From Oikopleura dioica (Eukaryota > Animalia > Chordata), in NCBI GenBank assembly GCA_907165135.1, contig OU015570.1, forward strand, positions 1,302,001-1,366,000: DNA of 64,000 bases, read 5' to 3'. Below the pieces are notes generated by a model. It was not told the origin of the DNA. It did no database searches and saw only the letters and a program-made list of their open reading frames with translations. Of this stretch, positions 1 through 64,000 are shown in pieces. Each line of letters starts with the position of its first letter. Position 1 is the stretch's first letter. Both the position numbers and the translations under genes were made by a program.

Positions 1-309
1 CCGGCGACGGAATCGCTGGTCAACATTGACGAGTCAAAATCAAAAACAAAGTTGCGATTCCGTCTATCTTCTGGAAAATAGCTAGTTCAAGGTAAATCAG
101 AAAATAACGCCAATTCTACTAATAAACTCGCAGAATTCAACCAAGACCACACTATCAGCGACATCAAAAAGTTCTGCGACCCTCACACCGGCGGACGCTC
201 TTACGAGCTGCGCTCTGGCTTCCCGCCGAAGCCCCTCGATCTCAATTCCACTTCTTCACTCGTCGAGGCGAAACTGCTCAATGAAACCCTTTTTCAAAGA
301 CTGCTCTAA
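1..309 (+). pseudogene. 3' end of a UBX-domain protein gene (p47/NSFL1C-UBXN2-like), with an in-frame TAG
   Basis: Frame 1 gives NIDESKSKTKLRFRLSSGK*LVQ; a 42-nt GT-AG intron (92-133) follows, then EFNQDHTISDIKKFC...YELRSGFPPKPLD...LVEAKLLNETLFQRLL* (stop 307-309). This matches the UBX pattern RL..G.RLVQ.FN..H.ISDI...FP.K.L. TAG at 79-81. Confidence 0.8.
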
Positions 310-419
310 CAATCTAACAAGTATCACTCACTTCATATTTCTATTCTCACATGTACTGCGTATTTAGTCAATTCTTGCGTTAAAAGTTCAATTCAGCGAT
401 TACAATACAATTAACATGA

Positions 420-1298
420 AATTTTCTGAAATAAAAAGACCTTCAAGTTCAACCGCTATTAATATAAGATTGGAATCAATTAACAATTCTTGTATACAAT
501 TTAAGTGTTCTTCAATTTGAGCAGTCCTATCCACTACTATTCTCTCAGCACGTATGCCTGATGATTTTTCAAAACGCCAGGAGGATTGCTGCTGATTTCG
601 ACTTTTTTTCTTGTCAAAAAAATATTTTGAATCTTGCTCGGTTAAACCGATAGCCTCTTCAATTTCTCTAAAATATGTTTTCTCATCTTAAGTTGAAAAA
701 CAATCAGACTTCGGAGTTCTTCGAAGAGAACATACCTCTGTTATAAAAGCTCGGAAGACTTGATAGTCTTTGTTCGATTTATGAATCCAATCTGTTTGAT
801 GTAGTTAGAGACAAGAGCCCTCCATCCATCGCTTGCAATACAAGCCGAGTCAGATAAATGTTTGAACCAATCCTCCAACGGTCCAAGTTTCATATTTTCG
901 ACGTCGAAGTAATTTTCCTCTTCTAACCTTTCTTTCGCCTTTTTTAAATATAAATATGTCTTGCATGTGCATCCTTTTGATTTTCGTAAGCAAAGAAGTC
1001 GTACTCGCCACGGATACTCTGAAGCCATATTTTAGCGCCTTACCCAGAAATAGGTCGATATGCGTTCAGGCGTTAACTCCAAATGCAACTATTTTTTACC
1101 ATTAGAATCACTCTCCGTAAACGTAAGAGGCCAACGAGGAGAAAACCATGCAACATCACTGCCAACTCTAACCGCTATCCTCCAATTAGTCTTCAAGGGA
1201 AAGCAACCTAAGGCTTGAGGCTCGTCCAATGTTCCGGACAATGGAAGTTTATTGAAGTTCTGAAGACTAGGAGGCTTTGTCGGCCATAACAGCTTCAT
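420..1298 (-). pseudogene. Decayed coding sequence of unknown family
   Basis: ORFs 1089-1298 and 741-1028 plus protein-like text down to ~420, broken by stops; no motif recognised. Confidence 0.3.
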
Positions 1299-1399
1299 TT
1301 TATCTATTAAAAAAATTTAGCCAGAAAATACAGTACGAAATGGCTTTGAATTACAGATTTATCTACAGTTATTCTTCCTCAATCTTCTCTCACTCAATT

Positions 1400-2710
1400 A
1401 ATAATGCAGTATTGTGTAACCTTCAAGTACTTCTTAAAACCGGCAACCTCAATTCCTCCGTCTCACAGACACAAAGTCTCGTAGACAACAGACACCTGCA
1501 AGAACTCATCAACCTCCGAACTTCAACCTTTTAAATTTTTAAAAGAGTGTTTCAAACAACTTTCAAGGAGATGTTTAAATATCTTCTTGATTCTGTCATG
1601 TGATTGATATTTTTTCGAATTTATTTGAATTTTTCTTTCTTTTTTTTTCAGGAAAAAATTTTGCAGAAAAGAAATTTTTGGCACTCATTCTAACTCCTCG
1701 CTCAATTGAACCGGCGCTCTAATTGGCCGGCGAGTTCAAACGAGCGAAGAGTCAGAATGAGCGCGAGTCCAAGTGAGAGAAAAGTCCAAGTGAGTGTGCT
1801 CCAGAATTTTGATGTCCAGAAGTTTCATTAAAAACTGTATAGGTTCAAGAAATTTTTTTTTAAAGAAATTATTTGATTTTCCAAGAAAATAAAAATCTAA
1901 CAAAGGATACTGCTGTAAGAATTCCGATCTGTAACATTTGATTTTAATGATCCCCGCAGATGGAAAATTAACTGAAGAAAAACTATTTCGTCAAAGATCT
2001 TCGATTTAGATAATCACAAATTGGTATACAAAAACAGTCAGGGCTTGCAATTTCTGGCCTTGCAATAACACGGTTTTTGGCGGAAATCCCGAAGATTTTT
2101 GCATTTTCAAAAATAAGGCATTTGTATATTTATCCACGTAGATAAACTAATTATTGAATATGTAAAGAATATATTTTTTTCTAGTGCCCGAAAATAACAG
2201 CAGAATAAAATTGAAGGAACCAAATTTACTTTTCTGAACGTGAAAAACACAATAAATTCATTAAAATTGCAATTTTACCTTAAGATTTCGAGGCTTGCAA
2301 TTACACGGTTTTCGGCAAAAATCCCGAAATAAAAAACAGTGAAATTGCAAGCCCTGACTTACTTAAAAAATTTTGTTAGACGAATCGAGAGTCCCCGAGA
2401 AAACTTGATGTTGATTGTTATTTTTATCAATTTTTTAAATTCGACGAAAATTGACGAAGGAATCTGCATTAAAAGGGTGCGGGGAAAGAATTCCCAGCGA
2501 GGCGCATAGGGTTAACAACGTTTTAAATTATGACATCGGTAATGAATGTAAACAGTCTTGGATATGCTTCAAAAGAAAGAAATTCTAAGAATTACAAAAC
2601 TGGGTCGCCGAAATGCGTTTTATGGGTGAGAATGTGCTTATTTTGGTTTCTTGTAATGAAAGAAAATGATTCTTAGATAAAAATGGATCTTTTTAAGGGG
2701 TTATAAATTA
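1400..2710. repeat. Dispersed repeat; diverged inverted copy at ~53450-54020
   Basis: Segments 1460-1520, 1681-1800 and 2600-2710 match the reverse complement of parts of 53450-54020. Confidence 0.6.
2036..2359. mobile_element. MITE
   Basis: TIR AGTCAGGGCTTGCAATTTC ... GAAATTGCAAGCCCTGACT; no clear TSD. Confidence 0.6.
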
Positions 2711-3401
2711 TAACTTATAATATAAATACATATATACATATATTAGTATAAATCACATCTTTCCTGAAAATTTTTGAGCAAAAATGCTCATGATCCTCCG
2801 AAAAGTTAACCTTGTGCAGATAAGCTAGAGCGTCGAACAACCCTCTGATCATGATTTTCCTCGATAGATTAGCGATTTCCGACTGAGCCTCGCTGTTTCC
2901 CGCAGAGTTGGGCAGTTCGGCCGTGTTGGGCTTGTCACCCGCTGGGGGGGCAGGCGAATCCACATTATACCTACCGGGTGTGCCCATCTCCTACCGCGTT
3001 ACTCGCGTGTGCCTCAGCTGCTGCACCCTCGCGCCTCTCGCGCGCCCTTTTAGAATTCGCTCTAGCGAGTGCGTGGAGAAGTTCTTTTTTCCCCTGCCAG
3101 AACGGCGTTCTGCAAATACAGAACGGCGTTCTGCAAATGCAGAATGGCGTTCTGCATAAGGATTTTTTTTACGATGTAACTTGATTCTTATCAGTTTTAA
3201 CGCATTCAGCGAAGCTTAAAGAGTAACTCCTGACTTAAGAAATTCCGAGATTTCCTTTAAGACAGGCGCGAAGCGCATATATTTTTTGAGTGCAGAACGC
3301 CGTTCTGTATTTGCAGAACGCCATTTCGCATTTGCAGAACGCCGTTCTGCTGCAGAACGTGGCCGCCCTACACCCACTTTTCGTGAATAATATTTAATAA
3401 C

Positions 3402-3485
3402 CTGCGTCCAATGATTATCTCCCGGACAATATGTTTCTACGGAGCTCATGCACTCGGTTCCACTGAATCCCCCGCAAATAAATAT
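3402..3485 (-). pseudogene. Kelch-repeat exon (Kelch-like gene remnant)
   Basis: Phase-0 exon bounded by AG/GT encoding IFICGGFSGTECMSSVETYCPGDNHWTQ (GG, Y and W kelch hallmarks). A decayed kelch-like stretch (AVG-DGHTR with stops) lies near 2960-3045. Confidence 0.65.
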
Positions 3486-4170
3486 CTTTTGTAATTGAGA
3501 AATCGTAAAAAAATCGCTTGGGCTTGTATTGGAAAGACCGCGCGCGGCTGGGCGCTTTCTGCCCAAAATACCATGTTCCATGGAGTTAAGCTCTAAGTGG
3601 AGATATGAGAATCTGAGCGACGGAGGCCCTATCCGTCGCTCGATCTGAGCGCGCCTAATTCAGCGTCAAAACCTGCAGATAAATTTTTATCACCTTATTA
3701 TAACAAAATCTGGGTGACCGAATGTTGCAAGCCTCGTTGTTGTTGAGATCCTGTTGAGGTGACGCTCAGTTCACGACACCCATATTTTGCAGTTTTGTTT
3801 CTAGAATTGTTGTGCCAGTGGGCGCGGCGCGAGTCGAAAAACTCATTCGCGTAAAAGCACGCTCGACGAGGCCGATTTCTCGGATTTATCCGATACGACC
3901 ACCGTAGCTTAGGGTGGTCAATTTGGGAGTGGTCAATTTGGGACTTTTGGTCAAAATCCGAAAAATTGTGAAAATCAACTTCAAAAAATTGGAATTTTTT
4001 AGTGAAATCCGCAGTTCCACCGCTTCTCACATTCATAATTTCATCGTATATCGAGTATATTTAGTTTCTTACGGTAGCCTTCAGAAGGTTTGACTGAATA
4101 TTTTTATATCTTCTCCTTTTTTGACCTACCCTTCACGTTACTACATTAGACTTACCAAAAACGCTCTTAA

Positions 4171-5342
4171 GGGTAGAGTAGGATCTTCGCGCGCGCCCTT
4201 TTCACACTTTTCCTCATGCCCACTGAATCTGATGGGATAATGGTACTCAAAAATTTATTTTTTATTGTCACCCTTAAATTTAAATAGCTTTCTAGTCGTG
4301 TGAATTATTTCTCTCTAGCTAATACCGTTGAGCTACAATTCACTATCAATATTTTTCTTCTTTTGCTATCTCCTCCGAGGTTATTGAGAAGAATCAGATG
4401 AAATTGGTATCGCTTGAAAGAACTTTTTTGGACTTCTATAAATGGCCTATTACATTCCAAATTTGTACTCAAGTCGACCGTAATAATCGATTATTTGTTT
4501 TGTCCTGCGCGCTCCGCAATTTCTCACCTTATCACTCGCCTCCTTTTTGTGACACTTTCTCAATAATCGAGTGTTACGATCAACTCGAGTGCAAATTGAG
4601 AAGGTAATAGGCCATTTATAAAAGTTCAAAAAAGCTCTTTCTAACGATACTAATTTCATCTTGCTACTCTCACTTACCTCGGAGGAGATAGCAAAAGAAG
4701 AAAAAATTGATAGTGAATTTTGGTCGACACTGGTTATGTCGCCGAATGTCGCCGAATGTCGCCGAATGTCGCTGAATGTCGCCGAATGTCGCCGAATGTC
4801 GCCGAATGTCGCCACCTATTTTTTAAAACCAGGATTTTTGGAAAGAAAACTAGTTTTCAACCAAGAAATTTCAAAACAAACTTGTTCTAGAACTGTTTTA
4901 GCATAATTTCGAGGCAAGGAAGCGCTCCGCGCAATTTGTGGTAGGAAACTCACTGGTCGGGCTGGACACACTTCTATTGCCGCGCCTCCTACTATTCCCG
5001 CCTTTTACGGTTCTAGAACAAGTTTGTTTTGAATATTTGAGCCAAAAAACAATTTTTCTTTCATAATTCCTATTTTTCGAAAATAAGTGGCGACATTCGG
5101 CGACATTCGGCGACATTCAGCGACATTCGGCGACATTCGGCGACATTCGGCGACATAACCAGTGCGCCCCTGAATTTTAGCTCTACTATTTTAGCTAGAA
5201 AGAAATGATTAACACGACTAGAAAGCATTTAAAATTTAAGGGTGATTATTAAAAAGAAATTTTCGAGTAGCATTATCCCATCAGATTCTGTGGGCACGGG
5301 AAAAAGTGTGAAAAGGGCGCGCGTGAAGATCCTACTCTACCC
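4171..5342. mobile_element. Non-autonomous TTAA element with GG...CC ends (Kolobok-like)
   Basis: TTAA|GGGTAGAGTAGGATCTTC ... GAAGATCCTACTCTACCC|TTAA; ~170-bp imperfect TIRs; internal inverted pair ~4390-4490/4565-4660. Confidence 0.75.
4728..5164. mobile_element. MITE whose TIRs are arrays of a 10-bp unit (ATGTCGCCGA)
   Basis: CACTGGTTATGTCGCCGA(ATGTCGCCGA)n at 4728-4815 is mirrored by (CGACATTCGG)n...CATAACCAGTG at ~5085-5164. Confidence 0.8.
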
Positions 5343-5973
5343 TTAAGTTGGAAAATTTACGATTAAACTAGGATGACAGTGGGAAAAAATGATGAATGAA
5401 AATGCATAAAATGATTTTTTCCAAAACTCTAAAAATGCATCTGCGGTCATTTTACCTATTTATGATAAAAAATACGATCTTTGAATCAGAGGCTATTGTT
5501 TCACCTGAAAAAAGCGTAGAAAACAATTTTTTCAATGATTTTTCAGGTTGAAATAATCGTTATTCTAATAATTAACCTGTTGCCGAGCGCTACGCTACAT
5601 TGGTTTGCCGCTCGCGCAGTATCCGGAATGCTACGACTTTGAGCGCATTTTTCTCCCACTTTAACTATGTCTTTTTCATAATTTTTACTTGTGGGTATTT
5701 ACTAAACCCTCTGAAGCTAGATTCATACTTTTTCACAAAGTTTCCGAAAAGTTAAAAGACCGAAAATCAAGAAAGAATGACGGTTCTTTCGGCGGCGCCA
5801 TTGTTGAAGTCTAGAGAAAAGACAATGGCGCGCCGCAAAACAATAGGATGCTACGCGCTCGGCAACGGGTTAATTAAAAATTCCTAAAAACGCTCTAAAG
5901 TTGGGATTTTTTAGATAACAAAATTTGGAAAATATTGGCAAAAACGCTTGGGCACTCTTAAGATGGAAAACCA

Positions 5974-7758
5974 CGGTATATGAATCTGCGTAGAATTTGA
6001 AGCTCTATGCCTGTATCATATCAGATTCTCGATATCTCCGAAATTGCCGGTTTTTATCGGTTTTTCATTGAAATTATCGGTTTTATATGTTATTCTGATT
6101 CATTTTTGACGAAAAATCTATCTGTAAACAAATAACGCCGATATAACAAGAAAAACCGGTTAAAATATCGGTTTTCCTTTTAACTCTTTATAAAAAGTCG
6201 GTTCTCAAAGCTTTTCGGATGCATTTTCCTTCTTTGTAATTCAATTTGTGCTTATACAAAATAAGTAACTTTTATTCTAATCGGTTTTCGGGCTTTTCGG
6301 TCAAAGTATCGGTCAAGATCATTCAAAAATAGGTTAATTCTGGCTTCAAGGCCGTCAATAGGAAGTATGCAATTAGCCTGGCCCCCTTGTTTTGAAGTCT
6401 CAAAAACATGTTCTAGAGATTTTTAGAAAAATGCCTTGGAAATATATAATGGCCAGAACTCCACTTATTTTTGGTAAAAATTAATTTTTTATTCTAGATT
6501 AAGCATAATAGGGCTCAGAATGCGCTCCGCGCCTGATTTTATAGAGAAACTCATTTGGGAAGGTGGCCAACTTTCTCCACCTTCGCGCCTCTATTTTCCT
6601 TAAAAATCTCTAGAACATGTTTTTAGACTCCAAAACAAGGGGCCAGGCTAATTGCAACCCTCCCGTCAATACTGCCTTCATAGCCCCAAAATTTTTTTGC
6701 TTTCCGCCGCTTAATTTTTTAACTCTCCTTTAACGTCTGAGAAGCAAGGATTGGAGTTAGTGACGTCCTGATCGGCGTAAAGAAGTCGGAATTGACGATC
6801 GATATGTCGGGATTGCCGTCTTAAAAGCCAGGATCGAAGTTGTTGAAGCCGTGATTGAAGTTGGTGAAGTAGGGAGAGACCAATGTTTGAAAAAATGATG
6901 ACCGCGAGCCGCGAGCGAGGGCTCATTCTCACTCACTCAGGTGAAATTTCAAGGCCACTGCTCGCGCTCACTCACCCACCTTAAAAATGCGAGATCTCTG
7001 GTCGCGCTCGCTCACGGCCTATTATTATGCTAATCTCTTGCTCGCTCACTCATGAAAAAATTTGGAGCCTTTTCTCGCGCTCGCTCACTCACGAAAAATT
7101 TTGGGAGGCTCTGCTCACGTTTACTCGCTCATCTTAGTTTTGACCATTTTTTCGAAGCCTTTTCGGCCAATAACAGTCGGTCATAAAAGCCTCACTTGCC
7201 TTTTTTACTCAAAATGCACTCGAAATAGATGAAAATTGCCTCCAGAACCGGTGAAAGGCAGAGAACGAGCTCTAGAGGACATTCACACCAACCTTACCAA
7301 AGATAATCTCCTGGCAATCGGCGATTTATTGAAAATAGACAAATATGGGGTCTTTCGAAAGCTAAGAATATACTTCAGTATAAGTGTAAGTGAGAAAATC
7401 ATGACCGCACTAGAATTAATGCCGGAAAACCGATTTTAGATCATATTATAGCTTTGAAGCCGGTAATTATCCAATATATTTATTCTTGAGGATTAACAGG
7501 TAAGCTTGCAGAAGAAAACGCATCGAAATTACATGAAAACCGATAATTTACTAGGAAAACCGATATTTTTATCGGTTTATTCTTGTTATATCGGCGTTAT
7601 TTAATGGCAGATAGATTCTTCGTCGAAAATGAATCAGAATAACATATAAAACCGTTAATTTCAATTAAAAACCGATAAAAACCGGCAATTTCGGAGATAT
7701 CGGAAATCTGATATGATACAGGCATGTAAATTCAAATTTTACGCCGATTCATATACAG
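5974..7758. mobile_element. Foldback-type element with ~200-bp TIRs
   Basis: 5974-6180 is the reverse complement of 7555-7758 (GTATATGAATC...GATTCATATAC). Confidence 0.7.
6361..6663. mobile_element. MITE nested in the foldback element
   Basis: TIR TGCAATTAGCCTGGCCCC...CATGTTCTAGAGATTTT and its reverse complement at 6603-6655. Confidence 0.7.
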
Positions 7759-7893
7759 TTAACTAGCACAATTTGGCCCCGCACAATTCGGCCCTTTTTC
7801 GAATTTTGCTAAAACGTTAGAAACTCGCACAATTTGGCCCCCTGCCCTCTTCATCAAACTAAAAATAGGACAAAAGCTTTATTTTATAGATAT

Positions 7894-8140
7894 CCGGGAT
7901 GTGCCTTTTACTATTTTTTCGAGTGCGGTGCGGTGCGAAGTGCGATTTTTTGCGGATTTTTCTGCGGTGCGAAGTGCGATATTTTCAAATTTTTCTTCGT
8001 AGTGCGACGCAGAGTGCGAAGTGCGAAATATCATATTTCAAATATGGAAGAAAATTGCGGAAAATTTTGCGATAGTGCGAAAAGTGCAAAAGTGCGAAGT
8101 GCGGAAAATTTATGGAAAATGCAAAATAATTGCGATTTTT
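7894..8140. repeat. GTGCGA/TGCGG-rich dispersed repeat (also ~55040-55700 and 56805-57010)
   Basis: Repeated TGCGGTGCGAAGTGCGA units preceded by (C/G)GGGATGT(G/A)C; near-identical block at 55040-55330. Confidence 0.7.
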
Positions 8141-9427
8141 TGAGAGAATAGGAACAATAAAAACTGCCAAAATTTTCTCCCTCGGCCCGAATAGAAAAAA
8201 TTTTCAATACTTTCAACCAAAACCATAATCAAGCTAAAAATAATGATAATTTGAATTTTTTAAATGATGGGTGTGAGTGGGGTTGGGACAGAATTGATCA
8301 ACTCAGAGTTCAAAGCCTGTGTCAAGCCCCTTAAACTTAAAAATCATGCAACGGAGCTGAGACGGCCCTTGTTCGGGGCATTTTTTGACCAAAAAATCTG
8401 TAATTTTAGCGAGAGTGGGACTTTTTCGTCATTTTTCGTCAAAAAGTCCGATTTTCAAACGCGATTTTGAGGGCAGAGTTCGAAATCTGGTAGAAAATCC
8501 GTGCTCCCGCTCCCTCCCTACTCCCTCACCCTGAAAAAGGGAGCTCCCTCGTAAAAACCGTGCTCCTGCTCCCTCCCTGCTCCCAAAAAGGGAGCTCCCT
8601 TTAGGAGCTCCCAATTTCGCTCCCTTTTTTCAAATTTCAAAAATTTTCGAAAGTTTTTAATTTTATTAAGTAAACTCTAAGTAGCAAAACCATCGTTGTA
8701 TGGTTATTATATAGCAATGATAAAGAAAGTATAAATGGGCATAATGCCAAATAGGCGAATTTCGTGAATGACTTCAATATTTTCTTATTAAAATTACATA
8801 ACCAAATTGAGGTCAATTTTAGGCTATTTATTTATATCAAATTTCAGAAGAGACATTTAAAAATAAATCTAATCAAAAAACGTCTCTTCTAATGAAAATC
8901 TGAGCAATCACGGTATCATAATTAATAATTATGCTTATAATCTGAGAAAAATACATTATGTTGAAATTATCAAATTGAGGGTGTTAGAGTCGAGATAGAC
9001 CCATAAAAATACGGCTCAAAATCGTTTTTTGGCCCGAAGAATCCATTTCCGGGGTCAAAATTTTGAAATTCCGAAAATAGATTTTTCGAAAATTGTTGAC
9101 GGGGGTCACGCATAGGGGTAGCTTTGATCGTCACGCATAGGGTTCACACAAGAAACAAAATTAACTAGTGTTTAAAAGATTAACTTCTTAAAACAAGCAA
9201 AAACAACATCAACTGACAGTTAATCAATCGGGGCTCAAAAAGAGTTTTTCGGAACTCGCACAATTCGGACCCGCACAATTCGGCCCTTTTTCGACATATC
9301 GCAAAAACAAAAAGGGCCAAATTGTGCGATAGATGTCTGGGGCTACCATGTAACCCGTCGGAGCTAGAGCAAAAGTAAGATTGCCCCGGTAATTTTGTAA
9401 CGGCTCTTAGCTTTTTATATAAACCAG

Positions 9428-10312
9428 GTGTCAAATGTACCCCTGCTTTGGGAGTATACGGACGGCAAAAATCCGGATTCGACTGGTAGCTTGTCAGTGC
9501 AAGCGAATCTTGGGATGTTCGAGGAATGGAGAGCTGCAGGCCGGTACAATGTCATAGCCGGTATCGAGCACTGCCAAGTCAATTTGATGCGTGATGGCTT
9601 CATGGATAATGAGCATCAGACGAGAGCGTAATGTGAACTCCAGGATTTGCCGGTTAACCGGTATTTCAAACGCGTCAACGGTCGTCAAACGTCCGCAGCA
9701 GATGAAGTCCAGATGAAGTCCTTGCAGTGGTCAGGCGGATTATGCCCGTTATTTGCGCTCCCGTTGAGGATACCTCCAAGGAACCCGTGAAAAATGGGTT
9801 TGTTATGAACCTGAACCATTATGCACGGATTATGATCCGGGATTATGCTGACAATTCCAAGTCCAATGACTCCCTGAAATTCCTTCGGTTTATGAGGGAA
9901 GCGTTCTAACGCGCTTAACGAGATAGTTAAGAATTAATTGAAAAAAGTTATGACAAACAACTAAGTAGTTCCGGGAAGGCTTCCCAGAGGCACTTGGGCA
10001 GCAGCAGATTCAGGGAAGAGTATTGTACTGAACCGGACAAATTTAACCCATTCGCCGAGAGTGTGGCTTGCTCTATGCGGGACACGCCTGGATCCTCGGA
10101 AATGGGATGCCATTTTGGAAAAGATTGCTCATAAACGGAAGCTAAAATTTAAAGATCTTTTATCCAGGGACATTATCATTGAGAAAAAATTGTACCTGGA
10201 TGAAATTGATAAAGCTTCAAAAGCCGGCGGACATGCGGGGTTGACACAAATCGAGCTAAGGCAAACATTACGGTCTACGATAGTATTGATCATTTGGTAC
10301 CATCACCTGTAA
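9428..10312 (+). pseudogene. Fragmented coding sequence of unknown family
   Basis: Three consecutive plus-strand ORFs (9428-9631, 9727-9909, 10061-10312) in a less AT-rich island; no motif recognised. Confidence 0.3.
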
Positions 10313-10609
10313 TTCTGTCTCATTTTCAATAAGGAGGAGGAGCAGAGAGATCATCGAGATTCTCAATCAAAATTTCAGTGCCTTTGACTCAAAGACAGTC
10401 AGAATTGATTCTCATCATTTTTAAAATGCCTTGAGGGACATTGACACAACTAACTGGTGAACAAAACTGATTTTAAAAGTGTAAGCAAACGATTCCAACT
10501 AGAAGCTCAAACTGGTAGTTCGACTATTGACTCATTTCTGTCACAACCAAAGCCGTACAAGAACATGGTTTTATGGGTCATCATAACACATATTTCACTT
10601 CTTGGTAGT

Positions 10610-11470
10610 AGGGATTTCCTTTTCGGCAGAAATGCCGAAAACTTCGATGGTTTTTCTGATTTCCTTTTCGGCAGCTTGCCGAAAAGTATTTCCAATTTCA
10701 AGCCTTTTTCAGGAATACTTTTCGGCAGAGTGCCGAAAAGGAAAACACAATGTAAAGAAAGCTTTTCGGCTAAATGCCGAAATGAAAATCATAATTTAAT
10801 GAATTCTTTTCGGCAAAGTGCCGAAATGGAAATCATTATTTGGGGAAAACTTTTCGGCAAGCTTTTTTATTCAAGTTTACATGAAAAGCTCTACTTTTAG
10901 GTAGAAAATTATCAAATCTAATCATCCCCTACCTGGGGGCTCCGCCCCCTAGGTCCTAAAATGCCGGGGTCTAGTCTAGGGTTACTTAGGGTTACCTGCG
11001 GTAACCCTAACTAACCCTAGCCTATCCCCCTCGGGTAAGGTTGTTCTGTCATTTTGCCCAGTGCCCCTAACCCTAACCTTTATTTTAGAATTAAGCATGA
11101 AATTAAGCATTATGCTTATTTATTCTTTCCTGCAAAATTTAAAAGTTTCCTTAAAAAATTAATGCATCACTCTTAATTTCTAGAAGCATATACTGTCTTC
11201 TTCTTTCTAGACTTTTGAATTCTTTCTTTAAAATGTGCCGAAAAGCTTTTCCGAAAAACGAATGAAATCAAGTAAATGCTTTCGGCAGATCTGCCGAAAA
11301 GCTTTCCCTCTAACAGGAAACAATTCTGATTTCTAATTCGGCGAAGTGCCGAAAAGCTTTTCTAATAAATAGGTTAAACATGGTAATACTTTTCGGCAGT
11401 GTGCCGAAAAGTAAATCAGAATTATGCCTTCAAAATGATTTTCTTTTCGGCTGCATTTGCCGAAAAGGAA
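10610..11470. repeat. TTTTCGGC/GCCGAAAA-rich repeat blocks flanking a telomere-like hairpin
   Basis: Many TTTTCGGC(A)...GCCGAAA units at 10610-10870 and 11235-11470. Confidence 0.55.
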
Positions 11471-11731
11471 ATCCTTACTACGCACTTCTTCGAGCATAAC
11501 ATGTTTGATCTGTTTACTCCAATTCTTGTCGACCAAGGATACGATGGAAAACTCTCCTGCGATATCGCTTGTAAAGGTGACCCTCAGTCTCTGATGATCC
11601 CGACGATTTCTAAACAGAACAGCTTAGAATGCAGTAAACTTTGGAAGAATGCGAAGGAATTTAATCCATTACTGAATGATTTTCAAAGCATCGAGCCACT
11701 GATAGAACTGGCATCGAAGACTTAGGAAGAC

Positions 11732-12137
11732 ACTGAATTGTGCCGCCTTGCGCCGCCCTGCGCCCCCTGTGCCGCCCAGCCTCACCGGGTTTGAAGATAT
11801 TTGGTCTTTCAAAGGCCATAATTTAAGATTTTAATGTCAACTTAGTTATTCTCACTTATATTGTCAAACAGTTCAGATAAGTAAAACCGATAATTAAGGG
11901 TGCCAGTAGCGTTGTTCTCAATCAAATTCAGATCTTGCATAAAATCACTAATATATTGAGCACGCGACGGGTCAAAGGCCCTTACGCGTGCATTTTCTGG
12001 TAGAGAACTCATTGGGTTGGCGGGGCCCAACTCTCGCTCTTGTTCAGAACTCTTTCCTAGGTCATGGCTTGGTTTAATGAGAGTCGATTGGTTCCGGACC
12101 GGGCGACGCTGGGCGGCGCAGGGCGGCACAATTCAGT
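11732..12137. mobile_element. MITE
   Basis: TIR ACTGAATTGTGCCGCC ... GGCGGCACAATTCAGT. Confidence 0.65.
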
Positions 12138-12229
12138 ACCCCCAAGACTTATAATGCTAATGAAGCTAGAAATCTCCCTCCGCGCACCTCATCCGCGAAT
12201 TTTGGAAGAAAATTTGCCATTATCAATTG

Positions 12230-14254
12230 TTTGAATTATCATTTCTATCGGGTCACTTAGAACAGATGGTCGAATAAATTGATTGTTGGCACAGATGATC
12301 TCCACTTTTGACGATTTTGTGTTGTGAACAAATGGGAGATTGGAATTAATTTAACTCTTTAAAGCACCCGTATCCAGGAACGCAACAAAATTGTTTTCAT
12401 TGGCATTGACGTAAATGAATTTCAGGTTGGAGAGGCCGTAGAACATATTCGGACAGGCAAGAACAGTTTCAGAGTCAGATAGTCATAAAAGTAACTTTGC
12501 ATAATCTCTGACTTGTGCAGGAATTTCTTGCTGCGGAGCATGTTGATACTTCCAGGAACTTCCGAATTTGCATTCACCAGTGCTCGTTTATTTCAAGCAA
12601 AACCCTTGGGCCTTATCAAGATCAATTTTGGCTTACATCTTTACACCTATAGGTTTTGACCTTTTGCTTTGGCTTGCTTGCTCAGTCTTGAATTTCGCGA
12701 ATTCCTCGGTTAGCTTACGAAGTGCTTTGGCGATATTGTCAGTATCACGTGGTTTGGTCATTGCTGCGAAGTTCAGCTCCTTTCGCTTGTAGCTTCTTAC
12801 CACTACATTTGCTCTCTTGCAAATCATTGATTCATTGAAACTTGTTCTTTCTCTAAGCAGGAGTTTTCGCAATCGATTGTCTTGAGCAGCGCAGAATTTC
12901 TCGACAAACAGCTCATTATCTTGCGCTCTAAGGGTTTTGATATTGTAACCCTGACGATAGAAGGATTGCAGCTTTGCCATGTCAACTCCAAAACTATCTG
13001 ATCCACGCTGGTAGTTCTCGTACAGATGTTTCCAGTGATCTCGTTAAAAGCCCAAATTATCTTCAAGTTTTTCCTTGGAAACAGTCCATTTTTAAGCTCG
13101 TTAACGTTGAGTAAAGCAATGATGTGTGAGCCTTTTTCTCGGAAAGCAATGAGCTGAGGGCGCATGGGATCAGTACTTCGTCGTTAAGCGCAAAAACTCG
13201 GCCATAAATCTCAATGTTTCGAATCCAAGCTCCGATTGGGAGGTTCGAATCATATTTTGGCGTTTTTACTCGAGGATTGTTCGATCCAAATTTTCGCAAA
13301 TCTTCACGTGTTTACTTGCGCTTTTGTCCGCCGTAACGAGTTTATTCTTAGCTTGCTTTGGCTCTGACTTAATTTTTGGCTCAGGCCTAATGTTTTCCCG
13401 CCTAGCCCTCGTGTTGGGTTTGATCGCGATATATGCCGACGCTTGGGAATCAGATGTATCGCTTTCAGTGTCACTTCCACTGCTTACATCTGTCTCGTCG
13501 ATATCAGATTGGGTTGCAATTATCTCTTCTAATGTTTTCGCCTCCGCAATTGATAAGATTTTCTCGATCGACAGTTTGTGGTGGCGTTTGCTGAATCGTT
13601 GGTTGTCGCGGGGCTTTCCATAGTTCTTCAGAGACTCTTTTTCTCCCGTATCTAGCTCACGAAAAACGAATTTCGGATCGTTCTCGAAGAAGTGGTCCTT
13701 GAGTCGGAATATGTTCAATACGCAATTTTTTGTCCACAGCTGGATAGTGAACAGGTTATTTTTTCGTCTCGAAAGAATCTTAGATGGGCAAAAGTTCACG
13801 CTTGCTCAAATCCTCGGTTTTCTTGAAATATGTTCCCGACATATTTTCAGCAGCTCTCTAATCTAGCAGCTCTCTTTGAAAATCGTTTTTATTCAGTCAC
13901 TTATTTGTAGTGCTTTAAGCAAATGCAAGAAAGACACAAAAAGAAAAGTTAGATTGGTATTTGGTTTATTGACCACAATGGGTAGAGTGGTAGTGATGAG
14001 GAAAGGTTAACATTGACTCTTTATATAGTTTTTAGGCTTCCCATGAAATCTTCTAGTTGACAGGTAAAATAGAGTAGTCAGCCGGCGGCGGAGCGTAGTT
14101 GGTGGGTGACGGAGCGTAGCTCGCCGGACTCGAGATAAATTCCACGGGAATTGTAGCGCTTTTCGCGGGAAATGTGAAATTGGGCACGCGGCGTCAGAAA
14201 GTCGAGCCAGAATAAATTGCCTCAGGCGCGTAAATCGAGTATTTTTGTGAAACA
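12230..14254 (-). mobile_element. Truncated Ty3/Gypsy remnant (candidate 5' LTR, gag with CCCH finger, protease)
   Basis: Capsid-like PKYDSNLPIGAWIRNIEIYGRVFALNDEVLIPCAL; decayed CCCH finger (12543-12602); protease FVAFLDTGA (~12365-12390); candidate TG..CA LTR 13979-14254 followed by TGG at 13975. Confidence 0.7.
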
Positions 14255-15055
14255 CTATAAGATTTTTTATTCAATTCCGAGCGAGAATGATCATCTCAGC
14301 CAGTATTTATGCATAGGGCTTCCGTATAAAAAATTGTTTTTGATTCCGTTCATTGTTTCCTTAAATAATTATGGGAGGGATAATTCAATATAAGAAAAGG
14401 TTTTGTTTGCAAATAAACAAGGACAAATTGAATTTTAATAATCATGGGTGTGGGTGGGGTTGGGGACATAACTGAGATTGATCAACTCAGAGTTCCAGCC
14501 CTTTGTCAAGCTCCTAAAATTTAAAAATCATGGAACGGGGCTGAGACGAAGATTGACATTCTTCTTTATTCTTAACTTTTCTTCTATATGTCTTCCACCA
14601 AAAGTCCTCCGGAGATCTCCAAGAGGTCCTCCGGAGGTCACATGATAGCATTTTGTTTTTATAAATACATTATAGTATACATAATTATTGTTGGTTGATT
14701 TGTTAAATTATTTTTAATTTTTACATGTCTTCTTCATAAAAGCTTCTTCCAGCAAAAGTCCTCCGGAGGACTTTTTTAAAACCATAAAATCTTTATATCA
14801 AATTTATACCGCGATTATCATTCCTGAATGACGGACAGTCACGGACTCTCAAGTCGTTTGGACATTTTCAATGCAAAATTTGTCCGAACGAGCGAAAATT
14901 GCGTGGGCGGCCCTGATTGTCCCGTCACTCAGAAATGATAATCATGGTATCTTATTTTAGATTTTTTATTGCATATGCAATAAATTTTTTTTAAGAAATC
15001 TAGGTTTTTGAGTATGCCCTTTCGCCTATCTAAAAATGAAAAAAGGTCGTAAGTT

Positions 15056-15803
15056 GTCACCTGGGAACCAGGTTCCAAGATTAGAAAATTTTGCCAATCT
15101 GGGAACCCGGTTCCAAGATTCGATTTTATTTCTAATCTGGGAACTTAAGTTCCAAGATTGGAAAAATTTTCGAATCTTGGAACCAAGTTCCCAGGTGACA
15201 ACGACGGCCAGTAAAGCGAATCTTGGAACCTCATTATGTCACTGATTGTGCTGATTCTAGATGCAAAATCTCTATTTATTATATTATTTGTAATGAATTT
15301 TTCACATAATTGGCTAATTCTGACCATAATTAAATAAAGAACCCTGTTACCTTTACCTTGGAAGACTCGCCTCTCGCGTTAAACTATTCTGTATTTTTGT
15401 CGAGTGCCCCTTATTAGTGTAAAACACTAATAATTAACACAATGTTAATAATTAATAAACACTTATTTGAAATAAAGCAAATATCCCAATAAATGAAACT
15501 TTAGACCAATATTAACCTTACTAACTTTACAGTCAAAGAGCGGGAGTGCGCTCCGCGCCTGTCTTACAGTAAATCTCAGGTTTGACAGTGTCAAAACCGT
15601 AAAAAAGGTCATTTTTTGCAAAGAAAAGGTTCCAAGATTCGCTTTACTGGCCGTCGTTGTCACCTGGGAACTTGGTTCCAAGATTCGAAAATTTTTCCAA
15701 TCTTGGAACTTAAGTTCCCAGATTAGAAATAAAATCGAATCTTGGAACCGGGTTCCAAGATTGGTAAAAATTATAATCTGGGAACCTGGTTCCCAGGTGA
15801 CAG
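15056..15803. mobile_element. MITE with TTCCAAGATT-rich arms
   Basis: TGTCACCTGGGAACC ... GGTTCCCAGGTGACA; 15056-15232 is inverted relative to 15628-15803. Confidence 0.65.
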
Positions 15804-16843
15804 CATACCACCGAAAAAATCGACAAGGGACGAGACGAGAAAATCAGTTTTCTCATTTTAACAATCACGTGCGTGGATAAAATTATTTTTTCATAATGAA
15901 AATTTTTCTCCACTGAAAAATACATTCCCCCGAATTTCAAACAATTCGGTCAGCCCAGTTAAAATTTTGGTTTTTATACGGAAGCCCCAGTGTTGGAAAA
16001 ATCCGCCCGCGAACCCCGCGGGGGCGGCGGGCGGGGCTGCGGGCCCCCGCGCCCGCCCGCCAAGAAATTTCTGATTTGGCCCCCGCGCCCGCCCGCGCCC
16101 GTACAAAATTTTTAAGAGCGCCCGGGGCCCCCAGGCGTCGTTATAATTCCTTTTCCTCGATTTTAATTTTAATTGAGCTTGACGGCCCGAATTGTTGATT
16201 CCCCCCCTCCCTCGCTCCTTCGTTTTTGAGTTAAAAGGATCACCCCCTATATATAGGCTTTGCATTAGAAAAATCGTCATTTTTTCTAGGTGTGCGGGGT
16301 TGTTTTTTATAAGTGGAGGTGAAATTTTTGGGGGAGACGATTTTCAGGGGGTCAAAATCGTGAAAATTGTGCATTTTCTAGTTTTTGGCCCCGAATTTCG
16401 TCGGATCACCCCCTTTTCATAATTCTGGCATAAAAGGATGAAAGAGCAGACATTTTTACACTAGAATCAAGAAAAACGATTATAAATAGGAAGAAAATTT
16501 CGAGCTATGCTTAAGAGAAAGATCCAAACATAGCATTTTTTGGCCATTTTTTCGCCATTTTTTCATGATTAAAATAAATGAATAAATGACCTTCCTCGGC
16601 CAGTTAAGGGACACTTTAGGCCAACTTCGGTCAGTTTGTGCCGGAGGACCTCCCGGAGGACCCTTCTGCTGGAAGACAGGTTGCTGGAAGACAAATATTT
16701 AAAAATTAAATACAAATGAAAAATGATGCCTTGAATAGAAAGTAATTGCCATATTTGGCCATTTATTGCAGAAGGACCTCCCGGAGGATCCTCTTACTGG
16801 AAGACAAACCAAACTGCTTGAAAACCAAAATAAAGAAAAGGTC

Positions 16844-17268
16844 TGTAGTGGTTTTCCTACTGTTTTCGCTTTGAAATATGGGATTCTAGCGCGCGTGGTC
16901 AACGTTATTTTGCTCCGTGAGCCGTGACGCGCCCAACGCCACGGCTTTCACTCCATCATACCTTGACAGCTCGCCCCTCTCTATTCAAGCGTTGGCGATA
17001 TGGCCAACGCCGAGTTCGTACGACCAAGTCTAAGTCCGTGCCACCGATGAGTGGTGTCCTACACAATAAAAACGACTGTACCTCTAAAATTTTATCATTC
17101 TTTTCCCTGACTTCACAGGTATAACATAAAATATAATATATATATTTTATATATTACATATTCGAGATTGATTCCCGTGTTCCAATTGTATATTTAGTAT
17201 AAAACCACCATATATTTTGGTGACTGAATTCATCGGTACGCCCAACAAGAAAGATATAAGAGAGATTG
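16844..17268 (+). mobile_element. LTR plus PBS plus short leader of the 26527-34503 Gypsy family (internal region deleted)
   Basis: TGTAGTGGTTTT...AAAACCACCA (16844-17210), then TGGTGACTGAAT at 17218; inverted match to 26527-26918 and 34255-34503. Confidence 0.8.
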
Positions 17269-17889
17269 CTGGAAGACAAATATTTAAAAATTAAATACAA
17301 ATGAAAAATGATGCCTTGAATAGAAAGTAATGGCCATATTTGGCCATTTATTGCCGGAGGACCTCCCGGAGGACCCTCGTAGTGGAAGACCAACCAAACT
17401 GCTTGAAAACCAAAATAAAGAAAAGATCAATAAAGAGCCTTGAATTTCTACAATTTCCTACGTTCGGCGACTCTGAGTCACTTAATGCCGGAGGAACTCC
17501 TGGAGGACCCCTCTGCTGGAAGACGGGTTGCTGGAAGACAGGTTGCTTGAAGACAAATATTTAAAAATTAAATGCAAATGAAATATGAAGCCTTGATTGA
17601 ACAGATATTGCCACATTTTGCCATTTATTGCCGGACAAAATCCCGGAGGACTCTCTCACTGGAAGACCTACCAGACTGCTTGAAAACAAAAATAAAGAAA
17701 AGATCAATAAAGAGCTTTAAATGTTCACAAGTTTCCACGTTCGGCCACTTTAAGTAACTTTATTCCGGAGGACAACCTGGAGGAACCTTCGGGTGGAAGA
17801 CTTACAGCTTGAAGACCAAATGATCGGTTTATTCACGAGATTAAAGTGGAGTTTACTTAAAAGTGCCTGAAACAGCCCCCTTTCTTGAA

Positions 17890-18300
17890 TTCAGTTAGGT
17901 AAGGGGCCAAGCCGACCCGAAGGGGAGGCCATCTCCATCACTAAAATTCAAGCAGGTAAGGGGCCTAGCCGACCCAAAGGGGAGCCCGTCCCGTAGCTAG
18001 AATTCAGTCAGGAAAGGGCCTAGCCGACCCGAAGGGGAGGCCAGTGTCGTCGCTAGAATTCAGTCAGGTAAGGGGCCAAGCCGACCCGAAGGGGAGGCCA
18101 GTGTCGTCGCTAGAATTCAGTCAGGTAAGGGGCCAAGCCGACCCGAAGGTAAGGCCAGCCCCGTTTCTTGAATTCAGTAAGATTGGGGGCCAAGCCGACC
18201 CGTAGGGAGGCTAGTCTCGTCGCTAGAATTCAGTCAGGTGAGGAGCCAAGCCGACCCGAAGGGGAGGTCAGCCCGCTAATTAAATTCAGTTTCGGCCCCT
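17890..18300 (+). repeat. 57-bp tandem satellite (~7 units) in the left TIR arm
   Basis: Unit CCAAGCCGACCCGAAGGGGAGGCCAGTGTCGTCGCTAGAATTCAGTCAGGTAAGGGG; unit starts at 18076 and 18133. Confidence 0.9.
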
Positions 18301-18559
18301 CAACTGACTAAATTCTAGCGACGGGGCTTTAAATTTATTTTTTAATCTTAAATTTAAATAGCCTTGTCATTTTATTGGGACTAAGGTTAAACCCAAAAAA
18401 AATTAATTTAAAGCTTATTACATCATTGGTTAGCGAAAAGGGCGACATTTCGTCAATGGCAATATGACACGTCTTTATTGTCTTTGGGCTATTGCTTGAC
18501 TGGCGACTTTTATAGGGCGCTGATCAATATTCGGCAACCTTAAAAGCACATTATTTTTT

Positions 18560-21500
18560 CCCAAAAAATGAGAGTTTTTTTTTCTTCTTTCCTTCTTTTC
18601 GATGTCTCTTGCAACAATGAACGTTTACCTCTGACCTTTCGAAGGTTGATTACAGTAATGCTAAACGATCAAAGTGAATTTGCTTCCCAATTTCTGAAAA
18701 ATATCAATCGGAAAGCTACCACTCCTGGTATTCATATACGTAAAGAGAACGGACAATTCCAGAGCTACAAGAGTAAGAATACGTTAACATAAAATTTTTG
18801 GAAAGAAATCCAGGTACATCAAAAAATGCAAGAGAAAATTTGGAGCGCCTCTGATTGCATCGTCTGGCCAATAGAGACAAGCAATTTCAAACGCAAAACT
18901 GGTTATCTGCTAGATTCAGAAAAAAACCTGATACTGGACGATCAACACAAGCGAAGAGAAAAAGCCGACAGGTTTGATTCTTTTTGTTCCATTAACAGGG
19001 TGGTCAATTTTGCCTAGGCTTTGCCAATCTGTGATTCCGTAGAATCATGAATCCGGTCTTGCGATCGACTACTCATTTTACTTTTACGGGCCAGCTTAAT
19101 GATTAAATAAGGATTCATGAGTTAACGCTTTATTTGTTTTGTAGAAAACTTACAATTTGGATCACGATGATGAAGAGCCTCCTGCTAAAATTGCATGAGA
19201 AGGAATCGTCGATTGTGCTGAAATGACGGAAATGAGAACAAAATTCGAAAATTCTGTGAAAAATAATGATGAAAGTGGCGCGTCTGCCGATTCTGGTTCA
19301 AACGACAAACATATCTGCCGTTTTCTATTTTCTAAAGAAGAATGTGGACCTGAGACGTATTCGGAAAAACTTGATGCTAGGAATGAATGACATTGCGTTA
19401 GAATCACTTATTCCTGATTTTTTCTAAGCCTCATTCTTCGAAAGGAGATCAAAAATTCAGATTAAATATATTTTGGTTATTTGATCACCCTTTGTCATAC
19501 TTTTAAAAGAGGACAATCAACCAAAATGTTTAACTTGAGACTTTCTGAAATGATAATCATGTTTCTCCTGAATGGCGACAGGTTTTTTCAATTTTTATCT
19601 CTTTAAAATAGTGTTATTAAGACCTGCAGTTATTCATCGTTTTTTCAATCGTTTACCGGCTTATCTTCATTGTTTGGACAAATTTGATAAAAACTCTTTA
19701 GATGAGAATTGCAAAGTATATTAAGGGATTTTTTTCATTGATTTTATTAATTTATATTAAGATTTCTTTTTTGAGCTTATTGCTTATTGAAAAGAAAATT
19801 TGCTGCAGTTTTACAAGTGTCTCGACATGAAACTCATAAATTCTTATGAATTAAAATTTTATCAAAGAATAATTTGCAAGTCCGGAATAGATATTCTAGC
19901 ACAGCGTACTATTTATACTTATCAAGGAAAGGCTTTTTATATTATGATCTCTTTTTTAAATATACAAATAATACTATAAAAAATCTTTCGATAGATACTT
20001 TCCCAACGATAAGGTTCAAATTAATTTTGTATTTTGAAAGTCAATTTTATTAATTAATTTTTAGAAAAGGTCATTTCTGATGTTTTTAAGCACCGACAAG
20101 CAGTCATGTTTGGGAGTGGCTGGCGCCCTCTCTATTTATTAAAAATCCGAATTCCTCAACAAGGCCTGTGAAGCTCCAAAACTGAGATAAAACAGGCCTA
20201 ACAAGGGCTCATCTTTTTTCGGGGCACGTTACTTTCTTAATAAGGGGCGCTCTGTCTCTGCTAAAAACTTTAGAATGGCTTTCGTATTTCCATAAATCGA
20301 ATTTGTAATTTGATGTCATATTTGAACTCTGCGTTTTAATTCTGGAGATTCAATTGGAAAATTTTGTTCGGAGGGCGAAAGAACTAACAATTGGAGTTGA
20401 CGCCACAACAACAAACAGGAGAGGTCGAGATAACGTCGGGAAAATGGACTTATCATAAAAATTTAAAATTGTGATCAATGTCACGTTTTATTTTGAGGCG
20501 CTTCCAACGCTGCTGAAAGCAGTGTGTAGGCGAGACCAAGCGATTTTAATCGAATGACCGGCGATTCGATACCCTGAGCGATAAAAATGGAAAGGGTAAA
20601 CGCTTTTATATCTTGACCTTAAGAAAAGGAATACTCCACTCGGTAAATAAAATGTCGACTCCTTACTTCTCAAAACACCTTGTCCTTTATTGAACCACGG
20701 CGCCCTCTGTCATTCCCGTTATTATAATTAAGTTGTCATAATGCTCACAGACGAAAAACACGAATGGATAACATTTACTTGTTTTCAACAGTTACAAAAA
20801 GATGGCGATTCTCTTGGTGACAAAGTGATGGAAAAGCTTCAGGAAGTTTCATACTCAGAAGAGCTTCTTAAAACGATAAAGGTGAAGAATTTGAATTGTT
20901 TTTGTAAGTAAGACGATTTCTTTAGTTTATACGTAGCGACTCAGCAAAATCTCAAGTTCGTGCCAATTCGCGAATTCAACTGAAATTTCGCGAAAAAGGT
21001 TTGCCTGTTCCTCATTTGATGCGATGCCAAATGCATTGTAAGCAATCGCCCCAAACTCCCTTAAGTCAAAAAATATTCTCTAAATTTATTGAAATCTGGC
21101 AAAGGATCGGTCAAAAATAAAAAAAAATACTATTAATTCTTTAAATTGACTGTGCTTCAATTTTTGATTTTTTTCGACCTTCATCTGAAGTATGCTTTGG
21201 GTCAAGGATAATTTCAGGAAATTCGCAGGTAAGGACTTATTTTTATTTTGATTCTCACTTTTTTTTTAAAGCACGATCTCAAGCATCAGCTTATCGGTCA
21301 GAAAGCCGATTAGCAACAAATCCATTTTTGTGGATCCGATTGACAATTATTCCACCTTAACGAGGAATTGTTTACTACGGATCTCCGGTAGTTATATTTT
21401 TTCTTTCAACCGCGTTAATTTTCATAGCGCGCGCTTCCAAGCGAATAATCAAAATTCGAAGGCCTTTTAGCTGCATCACAAGCTTGTTCATGAAATAACG

Positions 21501-24100
21501 AAGAAATATGTAAGAAAATCGATACTCTGAAAAATTGAAAAGATACAAATTTTTTAAGCCACAGAAAAAATATGCAGAAAACATTAATAAGCTGATGATT
21601 TCTCAAGCTGATGATAACAAGAATCAGGTTGATTTTTTGTATGAATTTCGCGGTGATGAATAATTTTGATTGCCAGAACATTCATAAACTTAACCCAATT
21701 TTCAAAATATCAACCTATACAGTCCTTTTTGGAACTCGGTTCGTAAACAAGAGATGAATTATGGATGCTTAAAAAATGCATACAGGAATCTTCTCTTCGC
21801 GGATAATAATCTAGACCTATTATGTGATCGAAAATTATTATTTTTCTGACTTTAAAAAAAGTACAGTTTGAAGCACTTTTAAGGCCGGCCCTTTTAAGGC
21901 CACTTTTTCGAAAAATTCCCAAAATCTGTCATCCTAAAAAAATCCACTTTAAGGCCACTTTCCCTTCAATTTCAGTTCAAAATCCGAAAGTTACAGTGTT
22001 ACTTGAAAAAGCTTGTTATCTTCGACTGCGTGATGCCTTGTGTTTTTATCTTTATTTTTCTTTTTTGGTATTCTTCGATGTTTTTTCTCACTTTTTTCAA
22101 TTGACGATAATTTCTTACGGTCTTGTTTGAATTTTCACTTAGATTTTGAGTCCAAGTGTTTCAATCTATGATCATTATATAGGCGTGTAAAAATACGCAG
22201 AGGAATGTCTTAACCATTTTCTTTCGAAAAAGCTCAGTAATTGTCTTCTTCACGTCACTTATCTTTGACGTCTTCACTAGAATCTCTTCTTATCTTTTTT
22301 CTATGCATTTGCCATGTTAGTTCTTTTTTAAGACATGCTTTACGAATATTATTTTTTAAAAAATGAAAGAAAGAATCATGTTGAGTTCAATTTAAAGGAC
22401 ACATTCTGAAAAAGGCTACCATTCATACTTTGTTCGGGCGAAAAAATAAAACTATTTCTATTTTTATGGAAAAAAGTTGAATTATATTCCAAAAACAGTG
22501 AAAGAAAGTTAAATGCCGAATAACTTTATGAACCCTCATTTATCTTTTTTCCCAAAAAAGGAAAAAATCTGTTGCCATCCGACTCGAGACAAAAAATATC
22601 CATTTTAAGGCCACTTTTGAAATTCGCTGTCATCCGAAAATCGGCCTTAAAAGTGCTTCACACTGTAATATGCGTAAAAAACTGGAATTCGTGCAATCAA
22701 GACAACATGAAGACGAGTTTCCCATACCAACGAATCCAGCAAGCTGTTACAGGTTCTCTTTTTTATTTTTTCCCGAAGAAATAATATAACAAGGGGTCTT
22801 TTTTCGCCTTTTGGCTCTTGCAAAGGAAGCTGCTGCGTCCAATAAAAATGAAGATAATGAGCTGATGGAAGAGATTGGGAGCAACGCCAGGGCTTCAGCG
22901 ATCTTGGAAAACCTTGTTGAGCAGCTAACGAATAAAGAAATCGCGAGTATCGATGCTGACTGTGAGACCTTCTCGAAAATATCCCTTTATTTAGTTTCTT
23001 TTGTGCATAATGGACTTATTGATATTTTCACGAAATTTGAAATCGAAGAAAAGGAGGTAGAATCCCTTAACCTCGAAGAAAATCACCCGATCAATCCAAC
23101 TTATCAGTAGTTTGGTCAAAAATGAATATTATGACAAATAATTTCGAATCAAATTATCGACTCATAATAAAGAAGGCTTCTTCTCCACCTACAAACAAAA
23201 TGAAATCGGCGACTTCAGAACAACAAATACGCATCTTAAATTAAAGTCAATGGTAAAATTAATATTCAAAATTTGTGCTGTATTCTTTAAGGTTAAAACA
23301 AGTAAAACTCAAACTTGGTTGGCAGGGCTTGATGAGGAAGAGAGAAAAAAAGGTCTGATAACTGCACTCCGCCATCGAAAGCTTGTTCAAACAAAAAACG
23401 CAGAATCGGAAAAATTGGAAAAAGAGGAGTTTCTTCCAAAACTTCAGCAAACTCAAGCCGATGTTGATAGAAGAAAGAATAAGGAAATCAATCAAATGCA
23501 AAATCATCGATGCCGGCGTGATAACAGCGAGACTGATCATTGCAATCACAATATTTTTTCTGTCATGGCAGCGGCGCCTGGAAAATCATATAAGTCCGGA
23601 AAAAGTTTCAATTTTGAAACTTTCTTTAATGAAACTAAATTTCAAATCAATCTTTTCGGTAATTAAAGATTGTAATCTCACTCATACTTTATATAGATAA
23701 GATGTTTGATCAAAACGACGATCAACTCTCAAAAAATGTGGAAAATCTTTCGACGAACCTCATTCGACTTTATTCTAAGGCGCGGCTTTTCAGAAAGAAA
23801 AATCATCATAAATTGTTGTAATGGTTGCGATCAGCCCGATTTTGCCAGAAATACAGTCCTTACGGACAATTTTTGAACCCACAATTGCGGAAACAATTGA
23901 CCGAAAATTTTTTCCATTTAAAAACTCACGAACCCTGTCCAACGAACCTAGTCATCAACCCATTTCCTACACAGAATCTTGATCAGCAGTCAAATTATGA
24001 AATTTATTTGAAAGACCGAATATCGCATTGAAAAGCCTTTAAAGATTTAATGAAAATTCTTATGTTCTAAAATGCAAAACAAGTGAATTCCAAGTCCAAA
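18560..24100 (+). pseudogene. Decayed multi-exon DDE transposase with CxxH motif
   Basis: Motifs in order: LTIGVDATT (D at 20399), MTGDS (D at 20563), RCQMH (21025-21036), SARFQANNQNSKAF, TNNFES (E at 23146), KTQTWL. Many stops and frameshifts; short GT-AG introns. Confidence 0.6.
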
Positions 24101-25544
24101 AAGATGGAAACAGTTGGTTCCAGCTACAACTACTAAGAAAAAGAGGGTCGAAAATCAGAATTATGCTCTTGCAAAATGATTCTCCATACTGTACCCAGGA
24201 TATTTATCTTAACTTATTATCGATTTTACCGAAAGGGTGTACGACTTTATCTAGTCATAACTATGTTAATTTTACAAGTGACGTAAAAGTCATTGAAAGC
24301 AAAACTTTCTTTGAGAAATAAAAATATCAATTCAAGTTTTATTTACTTACACATGATTTTGAATGACAGCAATAAGCCTGTTGAGGAGTAAGGATGAAGA
24401 ATCTCTTTCTGCCTTTAATTTTTTCAAAAATTCTTCAAAAAATATCAAGTCCAAGCAAAATAACCTGTGGGCCTCCCGCCGAAGAGCCCTCACCCGCTTG
24501 CGGTCAGCCAGAATTGAATCGCGGTAAAAAAATAAATCGTATTAACTCATCGATCATTTATTGCTTTTTAAAACTCATTCACGGAGATTTTTCAGTCTGT
24601 TGAAATACAGTGTCGACCAATTTCATTATTTTACGTATCGCAATCTCTTAATAATATTTTTTAAGAAAAAAAAAAGAAATTATGATTTATTACTTCGTTT
24701 ATTTTTCAGTCGTGTTCCTCTATCATTGAAACCAAAAAATTTTTTCATGTTCAAATCATATTCACGAAGTTTCTCGCGTGAATCTGCGCATTGATTTTCA
24801 TAAATCTTCTGTAGGAATTTCACAAAAAAATTTTTCTACAAGAAAAAAAGATGAATTTAATTAGAACAAAAACATCGTGTCACAATTAAAAAATCTTGAC
24901 GACATCATGTTTGTTTCCGTTCCTTTATTTCGGCGCTTGTTTTCTGTCCTGGATAATTCTCGTCTTTTAATTGATTTTTATTTATGAATAATTTTTTTTT
25001 AATTAAAATAAATATTATTATGTATAATCAATTAACTTGAAGGCCAGCTTTTACACTGATTTCAAATGCGCAATTGCAAATTTTTTCATCATTTTCGTAG
25101 AAGCTCAAAAACTGCTTCGCTCTCTTCAAACAGGTCATAAAAATCATGTTATAACATTAAATATTTTATTTAAAACCGTTTCTCTACTGTTTGAGCAAAT
25201 GATTCTCTTCGGGTTGATTTCAATGGTAAATGAGAAAATTCGAAATCGTTAAGGCCAAAAGAAAGTCCAAAAAAGAGGGGAAAAAACATTTGCGATGACC
25301 GGATTTTCTTGAATGTTTCACTTTAATTCGAGGGATAGATCATCGAACCGTAAATGACAAAATAGCACGTCGAAAAGAATAAGGGCTTTTTGTTTATAGA
25401 AACGCGATGATCTTGAAAATTTTCATTAACCTTGTTGATGTTATTTCCTGATCATCCCTGGCAGAATCCAATTTTTTGAATAGCTTCCCTGAATGATTTA
25501 TTCGCTTTAAGATTCCTAGGAATTTGAAGTTGAGGGGCCGAAAC

Positions 25545-26060
25545 TGAATTTTATTAGCGGGCTGACCTCCCCTTCGGGTCGGCTTGGCTCCTCACCTGAC
25601 TGAATTCTAGCGACGATACTAGCCTCCCCTACGGGTCGGCTTGGCCCCCAATCTTACTGAATTCAAGAAACGGGGCTGGCCTTACCTTCGGGTCGGCTTG
25701 GCCCCTTACCTGACTGAATTCTAGCGACGACACTGGCCTCCCCTTCGGGTCGGCTTGGCCCCTTACCTGACTGAATTCTAGCGACGATACTGGCCTCCCC
25801 TTCGGGTCGGCTTGGCCCCTTACCGGACTGAATTCTAGGAACGGGACGCGCCTCCCCTTCGGGTCGGCTTTGCCTCTCACCAGACTGAATTCTATCAACG
25901 GGACGGGCCTTCCCTTCGGGTCGGCTAGGCCCCTTTCCTGACTGAATTCTAGCTACGGGACGGGCTCCCCTTTGGGTCGGCTAGGCCCCTTCCCTGCTTG
26001 AATTTTAGTGATGGAGATGGCCTCCCCTTCGGGTCGGCTTGGCCCCTTACCTAACTGAAT
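25545..26060 (-). repeat. 57-bp tandem satellite (~9 units) in the right TIR arm
   Basis: Reverse complement of the 17890-18300 array. Confidence 0.9.
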
Positions 26061-26969
26061 TCAAGAAAGGGGGCTGTTTCAGGCACTTTTAAGTAAACTC
26101 CACTTTAATCTCGTGAATAAACCGATCATTTGGTCTTCAAGCTGTAAGTCTTCCACCCGAAGGTTCCTCCAGGTTGTCCTCCGGAATAAAGTTACTTAAA
26201 GTGGCCGAACGTGGAAACTTGTGAACATTTAAAGCTCTTTATTGATCTTTTCTTTATTTTTGTTTTCAAGCAGTCTGGTTTGTCTTCCAGTGAAAGAGTC
26301 CTCCGGGATTTTGTCCGGCAATAAATGGCAAAATGTGGCAATATCTGTTCAATCAAGGCTTCATATTTCATTTGCATTTAATTTTTAAATATTTGTCTTC
26401 CAGCAACCTGTCTTCCAGCAACCCGTCTTCCAGCAGAGGGGTCCTCCAGGAGTTCCTCCGGCATTAAGTGACTCAGAGTCGCCGAACGTAGGAACTTGTA
26501 GAAATTCAAGGCTCTTTATTGATCTATGGTGGTTTTATACTGAATATAATTGGAAGACGGGAATCAATCTCGAATATGTTTATTCACCCTGATAGGTGTG
26601 AGCAAAAAATAATAAAATATATATATTATATTTTATGTTATACCTGTGAAGTCAGGGAAAAGAATGATAAAATTTTAGAGGTACAGTCGTTTTTATAGTG
26701 TAGGACACCACCCATCGGTGGCACGGACTTAGACTTGGTCGTACGAACTCGGCGTTGGCCATATCGCCAACGCGGGAATAGAGAGGGGCGAGCTGTCAAG
26801 GTATGATGGAGTGAAAGCCTTGGCGTTGGGCGCGTCACGGCTCACTGAGCAAAATTACGTTGACCACGCGCGCTAGAATCCCATATTTCGAAGCGAAAAC
26901 AGTAGGAAAACCACTACATATTTTCTCTTTTTATTTTTGAAGCGAAGGGTCCGTTGAGCGTAGAAATTT

Positions 26970-28334
26970 TTATTGTTCTTCAATGAAGTCCCAAACTTTT
27001 TCTGGTAGAGAATTGTGCTGGATGGAGTTTACGACTTGTAGAGATTCCGAATGTGAGATTTCTGCATGATTGATTCGGTAAGTTGAGTAATTGTGAGCAA
27101 GATCATTTGTGAAAATTTTGATGTGAGTCCTCGCGTATTCGAGCTGGTCGGAAATCGATTTTGAATCGGCTTCTAGAAATTTGAAAGCGATCCTTGAGGT
27201 GTAATATCGTTTTTCATAGATTGTTTGAAATTGTTTCATCAATTCGATGCGATTGTTTTTATCGACCAAAAGCTGATAGAGAATTGCTGTCTCACTTATC
27301 CAGTTGAGCAAACTGTCATGATTTTCAAAAAGCAATTCTTGAAGGTGATCGGTGTCAAAGTGAAAGTGATCTTTAAGGGACTTAGCTTCATTTTTCAATT
27401 CTTGCAAAAAGTCGAGCAGCGATTGCAAGTTTTCTTTTGAAATTGAGTTCGGTAAGAAGTGAATTGGAATAGTGACATCAAAGAGAGCAGGAATGATAAA
27501 GCGTTGAATGAGTCGCTTTGGAGGAGCGTCGTTTAGCAGGAAGAAATCATTTTTAAGGCTATAACCTCTCTGTTGGCCTCTCTGGAGAACGGACTTCCGT
27601 TGGTCGATTTCAAAAATTTAAGAAGCAAACATACTTGTTTTCTCCTAAAGAATTCAAAAATGCCATCAAAAAATACTTTTCTTTGGTAAATTTTTGCTCT
27701 AGAATCACTTAAAAATCGCCATTCGGTTTTCCGAGAAAACAAGAAGTTCTGAGATAGAATTAATCCGATAATAATATTAAATAGAGCATATTCTATGATC
27801 CTCACGGAAAAATATTCATGAAATTGTCCAAATTATGATTATAGTTCTCTCTTCTTTTAAACCTCTTTTGTTTATAGACTAACGCTCGAGATCCGCGCAG
27901 CCAATCAGAGCGCGATCAATCGCTTGACTCACACGCTCGCCAACAGCGCTCTCTTTCTGGCCTGGAGGATAGCACTCCGCGCAGCGCGTCCACGCGCATT
28001 TTTATCCTCAGGTGCCAGCACTAACATGGCCTTAGAATGGAAATTTGAAGAGCTATCGAAAATTTTTTCCGTGGGGATTGTAGAGAAGGCTTTAATCTAT
28101 TAATTGATCGAAAAAAATCTACCTCTGTAATGGTAAAATTCTTCGGAAAACCGAATGGCGTTTTTTAAATGATCGTAAAGTCGAAATTTCGAAAGAAAAG
28201 ATAATTTTTGATTGCATTTCTGAAATCTTCGATAGATTTTGAGTATATGAGACTTTTTAATTTTTGAAATCGACCAAGGGTAGTCGGTTTTCCAAAGAGG
28301 CCAAAAGAGAGGTTATAGCCTTAAGAGAGGCCAT
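26970..28334 (-). pseudogene. Accessory ORF (198 aa once the inserted MITE is removed), unknown family
   Basis: Removing 27557-28320 plus one TTAA joins ATG 28334 (MASLK) in frame to NDFFLLNDAPPKRLIQRF...DFIEEQ* (stop 26970). Confidence 0.6.
27557..28320. mobile_element. TTAA MITE with GG...CC ends (Kolobok-like)
   Basis: TTAA|GGCTATAACCTCTCT ... AGAGAGGTTATAGCC|TTAA. Confidence 0.85.
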
Positions 28335-29704
28335 TTTCGCGTTTTTCTCTTCAAAAAATAAGTATTGGACCGACCAGTACTCCTTTCAGAACCATATTTT
28401 TCTGAGGCTAGAATGCGCCATCGAGTGTATCTTCCGGACGTTGTGAGGTCATTCCGATAGTCAAAGTCGTGAGCTGGGCCTATCGTGATGGGTATTTTTC
28501 TGTTTACTTGTTTCCCCTTTTTATGTTTGAGCGAATGATCTTCACGAGCAGGAGATCGTAAATGAGCGCCAGTTTGGGAGCTTTTGATCATCACGAGCAG
28601 ATGATCTTTAAATGTGTACCTGTGATTCGAGCAGTTATCTAGTAGAACTTTGAGCAAAGATACAATTTAGAACAAAGAGCGAGTTCTTATTAGAAGAGAG
28701 TATGACACAATAAGCGATAGAAAGTTGTGAACAGAGCTGTGAGATTGTGAATATTTGAAGCAGATGTTAATTATTCTACTCTCTTGTGAAAACTTTGAAG
28801 CTAATGAGCGTTATAACTTCAATCTAAATTTAAAGGCATGTGAGCGTTTTATTTTATAGCAATAGAGCAAAATTGCTGCGAGCATTAAGTATTTTAGTGA
28901 GATAAAGTTCGTGAAAATTTAAATAGGGATTAATTAAGCCAACAAGCGGGGCGATTATTAAAATAAGCTTGTGAACAGAAAATTTAAGCATTGGAACCCT
29001 ATTGTTAAGAATATTTAAAGCATTTGAGCGAAGCTTTGAGCGGAACGTGTGATCGTGAATGCCTTGTTTTTCATAAAAGGACTTTCTGTGTGTGATTTTG
29101 GCAACTGCACCCATTGCCAAACATCTGCAGAAGGATGGACCAAGGTTCAGGAAAGAGGTGCTTATCGTGTGCGCAATTTATAAACACATTACCTGTGTTA
29201 TGAGAACATAAATCCACAGAGGCCTGCATGAAAACTTCATAATAACGATCTGGTTGAGCATTACCAGTAAGCTGGATTCCCATTTGAGTTTGATCGGGGA
29301 AGTGAAATTTTTCTTATGAGCCAATTTCCAGTTGTGCATTGAATCGCCGAAGTTGTGAGGAACCAATTAACCAATTGACATCGATGTCGTGTGAGCAGGG
29401 CTTTAGACTACAGAGAGAGCGAGCAATCTAGTTATGAGTAAACGGTGGCTAGATAATGGGAACCCATATCTGAGCACCACCACGTCGTAAAAATGTGACG
29501 ATTTAAGAGCGAGATAGTCGAGCAGCTATCTGTGAATCAGGTCGAGTTATGAGCAAAACTTCTAGACCATTATAGGGATTAGTCGAGCAGCTAATCATAG
29601 GACAACACTATCGTCGTGAGCGGAGACGATCTTTCCAAAAGTTGTCGTGAGCTGAGTCATCTCTATCACTTGGCTCTTTATGATCTTTATGACTCGTTAA
29701 CATC

Positions 29705-30010
29705 TTTTCATTCTTCTGAGCAGGAATGATCTCATCTCTATCAACAAGGAGCGATTGATCTTTATGAGAGCTAATTTTTGACTTTTCATTCTTCTGTGCA
29801 GGAATGATCTCATCTCTATCAACAAGGAGCGATTGATCTTTATGAAAGCTAATTTTCGACTTTTTATTCTTCTGAGCAGGAATGATCCCATCTCTATCAA
29901 CATGGAGCGGTTGATCTTTATGAGAGCTTACTTTTCACTTTTTATTCTCCTGAGCAGGAATGATCTCATCTCTATAAACAAGGAGCGGTTGATCTTTATG
30001 AGAGTTAACT
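29705..30010 (-). repeat. 78-bp tandem repeat (x4) encoding 26-aa units after the integrase GPF motif
   Basis: Units start at 29711, 29789, 29867 and 29945; translate as SHKDQ(P/S)LLVDRDEIIPAQKN(E/K)KSKIS. Confidence 0.85.
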
Positions 30011-33000
30011 TCAGACTTGATTTTAACTTCGTCTTTTAGGACTTTCCCTTGTAATTCGGCCACGTCATCTTCCTTGATAAATTCTGTTTTGTTTAAGGCA
30101 GTCTTTCGTTTGAGCGGTCGAATCAGACTGATATGACGCCGATATTCTTTCTTCGTGAATGGACATTTGATTATGTAGCTGTCCTTTGATAATCGTCGGT
30201 GAACTTTGAATGGACCTGACCAGTGAATTCCAAGTTTTCCAGAGTATAAATCTGGTTTCCAACAGAGTAAAGGAAGGAGTGCCAATTTCGAGAACTGGGC
30301 AATTATTTTTGTCTCTTTGAAGGAGTTTTTGGTATCTTTGAACTTGGAAGTTAAGTATCGCAGGATGGAGTTTCTTCATGTATTCATTTAGAGCAGTAAT
30401 GAATGGTTTGGAGTTTTCAGCAACTGGATCTTTTAGCGTGAATGGAATGTGAAATTGTCTCCCGTAGACAGCTTCGTTACTTGAGATTCCATCGAGACAT
30501 CCTTTTGGCATGTTATTAAGATAGTACTGAGCAAACGGCCAGTAATCAGACCATGAGCGGTTTGTTGCGAGTAGGACCTTGAGTTTTTGGTGCAAGTCGT
30601 GATGAGCTCGTTCAACTTTTCCTTTCGCCTTACTGTGATAAGCTGTTGTAGTTGAGTGATGAATTTCGAATCGATGAAGTATCGCTCTTGTTTTTGGTCC
30701 ACACTCACCACCATTATCAGAAACACAGTTCTGAGATATGCCATGACGAAGAACTAATTTGAGGAAAGCTTTTGCCACTAAGTTATCAGTTTTGTTCGAA
30801 AGTGGTTCGCCATCCAAATATCCAGTTAAACTATCGACACACGTGAGCAGGTATCGTTTTCCATTGCGATCAGTTCGTCCATAATCGACGAGATCTATGA
30901 ATACTTTTTCAAAGGGTAATTGAGCAAAAATTCTGTCCTTAATGAGCGATGGACGAAGCTCTTTGAGCGGCTTAAGTCGGATGCATGTTTCACACGAGCT
31001 GGTGATCGCTCTGACTTTTTGTTGAACATTACTGATGTAAAATCTTGTGAGCATTTGCACTAGCTGTTGACTTCCAGCATGAGCGGTTATTGTGTGCAAG
31101 TATTGTATAAATTCATCAGCAAGTGAACCTGGGAGAACAAGTCGATCACGAGAATAGAGCACATTGTCCTTGATCGTGAATCGCTTCTGATTTGGATTAA
31201 TTTGCGATTTGACAATTAAATTTCTCGTGTCCGTGCAGGCATTCTGAGCAGTTGCCATTTCTTCTGACGAAAATGAGCGATTTTCGAAAGAGAATATAAC
31301 ATCATCTTGTGAAAGAGCGTGAGCAGCAAATGTTGTGTCAGCGAAATCGAAGTAGTCTTCTGACTCTCTTTCTAGATCAACGGACTTTGATTTCGGTAAT
31401 CTGCTGAAGAAGTCGGCAGACGCCATTTCCGGACTTGATCCACTTTTATGTATGATGTTGAAATTCAATGAGAGCAGGTAGTGATGAACATTCACTAACT
31501 TTATGTCCAATTTTGATCGGCGCGCTTCACGGAACAGGAAGAGCAAACTTTTATGATCCACATAAACATCGAATTCAGTGTTAATTAGGTAGTATTCGGA
31601 AAACTGAACACCCCAACACAATGCAAAAAGTTCTTTAATACGCATTGGTTTTTTTGAGATCGGGACCCTGGAGAGCTTTTGAGAACTACCCAATAGTTGT
31701 GAATTGGTCATTTTCAACTTGATAAAGAGTTCCACCAACAGCTTGACCGGAAGAGTCAGTGACGAGTATGAGTTTACTTCCGGGCTTGAAATGAGCTAGT
31801 GTCGGTTCTTTTAGAAGTTCAATTTTAACTTTGTCGAATGCTTCTTGATGAGTAGGAGTCCATTCATATACGGCTTTGGCAGATGTGAGTCGATAGAGAG
31901 GTGCCAAAATTTCACTTCCTCGGTGAACATATTTTCAGTTGAAGGCGAGCATTCCAAGAAGTCTTTTAAGTTCAGCTTTGTCTTTTGGTGGCATCATATT
32001 TTTCACGGCTTCAAGATGCTTTTTAAGGGGTTTGATGCCAGCTGCAGTGATTCTGTGACCAATGAAGTCAAGTTCTTCACTTGCAAGCTTACACTTCTTT
32101 GCACTGAGGATAAGTCCATAATCCAAGCATGTTTTGAAGACATATTCTAATGAACGCAAATGATCTTCCCAATTAGAGTCAATGATAATCAAATCATCAA
32201 GATATAGGATGATTGATGGATGGTTCATGAGTTTCTTCATGATTCGGCTGAATGCTGCAGGAGCGTTGCACGATCCATAAAGCATCCGGTTGCATTAAAA
32301 GTGCTGATTATCATAACTGAATGCCATTTTGTGTGCATCAGACTCGTTGATTAAGACTTGCCAATATCCTCTGTGACAATCGACTGAACTTATGAAGCAC
32401 TCCTTACCACTTGTGAGTCGTTCCCCTATTGCAATGAAAATAGTCTGCATGTGAGCAATTGGGAATCGATCTTTCTCAAGAAGTGAGTTTATTCCTCGTG
32501 CGTCAAGGCTGATTCTGATTGTATTGTCGCCTTTTCGAAGAATAATAAGTGGAATATTAAATGATGATTGAGTTTCCTGAATAATTCTGAGTTGCTTCCA
32601 TTTTTCGATTTCTTCTTGAATTTGAGCTTGTGAATGGATAGGAATAGGCCTTGGAGGTTGATGAAAGGATTTTGTTTCATCGAAGAGCGGAAGTGTATAT
32701 CGGAATCCAAATAGTCTGCCAAGATCATCGCTATCCATATTGAAGCTTAGCCTGTACTTGTGAATGAGTTTATCTAATTGAGCTTTTGTCGAGGAGTCGA
32801 TGAGCCGTATGAACCAATTTCTGGAAAGAAGTTTGTCTTCTGAGCGAGTTTAGATCTTCTTTCGATGAATTCCTGTTTGAAGTAAGTCTGATGAGTAGGG
32901 ATCAATTGTTGGTATGGTTTTGTTTTGGAGTGTGATTGAGTTATCTCCTATCGTGATGTTTTTGACCGTGTCCATACCAAGAATAATTGGACATGATAAG

Positions 33001-33270
33001 TTCTGAACTATGAGCGGGTTCAGTTTCAGCTTGAGCGGTGCTGATGATGTCTCAAGTGTGGCCTCAATTAGTGAATCAAGCGTCTTCACTGTGACGATTT
33101 CAGAATTCGCACACTTAAGAGTGATATTTGACGGTTTTTGATAGATGGATGCAGGAAGAAGAGCGAGAACATCTGAGCAGATGCATGTTCTACTGCAACC
33201 ATAATCAATGAGAGCGGGTAATCGGAGTCCATTTAGCAAGATTTTGACGTATTTCAGCGAGGCGGGAGCA
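29935..33270 (-). pseudogene. pol: Gypsy pol (protease, RT, RNase H, integrase), disrupted
   Basis: Protease LIDYGCS (D-S/T-G altered to DYG); RT LYLDDL; RH VTDSS and ELFAL; IN H..H..CETC, IDLVD, SDNG, KVER; WSGPF. In-frame stops (QHF*CNR, AFN*KY, IG*FSK) and frameshifts. Confidence 0.9.
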
Positions 33271-33308
33271 AAGTTAACGTATTTACACGTTTCTGTTGAC
33301 TGAGCTAG

Positions 33309-34130
33309 TCATGCCTCATTTTTGAGCGCGTCCTTGATTTCTTTTGGGACCTTTTCGCTGTGAATGTACTTGCATTTTGAGCCGAATCTACACTTTTGAT
33401 GCTTTGTGTAGGTGATGCAGTGTCCGTCAAGTTTCTTCAGAATTTCCTTTGAAAGTCGTCGCCTTGAGACTTTTTTCTTCTTTTCTGGAGCATTTGACAT
33501 AGTCGCGACGATTTCTTTAAGCTTCGAGCAGAGCTGTGAGAGCTTCGAGCAGAGCTGTGAATGTTTTGAGTTTAAAACTCTTGATTGATCATTAGCGGCT
33601 ATTATATTGTGTTTATGAGAATAGATCATTCTTTAGCACGCTGAGAAATATTTCGAAGATTGAGCAATATTTTTTCCCGTTTGAGCAGTTCCATGAGCCG
33701 AGGTTCATTTGCATAGCAGAACCGTACACGAATTTGGGCACCTCTTTGGAATGAGTTTCTATGTGAATTCAAATCTAAAGTCTTCCCGGAATGATAATTA
33801 AAATCAAGGAACTTTGAACTTCTTCTTTTAGGATTTGAATAATGACGACCTTGATGATTTCTTCTGAGATGAGCGATCATTTGATTGGTAAGTTTCATGA
33901 TGGACACATTAATTTTGAGTTGTCGTTTTCAGGAATTTGATCATCAGTTTGATATCCGGTTGAGGTGATTTTTTTTCTTTTTGAGAGCAATGAGATTCCG
34001 GTTATCTGTTCAAAGTCCGTTTTGTAATCGGATCTGGTTGATTTTAAGCACAATCAGGATCATTTCAAAATATCAATTTTTTTCCGGAACTTAAACTTCT
34101 TATCATATTTATCGAGAAAATTGGGTTTAA
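33309..34130 (-). pseudogene. gag: Gypsy gag remnant with CCCH zinc finger
   Basis: Fragmented ORFs upstream of the protease; C-x8-C-x5-C-x3-H (CITYTKHQKCRFGSKCKYIH) at 33360-33419. Confidence 0.6.
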
Positions 34131-34273
34131 TTGCCTGAAGATTCATAACAATGCCCGTTTTATCGAATAAATAAAGATAAATAAGTATATATTCGCGGAG
34201 CGTCATTGATAAGTTCACGGGAAATTTATCTCTAGTATCTCTCTTATATCTTTCTTGTTGGGCGTACCGATTA

Positions 34274-34285
34274 ATTCAGTCACCA
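34274..34285 (-). promoter_or_regulatory. Primer-binding site TGGTGACTGAAT
   Basis: Starts with TGG a few nt inside the 5' LTR; same motif at 17218 and 52298. Confidence 0.7.
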
Positions 34286-34752
34286 AAATATATGGTGGTT
34301 TTATACTAAATATAATTGGAACACGGGAATCAATCTCGAATATGCAATATTTAAAATATATATATTATATTTTATGTTATACCTGTGAAGTCAGGGAAAA
34401 GAATGATAAAATTTTAGAGGTACAGTCGTTTTTGTAGTGTAGGACACCACTCATCGGTGGCACGGACTTAGACTTGATCGTACGAACTCGGCGTTGGCCA
34501 TATTTTGTTTGTCTTCCAGTAAGAGGGTCCTCCGGGAGGTCCTCCGGCAATAAATGGCCAAATATGGCAATTACTTTCTATTCAAGGCATCATTTTTCAT
34601 TTGTATTTAATTTTTAAATATTTGTCTTCCAGCAACCTGTCTTCCAGCAGAAGGGTCCTCCGGGAGGTCCTCCGGCACAAACTGACCGAAGTTGGCCTAA
34701 AGTGTCCCTTAACTGGCCGAGGAAGGTCATTTATTCATTTATTTTGATCATT

Positions 34753-35093
34753 TTGAATTGATTTCGTTTATTTTTGTTTAAGCTTTCGGACTTGTTTGTC
34801 CATCTTCAGAAACTAGTAGAAACATAAAAGATAGTCAGAACAAAGTAGTCTTACCAGTGAGTGGCAGAGATAACAATTTTGCACACTACAGACAGAATGA
34901 AAAAATAAACGGCAGAAAAGAGTTATCTAGAGACATTTCACAACAATTGAAAAAGATTTGATGGGCGAAATTGTTGTGAAATAACTCACTGGTAAGATGA
35001 CTTTGTTCTGACTATCTTTTATGTTTCTACTAGTTTCTGAAGATGGACAAACAAGTCCGAAAGCTTAAACAAAAATAAACGAAATCAATTCAA
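34753..35093. mobile_element. Palindromic MITE (~105-bp TIRs) inserted in the right arm
   Basis: TTGAATTGATTTCG...CTTACCAGTGAGT is mirrored at 34985-35093; absent from the left arm. Confidence 0.8.
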
Positions 35094-35563
35094 TAAAAGA
35101 TGTCATCTTCGAGAGAATATTTTAATCATGACAAAAAAAAAGGGCGAAAAAATGGCCAAAAAATGGTATGTTTGGACCTACAGCTCGAAATTTTCTTCTT
35201 ATTTATAATCGTTTTTTCCTGATTCTAGTGTAAAAATGTCTGCTCTTTCATCCTATCATGCCAGAATTATGAAAAGGGGGTTATCCGACGAAATGCGGAG
35301 CCGAAAACTAGAAAATGCACAATTTTCACGATTTTGACCCCCTGAAAATCGTCTCCCCCAAAAATTTCACCTCCACTTATAAAAACACCCCCGCACAGCT
35401 AGAAAAAATGACGATTTTTCTAATGCAAAGCCTACCTATATATTTAGGGTGGTCGCACAAAAAACATATAATATATTATATATAGGTAGATAGCAAATTA
35501 AAGACAGAAAAAGGCTAAAAAATATCAAAAATTCTCTGTACTTAAGGGGGTAGAAACAGCTAT

Positions 35564-35778
35564 TTCGGGCCGTCTCAGCCCTGTTCCATGATTTTTTAAT
35601 TTAAGGGGCTTGACGGCCCTTCGGGCTGTCTCAGCCCTGTTCCATGATTTTTAATTTAAGGGGCTTGACGGCCCTTCGGGCCGTCTCAGCCCTGTTCCAT
35701 TATTTTCTAATTTAAGGGCTTGACGGCCCTTCGGGCCGTCTCAGCCCTGTTCCATGATTTTTTAATTTAAGGGGCTTG
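35564..35778. repeat. 56-bp hairpin satellite (~4 units)
   Basis: Repeats of GGGCCGTCTCAGCCCTGTTCCATGATTTTTAATTTAAGGGGCTTGACGGCCCTTC. Confidence 0.85.
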
Positions 35779-36444
35779 ATTTAAATGTTGTCGGTTTTCC
35801 AACACTGGGAAGCCCTAATTATGCACGTTCTAGCGAACCAAGTTCAATCCATTCATGTTGTTGGTATCAGGAGAAAGCTTGAATCATGGTGAGGAAAATG
35901 ATTATGTACTTTATTACATAAAAATTTATCTCCGAAAACTTCATTTAAATTCTTCATTGAAATAAAAATCGGTCAGGGAGATTATTTTTGTCGCCGGATG
36001 AAAAGGCTCGAAACCCACGATGGTCTCGTGAGAACTCGCACGCCGCCGGCGCCGTCGATTTTTTCATTTGCAGTTCTCAATTTTTCCCGCATAACTTGAA
36101 TCCGTAAGTTGCCGCCGCAGCATCAGATCGAGGTGTATGCATAGCTGACATTGTTTAATGAAAATTGTAAATTTATGCCGGTGAAATGATGCTGACAGTA
36201 CAGTCAGGGCTCGATATCTCGGATTTGGCAAAAAGTGGACCGGGAAGCCGAAAATGGTCAGAAATAGTCATCAGCGTTTTGTAACACTACTAGTAATGAC
36301 TTTTCGGCCTTACATATGAAAGCTGCACCATTGAAAAGCATATTTAATTATTTACAAATCGTAGTTATCGCGCAAAACTGAATCTGTACTTATAAGGGAT
36401 ACAGGTTAGATCAACAAAACTTCTTAGCACGCGCTCAGCGGGAA

Positions 36445-36850
36445 TTATGCCAACTTGGCATAATCCTCGACTTCTCCAATCGATTCACTAACATAAGCTT
36501 TTCCAGCCATGAAAAACATGAGCTTTATGAAACAGCTGCGAGCGAAAATTTCTTTGTATTCTCTTATATCGAAATCTTCTTCAAACTCTCCATCCTCATT
36601 TTTCGCGGGAACTGCAAGTTTTTCAAGTTCCTCCACCTTCGCTTATGAACTCTGAGTTCTTAGATTTACAGTCGCCTTCGCAGCGGGCGTATCCACTGTG
36701 ATCGCCATTTTCTTTGAAGCCGAAAAGGAATCCTTTAATATTCCAACCTTCGTATTCATCGAGTACTTTCTGTACTCGGAGAAGAGTTTTATTATCTTTC
36801 GCCTTCGCAAATTGAACTGACAAATTCTCTACTCTTTTGCGTTTTGCCAT
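36445..36850 (-). pseudogene. Frameshifted ~135-aa ORF of unknown family
   Basis: ATG at 36850 (MAKRKRVENL...) overlaps a second charged ORF (EELEKLAVP...) offset by one frame near 36630. Confidence 0.4.
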
Positions 36851-36944
36851 ATTTAGCTTTTAAGAACTCGCCCGCGGCAAAAAAAACAAAAAAGTGATAT
36901 CTAGAATAATTTTGACTGAATTGATCTCGAAACTTTTTTCACCT

Positions 36945-37105
36945 TTTCAATGGTGGTGGTGGGGTGATTTTACACCATCACTTTTTTCAGTGGTGGTGGT
37001 GGGGTGATTTTTCACAATCACTTTTTTTTCGGTGGTGGTGGTGGGGTGATTTTTTCCACCACAGATCACCCCACCATTTTCCTGTGGTGGGGTGAAAATG
37101 GTGTG
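36945..37105. repeat. GGT-rich short tandem repeat (GGTGGTGGTGGGGTGATTTT x3-4)
   Basis: Direct inspection. Confidence 0.75.
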
Positions 37106-38189
37106 GTGATTTACATCCCTGATGCCAAGGGAGCCCAAAGTAGCTATCTCGGAGCGTCATGCCGCGCCGCGGCATGCTAAGCGCGCTAAGTTCTCTTATT
37201 AATAACTTATAAAATTATGGCCCATATATCCGCAATTAGAACTGTTTCATTTTTGCGCGATCGGTAAGATTTGTGGAGAATTTAAAAAGCTTTTCAATGG
37301 TGCAGGTTTAATGAAGATTGAAAAATTATTGCAGGCGCACAAACCTCTTGAAGATGCGCTCCCTCTATTTGACTTCGCTTTTGAACGAGTGATGATAGAA
37401 AAAAAACTGAGAAAAGTATGACTCATACTGTATGAGAAAGATGAGGATCTGTCGATATCAAAGGCAAAAAAATTTTTCACAAGAGTAACGACGGGCGCCT
37501 GAAATTAAGCTCGGCTTTACAAAACCGGGTCCCAATAAGTTAGGGTCCGGCATGATTAGGACCAAAAATTTAATTTCAATGAAACTTCACGATTCCACTA
37601 ATTTGACCCTAAGGAATTCCATTCCGGTCACTGATTCTCCCAAAAACCCCAGATTAAGCCCTTTTCAGGACTTAAATAAAAATTTAAATGTAGAGCCAAG
37701 TGCGCTCTGATTAGTCAGCTCCGCCGAGCGATTTTTATTGCTGTCAGAATCGTCCCTTGGTGGCTCAAATATTAGCGCTCTCGCTTGATAAGCAAGAGGT
37801 GGTGAGATCGAGTTCCCTAAAATCGATTTTTTCATTTACAATTGAATCTTCCTTCAAGTGGAAGACCATAAAATGTACAGACACGATTTTCCGAGCAGAA
37901 ATACAAGTAATGATAATTATTGAATAATTTTAATTGTATGATGGAATTATTTTCATTTTTATGTAAACGGATGTGGGTGGGGTTGGGGAAAAAACTGAGA
38001 TTGATCACCTCAAATTGAATGCCTTTGTCAAGCCCTTTAAAGTTAAAAATCAAGGAACGGGGCTGAGACGGCTCTCCATATGACAAGGGATTAAAATTTT
38101 TTTATCGAGAAAGAGCTTTTTCACCAACAAGGACAAAATCGCAGAAGCATAGAATCATCTTCCCTCGAAATTTCTTAAGGGACTAGGCC

Positions 38190-38490
38190 GAGTGAGCGTC
38201 GCGCGCCATTTTCTCTTTTCTAACTTTCGCCAGGAAGCCCGAATTTTTAATTCGAATTTAATAAAATTTGGTATACAAACTAAACTTTTTATTCTCTTTC
38301 CTCTCCGACTTTTAGAATTTTGATATCTTGCCGACGAGCTGAGTTATGATCGAAAAACAGATGCTTGAATTCAAGTGTACATAAGTACTCGAAATATTCG
38401 GATTGACAATTTGAGACCAAGTCCATTGAAAAGCCTGTGGTCTCTTCTACAAAGTCTACTAAATGAGGTTTCCCGGAAACGTCTATTTAC
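38190..38490 (-). repeat. Repeat with conserved coding tail; inverted copy at 52740-53040
   Basis: Both copies end in ...CQSEYF(E/K)YLCTLEFKHLFFDHNSARRQDIK(I/S)LKV(G/E)EE(R/K)E*. Confidence 0.65.
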
Positions 38491-39285
38491 CTGATTATCG
38501 AGGGATTACTGTGGGTCACCTGGAGCGCTCGGCGTGAAATGCGGTGTTTTTGCACTATTGGCACGCGATTCCCGCTGCGTTCGATAAGATAACCTGGATT
38601 ACCCGCGAAGTAATCAGCAAACAATTCACTTCCAGGAAATCTAAATTACCGATGAAAGTAGGGGGTTGCCCTGGAAAGAAGCCCGAATTTGCGACACCAT
38701 GCGGGCGGATATCTTTTTCCTTCAGCAGCGGAGGACTCCACCGGGGGTTGCTGGAAGAATTCGATTATTTGAGAAGAAATCTTTTCTCACTAAATTTTTT
38801 TTTATTTTTGACAATGTGACCAATGGAGGACCCTGGAGGACCAACAATGCTGGAAACCAGTAGTTTGCTGGAAGATAAATTTGAAAATGATTTTTTTCAC
38901 AGATTTAATCAACTTTTGTGATAAAATTTATCATGAAAGATCAAAATGGCTTTTTAAGGGCTCGTTCCGAACAAATTATCATCATTCGACTCAATAAAAA
39001 ATTATCTTTATTTTTCAATTTTCTTCTTTTTTTTCAAAGAGAGAATAGAGAAAACAACCAAAGAATGAACCCTCAGTCGATTCGGCATCTGATGGGACCC
39101 GGCCTCAAACCGTCATTACCGACCGGTTCTAGTGTCCAGTAATTTTCGAAACCGGTCGGTTCGAAAAATTAACCTCGTTGATGCCTAACAACATGCAATA
39201 AGCAGAAAAATATAATCCCGTCGATAAACGCCTCAAAAAAAGTTCCAAAATTTCATCGATTTGGGTTCTTCACGGACTTTTAGTT

Positions 39286-39688
39286 ACAAGAAACGTGGGA
39301 CTAATTCGTCTTTAAGTTAGGTTTATTAATATTCTCGGGGCAGAATGAACAGTGGAATTATCTTCGTTGTCGTCTTCTGCTGCAAGTCGAGTCGGGCGGA
39401 AATCTGAATTCTAAATGTTAGTTCCAACGTTACGTTTGCACGTGACGTTCTAAATGTTCTAAGGCCCGATGTCCTAACTTCTAAATGCACGTTCTCTAAT
39501 TAACTCTCTCAGCGTGACTTACCGCGTTGTCCGATTTCGACGACTGAATTGTCGAATCTTGAACGCGGCTTTGCTGCCTAGGTGTCAGACTTGCGCAGGC
39601 CCTGCGGCCCTACCGACCGGTCGCACGCGACCGCGCTGATTATGGAATCATGGAAGATATGTCTTCCTTTACCAGGATGAAATCTCGT
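39286..39688 (-). repeat. 3' LTR (39286-39619 shared with the 5' LTR; probably extends to the PPT at 39688)
   Basis: Identity with 52298-52631; PPT directly adjacent at 39689. Confidence 0.8.
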
Positions 39689-39705
39689 CCCCCCTCTTTA
39701 TCTCT
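39689..39705 (-). promoter_or_regulatory. Polypurine tract AGAGATAAAGAGGGGGG
   Basis: Purine-rich tract (one T) upstream of the 3' LTR on the element's sense strand. Confidence 0.6.
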
Positions 39706-39812
39706 GCTAAGTTGCTTAATTAAATGGTACTTGATTTCTATCCATTCTAATTTTAAGCTGATTCCATAAGTAGTTTATTAGTTTATCCGTTACGTGAATC
39801 GTTCTTTACCTT

Positions 39813-42445
39813 CTATTTTTTGAACTTTTTGTAGTTGCCTCCTGCTTGGCCATTCTTTCGTTTGTTGCTGAAGAACTTCTTGTGGTTGGTCACCATTGTT
39901 CCCTGGGCCCAGGCCGGCAACTTTGGAAGTTCTTTCGCTGGAGATTCCGACAAGTCGTAAACGACGAGCCTATTCGTCGGTGAAACCACAACCACGTGGG
40001 AATTTCGTACTTCCGGCAAACCGAGCAAGCTTTTCAGGCGCCCTGCCAAGCAATCGGACTCGACCATCTTCACCAAATCCTCTAGCGACTTGGTTTTGAG
40101 TCTGTCAAGCTTCGCTTTTTGCTCCTTGACCTAAATAAACCTTATTTTCAGTTTCTAATCTTTAACTTTTGATGTTATTTTTTTCACTATTTTAAATTAT
40201 TTCTTGTGTTAAGTTTCGGTCTCTAGAATATGTGTTTACCCTTAAATTTCTCATCTTCCAGTTTTGCTTTCAAATTCTTGATTTCTTTTCAAATTTTTGC
40301 GCACAGCGCTAATTAGCTCCCTGATTGGCTGAGCCGTCACTACGCGTCGCACACTCATAGCGTTATTCACTGCTTTCTGAGCATTTTGATCACAGAGAAA
40401 TCAAATTTTGCTCATTCATTCTTTCTTTTTCTTTACAATTTTGATGGAGAGAAAATTACACTCTAAAGTTTTCTAGAACGTCTCGTGTTTTCGTCCTTGA
40501 TTTCAATATTTCTTCAGTTCTGTTTTCTTGCATTCAGAGGCATCAGGTAATTATTATTTTTTCTATATCCTAATTTTACCTCTATTTAATTCCCTCTAAA
40601 ATTTTTGCTGATTTTACTTACTAATTGTCGGATAGACTTGATTGGGGCCACAAGCTCCCTAAGGATAGGCCCTACTCGAGCGTCCATTAGCAAATCTTCA
40701 TCAATTCGTGGGACTTTGAATCCACGGCCGCCCAGTTCTTTGAAGACTGTTTCGATCTCACTCTTGAAGTGTTCGACCATGTCTTCGATTGAGTAGTTCT
40801 TGTAGCGTTTCTCCATGAACTCGCTGCAGTCCCGAAAGGCACGATGAGTGAAAGTCAGGGAAATCCGAATTGGGTTCGCCGATTGGACTACACAATTTCT
40901 AGTCCAGCTGACTTCCACTCGCCATCGCTCACAGCAAGCCCCTTGGGGAACGTCCAGCATGATGCTTATGAATTCATTGCTGGCCATTGCAAGAGCTAGC
41001 TCTCGGACGAAGCACAAACTGCCAGGGCGATACTAAATTTTATTTTTAGAGATGAATTTGGCCCCTCACGAGCTTCCTGACGATGATGGTCCGCCATTTC
41101 CTGCGAACTACAAGATTCGGCAACAGCTCGACTACTACCAGCGTCTTGTTGACAGGTAATTGTCTTTGTTCTTCTAGAGACATTTTTACTTACGGGGTCT
41201 TGTTCGCTTGCAATTGAAGTTGAAATCAGTTCCAGTGATTTCGCTACTTCCTGGACTGATCGTACGAACTTTGCAGCGGCTACATCCCGGCGCATTTGAG
41301 TCCTGATCGTATCCAACTGCGAGAAAATCGCTAGAAAACGCGTTGGGTTGCAACCGTTGCTAAGTTCTGACTGGAACTCAGCTTGCTCTTCCCTCTCGCG
41401 AACTGCGCTGACGGCAGCCCGGTAGTTGGCGTTTGCTACTTCTGCAGCGTCGACCATTTGGCCTGTTTCTTCATTAGCGCCTTCGTCTTCCTCGTCTGAG
41501 GACAGGAGCTGAACTTTTCTTGGGACGATTTCGCGATTTTCGTGCCCATCGGCCGGTGCTTGTTGTGGCTGAGCTCTGAACGGATTCGCGTTCTGAGCTT
41601 GGCCAAGCATGGATACTCCGTTGATTACGGCTTGTATAACCGGAGCCACTTGATTAGAGGGATTCGGATGGCTTGGGGGAACTGCTCCAACCATGGGATG
41701 GTCCTGGTCGTTACTGGTTGCCGAGATGGCGTGAATCGCCGTTCCAAGCGAACTCGTTTCCTGCTCTGGAAGTTGGTTCGAAGCGCTGGACTCGAGGCCG
41801 ACTTCGAAGATAGTCCGGAATATCCAATGGGTCAGCGGCAAGGTCGACGGGCTCGCGATCTTGGACGTAAGTTTTAACTCACTTTTTAATTAGAATTATT
41901 TAATTTTGAGAGGTTTTATAATTATGGACTAGTTAGTAATGAGTAATGTAATTTTTCTCACCTGCTTTGCCGCTCTTTTTCAGGCGTTCCAAAGCAGTCA
42001 ATTCTCGTCTTTCAGCTTTTTCAATTTGATCCCAAATGCTGCCGATCCATTTTGCGAGTCGCTTGATATCGTCTGGCTCCGGAGTTTCGATTCGAACCCA
42101 GAGAGTCCGCGCACTGATCGACGCGATTGGGAATTCACCGGGTGTTTTCGTGTTCATTAGAGGCCCAGTAAGAGAACAGATTTCCTGGCAAACAGTCAGG
42201 TCGTCACGCGTTCGGATGTATTCGTTTTCCTGGCCATTTTCGCGATCGGGCCAGTAGAATTCAGCGGCGTTGAAGAACAGCATTTCAGCCGAATCGGAAA
42301 AGCCTTCTAGCGGGAACACGGCTGGTTTTGAAAAGATAGGGCTCTTCAAATTTTCCACCTTAGCAGCTCTGATCAGGTCGAATTCCCCCGAAACTTCGAG
42401 CATTGTCCAAAAGCATTCCTCGCTTTCGAGCGTGCTCCAGATCAT
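39813..42445 (-). CDS. Cargo gene W: predicted 4-exon sense-strand gene, ~594 aa, unknown family
   Basis: Exons 42445-41962, 41765-41194, 41032-40622 and 40130-39813 total 1785 nt with no stop. Donors GTGAGA, GTAAGT, GTAAGT; acceptors TTCCAG, TTTAG, TTTAG; phases 1, 0, 0 consistent. AATAAA ~35 nt past the stop. The start may lie further upstream. Confidence 0.6.
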
Positions 42446-42520
42446 AAGGTCGACTTCCAACTTATCATCGTTAAGGGCCTCATTACCGGCCGATTTAGCA
42501 TCACTAAAATTATTTTTCAG

Positions 42521-43554
42521 TCTTCTTCCGACCCAAGGATAACCTTGGTGATCTTGCTTTCGCGACCCTGGTTGCCAGAGCGCTCAGCCTCGCCACCTCC
42601 CGATTCAAAACGATGATGGGATGCCCTTTGGAGCTCGCCTTCTTCAACGGCCTTCAAGTGAAGTATCTTCTCTTGAAGTGCCACCCGCTTTCGCTCTTTA
42701 CAACCGGCATTCAGTCGATTCAACAATTTTACGTAAGTTAATTCAATTGCATTTCTAATTTCATTTCTTATTAAAAGTTCTATCCTAATTTGTCTTTTAA
42801 GGTCGACTTCCGCGTTCTTCGTGAATACGAACGTGATCACCAGGAGCGTGTTGACGATGAATGGAGGATTGGCCTCAATGTCAATCCCAACGCCCTAGAG
42901 ATGCGAGTGCGAAACCCTGGTCGCCGAAACCCTTACACTCCCCCACGTAAGTTTCTTCAGATGTTGTCTAAACTAACTTCTAATTTTAGGTCGCATCCCA
43001 GTTATGCTCCCGGGCTTGGGCGAGCTCTTCCTTGGCTCCTTCGTCATGGAGGAGACCAACTACTCCCTGCGAAATACGCATGGTGCTCCTACCGGTGGTG
43101 CTCCGCGGCTCCTGACGCATGTCGGCGTGGTAAGTTCCTCCAAATGTTGAGTCCTAGCATTGACCTATTTCCGGCCTCGTAGACGGTTTCGTTGCCATTG
43201 CGGCCGCTTTCTGCAAAACTCGAGTTTCCATCTGGACTCTTAATTTATATTTTATTCTCCCAGTTGATAATTTTATTTAGGGACGCCTCAATCGCCAGTA
43301 CAACGAGTTCATGGGTCACGTGGCCCGTGAACACCGAGCCGCAATCGACTACCCATTCGAGGACCCTCGCGACCAGTCCATGTTCGATTATGCTATGGAG
43401 AACTTGGACAACGAGCCCGCTGTTCCCTCCGCGATCGAATTGGAAGACCCGGCTATCTTCTAAGATGGAGATTTCCGAAGAATATAGAGTCGATTTCTTC
43501 GCAAAACATTCCCGCTTAACTCTCTTTGTACTCGAAATAAAAACTGAAATCTAA
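42521..43554 (+). CDS. Cargo gene Z: multi-exon antisense gene, unknown family
   Basis: GT-AG introns 42733-42801 (69 nt), 42947-42989 (43 nt, CTAAC branch), 43130-43182 (53 nt) and 43224-43280 (57 nt) keep an open frame. The last exon is open in two frames (stop 43463 or 43554). The 5' end is unresolved. Confidence 0.55.
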
Positions 43555-43588
43555 CTGACTTGAAATAGAAATAAATTTGAAATAGTTA

Positions 43589-44407
43589 TCAACCCGACTG
43601 ATTTAATGAAGCCGTGAGAAAACTCGGCTTTAGAATTACCTCAGGAGTTTCTTCATCTAGAGCTAGCATTTCTGCATCTTGCATTTCTAGTTCCAAGGTT
43701 TGGCAGAAAGCGTGGAGATCGCAGCATTGGTGGAAAAGATTGGAGATATCTTCTCCGCGTTCGTGGGCGTTTCGCAGAAAATTCTTCATTTCCGCCTTGT
43801 TAATCATGGCGAAATTGTAGCCTGGCCAGATGGAATTCGCCAAGTGTTGGATGTTGAGAGCTGGCTCGGCTTGAGGGCCGAAAATCGCGATTTTCTGACC
43901 GAACATTAAATCGAGCGGGCCCGATTTCGGAGCCAAAAGGTTATAGCACACCTTTCCCACTCGCGAAAGCGTGCCCACCCGTTCGAGCGAAAAGTTCCAT
44001 TCGACTTCGAGGGTCAACTCTTGGCAAATGAATTCGTAGCTCGAATCCGATTCTGCCAAGACCAAAAGATCGACTTCCGGGCGGAGTTCATGGTGAACAA
44101 GCAGTTCGTTTATTCTTCGGAAGATTGAGGCCTTTGTTTCGACTTGGTTCCGGCTAATTTTCATGCGCTTAGCTGGTTGGATTGCAGCCCATCTATCCGC
44201 GACGCGTCTCCAGTTTTCTAAGCTCATGGCGACGCCGGCGACGTACTTGTCGCTGATCAGGCTGCTTAGCAGGCTATCGTCATAATTCTTGCAGATCAAA
44301 CGCTTCGTAAGCTCTTTCCTAACGCTCAGCGGAACCGGGTTTCGGAAAACTTGGTTCTCAGAAAAGCGCGAGATCATGCTTCCGACAATTCGATCCATGG
44401 CCATCAA
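43589..44407 (-). CDS. Cargo gene Y: single-exon 272-aa protein, unknown family
   Basis: Uninterrupted ATG-initiated ORF with globular composition; no signal peptide or TM segment evident. Confidence 0.7.
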   Translation of the reverse strand: MMAMDRIVGSMISRFSENQVFRNPVPLSVRKELTKRLICKNYDDSLLSSLISDKYVAGVAMSLENWRRVADRWAAIQPAKRMKISRNQVETKASIFRRINELLVHHELRPEVDLLVLAESDSSYEFICQELTLEVEWNFSLERVGTLSRVGKVCYNLLAPKSGPLDLMFGQKIAIFGPQAEPALNIQHLANSIWPGYNFAMINKAEMKNFLRNAHERGEDISNLFHQCCDLHAFCQTLELEMQDAEMLALDEETPEVILKPSFLTASLNQSG

Positions 44408-44818
44408 TGATTTCTAAACTGTTTTGGTGTAATTTATGTTAACTAATTAGTTATAATGGGCCAAATAGTCCGGAATTTCGAACTTTAAGCGTCAATAGAC
44501 ACGGCAGTTACAATTTAACAGGCTAGCTTTTACTCTCTTCTCTGCAGTTCTCTCATAAATCCTTTTTAATTGGCTTACTTCTCTACCGGTATCTCTACCC
44601 GCGTGGTGCTAACTCGTTTCATTGGCTCCCGGATTTCCGTCGAACCGACTAGCTCGATTTGGTTTTGATTTTGTTTTCAAAATTTTTACACGCGAAATCG
44701 GCGCCCTACGGGCACGTTTTAGTCTCGAGCGCGTCCTTCTCGTTCGTTATAAATTTCGCTACTGAATTTCCCTGCTGATTCTTTCTTTCTACTCATTTTC
44801 ATCCCTTATTTTGTAGAG
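44408..44818. promoter_or_regulatory. Putative internal divergent promoter
   Basis: 410-bp gap between head-to-head ATGs of Y and X; ATTGG (CCAAT-box) motifs at ~44570 and ~44620. Confidence 0.35.
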
Positions 44819-46218
44819 ATGGTCGATCATATTTCTGAGCTTGTACGAGAATTAGGGCGGACCTTGATGCCGCCAGAATCTGCGGGAGATCCTTCTGATA
44901 TTGAGCTGAGCGATCATCTAGAGCATCGTTCTGAGCACATTTTACCCGAGAACTTTGCTCCTATTATAGGTTGAAATTCTAGCATTATGATCATTGTTTT
45001 AATTTTAATTTACTCTTATTTATTAGTCGCATTTCTAAATTGAAGTTCTAGAGGTAATTCGTGGACATGAGGCTGCTAATCCTCCGACACCCTTGCTTGC
45101 AGCGAGACACTCTTCATTTTCCTCAGTGGCAGTAACCAATTCGACTTTAAATTCGAGTCAGTTGATGGCCCCGCAATTCGGGTTGGCTAATCAGATCGTA
45201 ACCATGCAAAACCGTTACTTGTGCGCGCTTGCCGCAGCTAACAACAGTTTTCCCGCCGTTCAACGGGTAAATGTATTAGTAGAGAAACACCACTTTACTT
45301 CGTTTAAGACCTCCTCCATGTCTCCCATTCCTGCCGCAAATGAACCACAGACTCATGTAATGAGCGACACTTTAATTGATGAACCCGTGACTGACGATGG
45401 AACTCCAGCCGCGATACCTGAGCGGAATGAAGCGCCGACCCCGCCGCGGCCTGCGCCAACTCATCCGTTCAAGCCTTCGCCGGTCAAGTATGAAGTTTCC
45501 GACGAGACATTGACCAGGGTCAATGTTCTGACTGGTTCCGTCGTCGGCGGCAACTTGTTTGGGGTTTATCAGCTATTGCATCTTCGCGCAAATGGCTTCT
45601 ATTTGCCAGAGTACCCGCTTGATTTGATCTATTTTGTTGACGACGGGAGCAAGGTAACTCTTCAACCACGAAATAGCTTACGGCTTCTATTCTAGCTCGT
45701 TGTTCCAGAGGGGGAGATAATTGGCCGTCAGTCTCTACAGCGGGGTTTCCCCGAGCAATTTGCGCCATACAAAACCTCTGGCTCGAATCTGGAACTGGCT
45801 CATCCCGAACTTCCTTTCTACCATCGACACTTGACCTTTCTTCAACATTTCGGTCGCTTCCTTAATTCTTCCAGCTTGTGTCCTTCTTTCTTTATCCGGC
45901 TTGGTGCTTCGCCCGTGGTGAGCTTAGCTATTCTTATTTCCATTACCAAGGTTCTAGGTGCAAATTGTGGACACTGAGCCTCAGTATCAACGTCTTGTGC
46001 AAATATCCTCGAAGATCTTCGTCAGATTCCTATCGAACTACCTTACTCGTTTGTTGACTTCGCTCTACCGTTATGTCCGTGGCGCTTACCTTCATCGTAC
46101 GCCTGGAGTCCTTTGCGATCACGTAGAACTCGACAAGATGCTTGACTCTCTCATCGACTCTGTTGTAGTTAAATTTCCTTTGCTTGTTCAGCAAGGGTCA
46201 CTCTGTTTTATCGGATGA
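44819..46218 (+). CDS. Cargo gene X: 4-exon antisense gene, ~411 aa, unknown family
   Basis: Exons 44819-44969, 45052 (or 45046)-45653, 45696-45917 and 45958-46218; GT-AG introns of ~82, 42 and 40 nt; phases 1, 0, 0 give one ORF from MVDHISEL to LCFIG*. Confidence 0.8.
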
Positions 46219-46437
46219 TATGTCCTAACAAATCATGTGAAACTAACTTCTAATAAATTATAATCACCGTCTCTATTTCTACAGGAGTTTAGTTGTTAAT
46301 AATTTGTTGATTGGTTAGCATATTCCCTAATTCTAAACTTACGACTAACCAGTCTTGTATTTTGAGTAATAACCGGCTAGTTTACTAAACTTTCTAAATA
46401 AAAATCGGACATTAAAGTCGATTAAATCTTCGCGACA

Positions 46438-49400
46438 TTAAGCTTTTGGGATCCGTGTGAAGCCTATATTGAAACAATCTGGAGTGGGGTTTTCCAATTC
46501 CTCGATTTCCGCGATTCCTGGGTTTCCTCTTCCGTCTACGACCATTTTAATGGCAAAAAATGACCAGATCTTGAAAGAGCTCTTGTGGTTTCGTTTCAGA
46601 TCCATTTTGACTGTGCTTACTAGTTTATTTTCAAAATCTATTCCCGTTGGGATCTGATCGCATTCGACTACTTTCCAAAATGGTCGCGAGTTATTCTTGT
46701 TGAATGTTTCCGAAAGAATTATGATGTCTCCTAATTTTATTGGGGAACTTGTGAGTCCTCCATAGCTTCCGTCCGAATCTTCGAATGGGACCAGCTCCAT
46801 TGCCTCACGAATGAAACCCTTCCTGGCTAATTTGTCGTTCGCTTTTCTCGACATTTCTCTACCCTTTTTAATTCTAGTCCTAATTTTGTCCCAATCTATA
46901 TCGAGCTTCTTTCCGGTAGTTTGACATTTTCCAGAGAAAAGTTCCATTGGGGAGTAACCGTGGCCTGCTTTTAGCTTATTGTGATTATAGTTAACGTTCT
47001 CCGCCAGGTCCCAAGCGTCCTTCAATTCGTTTAGAGCTAATACTTAAAACTTTGTTAACTTCCCTAATCGCGTATCTAAAATTGCTAAGTTATTTTTGCT
47101 CCTGGAGCTCTTCGTTGTTATCAGAACTTTAATATTGAAACCCAGTAGTTCCGGGTCTTCTACTAGTGATGAATTTATTCTTGCACCATCCGCGATGACT
47201 GTAGTCATCTCTGCCCTATCGCCCTTCAACGAAGATACAGCTCTTATCAGCGCGAGACGATTATTTTTCGCGTTGGAGGCTCCTTCTACCGGAATAAGCC
47301 TCGTGAATGCCGTCAAATGATCTGTGATTACCCAGAATCTGACGGGTCTATTGCCGTCAAGCTCATTTGTCCTGGTCATTTGGTCCCAGGAGCATATGTG
47401 ACCGATGAATTCCGGATTTAGATCGTTGTACTCTTTCAAATTGCTCACGGTGTTCGGTACATTTCTAAGGAAGGAGCATTTTCTGCAGCGGGAGATGATT
47501 GCTTTTAGCGCGTCCCTGATTTTTGGGGCGTGTACAATGCATTTAGCTTCATTCATGAGTGCTGTGTGTGAAGCACATCCTTTATCGTCATGGATTTTCT
47601 GCGCTATCCAATTCGTGAGTCTTTCCGGAATAACGGGTACGAAAATCTGACGCACGCCGAAGTTTCTCACCGTCACTACTTTACCGTTCAACACTTCCAT
47701 TTTCCATCTTGCTGTCTCGCCTCGTCTGTTTTTAGCTCCTGGTAATATCTCGTCTTCTTTGGCCTGAAAAACAGCTCTGAGCGTTCTATCCCTTCTTTGA
47801 ATGCTCGCAATTAAACCATCATTGGCTAAGAACTCTGACAGTGTTATCGATTTCAATTCTGGGTGATCTCTAATGACCGCTGGGTTGGTTCTCCCGACCT
47901 TGAAGCTCAAAGCCTCAGCCCTAAAGGGGGTAAAATTTATTGATTTGAAAGCCCGTCTCTGCTCGATCCACCAAAGTTCGTTACATCTAATATCTTGAAT
48001 CGCTTCGTATTCTTCGAGTTTCTTCGTCGGGATCATAATTTCCGCTAGCTGAAGATCCTTCTGCTTCTCCTCATTGTCTTCCATCATTTGTTGGAATTGA
48101 AGATTTTCTGATTTTATGACGATCGCGTCGGCGGCTTCGCAAACCTTGCACCGTCCTTCACATGTTGTAGCGATTGACGGTTTCCTGGATATAAAATCTG
48201 CAAGGACGATGTAATCACTCTTGTCCGACATGTAAATCACGTCTACGTCGTGGTTTACTAATTCTAGCAAATGGCAGTTGATTCTGAGGTCGTCGCTTAG
48301 GCTTTCGCCTTTTACTAATCGCTTAAATAATTTTTCCACGGACAAGCTGTCTGTATAAATTCTGGTGGTCACTCTTGCTATTTGCATTTCGACCTTGAAA
48401 AATTTGACTGCCGCAACTAGCCCTGTTAATTCGAGTAAACAACTCGACATCGCGATTTTGTTAGTGAGATCGGTCCTTTTTCTCGAAAACAATCTGATCA
48501 TTCTCCTGTTTCCTTGCTCGTCGAGTTGCATTAAAAATCCTCCTGTGGCGCAGTACGAGCTGTCGACCACTAAAATCGTTTCCATTCCTTCGACGACTGG
48601 GAACAAATCCACCAGATTCTTCGAAATAACTGCCTTTAAGTTTTGAAACTCAATTATGAGGTCCTCCGTCCAATTAATATTCTCAGCTGAATTCTTGCCT
48701 CCCACAGCTTCTGCTAGATTTCTAGTGACTTCTACTCTACTCGGGATGCTGTCTGATACGAACGCTACTCTTCCTAAAATTGCCCTCAACTGTCTAACCG
48801 TTTTAACGGATTCGTGGCTTTCATCTAAAATCTTTTGGAGGTTGTGCTCGTCTACCAGAATTTTCCCGTTGCAAATTTTCTTGCCAAGGATTTTCATGCT
48901 TTTGCCTAACAACTTCATCTTTTTCCCGTTGAATCTTAGGTTATTTTTATGGGTAATTATCAAAATCTTTTCTAAGTTTTCTAAGAATTCTTCTCTTGAG
49001 TTCGCTGAGAAGGTTAAATCGTCGACGTATCTGCACATAAAATCGTTGCAAGGGTAGTAAATCCTTGCCAGGAAGTCTCTGCTAATGCTGGGAGAGCACA
49101 CCCAACCCATTGGTAATCTAACGTAAGCCGTGTTCCCAATATGGGGATGTCTCACGCAGAAATTGGGAATGATCTCATCAGACATTCTAAATGAATGGAA
49201 CATCGACGATAAATCCGCCATTCCGATAAGTCCAGTCTCCGTGTATTTCGCCATCCTCTGAATCGCATCTCTGATCGAGTCCATCTCGTGGTTAGCAAAG
49301 GTTGTGTTCTGGTTTATGCCGGCCGAACAGTCCGATACTAACCTGATATTTGCCATTTTTTCCTCTACGGTCATCCCTGGCGAATGTTTTTTACTAACTG

Positions 49401-50320
49401 GGAAGATTCTCATAAAATTTTTCGGTTGAATCTTCGGGTCTAACGGTTTTAAAATTCCTTCTGCGAGCTCATTGTTGAGTTTATTTATAACTTGTTCTTG
49501 GACTTCAGGTGACCATCTCTCGAAGGATTTGTCAGCGAACTTGCCTGTCGGGTTTCCTTTTATCTCACCGTGGACGATGAATTGATCATCTGGTACTACT
49601 CCTGAGTCTTGGAGAAAACGACAAAATACTTTAAGAGCAGTTTTTTTATTTTCCTGAAGAATTTCTTGTCTTCGGGGTTATCCAAATCCAGAACCTCCCC
49701 GAATTCATCAATGATCACTTCGTCCACTGTGTTGATTTTCTTATTTTCCTCGTGAATCTGCTCGATTTTCCTCCAAAATTCGCGCATGCCGTCTGGGTTT
49801 ATTTTGTCAGTGGGTTTCATGTCGAAGAATATTGAGGCTAATTCGTCATTTGGGTCGATTTCCGACCTGATGCTCACCTCTGCGACTAAAGACTCCGTGA
49901 CAATCTTATTAAATTCTCTGCTCAATGCCGACCACTCTTGGTCCTCAACTTCCACATGATTCACAAACGTCCAATAATCCTCTAAAGGTTGATCGTTGAT
50001 CACAATCTTGGTCTCTCCATCCACGGCCTTGAATTCGATACCGTTCGGTTGCCAATCTCTCACTCCCAGCAGGATCCAGTTGTCGTCTTTTCCCTCATGG
50101 ACGGCTGCGTCCACTGATTTAATGTTTAAAGCTCCCAGACATAACGAGAACGAAACTGCAAAAGGCAACAATTTAAGTTTACCTCCGCCTGCCGTTGAAC
50201 CTTTCCGCATGCATGATCCCCTGCGAACCGCGCATTTATTTTCTTCTAACTGTTTCAGAAACCTGCAATTAATCAGGGTCGTATTCGCTCCTGTATCAAA
50301 ACCAAAGTGTAAGTATTCCT
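46438..50320 (-). pseudogene. pol: Gypsy pol (PR, RT, RNase H, integrase) with frameshifts and one nonsense codon
   Basis: PR FGFDTGANTT; RT YVRLPMGW and YVDDL; RH VVDSS, LLEL, YTDS, LADFISR; IN H..H..CRKC, SWDQ, IADG. Frame changes near 50315, 49600 and 49435; in-frame TAA at 47044-47046. Confidence 0.9.
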
Positions 50321-51892
50321 AGTTTCAATTTTATTAGCCGAATTGTTTTCTACAACAGATATGTAGTCAAATTTAAGGGAAACATTTCTTTTATCGTATT
50401 TCTTGAAGACCGCGTGTTCTTCTTTCGCCGAGCGGATGTCTCTTAAGAGTCTAAAAATGCGGTTATTCTCCTTAATAAATTCGTCGGACAAACCTTCTTC
50501 AGACGATGAGGTTGCTTCTCCAGAAGTGGTTGTGATCTCCTCTTCGTCGCTGTCGGTCTTCTCGTTGTCGTCGTCTTCTTGGGCTAAATGCCACCCTCCT
50601 TCTTCGTTTCTGATTGCTCGTTGGATGTAGTCGAGCTCGCGCTCAACCTCTTCCAAAGCCACCGCCTTAAACTTTTTGCCCGGAAGTTGTTTCGGGCCCC
50701 ACGATCTTGACTTCAGGTCCTTTTTGGCCATCGTGACCTTCGCCTTGACTTGTCGGCTGAATCTGCCTCTCGACATCCAGCGGATCTTGTCTTGGTCCAC
50801 CCTGCCGAGCTCCTGCTGGGACATTTTGAGCTCTTTCACCTCCGCAAACACCTTGCCAGTGTTCGCGTCAACAATCAAATCGCTTCGAGAGTTGACGGCG
50901 TTGGCTTGGTATTTCGGGGGCTTCTTCTTGTCCCTGCGTTCCGGAGCCCATTTGTTGAACTTGGGCTTTTCTTTCTTATCAGCCTCTTTTACGGCTTTGG
51001 CTTCCTGGTCGACCACATCCTGGTACGCTCGCATTGGGTTCTCGGGGTCGCACACGTAGCTCAATTCCCATTTCTCGTGGCAAATGTTGAGCAGGTCATC
51101 TCTGGCGTTCCTTTCGAACTTCCCCAGGATGAATTGTTGGTTTTCGAGGACCGTTTTCAAATCAATTGATTCGTAGTCCTTGTCAACCCTGGTTGCCAGT
51201 GACTCCAGAATGGCCACGAGGTCCTTCTCTGAGTTGGAAAGAATTCCGCTCAGAAAAGCTGTCAGCTCCATCAACGGCGTCCAGCCTTCAGCTTCCATGA
51301 AGTCCGCCCTTTCGAAGCTATGGCCGATGGAGACTGCTTCGCGGGAATAATCGCCCAAGTTGTTCATCATGACCTGGCGAGCCAAATCGATCTTGCTTTT
51401 GACCGTAAAAGCCGCGTATTCTTTGTTCGCCATGGTTCGAAGCAGAGCGAACCATCTGAAGAATTCCGGCTTCTTACTTGGGCCTTCCAGGTCTTCGATG
51501 AGCTTATCAACATAAGCTCTGACTGATGCCAGTTGCCCTCGTCTCACCGCGTTCTTGTGATCTGGGCGGCATTGGGTGATAAAAGTCTCCCCGGCCCTGC
51601 GTACAGCTTCCCTCGCGAACTTGAGGTTCGCTTCTTCGTTCCAGTTCTCGAAATTGGACAGACCTGGGAAGAAGAAATTAATGAAGACTTCATTAATTTG
51701 GTCTTGTCCTTCTGGTCTTCCTTCCAAGTCGATGGGCCCTTCGTAAACGAGAACTCCGTCCTGAAGGTCGTCATCAACTCCGATGAACTCAATCATGCCT
51801 TTTCCTCTGTACCTTTTTGGGAAGGTGGTTTTCCAATTTCGAAACTCGTTCAAGGTGCTCGGGATACCGCACGAGCCCGTCCAATTCGGCAT
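50273..51892 (-). CDS. gag: Gag-like ORF, 539 aa
   Basis: Intact ORF between the PBS/leader and the protease; no CCHC knuckle seen. Assignment is positional. Confidence 0.75.
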   Translation of the reverse strand: MPNWTGSCGIPSTLNEFRNWKTTFPKRYRGKGMIEFIGVDDDLQDGVLVYEGPIDLEGRPEGQDQINEVFINFFFPGLSNFENWNEEANLKFAREAVRRAGETFITQCRPDHKNAVRRGQLASVRAYVDKLIEDLEGPSKKPEFFRWFALLRTMANKEYAAFTVKSKIDLARQVMMNNLGDYSREAVSIGHSFERADFMEAEGWTPLMELTAFLSGILSNSEKDLVAILESLATRVDKDYESIDLKTVLENQQFILGKFERNARDDLLNICHEKWELSYVCDPENPMRAYQDVVDQEAKAVKEADKKEKPKFNKWAPERRDKKKPPKYQANAVNSRSDLIVDANTGKVFAEVKELKMSQQELGRVDQDKIRWMSRGRFSRQVKAKVTMAKKDLKSRSWGPKQLPGKKFKAVALEEVERELDYIQRAIRNEEGGWHLAQEDDDNEKTDSDEEEITTTSGEATSSSEEGLSDEFIKENNRIFRLLRDIRSAKEEHAVFKKYDKRNVSLKFDYISVVENNSANKIETRNTYTLVLIQERIRP

Positions 51893-52287
51893 GTCTCTGC
51901 CTGAGGGTGTATCCCAGAGGCATGGTAGATCGGTGCTAAATTGAGCGTATGGGTTTTTGGGCTTCTGGCTAGAATCCGCTTCGAAACGTAGCTGTCAAAG
52001 TGAGCCAGCCATGCTTCGTAGATGATTTTCGCCATTGCCGGGGAATGTCCGTGCACAACTTCGGCGGTTTCTGCGAATCACTGAGGTTGCGGTACGGTTC
52101 ATAGCTTCGGGCGTTAGCCTTAGCGTAAATCATAGTAGATGGGTTGTTCGACATTGTGCTTTAAATGGGCACGTCGCTAAATGTTTAACTCAAAGAGGAC
52201 TCAATAATGTCACTCTCTTGAGTGCTAAATGTGGAGAATACGCGATTTCCGGTAGTACTTCGGAAACGTAAGCCCGCTTAAAAGCGC

Positions 52288-52298
52288 TTCAGTCACCA
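52288..52298 (-). promoter_or_regulatory. Primer-binding site TGGTGACTGAA
   Basis: Directly abuts the 5' LTR; identical 11-mer in the other Gypsy family. Confidence 0.75.
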
Positions 52299-52631
52299 CA
52301 AGAAACGTGGGACTAATTCGTCTTTAAGTTAGGTTTATTAATATTCTCGGGGCAGAATGAACAGTGGAATTATCTTCGTTGTCGTCTTCTGCTGCAAGTC
52401 GAGTCGGGCGGAAATCTGAATTCTAAATGTTAGTTCCAACGTTACGTTTGCACGTGACGTTCTAAATGTTCTAAGGCCCGATGTCCTAACTTCTAAATGC
52501 ACGTTCTCTAATTAACTCTCTCAGCGTGACTTACCGCGTTGTCCGATTTCGACGACTGAATTGTCGAATCTTGAACGCGGCTTTGCTGCCTAGGTGTCAG
52601 ACTTGCGCAGGCCCTGCGGCCCTACCGACCG
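52298..52631 (-). repeat. 5' LTR (apparently missing its first ~69 nt)
   Basis: Identical to 39286-39619. Confidence 0.85.
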
Positions 52632-52739
52632 TTTTTGATTTTATCGTTGGTCTGAACAAAAACGAAAAAGAAAAAGTCCTCAATCCGCTTGTACAAGAGC
52701 GCCAGGGGTGGCCGATATATATGGCGAATGAGATTTTTC

Positions 52740-53040
52740 CCGGGCTATGCTTTACTTTCATCGGTAGTAGACTTTGTAGAAGTGACCACGGGCTTTTTAG
52801 TGGACTTGGTCTTAAAGTGTCAATCCGAATATTTCAAGTACTTATGTACACTTGAATTCAAGCATCTGTTTTTCGATCATAACTCAGCTCGTCGCCAAGA
52901 TATCAAAAGTCTAAAAGTCGAAGAGGAAAAAGAATAAAAGTTAAGTTTGTATGCCAAATTTTATTAAATTCGAATAAAACATTTGGGCTTCCTGGCAAAA
53001 GTGAGAAGAGAGAAAATGACGCGCGGCGCTCACTCGGTGT
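52740..53040 (+). repeat. Inverted partner of 38190-38490
   Basis: Direct comparison; stop codon at 52937. Confidence 0.65.
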
Positions 53041-55904
53041 TAGGGTTAGTGACTAGTCATCGGCCATGATGATGCCCTCGACAAGCGCCGCCAATGAGCG
53101 CGCGTCATTTTCCCACCTACTCTGCGCGAAACTGACGGTTTCAGTTTCCGCTTTGCTCAGACTCGCCTTGGCCTTGCAAGTGGCAAGACCAAGTTATTTG
53201 ATTAGATTTTTCACCTGTAGAGAAACAAGGATGAATAAATTTACTGTGGGACTATTCGGTGTATTCTTTGTCCAGCCGGGGGTTCTGGCATGATGGAAAG
53301 GCAGGTTATTACAGTTGTATCTCCCCGACCAGCAGAGAGGAACTTCTAGGCAAAAAGACTAGTCGGTAACCCTTTCATCGGCATAGTCCCTTAAGCCAAT
53401 CAGAGCGCGCCCCCTCAATTTTCACATAATGATAAATAGGAGCACACTGGAGCGCACTCACTTGGACTTTTCTCTCACTTGGACTCGCGCTCATTCTAAC
53501 TCTTCGCTCGTTTGAGCTCGTCGGCCAATTAGAGTATTGGTTGAATAGAGCGAGGAGTTAGAATGAGTGCAAAAATTCCATAAAAATTTCTCAAAAAATT
53601 AAAAAAAGAATTTTAAAAATGAATCCGGTGACTGTCACCGGCTGACAAAATCGAGGAATTTTTTCAAGTCACTTTAATTTACTTTTTGATAGCAGTATCG
53701 AATAATTTTGTACAATTTTAATGGGTGATAATTTAGAGGTTAATGCACTCCTGCAGGTGTCTGTTGTCTACAAGACTTTAAGTCTTGAGTCTAATAGTGT
53801 CTCGAAGACAGAACAAAATTTCGGTTGCCCACTTGTAAACTTTTATAATAATTTAGTAATAAAATATAGGCTATAAGTAGGGGGTGCACAGTGGGAAAAT
53901 CGGCAAATATACAAGTTAACTTATCTATATTAAAACCCCTCAAAAGATCCGCTTTCATCTAAGGATCATTTTATTTCATTACGAGAAACCCAAAAGCAGA
54001 TGATCACCCCTAAAATCACGTGACAAGGGTTGATTTAACATACTTTTGCCTATAGATAGGGGGTGAACGGTGAAAAATTGATTTTTTTGTCATCCTCTAA
54101 TAGAGATGAATAATACATCGATGGAAAGCCCTTGATCTACTGATCATTTTGACATATGAATTGAGGTCATCAAAGGTCACGTGGGGTCAGCTGAGGACAA
54201 AATCTGATTTTTCCCAAACTCGGCGTAACTAGGGTTTATATGCATGATTTTGATTGCTGACAGTCACTGATCATATGAATTTTTCCTAAATTGTTATCAC
54301 GTGACATCTAGGAGGACCCCGGAGGACCTAGATGATGGAAGAATTTAAGCAAATTGAATGAAGAATAATCTCTTCCAGGGAATTCTTCGACATGGTGATT
54401 AACCGAAACGTAAACATTGAAAAATCTGATAATTTGATCACGTGGACCCTCGGAGGACCTCCTTTAATGGAAGAATTAACTTAAGAAAGAAGAGAAATCT
54501 AAAGATAAAATAATTTATTTTGCAAAAACCATAATTTTAAATCGGGAAGGACAAACAGAAGTTTATTGAAAAACGGGTGTGGGTGGGGTTTGGGAAGAAA
54601 TGAGACTGATCATCTCTATCTTTTATTCAAATCCCAGCCGTAATCAAGCCCATTTCAATTTAAAAGCCAGGACGGGGCTGAGACGGCCCGAAGGGCCGTC
54701 AAGCCCATTTCAATTAGGCTATAGAAAAAAGTGCCAAAAGGTTACCTCGTAATTTTCCAGCATATAAAAGAGCAGATCAAGCGCTTTCAAGTGATAGTCA
54801 TATGATTTTGTGGTCTCGTGAGGAAAAATTCTAAAGCCGATTTTCCGTCAAAATCCTTCATTTTTGGCCAAGAGGGGTGTTCGAATCCCGACGATGACAT
54901 TATTTTTTCAAACCGGTTTTTAAAATAAAATGATCAACACTGATCATGTGATCTAGCATGAGTCATTTTTGTCCTCCGGAGGACTTTTCTGGTAGAAGAG
55001 TGTTCCTGGAAGACAAAAATTTTCGACAAATTGTCAGCCCCAGGGATGTGCCTTTTGCTTTTTTCGAGTGCGGTGCGGTGCGAAGTGCGATTTTTTGCGG
55101 GTTTTTCTGCGGTGCGAAGTGCGATTTTTCAAATTTTTCTTCGCAGTGCGACGCAGAGTGCGAAGTGCGATGTGTGGACAAAAATTGCGGAAAATTGTGC
55201 GATAGTGCGGAAAGTGCGGAAGTGCGAAAGTGCGAAGTGCGGAAAATATGAAAAGTGCGAAAAAATTGCGATTTTTTGAGAGAGAAGGAAAATGAATAAA
55301 AATCGCCGAAAATTTCTCCCACGCCCAGAATAGAAATAATTTTCAAAACTTTCAATCATAACCATAATTGAGCTTCAAACAATGATAATTTGAATTTTTT
55401 AAATGACGGGTGTGGGCAGGGATGTACATTTTCTAAAATTTTCAACTGCGGTGCGGTGCGAACTGCGATTTTTTTTTGACGATTTTCTGCGGTGCGAACT
55501 GCGAGATTTAAAATTTTCTCTTCGCAGTGCGGCGCAGACTGCGATTTTCTGCGATCTTCGGAAAAAATTGAAAAATGCGATAAATTCTGCGATTTTCTGC
55601 GAAACTGCGGAAAATAAGCGGAAACTGCGCTTAATTCTGCGATTTTTGTGAAAAATGCGAAATTTTCTGCGAAATGCGATCCGAGTGAAAAGAGTGGTCA
55701 TTATTCTGACGGGCAGAGTTGTATTTTTGAAAATTTTTTCTGAGCTGAGCAAGCTGATCTGAGGTCGAAATTGAGCTGAGCTGGCCCTTATAAAAACAAC
55801 TGAGCTGAGCTGAGCTCAGCTGGATTAAAAAATGAGCTGAGCTGGGGCATATTTGAAAATTTTTGAGCTGAGCTGAGCCGACCATTCTTTTATGCTGAGA
55901 AAGC

Positions 55905-56546
55905 CTTCGGGCCGTCTCAGCCCCGTTCCATGATTTTTAAGTTTAAGAGGCTTGACGGCCCTTCGGGCCGTCTCAGCCCCGTTCCATGATTTTTAAGTTT
56001 AAGGGGCTTGACGGCCCTTCGGGCCGTCTCAGCCCCGTTCCATGATTTTTAAGTTTAAGGGGCTTGACGGCCCTTTATTTTTAATTTTAAGGGGCTTGAC
56101 GGCCCTTCGGGCCGTTTCAGCCCCGTTCCTTCATTTTTAATTTTAAGGGGCTTGACGGCCCTTCGGGCCGTTTCAGCCCCGTTCCTTCATTTTTAATTCT
56201 AAGGGCTTGACGGCCCTTCGGGCCGTTTCAGCCCCGTTCCTTCATTTTTAATTTTAAGGGCTTGACGGCCCTTCGGGCCGTTTCAGCCCCGTTCCTTCAT
56301 TTTTAATTTTAAGGGGCTTGACGGCCCTTCGGGCCGTTTCAGCCCCGTTCCTTCATTTTTAATTTTAAGGGCTTGACGGCCCTTCGGGCCGTTTCAGCCC
56401 CGTTCCTTCATTTTTAATTTTAAGGGGCTTGACGGCCCTTCGGGCCGTCTCAGCCCCGTTCCATGATTTTTAAGTTTAAGGGGCTTGACGGCCCTTCGGG
56501 CCGTCTCAGCCCCGTTCCATGATTTTTAAGTTTAAGGGGCTTGACA
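55905..56546. repeat. 56-bp hairpin satellite (~11 units, two subtypes)
   Basis: Unit contains GGGGCTTGACGGCCCTTCGGGCCGT(C/T)TCAGCCCC plus an AT-rich linker. Confidence 0.92.
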
Positions 56547-57585
56547 AAGGCTTTGAACTATGAGTTGATCAATCTCAGTTTTGTCCCCAACCCCTCCCTC
56601 ACCCATTATTTAAAAAATTAAAATTATCACTGTTTTTAGCTTAATTATGGTTTTGATTAAAAGTTTGATCAAGTTGGGCGAACGGCGACTTGGACAAACG
56701 GAGACCATTCTTACGACGCCCTATTTTTCGTGTATTTCCAGTAACACACAAGAGGAAAACTTGAAAAAATTGCTGGAAAATGACCGCAGAATCCGCACCA
56801 CCCACACCCAGGGATGTACATTCGCAGTGGGGAAATCGCAGAAACCTTCGCAGTGCGACCTGCGAACTGCGAAATTTCGCACTTCGCAGCGCAGTCAGAG
56901 CACACGTATGCACATCGCACCGCAGTCCGCAGTTTTCGCAGAATTTTCGAAAACTGCGATTTTTCCACCGTCATTTTCCGCAGTTTTTGATTAATCTCGC
57001 AGTTCGCAGACTGCGGATTCTGCGGTCATTTTCCAGCAATTTTTTCAAGTTTTCCTCTTGTGTGTTACTGGAAATACACGAAAAATAGGGCGTCGTAAGA
57101 ATGGTCTCCGTTTGTCCAAGTCGCCGTTCGCCCAACTTGATCAAACTTTTAATCAAAACCATAATTAAGCTAAAAACAGTGATAATTTTAATTTTTTAAA
57201 TAATGGGTGAGGGAGGGGTTGGGGACAAAACTGAGATTGATCAACTCATAGTTCAAAGCCTTTGTGAAGCCCCTTAAACTTAAAAATCATGGAACGGGCC
57301 TGAGACGGCCCGAAGGGCCGTCAAGCCCCTTAAACTTAAAAATCATGGAACGGGGCTGAGACGGCCCGAAGGGCCGTCAAGCCCCTTAAACTTAAAAATC
57401 ATGGAACGGGGCTGAGACGGCCCGAAGGGCCGTCAAGCCCTTAAACTTAAAAATCATGGAACGGGCTGAGACGGCCCGAAGGGCCGTCAAGCCCCTTAAA
57501 CTTAAAAATCATGGAACGGGGCTGAGACGGCCCGAAGGGCCGTCAAGCCCCTTAAAATTAAAAATGAAGGAACGGGGCTGAAATT
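56393..57585. repeat. Near-perfect palindrome with a 214-bp spacer
   Basis: 56546-56797 is the reverse complement of 57012-57265 (one mismatch seen); arms continue into the satellite arrays. Confidence 0.9.
57270..57583. repeat. 56-bp hairpin satellite, inverted array (~5.5 units)
   Basis: Repeats of GAGACGGCCCGAAGGGCCGTCAAGCCCCTTAAACTTAAAAATCATGGAACGGGGCT. Confidence 0.9.
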
Positions 57586-57610
57586 TAAATTATTCTTGTT
57601 TTTTACTTAA

Positions 57611-57941
57611 GGACCCCCGTCAACAATTTTCCTCAAAAAACCGAAAATTTCAAAAAGCCATATTTTGGCTTCTTAGCGTTCCTGGAAGTTCAATTTTTCA
57701 AGAAAACTTGTTCGGAGCAATTTTTGACCAATAAGAATCCGAAATTAAAGCAAAATTGGGACCTTTTCGTCTTTTTCGTCAAAAAGTCCGATTTTCAAAC
57801 GCAATTTTGAGGGTGTTAGAGTCGAGATAGACCCCCAAAAATGAAGCCTCAAAATCGTTTTTTGACCCGTAGAATCCATTTCCGGGGTCAAAATTTTGAA
57901 ATTCCGAAAATAGATTTTTCGAAAATTGTTGACGGGGGTCC
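57611..57941. mobile_element. TTAA MITE with GG...CC ends (Kolobok-like)
   Basis: TTAA|GGACCCCCGTCAACAATTTT ... AAAATTGTTGACGGGGGTCC|TTAA; related interrupted copy at ~8400-9110. Confidence 0.8.
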
Positions 57942-58489
57942 TTAATTATGGTTTTTATTTTAGATTAGTAAAATTTTCAAATCTTTCGATTTTCAAATTT
58001 TTATGGATCCTGATGAAATTTTTATGACGATAAAAATGATCAGTGTTCAACAGCGATCAATTTCATGCATAAAAACCCTAATATAAATCGGGTTTGAGAA
58101 AATCGCATTTTGACCTCAGGTGACCTCACGTGACCTTTAATGACCCCAAGTGACATGTTGAAATGATCAGTGGATCTTAGGCTTTCCATCGATGTGTCAT
58201 TCATCCCAATAAGAGGATGATAAAAAAATCGATTTTCCCACTGTGCACCCCCTAGCTATAAGTCATAATGTTTATGCATTAAATATAACTGGTTCAATGA
58301 TTAAACCTTAATCTTTTTCAGTGATATGTAACTTCCTATCGACAAAAGCCTTTTGTTACTGACTATTGGAAGTTTTCAGAAAAATTTCTTATTCCGCAGT
58401 TATGTAAATAAAAGAAAACGAGTTCTTAAAACTATTTCCCTAAGACTGTCCACTGAGAACACAGTACCCTCGCCCACGCAAAATGGAAA

Positions 58490-59645
58490 GCTCACTTGAA
58501 CTCGCGCTCGATTGAACCAAAATCTCACTTGGACCGACGGGTTCAAATGAGCGCGGGTTAGAATGAGCGCGAGTCCAAGTGAGTGAAAAGTCTAAGTGAG
58601 CGTGCTCCGGAGCACACTTAAATGCGCGGGGCACTCATTTGCGCGAGCGCTCAAACGCGGGGACGCTCATTTGCACGCACACGAGCGAAAGAGTGTCCCA
58701 CGCGAATGAGCGTTTGATTTAATTGGTCGACGATGAAAAATATACGGAGCACACTCAAATGCTCGGCGCGCTTATTTGCTCAGGCGCTCAAATGCTCGGG
58801 ACGCTCTTTTGCACGGACACGAGCGAAAGAGTGTCCAAGCGAATGAGCGTTTGATTTAATTGGTCGACGATGAAAAAGTTATACAGGACATAAACCACTT
58901 AGTGGTGTCAATTCTTAGAGTATTATCGAAATAAATTCGTAACAATTTCCAAAACACGAAATCATCGGGAAGCAATGAAAATGGACATTATTTTTTTTCA
59001 ATAAGTCATCAAGTGTTATGTAATAATTGTCCAAAATTGTTAAGATGATCATACAATGAGTCATTTTAGCGTATATTTAGAAAATACAGCATTTAGAGCG
59101 CTGATGATCACTTTTAATTGTTTATTTTCGGAGAAATATTCTTGTGCTAATTTTCGACCAATTAAATCAAACGCTCATTCGCTTTGGACACTCTTTCGCT
59201 CGTGTCCGAGCAAAAGAGCGTCTGAGCATTTGAGCGCCTGAGCAAATGAGCGCGCCGAGCATTTGAGTGTGCTCCAAAATATACTGAGGATTTTAAAGCA
59301 GAACAAAAACCACGACTCAGTGGTGTCAGTTCTTAGATTTTTATCAAATAAAAATCGGAATAATTTCCGGAAAGACTAATCACCGGGAAGAAATGAAAAT
59401 GAAGATTATTTCTCTTTCAACTAGTCATCAAGTGTTATGCAATAATTGTCCAGAATTTGTAAGATGATCATACAATGTGTCATTTTATCTTATATTTCGA
59501 AAATACAGCAATAAGAGTGAGAAATACGCTGATGAACGCTCATTCGCGGGGACACTCTTTCGCTCGTGTCCGTGCTAATGAGCGTCTCCCGCATTTGAGC
59601 GCTCGCGCAAATGAGTGCCCCGCGCATTTGAGTGTGCTCCTGATA
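58490..59645. repeat. Complex of direct and inverted GAGCG-rich ~130-bp repeats
   Basis: 58610-58745 is duplicated at 58747-58880 and inverted at 59150-59275 and 59535-59640; 58900-59090 is duplicated at 59310-59510. Confidence 0.75.
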
Positions 59646-61499
59646 AATAGCGGACAATTTTCAAATGGACAGCACATAAAGACCTTGAATTTTTTAAGAA
59701 TTACTTTGCAGATTTGTGATTTTTAGGGCTGATTTTATCAAAATTTGGAAATAAGAAGTTTGTGCAGCCATTACAAGTTGTAATTTACAACTACGAAAAA
59801 CCGAGAGAAATCGGCGATTTCGACAGTAAATTAGAATATCGGCACTATCATTTTTTTCGCCGTATTCGAATCTCTTAGTTCCCTTAAGAATTTTTTCTTA
59901 ATACTATAAGATTTTGACTTTTGAAAAATATCCATCCTCCGATCATGCCGGACCCTCCACTGCAGAGCGTAGGGCCTACAGTAAGTATTTATAGATATCC
60001 GTCTATTCCCTCTTCTTTCGACGAAAACGGCTCAAAAAAGGTTAAAATAGATTAACAAAAATATAATGAAATAATTCGTTGAATCTCAAGAGCCCTGAAA
60101 AAAACAAGAGCTTTTGCCGCTTTTTGTGCCATTTTGGTTGTCAAAACGGTGAAAATTTGAATTTCAACTATAATCCTCGAGAGATAATCAATCTGAGAAT
60201 AAACGATCCTGGGATTTTCTGCCAATGATTATTCAATATATCTTGGTTGCAGTGTTTTAAATAATGTCGTTGTGTACCTCGTTGATTTATTTCAAATACA
60301 GCTACTTTCCTCTGTTTTGGACATATTCTTTCAAAATTTTCGTAAAAATGTCCACGAAATTGGGGTCCAATAAAGAGGAAAATATCTGGTTAAAATTAAT
60401 AGGATCTTTTCCGTCAAATTCGTCAGACTCGTCAGACGAATAGTTTAAAATCATCGAAAACCTGTCAGCAAATCAGAGTTCGTAAAATTCGTCAGACATG
60501 TTGGAAACAAATTTATTTACTCCCGGCCTTTCATACGGGATCAGTCTTACCGTATTCTACAATGCCAAACAAAAGAGATGTCGGGCGCGAAGGTTCTGCC
60601 AGACCCCGGGCTGGCATAAACAGACCCGGAGTCTGCATTGACGATCAAATTTTTGTCTCCTTTGGCCCCATTTTGATTTAGAAATGTTAGAAAATGAAGT
60701 TTTCTCTAAGATCAGGTGCGGAGCGCACCAAAACGCCTGTTTAATGTAAAATTTATATAATAAATTCTGATACATTTATTCATTTGCAGTCCCGCGGTCT
60801 GCATTTTGCAGACCCGGGGTCTGCATGTACAACCGACGCACCCTGCATCCAAGTTTTGGCTTCTTTTAGAAAAAATTAAGAAATGTTAGAAGATGAAGTT
60901 TCCGCGCCGCTCGCTCGATCCGCGCTCCGCAAGAACCATTATCTCACGAGGCCGTTAAATCTGAACCAGGGGTCTCAATATCAGCCAAAATCCAATTGCG
61001 AAGCGAATTTTTCGCCCATGTGCGAAGCGAAATATAGAGCGCTCTCTCTTGCCCCAAACACTCGCTAGCACTTTTCACTCGCCTGCACTTTCCTTGACAG
61101 AAAGTGCAAAAGAGTTAATGGTGCAGATGAGAGTTGTTTATTTCTGTGTTCAATTGTATATAGTCTATATAATATCTATATAATATGGATATATGTTATT
61201 TTATAAAGTTCTTAAGTACAAATGGTTAGAAACAACTAAATATTTGATAAACATAGTGTAACGGTGCTACTACTATTATGTAATCGGATTGTTCTGGAGA
61301 ATTCTAGAACCGTAGCGCTTCCGGCTCACCGTCGCCCCTAGCGAGCACGCACCTGCGGCGAGTTTATAGAGAAGCGTAACCGCCTGAAATAGGCATTCGG
61401 ACTGAGTGTCCCAAAGATAAGAATTTAGATAATAAATACCCCTTTTTACACTTAACCGGTTTGTTGTCCTTTTTTTATATGCAAGAACAGAGATAGAGA

Positions 61500-62737
61500 C
61501 AGTGTTGGAAAACCCGCAACATTTCCCGCGGGCGCGGGCGGGCGCGGGGGCCGATTTCAAAATTTTCCGCGGGTGCGGGCGGGCGCGGTTGCCAATTCCA
61601 AAATTTCCTGCGGGTCCGGGCGGGCGCGGGGGCCAACTCAAAAATTTCGTGCGGGTCCGGGCGGGCGCGGGCGGGGGCCCCGCAGATTTCGCGCCCGCGG
61701 GCGCCCGGGGGTGGAGGGCGCCCGTAACCCTCGCGTCCGCAAGCCCCGCGGGTTCAGAAATCAGCAAATAAAAAATAATTTTTGATAAAAACCATAATAG
61801 AGTTATAAACTAAGATAATTTGAATTTTTCAAACGATGGGTGTGGGTGGGGTTGGGGACAAAACTGAGATTGATCAACTTAGAGTTCCCAGCCATTGTCA
61901 AGCCCCTTAAATTCAAAAATCTTGAAACAGGGCTGAGACGGCCCGAAGGGCCGTCAAGCCCCTTAAATTCAAAAATCATGGAACAGGGCTGAGACGGCCC
62001 GAAGGCGGAAAAAATCGCCATTTTCACGCTTAGTACTATTTATACCCATTTTTACGTGGGCAAAAATTTCGGGTTAAGATGTTTGTTAAGGGATAGTGTG
62101 ATACATCAAAATGATTCTCAGAAAGCTAGGAATATATGGCACAAAAACTTTTTAACGCCCATTTTTCTCTTTTCTTCCATTTCTTCCATTTTGGTCACTA
62201 GACTGGGATGGACACTAGGTTCATGTTCGAGTTTAGGTTTCGGGCTCTGTTTTGGTTTGGGTTAGGCTTTGGTTTCGGGCATTCTATTGATCAAACGATG
62301 GCATTAAAATCCATGTGCCATACATGCCACAATTGTCGTCGGCGGGTGAAATTCCGGTTTGTCGTTGTAAGGTTAACATGCCATGAGACCTGTGATAAAG
62401 AGTTGAAAAAACAGGGGAATCCCTTGAATTCAAAAACCAAGGAGGGAGAAAAAGGGGGGAATCGGCCATTTGGCCGTCAAGCTCAATTTAAATTCAAGGC
62501 GAGGGAAGGGGGCCCCGGGCGGCTGAAAAAAATTTGTACGGGCGCGGGCGGGCGCGGGGGCCAAATCAGAAATTTTTTGCGGTCGCGGGCGGGCGCGGGG
62601 GCCAAATCAGAAATTTTTGCGGTCGCGGGCGGGCGCGGGGCCAGATCCGAAATTTTTGCGGGTACGGGGGGCGCGGGCGCCCGCAGCCCCCGCCCGCCGC
62701 CCCCGCGGGGTTCGCGGGCGGGTTTTTTCCAACACTG
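61500..62737. mobile_element. hAT-type MITE with GC-rich arms
   Basis: TIR CAGTGTTGGAAAA ... TTTTCCAACACTG; exact 8-bp TSD GATAGAGA; carries the G-tract/hairpin module at 61838-62005. Confidence 0.88.
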
Positions 62738-63420
62738 GATAGAGATAGTAGAAGTAGCACCCTAACAATGGTGTCAGAAGTAAACGAACTCAAAGAAGAC
62801 CTAACAGGTACAGTTATTTTCCTATTTTGTGGACATTTTTTGTCCCAAATTTTCATAAAAATGTCCACAAAAGTGGGCAAGAGTCTTCAAAAAAATGTCC
62901 CGCCGTACTGCCTTAAAATTTTTTTCTTCGATAAATTTTTCTTCATTAATGGCGAATTATATCATCAAAATGCCTTTGTTTTGACTGTTATACCAGTTTT
63001 GGTCAATTAAACTGTATTAGACTTTGATTTCTTATCAAAAACATCCTTATTTTTGAAAAAAACACCCTGTTAATTCCTCACAAATTTTCTTAGCTGGACA
63101 AATGTCCACAAAAGTGGAACATTATCCTTGCAAAAGTGTCCCACAAAAACCCCTTTAAATGAAGAAAATGTCCACAAAGTTGGGGTCCACAAAAGAGGAA
63201 AAAAACTGTATGTAAAATTGGGGAAAACAAAAAGTAAATAGGAATTTAACCAAGTAGACAAATAAGACAGTATATAACTCACTCCTAAAGGCCTTACTGT
63301 GAAGTTCAGCCCTGAGTCATTGCGATAGCTTGCATCCAGAATTCTGGCCCCAAGTTTAGTGGCTCACACCTGAACAGGTGACAGTTTTTGACCTTATATC
63401 GATGTAACCCGTTTAGGAGC

Positions 63421-63760
63421 TTAATTACCCCCTGATTTGCCATGAGGCCATTGTAAGACCTGAGCGGTCGCAGGGATACCTGTTGTAATGCCGCCGGGCT
63501 ATGCGTGCCGGAATCAAATCGGAACCCCTAATTATGTTTAATCCCCCTGATTTGCCATGAGGCCATTGTAAGACCTAAACGGTTGCAGGGATACCTGTTG
63601 TAATGCCGCCGGGCTATGCGTGCCGGAATCAAATCGTTATCCCTAATTATGTTTAATTACCCCCTGATTTGACATGAGGCCATAGTAAGACCTAAGCGGT
63701 TGCAGGGATACCTGTTGTAATGCCGTCGGGCTATGAGTGCCGGAATCAAATCTGATAATC
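63421..63760. repeat. ~116-bp tandem repeat (x3)
   Basis: CCCTGATTTG(C/A)CATGAGGCCAT...GCCGGAATCAAATC recurs at ~63430, 63545 and 63662. Confidence 0.85.
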
Positions 63761-64000
63761 CCTAGATAATTCTAATTCATTACTTGTTTAAAGGGGGAAA
63801 TATAATTACATCAAAATCGGATCTTGATTGACCGCGCTAATATCAAGGCACACTAATAAAAATCAAAGGTCTCCTCACGATCTCGAGTGTTTAACTCCAC
63901 ATCGAAGGGGAAAAATGTTTGTTTATTACACAGCCCACTTATGCACGCGAAGTCAAGCAAGTTTCCGCTTGATATTATCTGATATCGTAATAGTAGACGT

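Follow-up and report, generated by a model that had tools for sequence, protein, structure and literature searches.

The 64-kb stretch of Oikopleura dioica DNA analysed here (the window) holds, as judged from its sequence, a nearly intact and recently inserted Ty3/Gypsy-type LTR retrotransposon on the minus strand. Behind pol this element probably carries a conserved module that is not an env, made up of an antisense spliced gene (X) and a sense spliced gene that starts at a coding exon called Y. An LTR retrotransposon is commonly taken to consist of gag-pol, to which an env may be added. The element fits the known type 'LTR retrotransposon with additional ORFs', in a new form. Conserved extra genes have been documented mainly in plants and rotifers; here an animal element has conserved spliced genes on both strands, and the natural mRNA of a relative already indicates how the sense gene is expressed.

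Structure of the element

The element covers 13,346 bp of the minus strand (39286-52631) in the order gag, protease, RT-RNase H-integrase. Its 5' LTR in element orientation (52298-52631) and its 3' LTR (39286-39619), both of 334 bp on the minus strand, are direct repeats whose starts are 13,012 bp apart. They are 100% identical, as an earlier note on this DNA had stated, and the insertion is therefore young. On the sense strand the LTRs start with CGG and end with TGT; the TG..CA termini are absent. A target-site duplication was sought at both LTR flanks and none was found, the flanking 4-5 bp being different.

A PBS-like stretch starting with TGG (52285-52298, minus strand), read from the sequence, reaches into the 5' LTR by one base, the last of that repeat. 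A tRNA scan and an Rfam scan of the window were both empty, leaving no tRNA gene with which to compare it. A purine-rich run at 39680-39703 (minus strand), also read from the sequence, is a possible polypurine tract. The earlier note had placed such a tract at the end of the element, and a clear purine run, a single one, does exist there, but about 60-80 nt separate it from the 3' LTR that follows.

Between position 46441, where pol ends, and the 3' LTR lie 6,821 bp, in keeping with the long stretch of about 6.6 kb claimed between integrase and polypurine tract. The base composition of this cargo is strand-skewed like that of gag-pol, and the flanks differ. A nested insertion or an internal duplication in the cargo was considered and rejected; the cargo is unlike the rest of the window.

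gag, protease and pol

A gag-like open frame of 573 codons (50276-51994, minus strand) was assigned from its position and length; it lacks a CCHC knuckle and matches nothing in Pfam or the PDB. The protease frame (49599-50318, minus strand) overlaps both gag and pol, with both frame changes in the -1 direction, and gives weak aspartyl-protease Pfam matches (E 1.5e-4, below the curated cut-off). The pol frame (46441-49677, minus strand) covers RT, RNase H and integrase with one in-frame stop and no frameshift. It has RVT_1 and RT_RNaseH_2 Pfam matches and a YVDD motif, followed after RNase H by an HHCC-like motif and a weak Integrase_H2C2 match.

In the PDB the RT matches Ty3 RT (E 1e-10), and Ty3 and caulimovirus RT are its nearest entries. 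A word-based protein search gave one relative of pol only, P0001, with 30% identity over about 1080 residues. The assignment to Ty3/Gypsy made in the earlier note is upheld by the LTR pair, the gene order and the Ty3-like RT, the protease and integrase matches being weak.

The antisense gene X

Gene X (45039-46218, plus strand) lies tail-to-tail with pol and head-to-head with Y. Its exons a, b and c end at 45653, cover 45696-45917 and cover 45958-46215, respectively; the 5' end is uncertain. The two introns are GT..AG introns in phase 0 (45654-45695, 42 nt, and 45918-45957, 40 nt); the GC content of the window is 40% and introns are 40-42 nt long. Both introns are found at the same places in the window element and in L007, which together with L008 forms a pair of related loci. 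Antisense frames of L007/L008 match exon b with 41% identity over 74 aa (E 1.5e-11) and exon c with 43% identity over 82 aa (E 4.7e-15), and exon a weakly (E 0.012-0.02). By word-based protein search, exon a alone and the 218-codon plus frame of X have no relative. The X exons of the window and of L007 have no Pfam match and hence no TRP28 (Transposase_28) domain.

Judged by this conservation, X is a real antisense gene with at least three exons. The earlier note had described it as a plus-strand gene of four exons; the spliced gene stands, and three of its exons, with the two introns between them, can be traced in a relative.

The spacer between X and Y (44405-45038), as read from the sequence, has no coding signal on either strand. 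AG acceptors lie inside it, 10-20 nt upstream of the ATG of Y. These 0.6 kb inside the element are a candidate promoter for both directions.

Y, domain 2 and the sense mRNA

The Y exon (43640-44404, minus strand, 255 codons) starts with an ATG at 44404-44402 and ends at a GTAATT donor in phase 0. Nine marine relatives were found (best E 1.8e-43), from which a family alignment was made, and a GT donor follows the Y domain in six of the seven genomic ones. Use of the donor is seen from two relatives, the genomic L010 and the mRNA L005. These are 99.2-99.6% identical, save for an 87-nt GT..AG stretch, an intron of L010 that is missing from the mRNA, and a second stretch started by GT.

The L005 mRNA opens with 26 nt that form the end of the Oikopleura dioica spliced leader, placed 25 nt before the ATG; the spliced leader, as a string or a gene, is absent from the window. 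The mRNA fuses Y to a second domain, which maps to 41.96-42.44 kb of the window, and in P0013 Y and domain 2 share one open frame. The sense gene of a relative is thus expressed as a spliced mRNA carrying the spliced leader. In the window, domain 2 (41963-42439, minus strand) is the homology-backed part of an open frame of 216 codons (41936-42583). By BLASTP it matches residues 329-495 of P0013 (E 1e-11; 172 aa, 27% identical), and it runs directly into CAG/GTGAGA and an AT-rich stretch with TACTAAC. Of the single-exon minus-strand gene proposed for Y, the conserved coding exon remains, but not the single exon, given a donor found throughout the family and a relative's mRNA that is spliced onwards.

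The Y model has a pLDDT of 70 and the P0013 model one of about 90. With Foldseek, neither the Y model, compared with PDB and BFVD, nor the P0013 model, compared with PDB, had a match below E 0.04, and a PDB sequence search with the Y profile gave nothing. A nucleotidyltransferase theme for the two folds was faint (TM-scores of about 0.1) and was rejected. Y represents a new protein family, the fold of which is confidently predicted and unmatched.

Coding signal in the cargo

The sense accessory coding region (39816-44404, minus strand) contains the Y exon, domain 2 and more frames, in a composition like that of gag-pol. We take it for one or two spliced genes with an uncertain internal exon chain. 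In 300 strand-matched Markov simulations no frame was as long as any of three minus-strand cargo frames (297, 274 and 216 codons).

A codon test trained on gag-pol at first favoured every minus frame; with stops excluded and a strand-matched null, most of its power was lost. A universal amino-acid score separates gag-pol from its shadows, yet fails on the homology-backed exons of X. As an intron finder, a scan for AT-rich islands was non-discriminating, equally many islands being found in gag-pol, and a search for small frames at a low threshold yielded, apart from X, Y and domain 2, nothing but noise. The protein searches were made exon by exon. Pfam gave no match for any cargo frame on either strand. 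A scan of a metagenome collection gave one short locus and an IMG/VR scan none. None of the sense-strand cargo frames has a TM segment (the highest 19-residue hydropathy is 1.52 against a threshold of 1.6), and the Y domain and P0013 have no fusion-protein match. The earlier view that the cargo is not an env is therefore supported.

The earlier note divided the cargo into four separate genes: X (plus strand), Y (minus strand, one exon), Z (plus strand, at least four introns) and W (minus strand, four exons). We consider this division unlikely, although X and Y are real and some of the remaining signal speaks for it. In the W region the 297-codon minus frame is longer than chance allows. In the stretch claimed for Z (42584-43639) a 60-codon plus frame (43281-43460) scores as coding-like and is preceded on the plus strand by a pyrimidine tract and an AG. 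However, no relative was found for any Z or W frame; the 297-codon one gave none in a word-based protein search, and the plus frames gave none among the collected loci. Outside the 218-codon frame of X, plus frames do not exceed the antisense shadows of gag-pol in length, and apart from the 60-codon one they equal such shadows in score as well. A Z gene with at least four introns is thus not borne out: its frames are shadow-like, lack relatives among the loci collected and have no Pfam match.

The number and bounds of the genes change as well. Y ends at the family-wide donor, and in a relative it forms one mRNA with the counterpart of the minus frame of 216 codons that lies further 3'. The stretch that separates Y from W consists in part of homology-backed coding sequence on the sense strand. 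The stretch 42584-43639 could hold introns and exons (one or more of each) that belong to the sense gene, or a gene nested there on the antisense strand, or the two together. The word 'orphan' applies only in that the relatives are nameless; X and Y do have relatives.

It is improbable that the sense cargo is a single decayed third ORF, a former env or another, whose frames are pieces of a pseudogene and not exons. A series of seven or eight frames on the minus strand covers 4.6 kb of the cargo with frame changes, two pairs of them overlapping, and pol itself has its in-frame stop, as such decay would leave them. Against this, identical LTRs mark a young insertion, and the junctions examined are canonical GT donors followed by AT-rich stretches. 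Furthermore, the donor recurs in relatives and is used in an mRNA, and no TM or other env-like feature is present.

Relatives and inheritance of the module

In L007/L008 a pol end, an antisense X and a sense Y follow each other in the order and orientation of the window element. The pol end matches with 37% identity over 43 aa (E 3e-8, pairwise) and Y with 37% identity over 142 aa. Pol end, X and Y show similar divergence from the window element, at about 40% protein identity. The L007 copy of Y lacks the N-terminal third and has a stop where other members have the donor.

The module is not universal in the clade, since L001, the closest pol relative with downstream sequence (30% identity), has no member of the Y family in the 4 kb after pol. 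In four further Y-family contigs (L002, L004, L006 and L009) neither X nor pol was found beside Y at detectable similarity, and some members of the family may be host genes or lie in other contexts.

Such contigs, L001, the lack of a target-site duplication, the unusual LTR termini and the purine run apart from the LTR might suggest host DNA gained once, by transduction, recombination between two elements or an assembly join, and not a heritable part, but we regard this as very improbable, as L007/L008 repeat the arrangement with similar divergence in all three parts. In its strand-skewed composition, moreover, the cargo goes with the element and not with the flanks, and nothing elsewhere in the window is similar to it. 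A one-off capture, named in the earlier note as an outcome that would overturn its reading, is contradicted by this repeated arrangement. Sequence comparison shows that the module has been passed on together with pol in two diverged elements at least.

Proposed expression of the module

In the preferred reading, a conserved module of antisense X and a sense gene starting at Y, Y would be the first exon of the sense gene, spliced to downstream exons that include domain 2 (41.96-42.44 kb), and the gene may reach further, through the frames as far as 39.8 kb. The sense introns would be kept in the full-length RNA, the template of the DNA copy, as they are in retroviral genomic RNA. The antisense introns would persist because they cannot be removed from this RNA.

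A subgenomic mRNA for the sense gene might be made in two ways. The long LTR transcript could be trans-spliced to the spliced leader at an acceptor just upstream of the ATG, or a two-way internal promoter in the X/Y spacer could be used, which would then drive X too. The products would be soluble proteins with an alpha/beta domain, acidic linkers and a long C-terminal helix. They may act on the RNA of the element or on host control, as cofactors or regulators, and would not be entry proteins.

A further-reaching proposal, to which we give slightly less than an even chance, is a larvacean lineage of 'complex retrotransposons' with two or more stable accessory genes, all with introns and spread over both strands, the sense one expressed by spliced-leader trans-splicing of the full-length RNA and accompanied by an antisense spliced gene. 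If true, the host machinery that resolves operons stands in for the retroviral splice donor. Larvaceans have a tiny genome under strong pressure against transposons. Three questions become directly testable with this element, from data on expression and distribution: the role of the accessory proteins, the retention of introns in genomic RNA, and spliced-leader trans-splicing as a mechanism for subgenomic mRNAs.

Comparison with known systems

The earlier note did not recognise the layout from described families. Analogues are found in the antisense ORFs of plant Tat/Retand elements, the ORF3s of bdelloid rotifers and the Tor env with its internal promoter. An antisense spliced gene in an animal LTR retrotransposon was not found described in the literature searched.

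Complex retroviruses, e.g. deltaretroviruses, have extra genes between pol/env and the 3' LTR, expressed from subgenomic spliced mRNAs, as well as one minus-strand gene, and introns are kept in the genomic RNA. The element resembles them in its extra spliced genes before the 3' LTR, one on the opposite strand, and the spliced sense mRNA of a relative fits the analogy drawn in the earlier note. Unlike retroviruses, it has an RT nearest to Ty3 and caulimoviruses in the PDB and no env, and it does not belong to the Retroviridae. No likeness to retroviral accessory proteins was found by Foldseek of the Y model against PDB and BFVD or by the PDB sequence search with the Y profile. Elements with an errantivirus-like env differ as well: here there is no TM segment and no fusion-protein match (Y domain against PDB and BFVD, P0013 against PDB).

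Plant Tat/Retand elements have conserved ORFs antisense to gag-pol in a long region between pol and the 3' LTR, which in Retand measures 2.9-6.6 kb and has an antisense ORF with a TRP28 domain; a role like that of retroviral accessory factors has been suggested for these ORFs (PMC11963269, PMC7264820). The present element is similar in its 6.8-kb region and in a conserved antisense ORF (X, shared with L007/L008). It differs in that the host is not a plant, X has no Pfam match and a multi-exon sense gene lies beside the antisense one.

In the bdelloid rotifer elements Vesta, Juno and TelKA, ORF3 is often not an env and forms a separate transcription unit with spliced messages; the ORF3s are sense-oriented and code for GDSL lipase, DEDDy exonuclease, coiled-coil or TM proteins (PMC5408684). 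The element shares with them a non-env extra gene, probably with a spliced message, in an animal LTR retrotransposon, whereas its proteins match nothing and one of its genes is antisense.

Tor elements of Oikopleura dioica are Ty3/Gypsy-like, with gag-pol and a third gene behind pol that codes for a transmembrane glycoprotein (env), although some Tor groups are without env (PMC4402516). The third gene has its own mRNA, made by splicing or from an internal promoter, and in some groups a spacer separates it from pol (PMC4402516). The extra gene behind pol, the spacer and, as predicted, the separate mRNA are alike in the window element, a likeness drawn from the described layout. Unlike the Tor env, the sense frames here are free of TM segments, are interrupted by internal introns and are accompanied by an antisense spliced gene.

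LTRs, gag and pol

The Gypsy-type element (39286-52631, minus strand) is bounded by two 334-bp direct repeats (39286-39619, 52298-52631), in which every base is identical. The LTR termini lack TG..CA, and no target-site duplication was found at the flanks of the element. A PBS-like stretch beginning TGG directly adjoins the 5' LTR, and the sole clear purine run lies 60-80 nt off the 3' LTR.

All recognisable retroelement genes between the LTRs are found on the minus strand. These are a gag-like frame of 573 codons with no family match, a protease frame with weak aspartyl-protease matches, and pol, which matches RVT_1, RT_RNaseH_2 and, weakly, Integrase_H2C2 and contains YVDD and HHCC-like motifs. 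The three frames overlap and follow one another by shifts of -1, resembling programmed frameshift sites. When the RT was searched against PDB, the closest neighbours were a caulimovirus polyprotein and the Ty3 RT (E ~1e-10), with gamma-retroviral and foamy-virus RTs ranking next. A single database relative of pol was found, the protein P0001 from a Tara Oceans contig, with 30% identity. Aligned with it, pol contains a single in-frame stop and is free of frameshifts, and no breaks were seen in the gag or protease frames.

Surroundings of the element

The entire element is flanked by a 175-nt inverted repeat (38287-38461 and 52765-52939, 94% complementary), whose arms lie approximately 0.8 kb to the left and 0.13 kb to the right, and it may have been inserted within a foldback or TIR-type repeat. 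An unrelated second Gypsy-type remnant is located at 30065-32738 on the minus strand, with a 557-codon ORF matching rve, Integrase_H2C2 and RT_RNaseH; there is a weak RVT_1 match upstream of this ORF, and the remnant matches P0001 with 26% identity. Tandem arrays with units of 55-57 nt (25505-26146, 35506-35834, 55848-56601, 57241-57581, 61874-62048) and long inverted copies, e.g. 17424-18018 versus 25931-26525 (99% complementary), suggest that nested transposon-like units make up a region dense in repeats. A 163-codon minus-strand ORF at 61276-61767 has a weak match to TP6A_N (type IIB topoisomerase / Spo11; E 7e-4, below the curated cut-off) and could be the exon of a host gene.

The region between pol and the 3' LTR

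The cargo, as we call it here, spans the 6,821 bp that separate the end of pol (46441) from the 3' LTR. Its plus-strand composition (A 0.23, T 0.32) matches that of gag-pol (A 0.22, T 0.33) and is unlike both flanks (A and T both ~0.30). No similarity to the remainder of the window and no internal repeats were found in the cargo.

Open frames on the minus strand tile the cargo from 44.4 to 39.8 kb. The lengths of the longest three (297, 274 and 216 codons) were reached in none of 300 Markov simulations preserving the composition of the strand. On the plus strand a single frame stands out, having 218 codons, a length attained in 3% of simulations, and the remaining plus frames are comparable to the antisense shadow frames of gag-pol (up to 152 codons). 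Scoring the codon usage of the cargo frames gave little extra once stop codons had been left out.

The sense gene

The 274-codon minus frame contains the exon Y (43640-44404), which the earlier note took for a one-exon gene. A search of 1.84 billion representative proteins turned up nine relatives, the best at E 1.8e-43 and 40% identity. None of them has a name, and all come from short contigs, either marine metagenomic or from Logan. One relative, the 544-aa product of contig L005 (P0013), matches the window twice: residues 1-244 correspond to Y, and residues 329-495 (BLASTP E 1e-11) to a minus frame of 216 codons that lies 1.2 kb to the 3' side and holds the second domain of the sense gene (41963-42439).

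Outside intron-like stretches, L005 and the metagenome contig L010 share 99.2-99.6% identity. An 87-nt GT...AG stretch in L010 is precisely missing from L005, and a second L010 stretch, opening with GTAAAC, begins where L005 runs on into the next exon. Nucleotides 1-26 of L005 equal the 3'-terminal 26 nt of the Oikopleura dioica spliced leader (40 nt) as printed (PMC6883708), and an ATG follows 25 nt further on. The intron-like differences from L010 and the spliced-leader end prove that L005 is an mRNA. L005 and L010 are two copies or alleles differing in leader sequence or acceptor use: the two are wholly divergent over 17 nt 5' of position -8 relative to the ATG (L005 27-43, L010 128-144), and the sequence downstream is more than 99% identical.

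The second L010 intron opens directly after the Y domain. Within three codons of this site, and in the same phase 0, the window has GAG|GTAATT, and donors of the GTAAGT-, GTGAGT- or GTAGTT-type are present after the domain in the relatives L002, L004, L006 and L009; L007 alone has a stop in place of the donor. Y is part of a real gene, as a first exon and not as a gene standing alone. Read-through into an intron common to the family therefore explains the short tails and stops at which Y ends in the window and most of its relatives. Directly 3' of the 216-codon frame there is CAG|GTGAGA followed by an AT-rich stretch with TACTAAC, and the 297-codon frame begins just after. The sense gene may continue into this frame, of which the relatives give no instance.

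In three relatives (L009 605-1473; P0007, P0008, P0009) the Y domain is broken at approximately residue 83-95, the position of the 87-nt intron of L010, whereas the frame stays open there in the window, P0002 and P0003. This intron is therefore present in some lineages of the family and lacking in others.

The antisense gene

Gene X (45039-46218, plus strand) has its relative in contig L007 and in L008, a 99.9% identical contig of another sample. The plus strand of L007 encodes the final 43 residues of a pol, 37% identical to the C-terminal end in the window (pairwise E 3e-8). Minus-strand frames of L007 then match two plus frames located at 45.7-46.2 kb in the window (41% over 74 aa, E 1.5e-11; 43% over 82 aa, E 4.7e-15) and, weakly, the end of the 218-codon plus frame. 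After these pieces, a member of the Y family follows on the L007 plus strand (37% identity over 142 aa), so that pol end, X and Y have identical order and orientation in both.

Short GT..AG stretches, all in phase 0, separate the X pieces at equal alignment positions as counted by hand (window, 42 and 40 nt; L007, 51 and 44 nt). The first carries an in-frame stop in both, and the opposite strand of these intervals has stops in all frames. The stretches are introns common to the relatives, and X is a real, spliced antisense gene of at least three exons. A fourth, as counted in the earlier note, is possible.

The remaining cargo frames

The plus-strand gene Z proposed at 42.6-43.6 kb could not be confirmed: no plus frame in this region has a relative or family match. 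A 60-codon plus frame at 43281-43460 has a pyrimidine tract and AG on its 5' side and looks protein-like, differing from the overlapping minus frame by approximately one standard deviation; an adjoining 125-codon minus frame also scores as coding. A 135-codon plus frame (42930-43150) contains the motif KFLQMLS twice, approximately 60 codons apart, which hints at a small internal duplication. For the proposed minus-strand gene W, the distal frames are longer than chance allows and no relatives of them were found. The protein searches took one exon at a time.

Function and predicted structure

In agreement with the earlier note, the sense cargo is not an env, because no TM-like segment was found in any sense frame. 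The Y domain is predicted to adopt an alpha/beta fold, with a mean pLDDT of 70 from the window sequence and ~90 across the domain in P0013, and the model of the second domain is largely unpredicted save for one 65-residue helix. Structure searches with the Y domain in PDB and BFVD and with P0013 in PDB gave no match, nor did searches of Pfam and of PDB by sequence. The reading favoured here concerns expression: the sense gene would be expressed as a subgenomic mRNA, either through spliced-leader trans-splicing of the long LTR transcript close to its ATG or from a two-way promoter between X and Y that would also serve X. As to a biochemical role, we would tentatively infer a cofactor or regulator.

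Comparison with known elements

Further ORFs located 3' of pol, on either strand, have been described in plant Gypsy lineages, in bdelloid rotifers and in Tor of Oikopleura (PMC11963269, PMC7264820, PMC5408684, PMC4402516). In the plant Gypsy element Retand, the region from pol to the 3' LTR is 2.9-6.6 kb and carries antisense TRP28 ORFs (PMC11963269, PMC7264820); bdelloid rotifer elements have varied sense ORF3s (PMC5408684), and in Tor elements the extra gene is an env that has a promoter or splice of its own (PMC4402516). Our literature search found no description of an animal LTR element pairing an antisense spliced gene with a multi-exon, spliced-leader-capped sense gene. The layout is therefore read as a variation on the known elements with additional ORFs.
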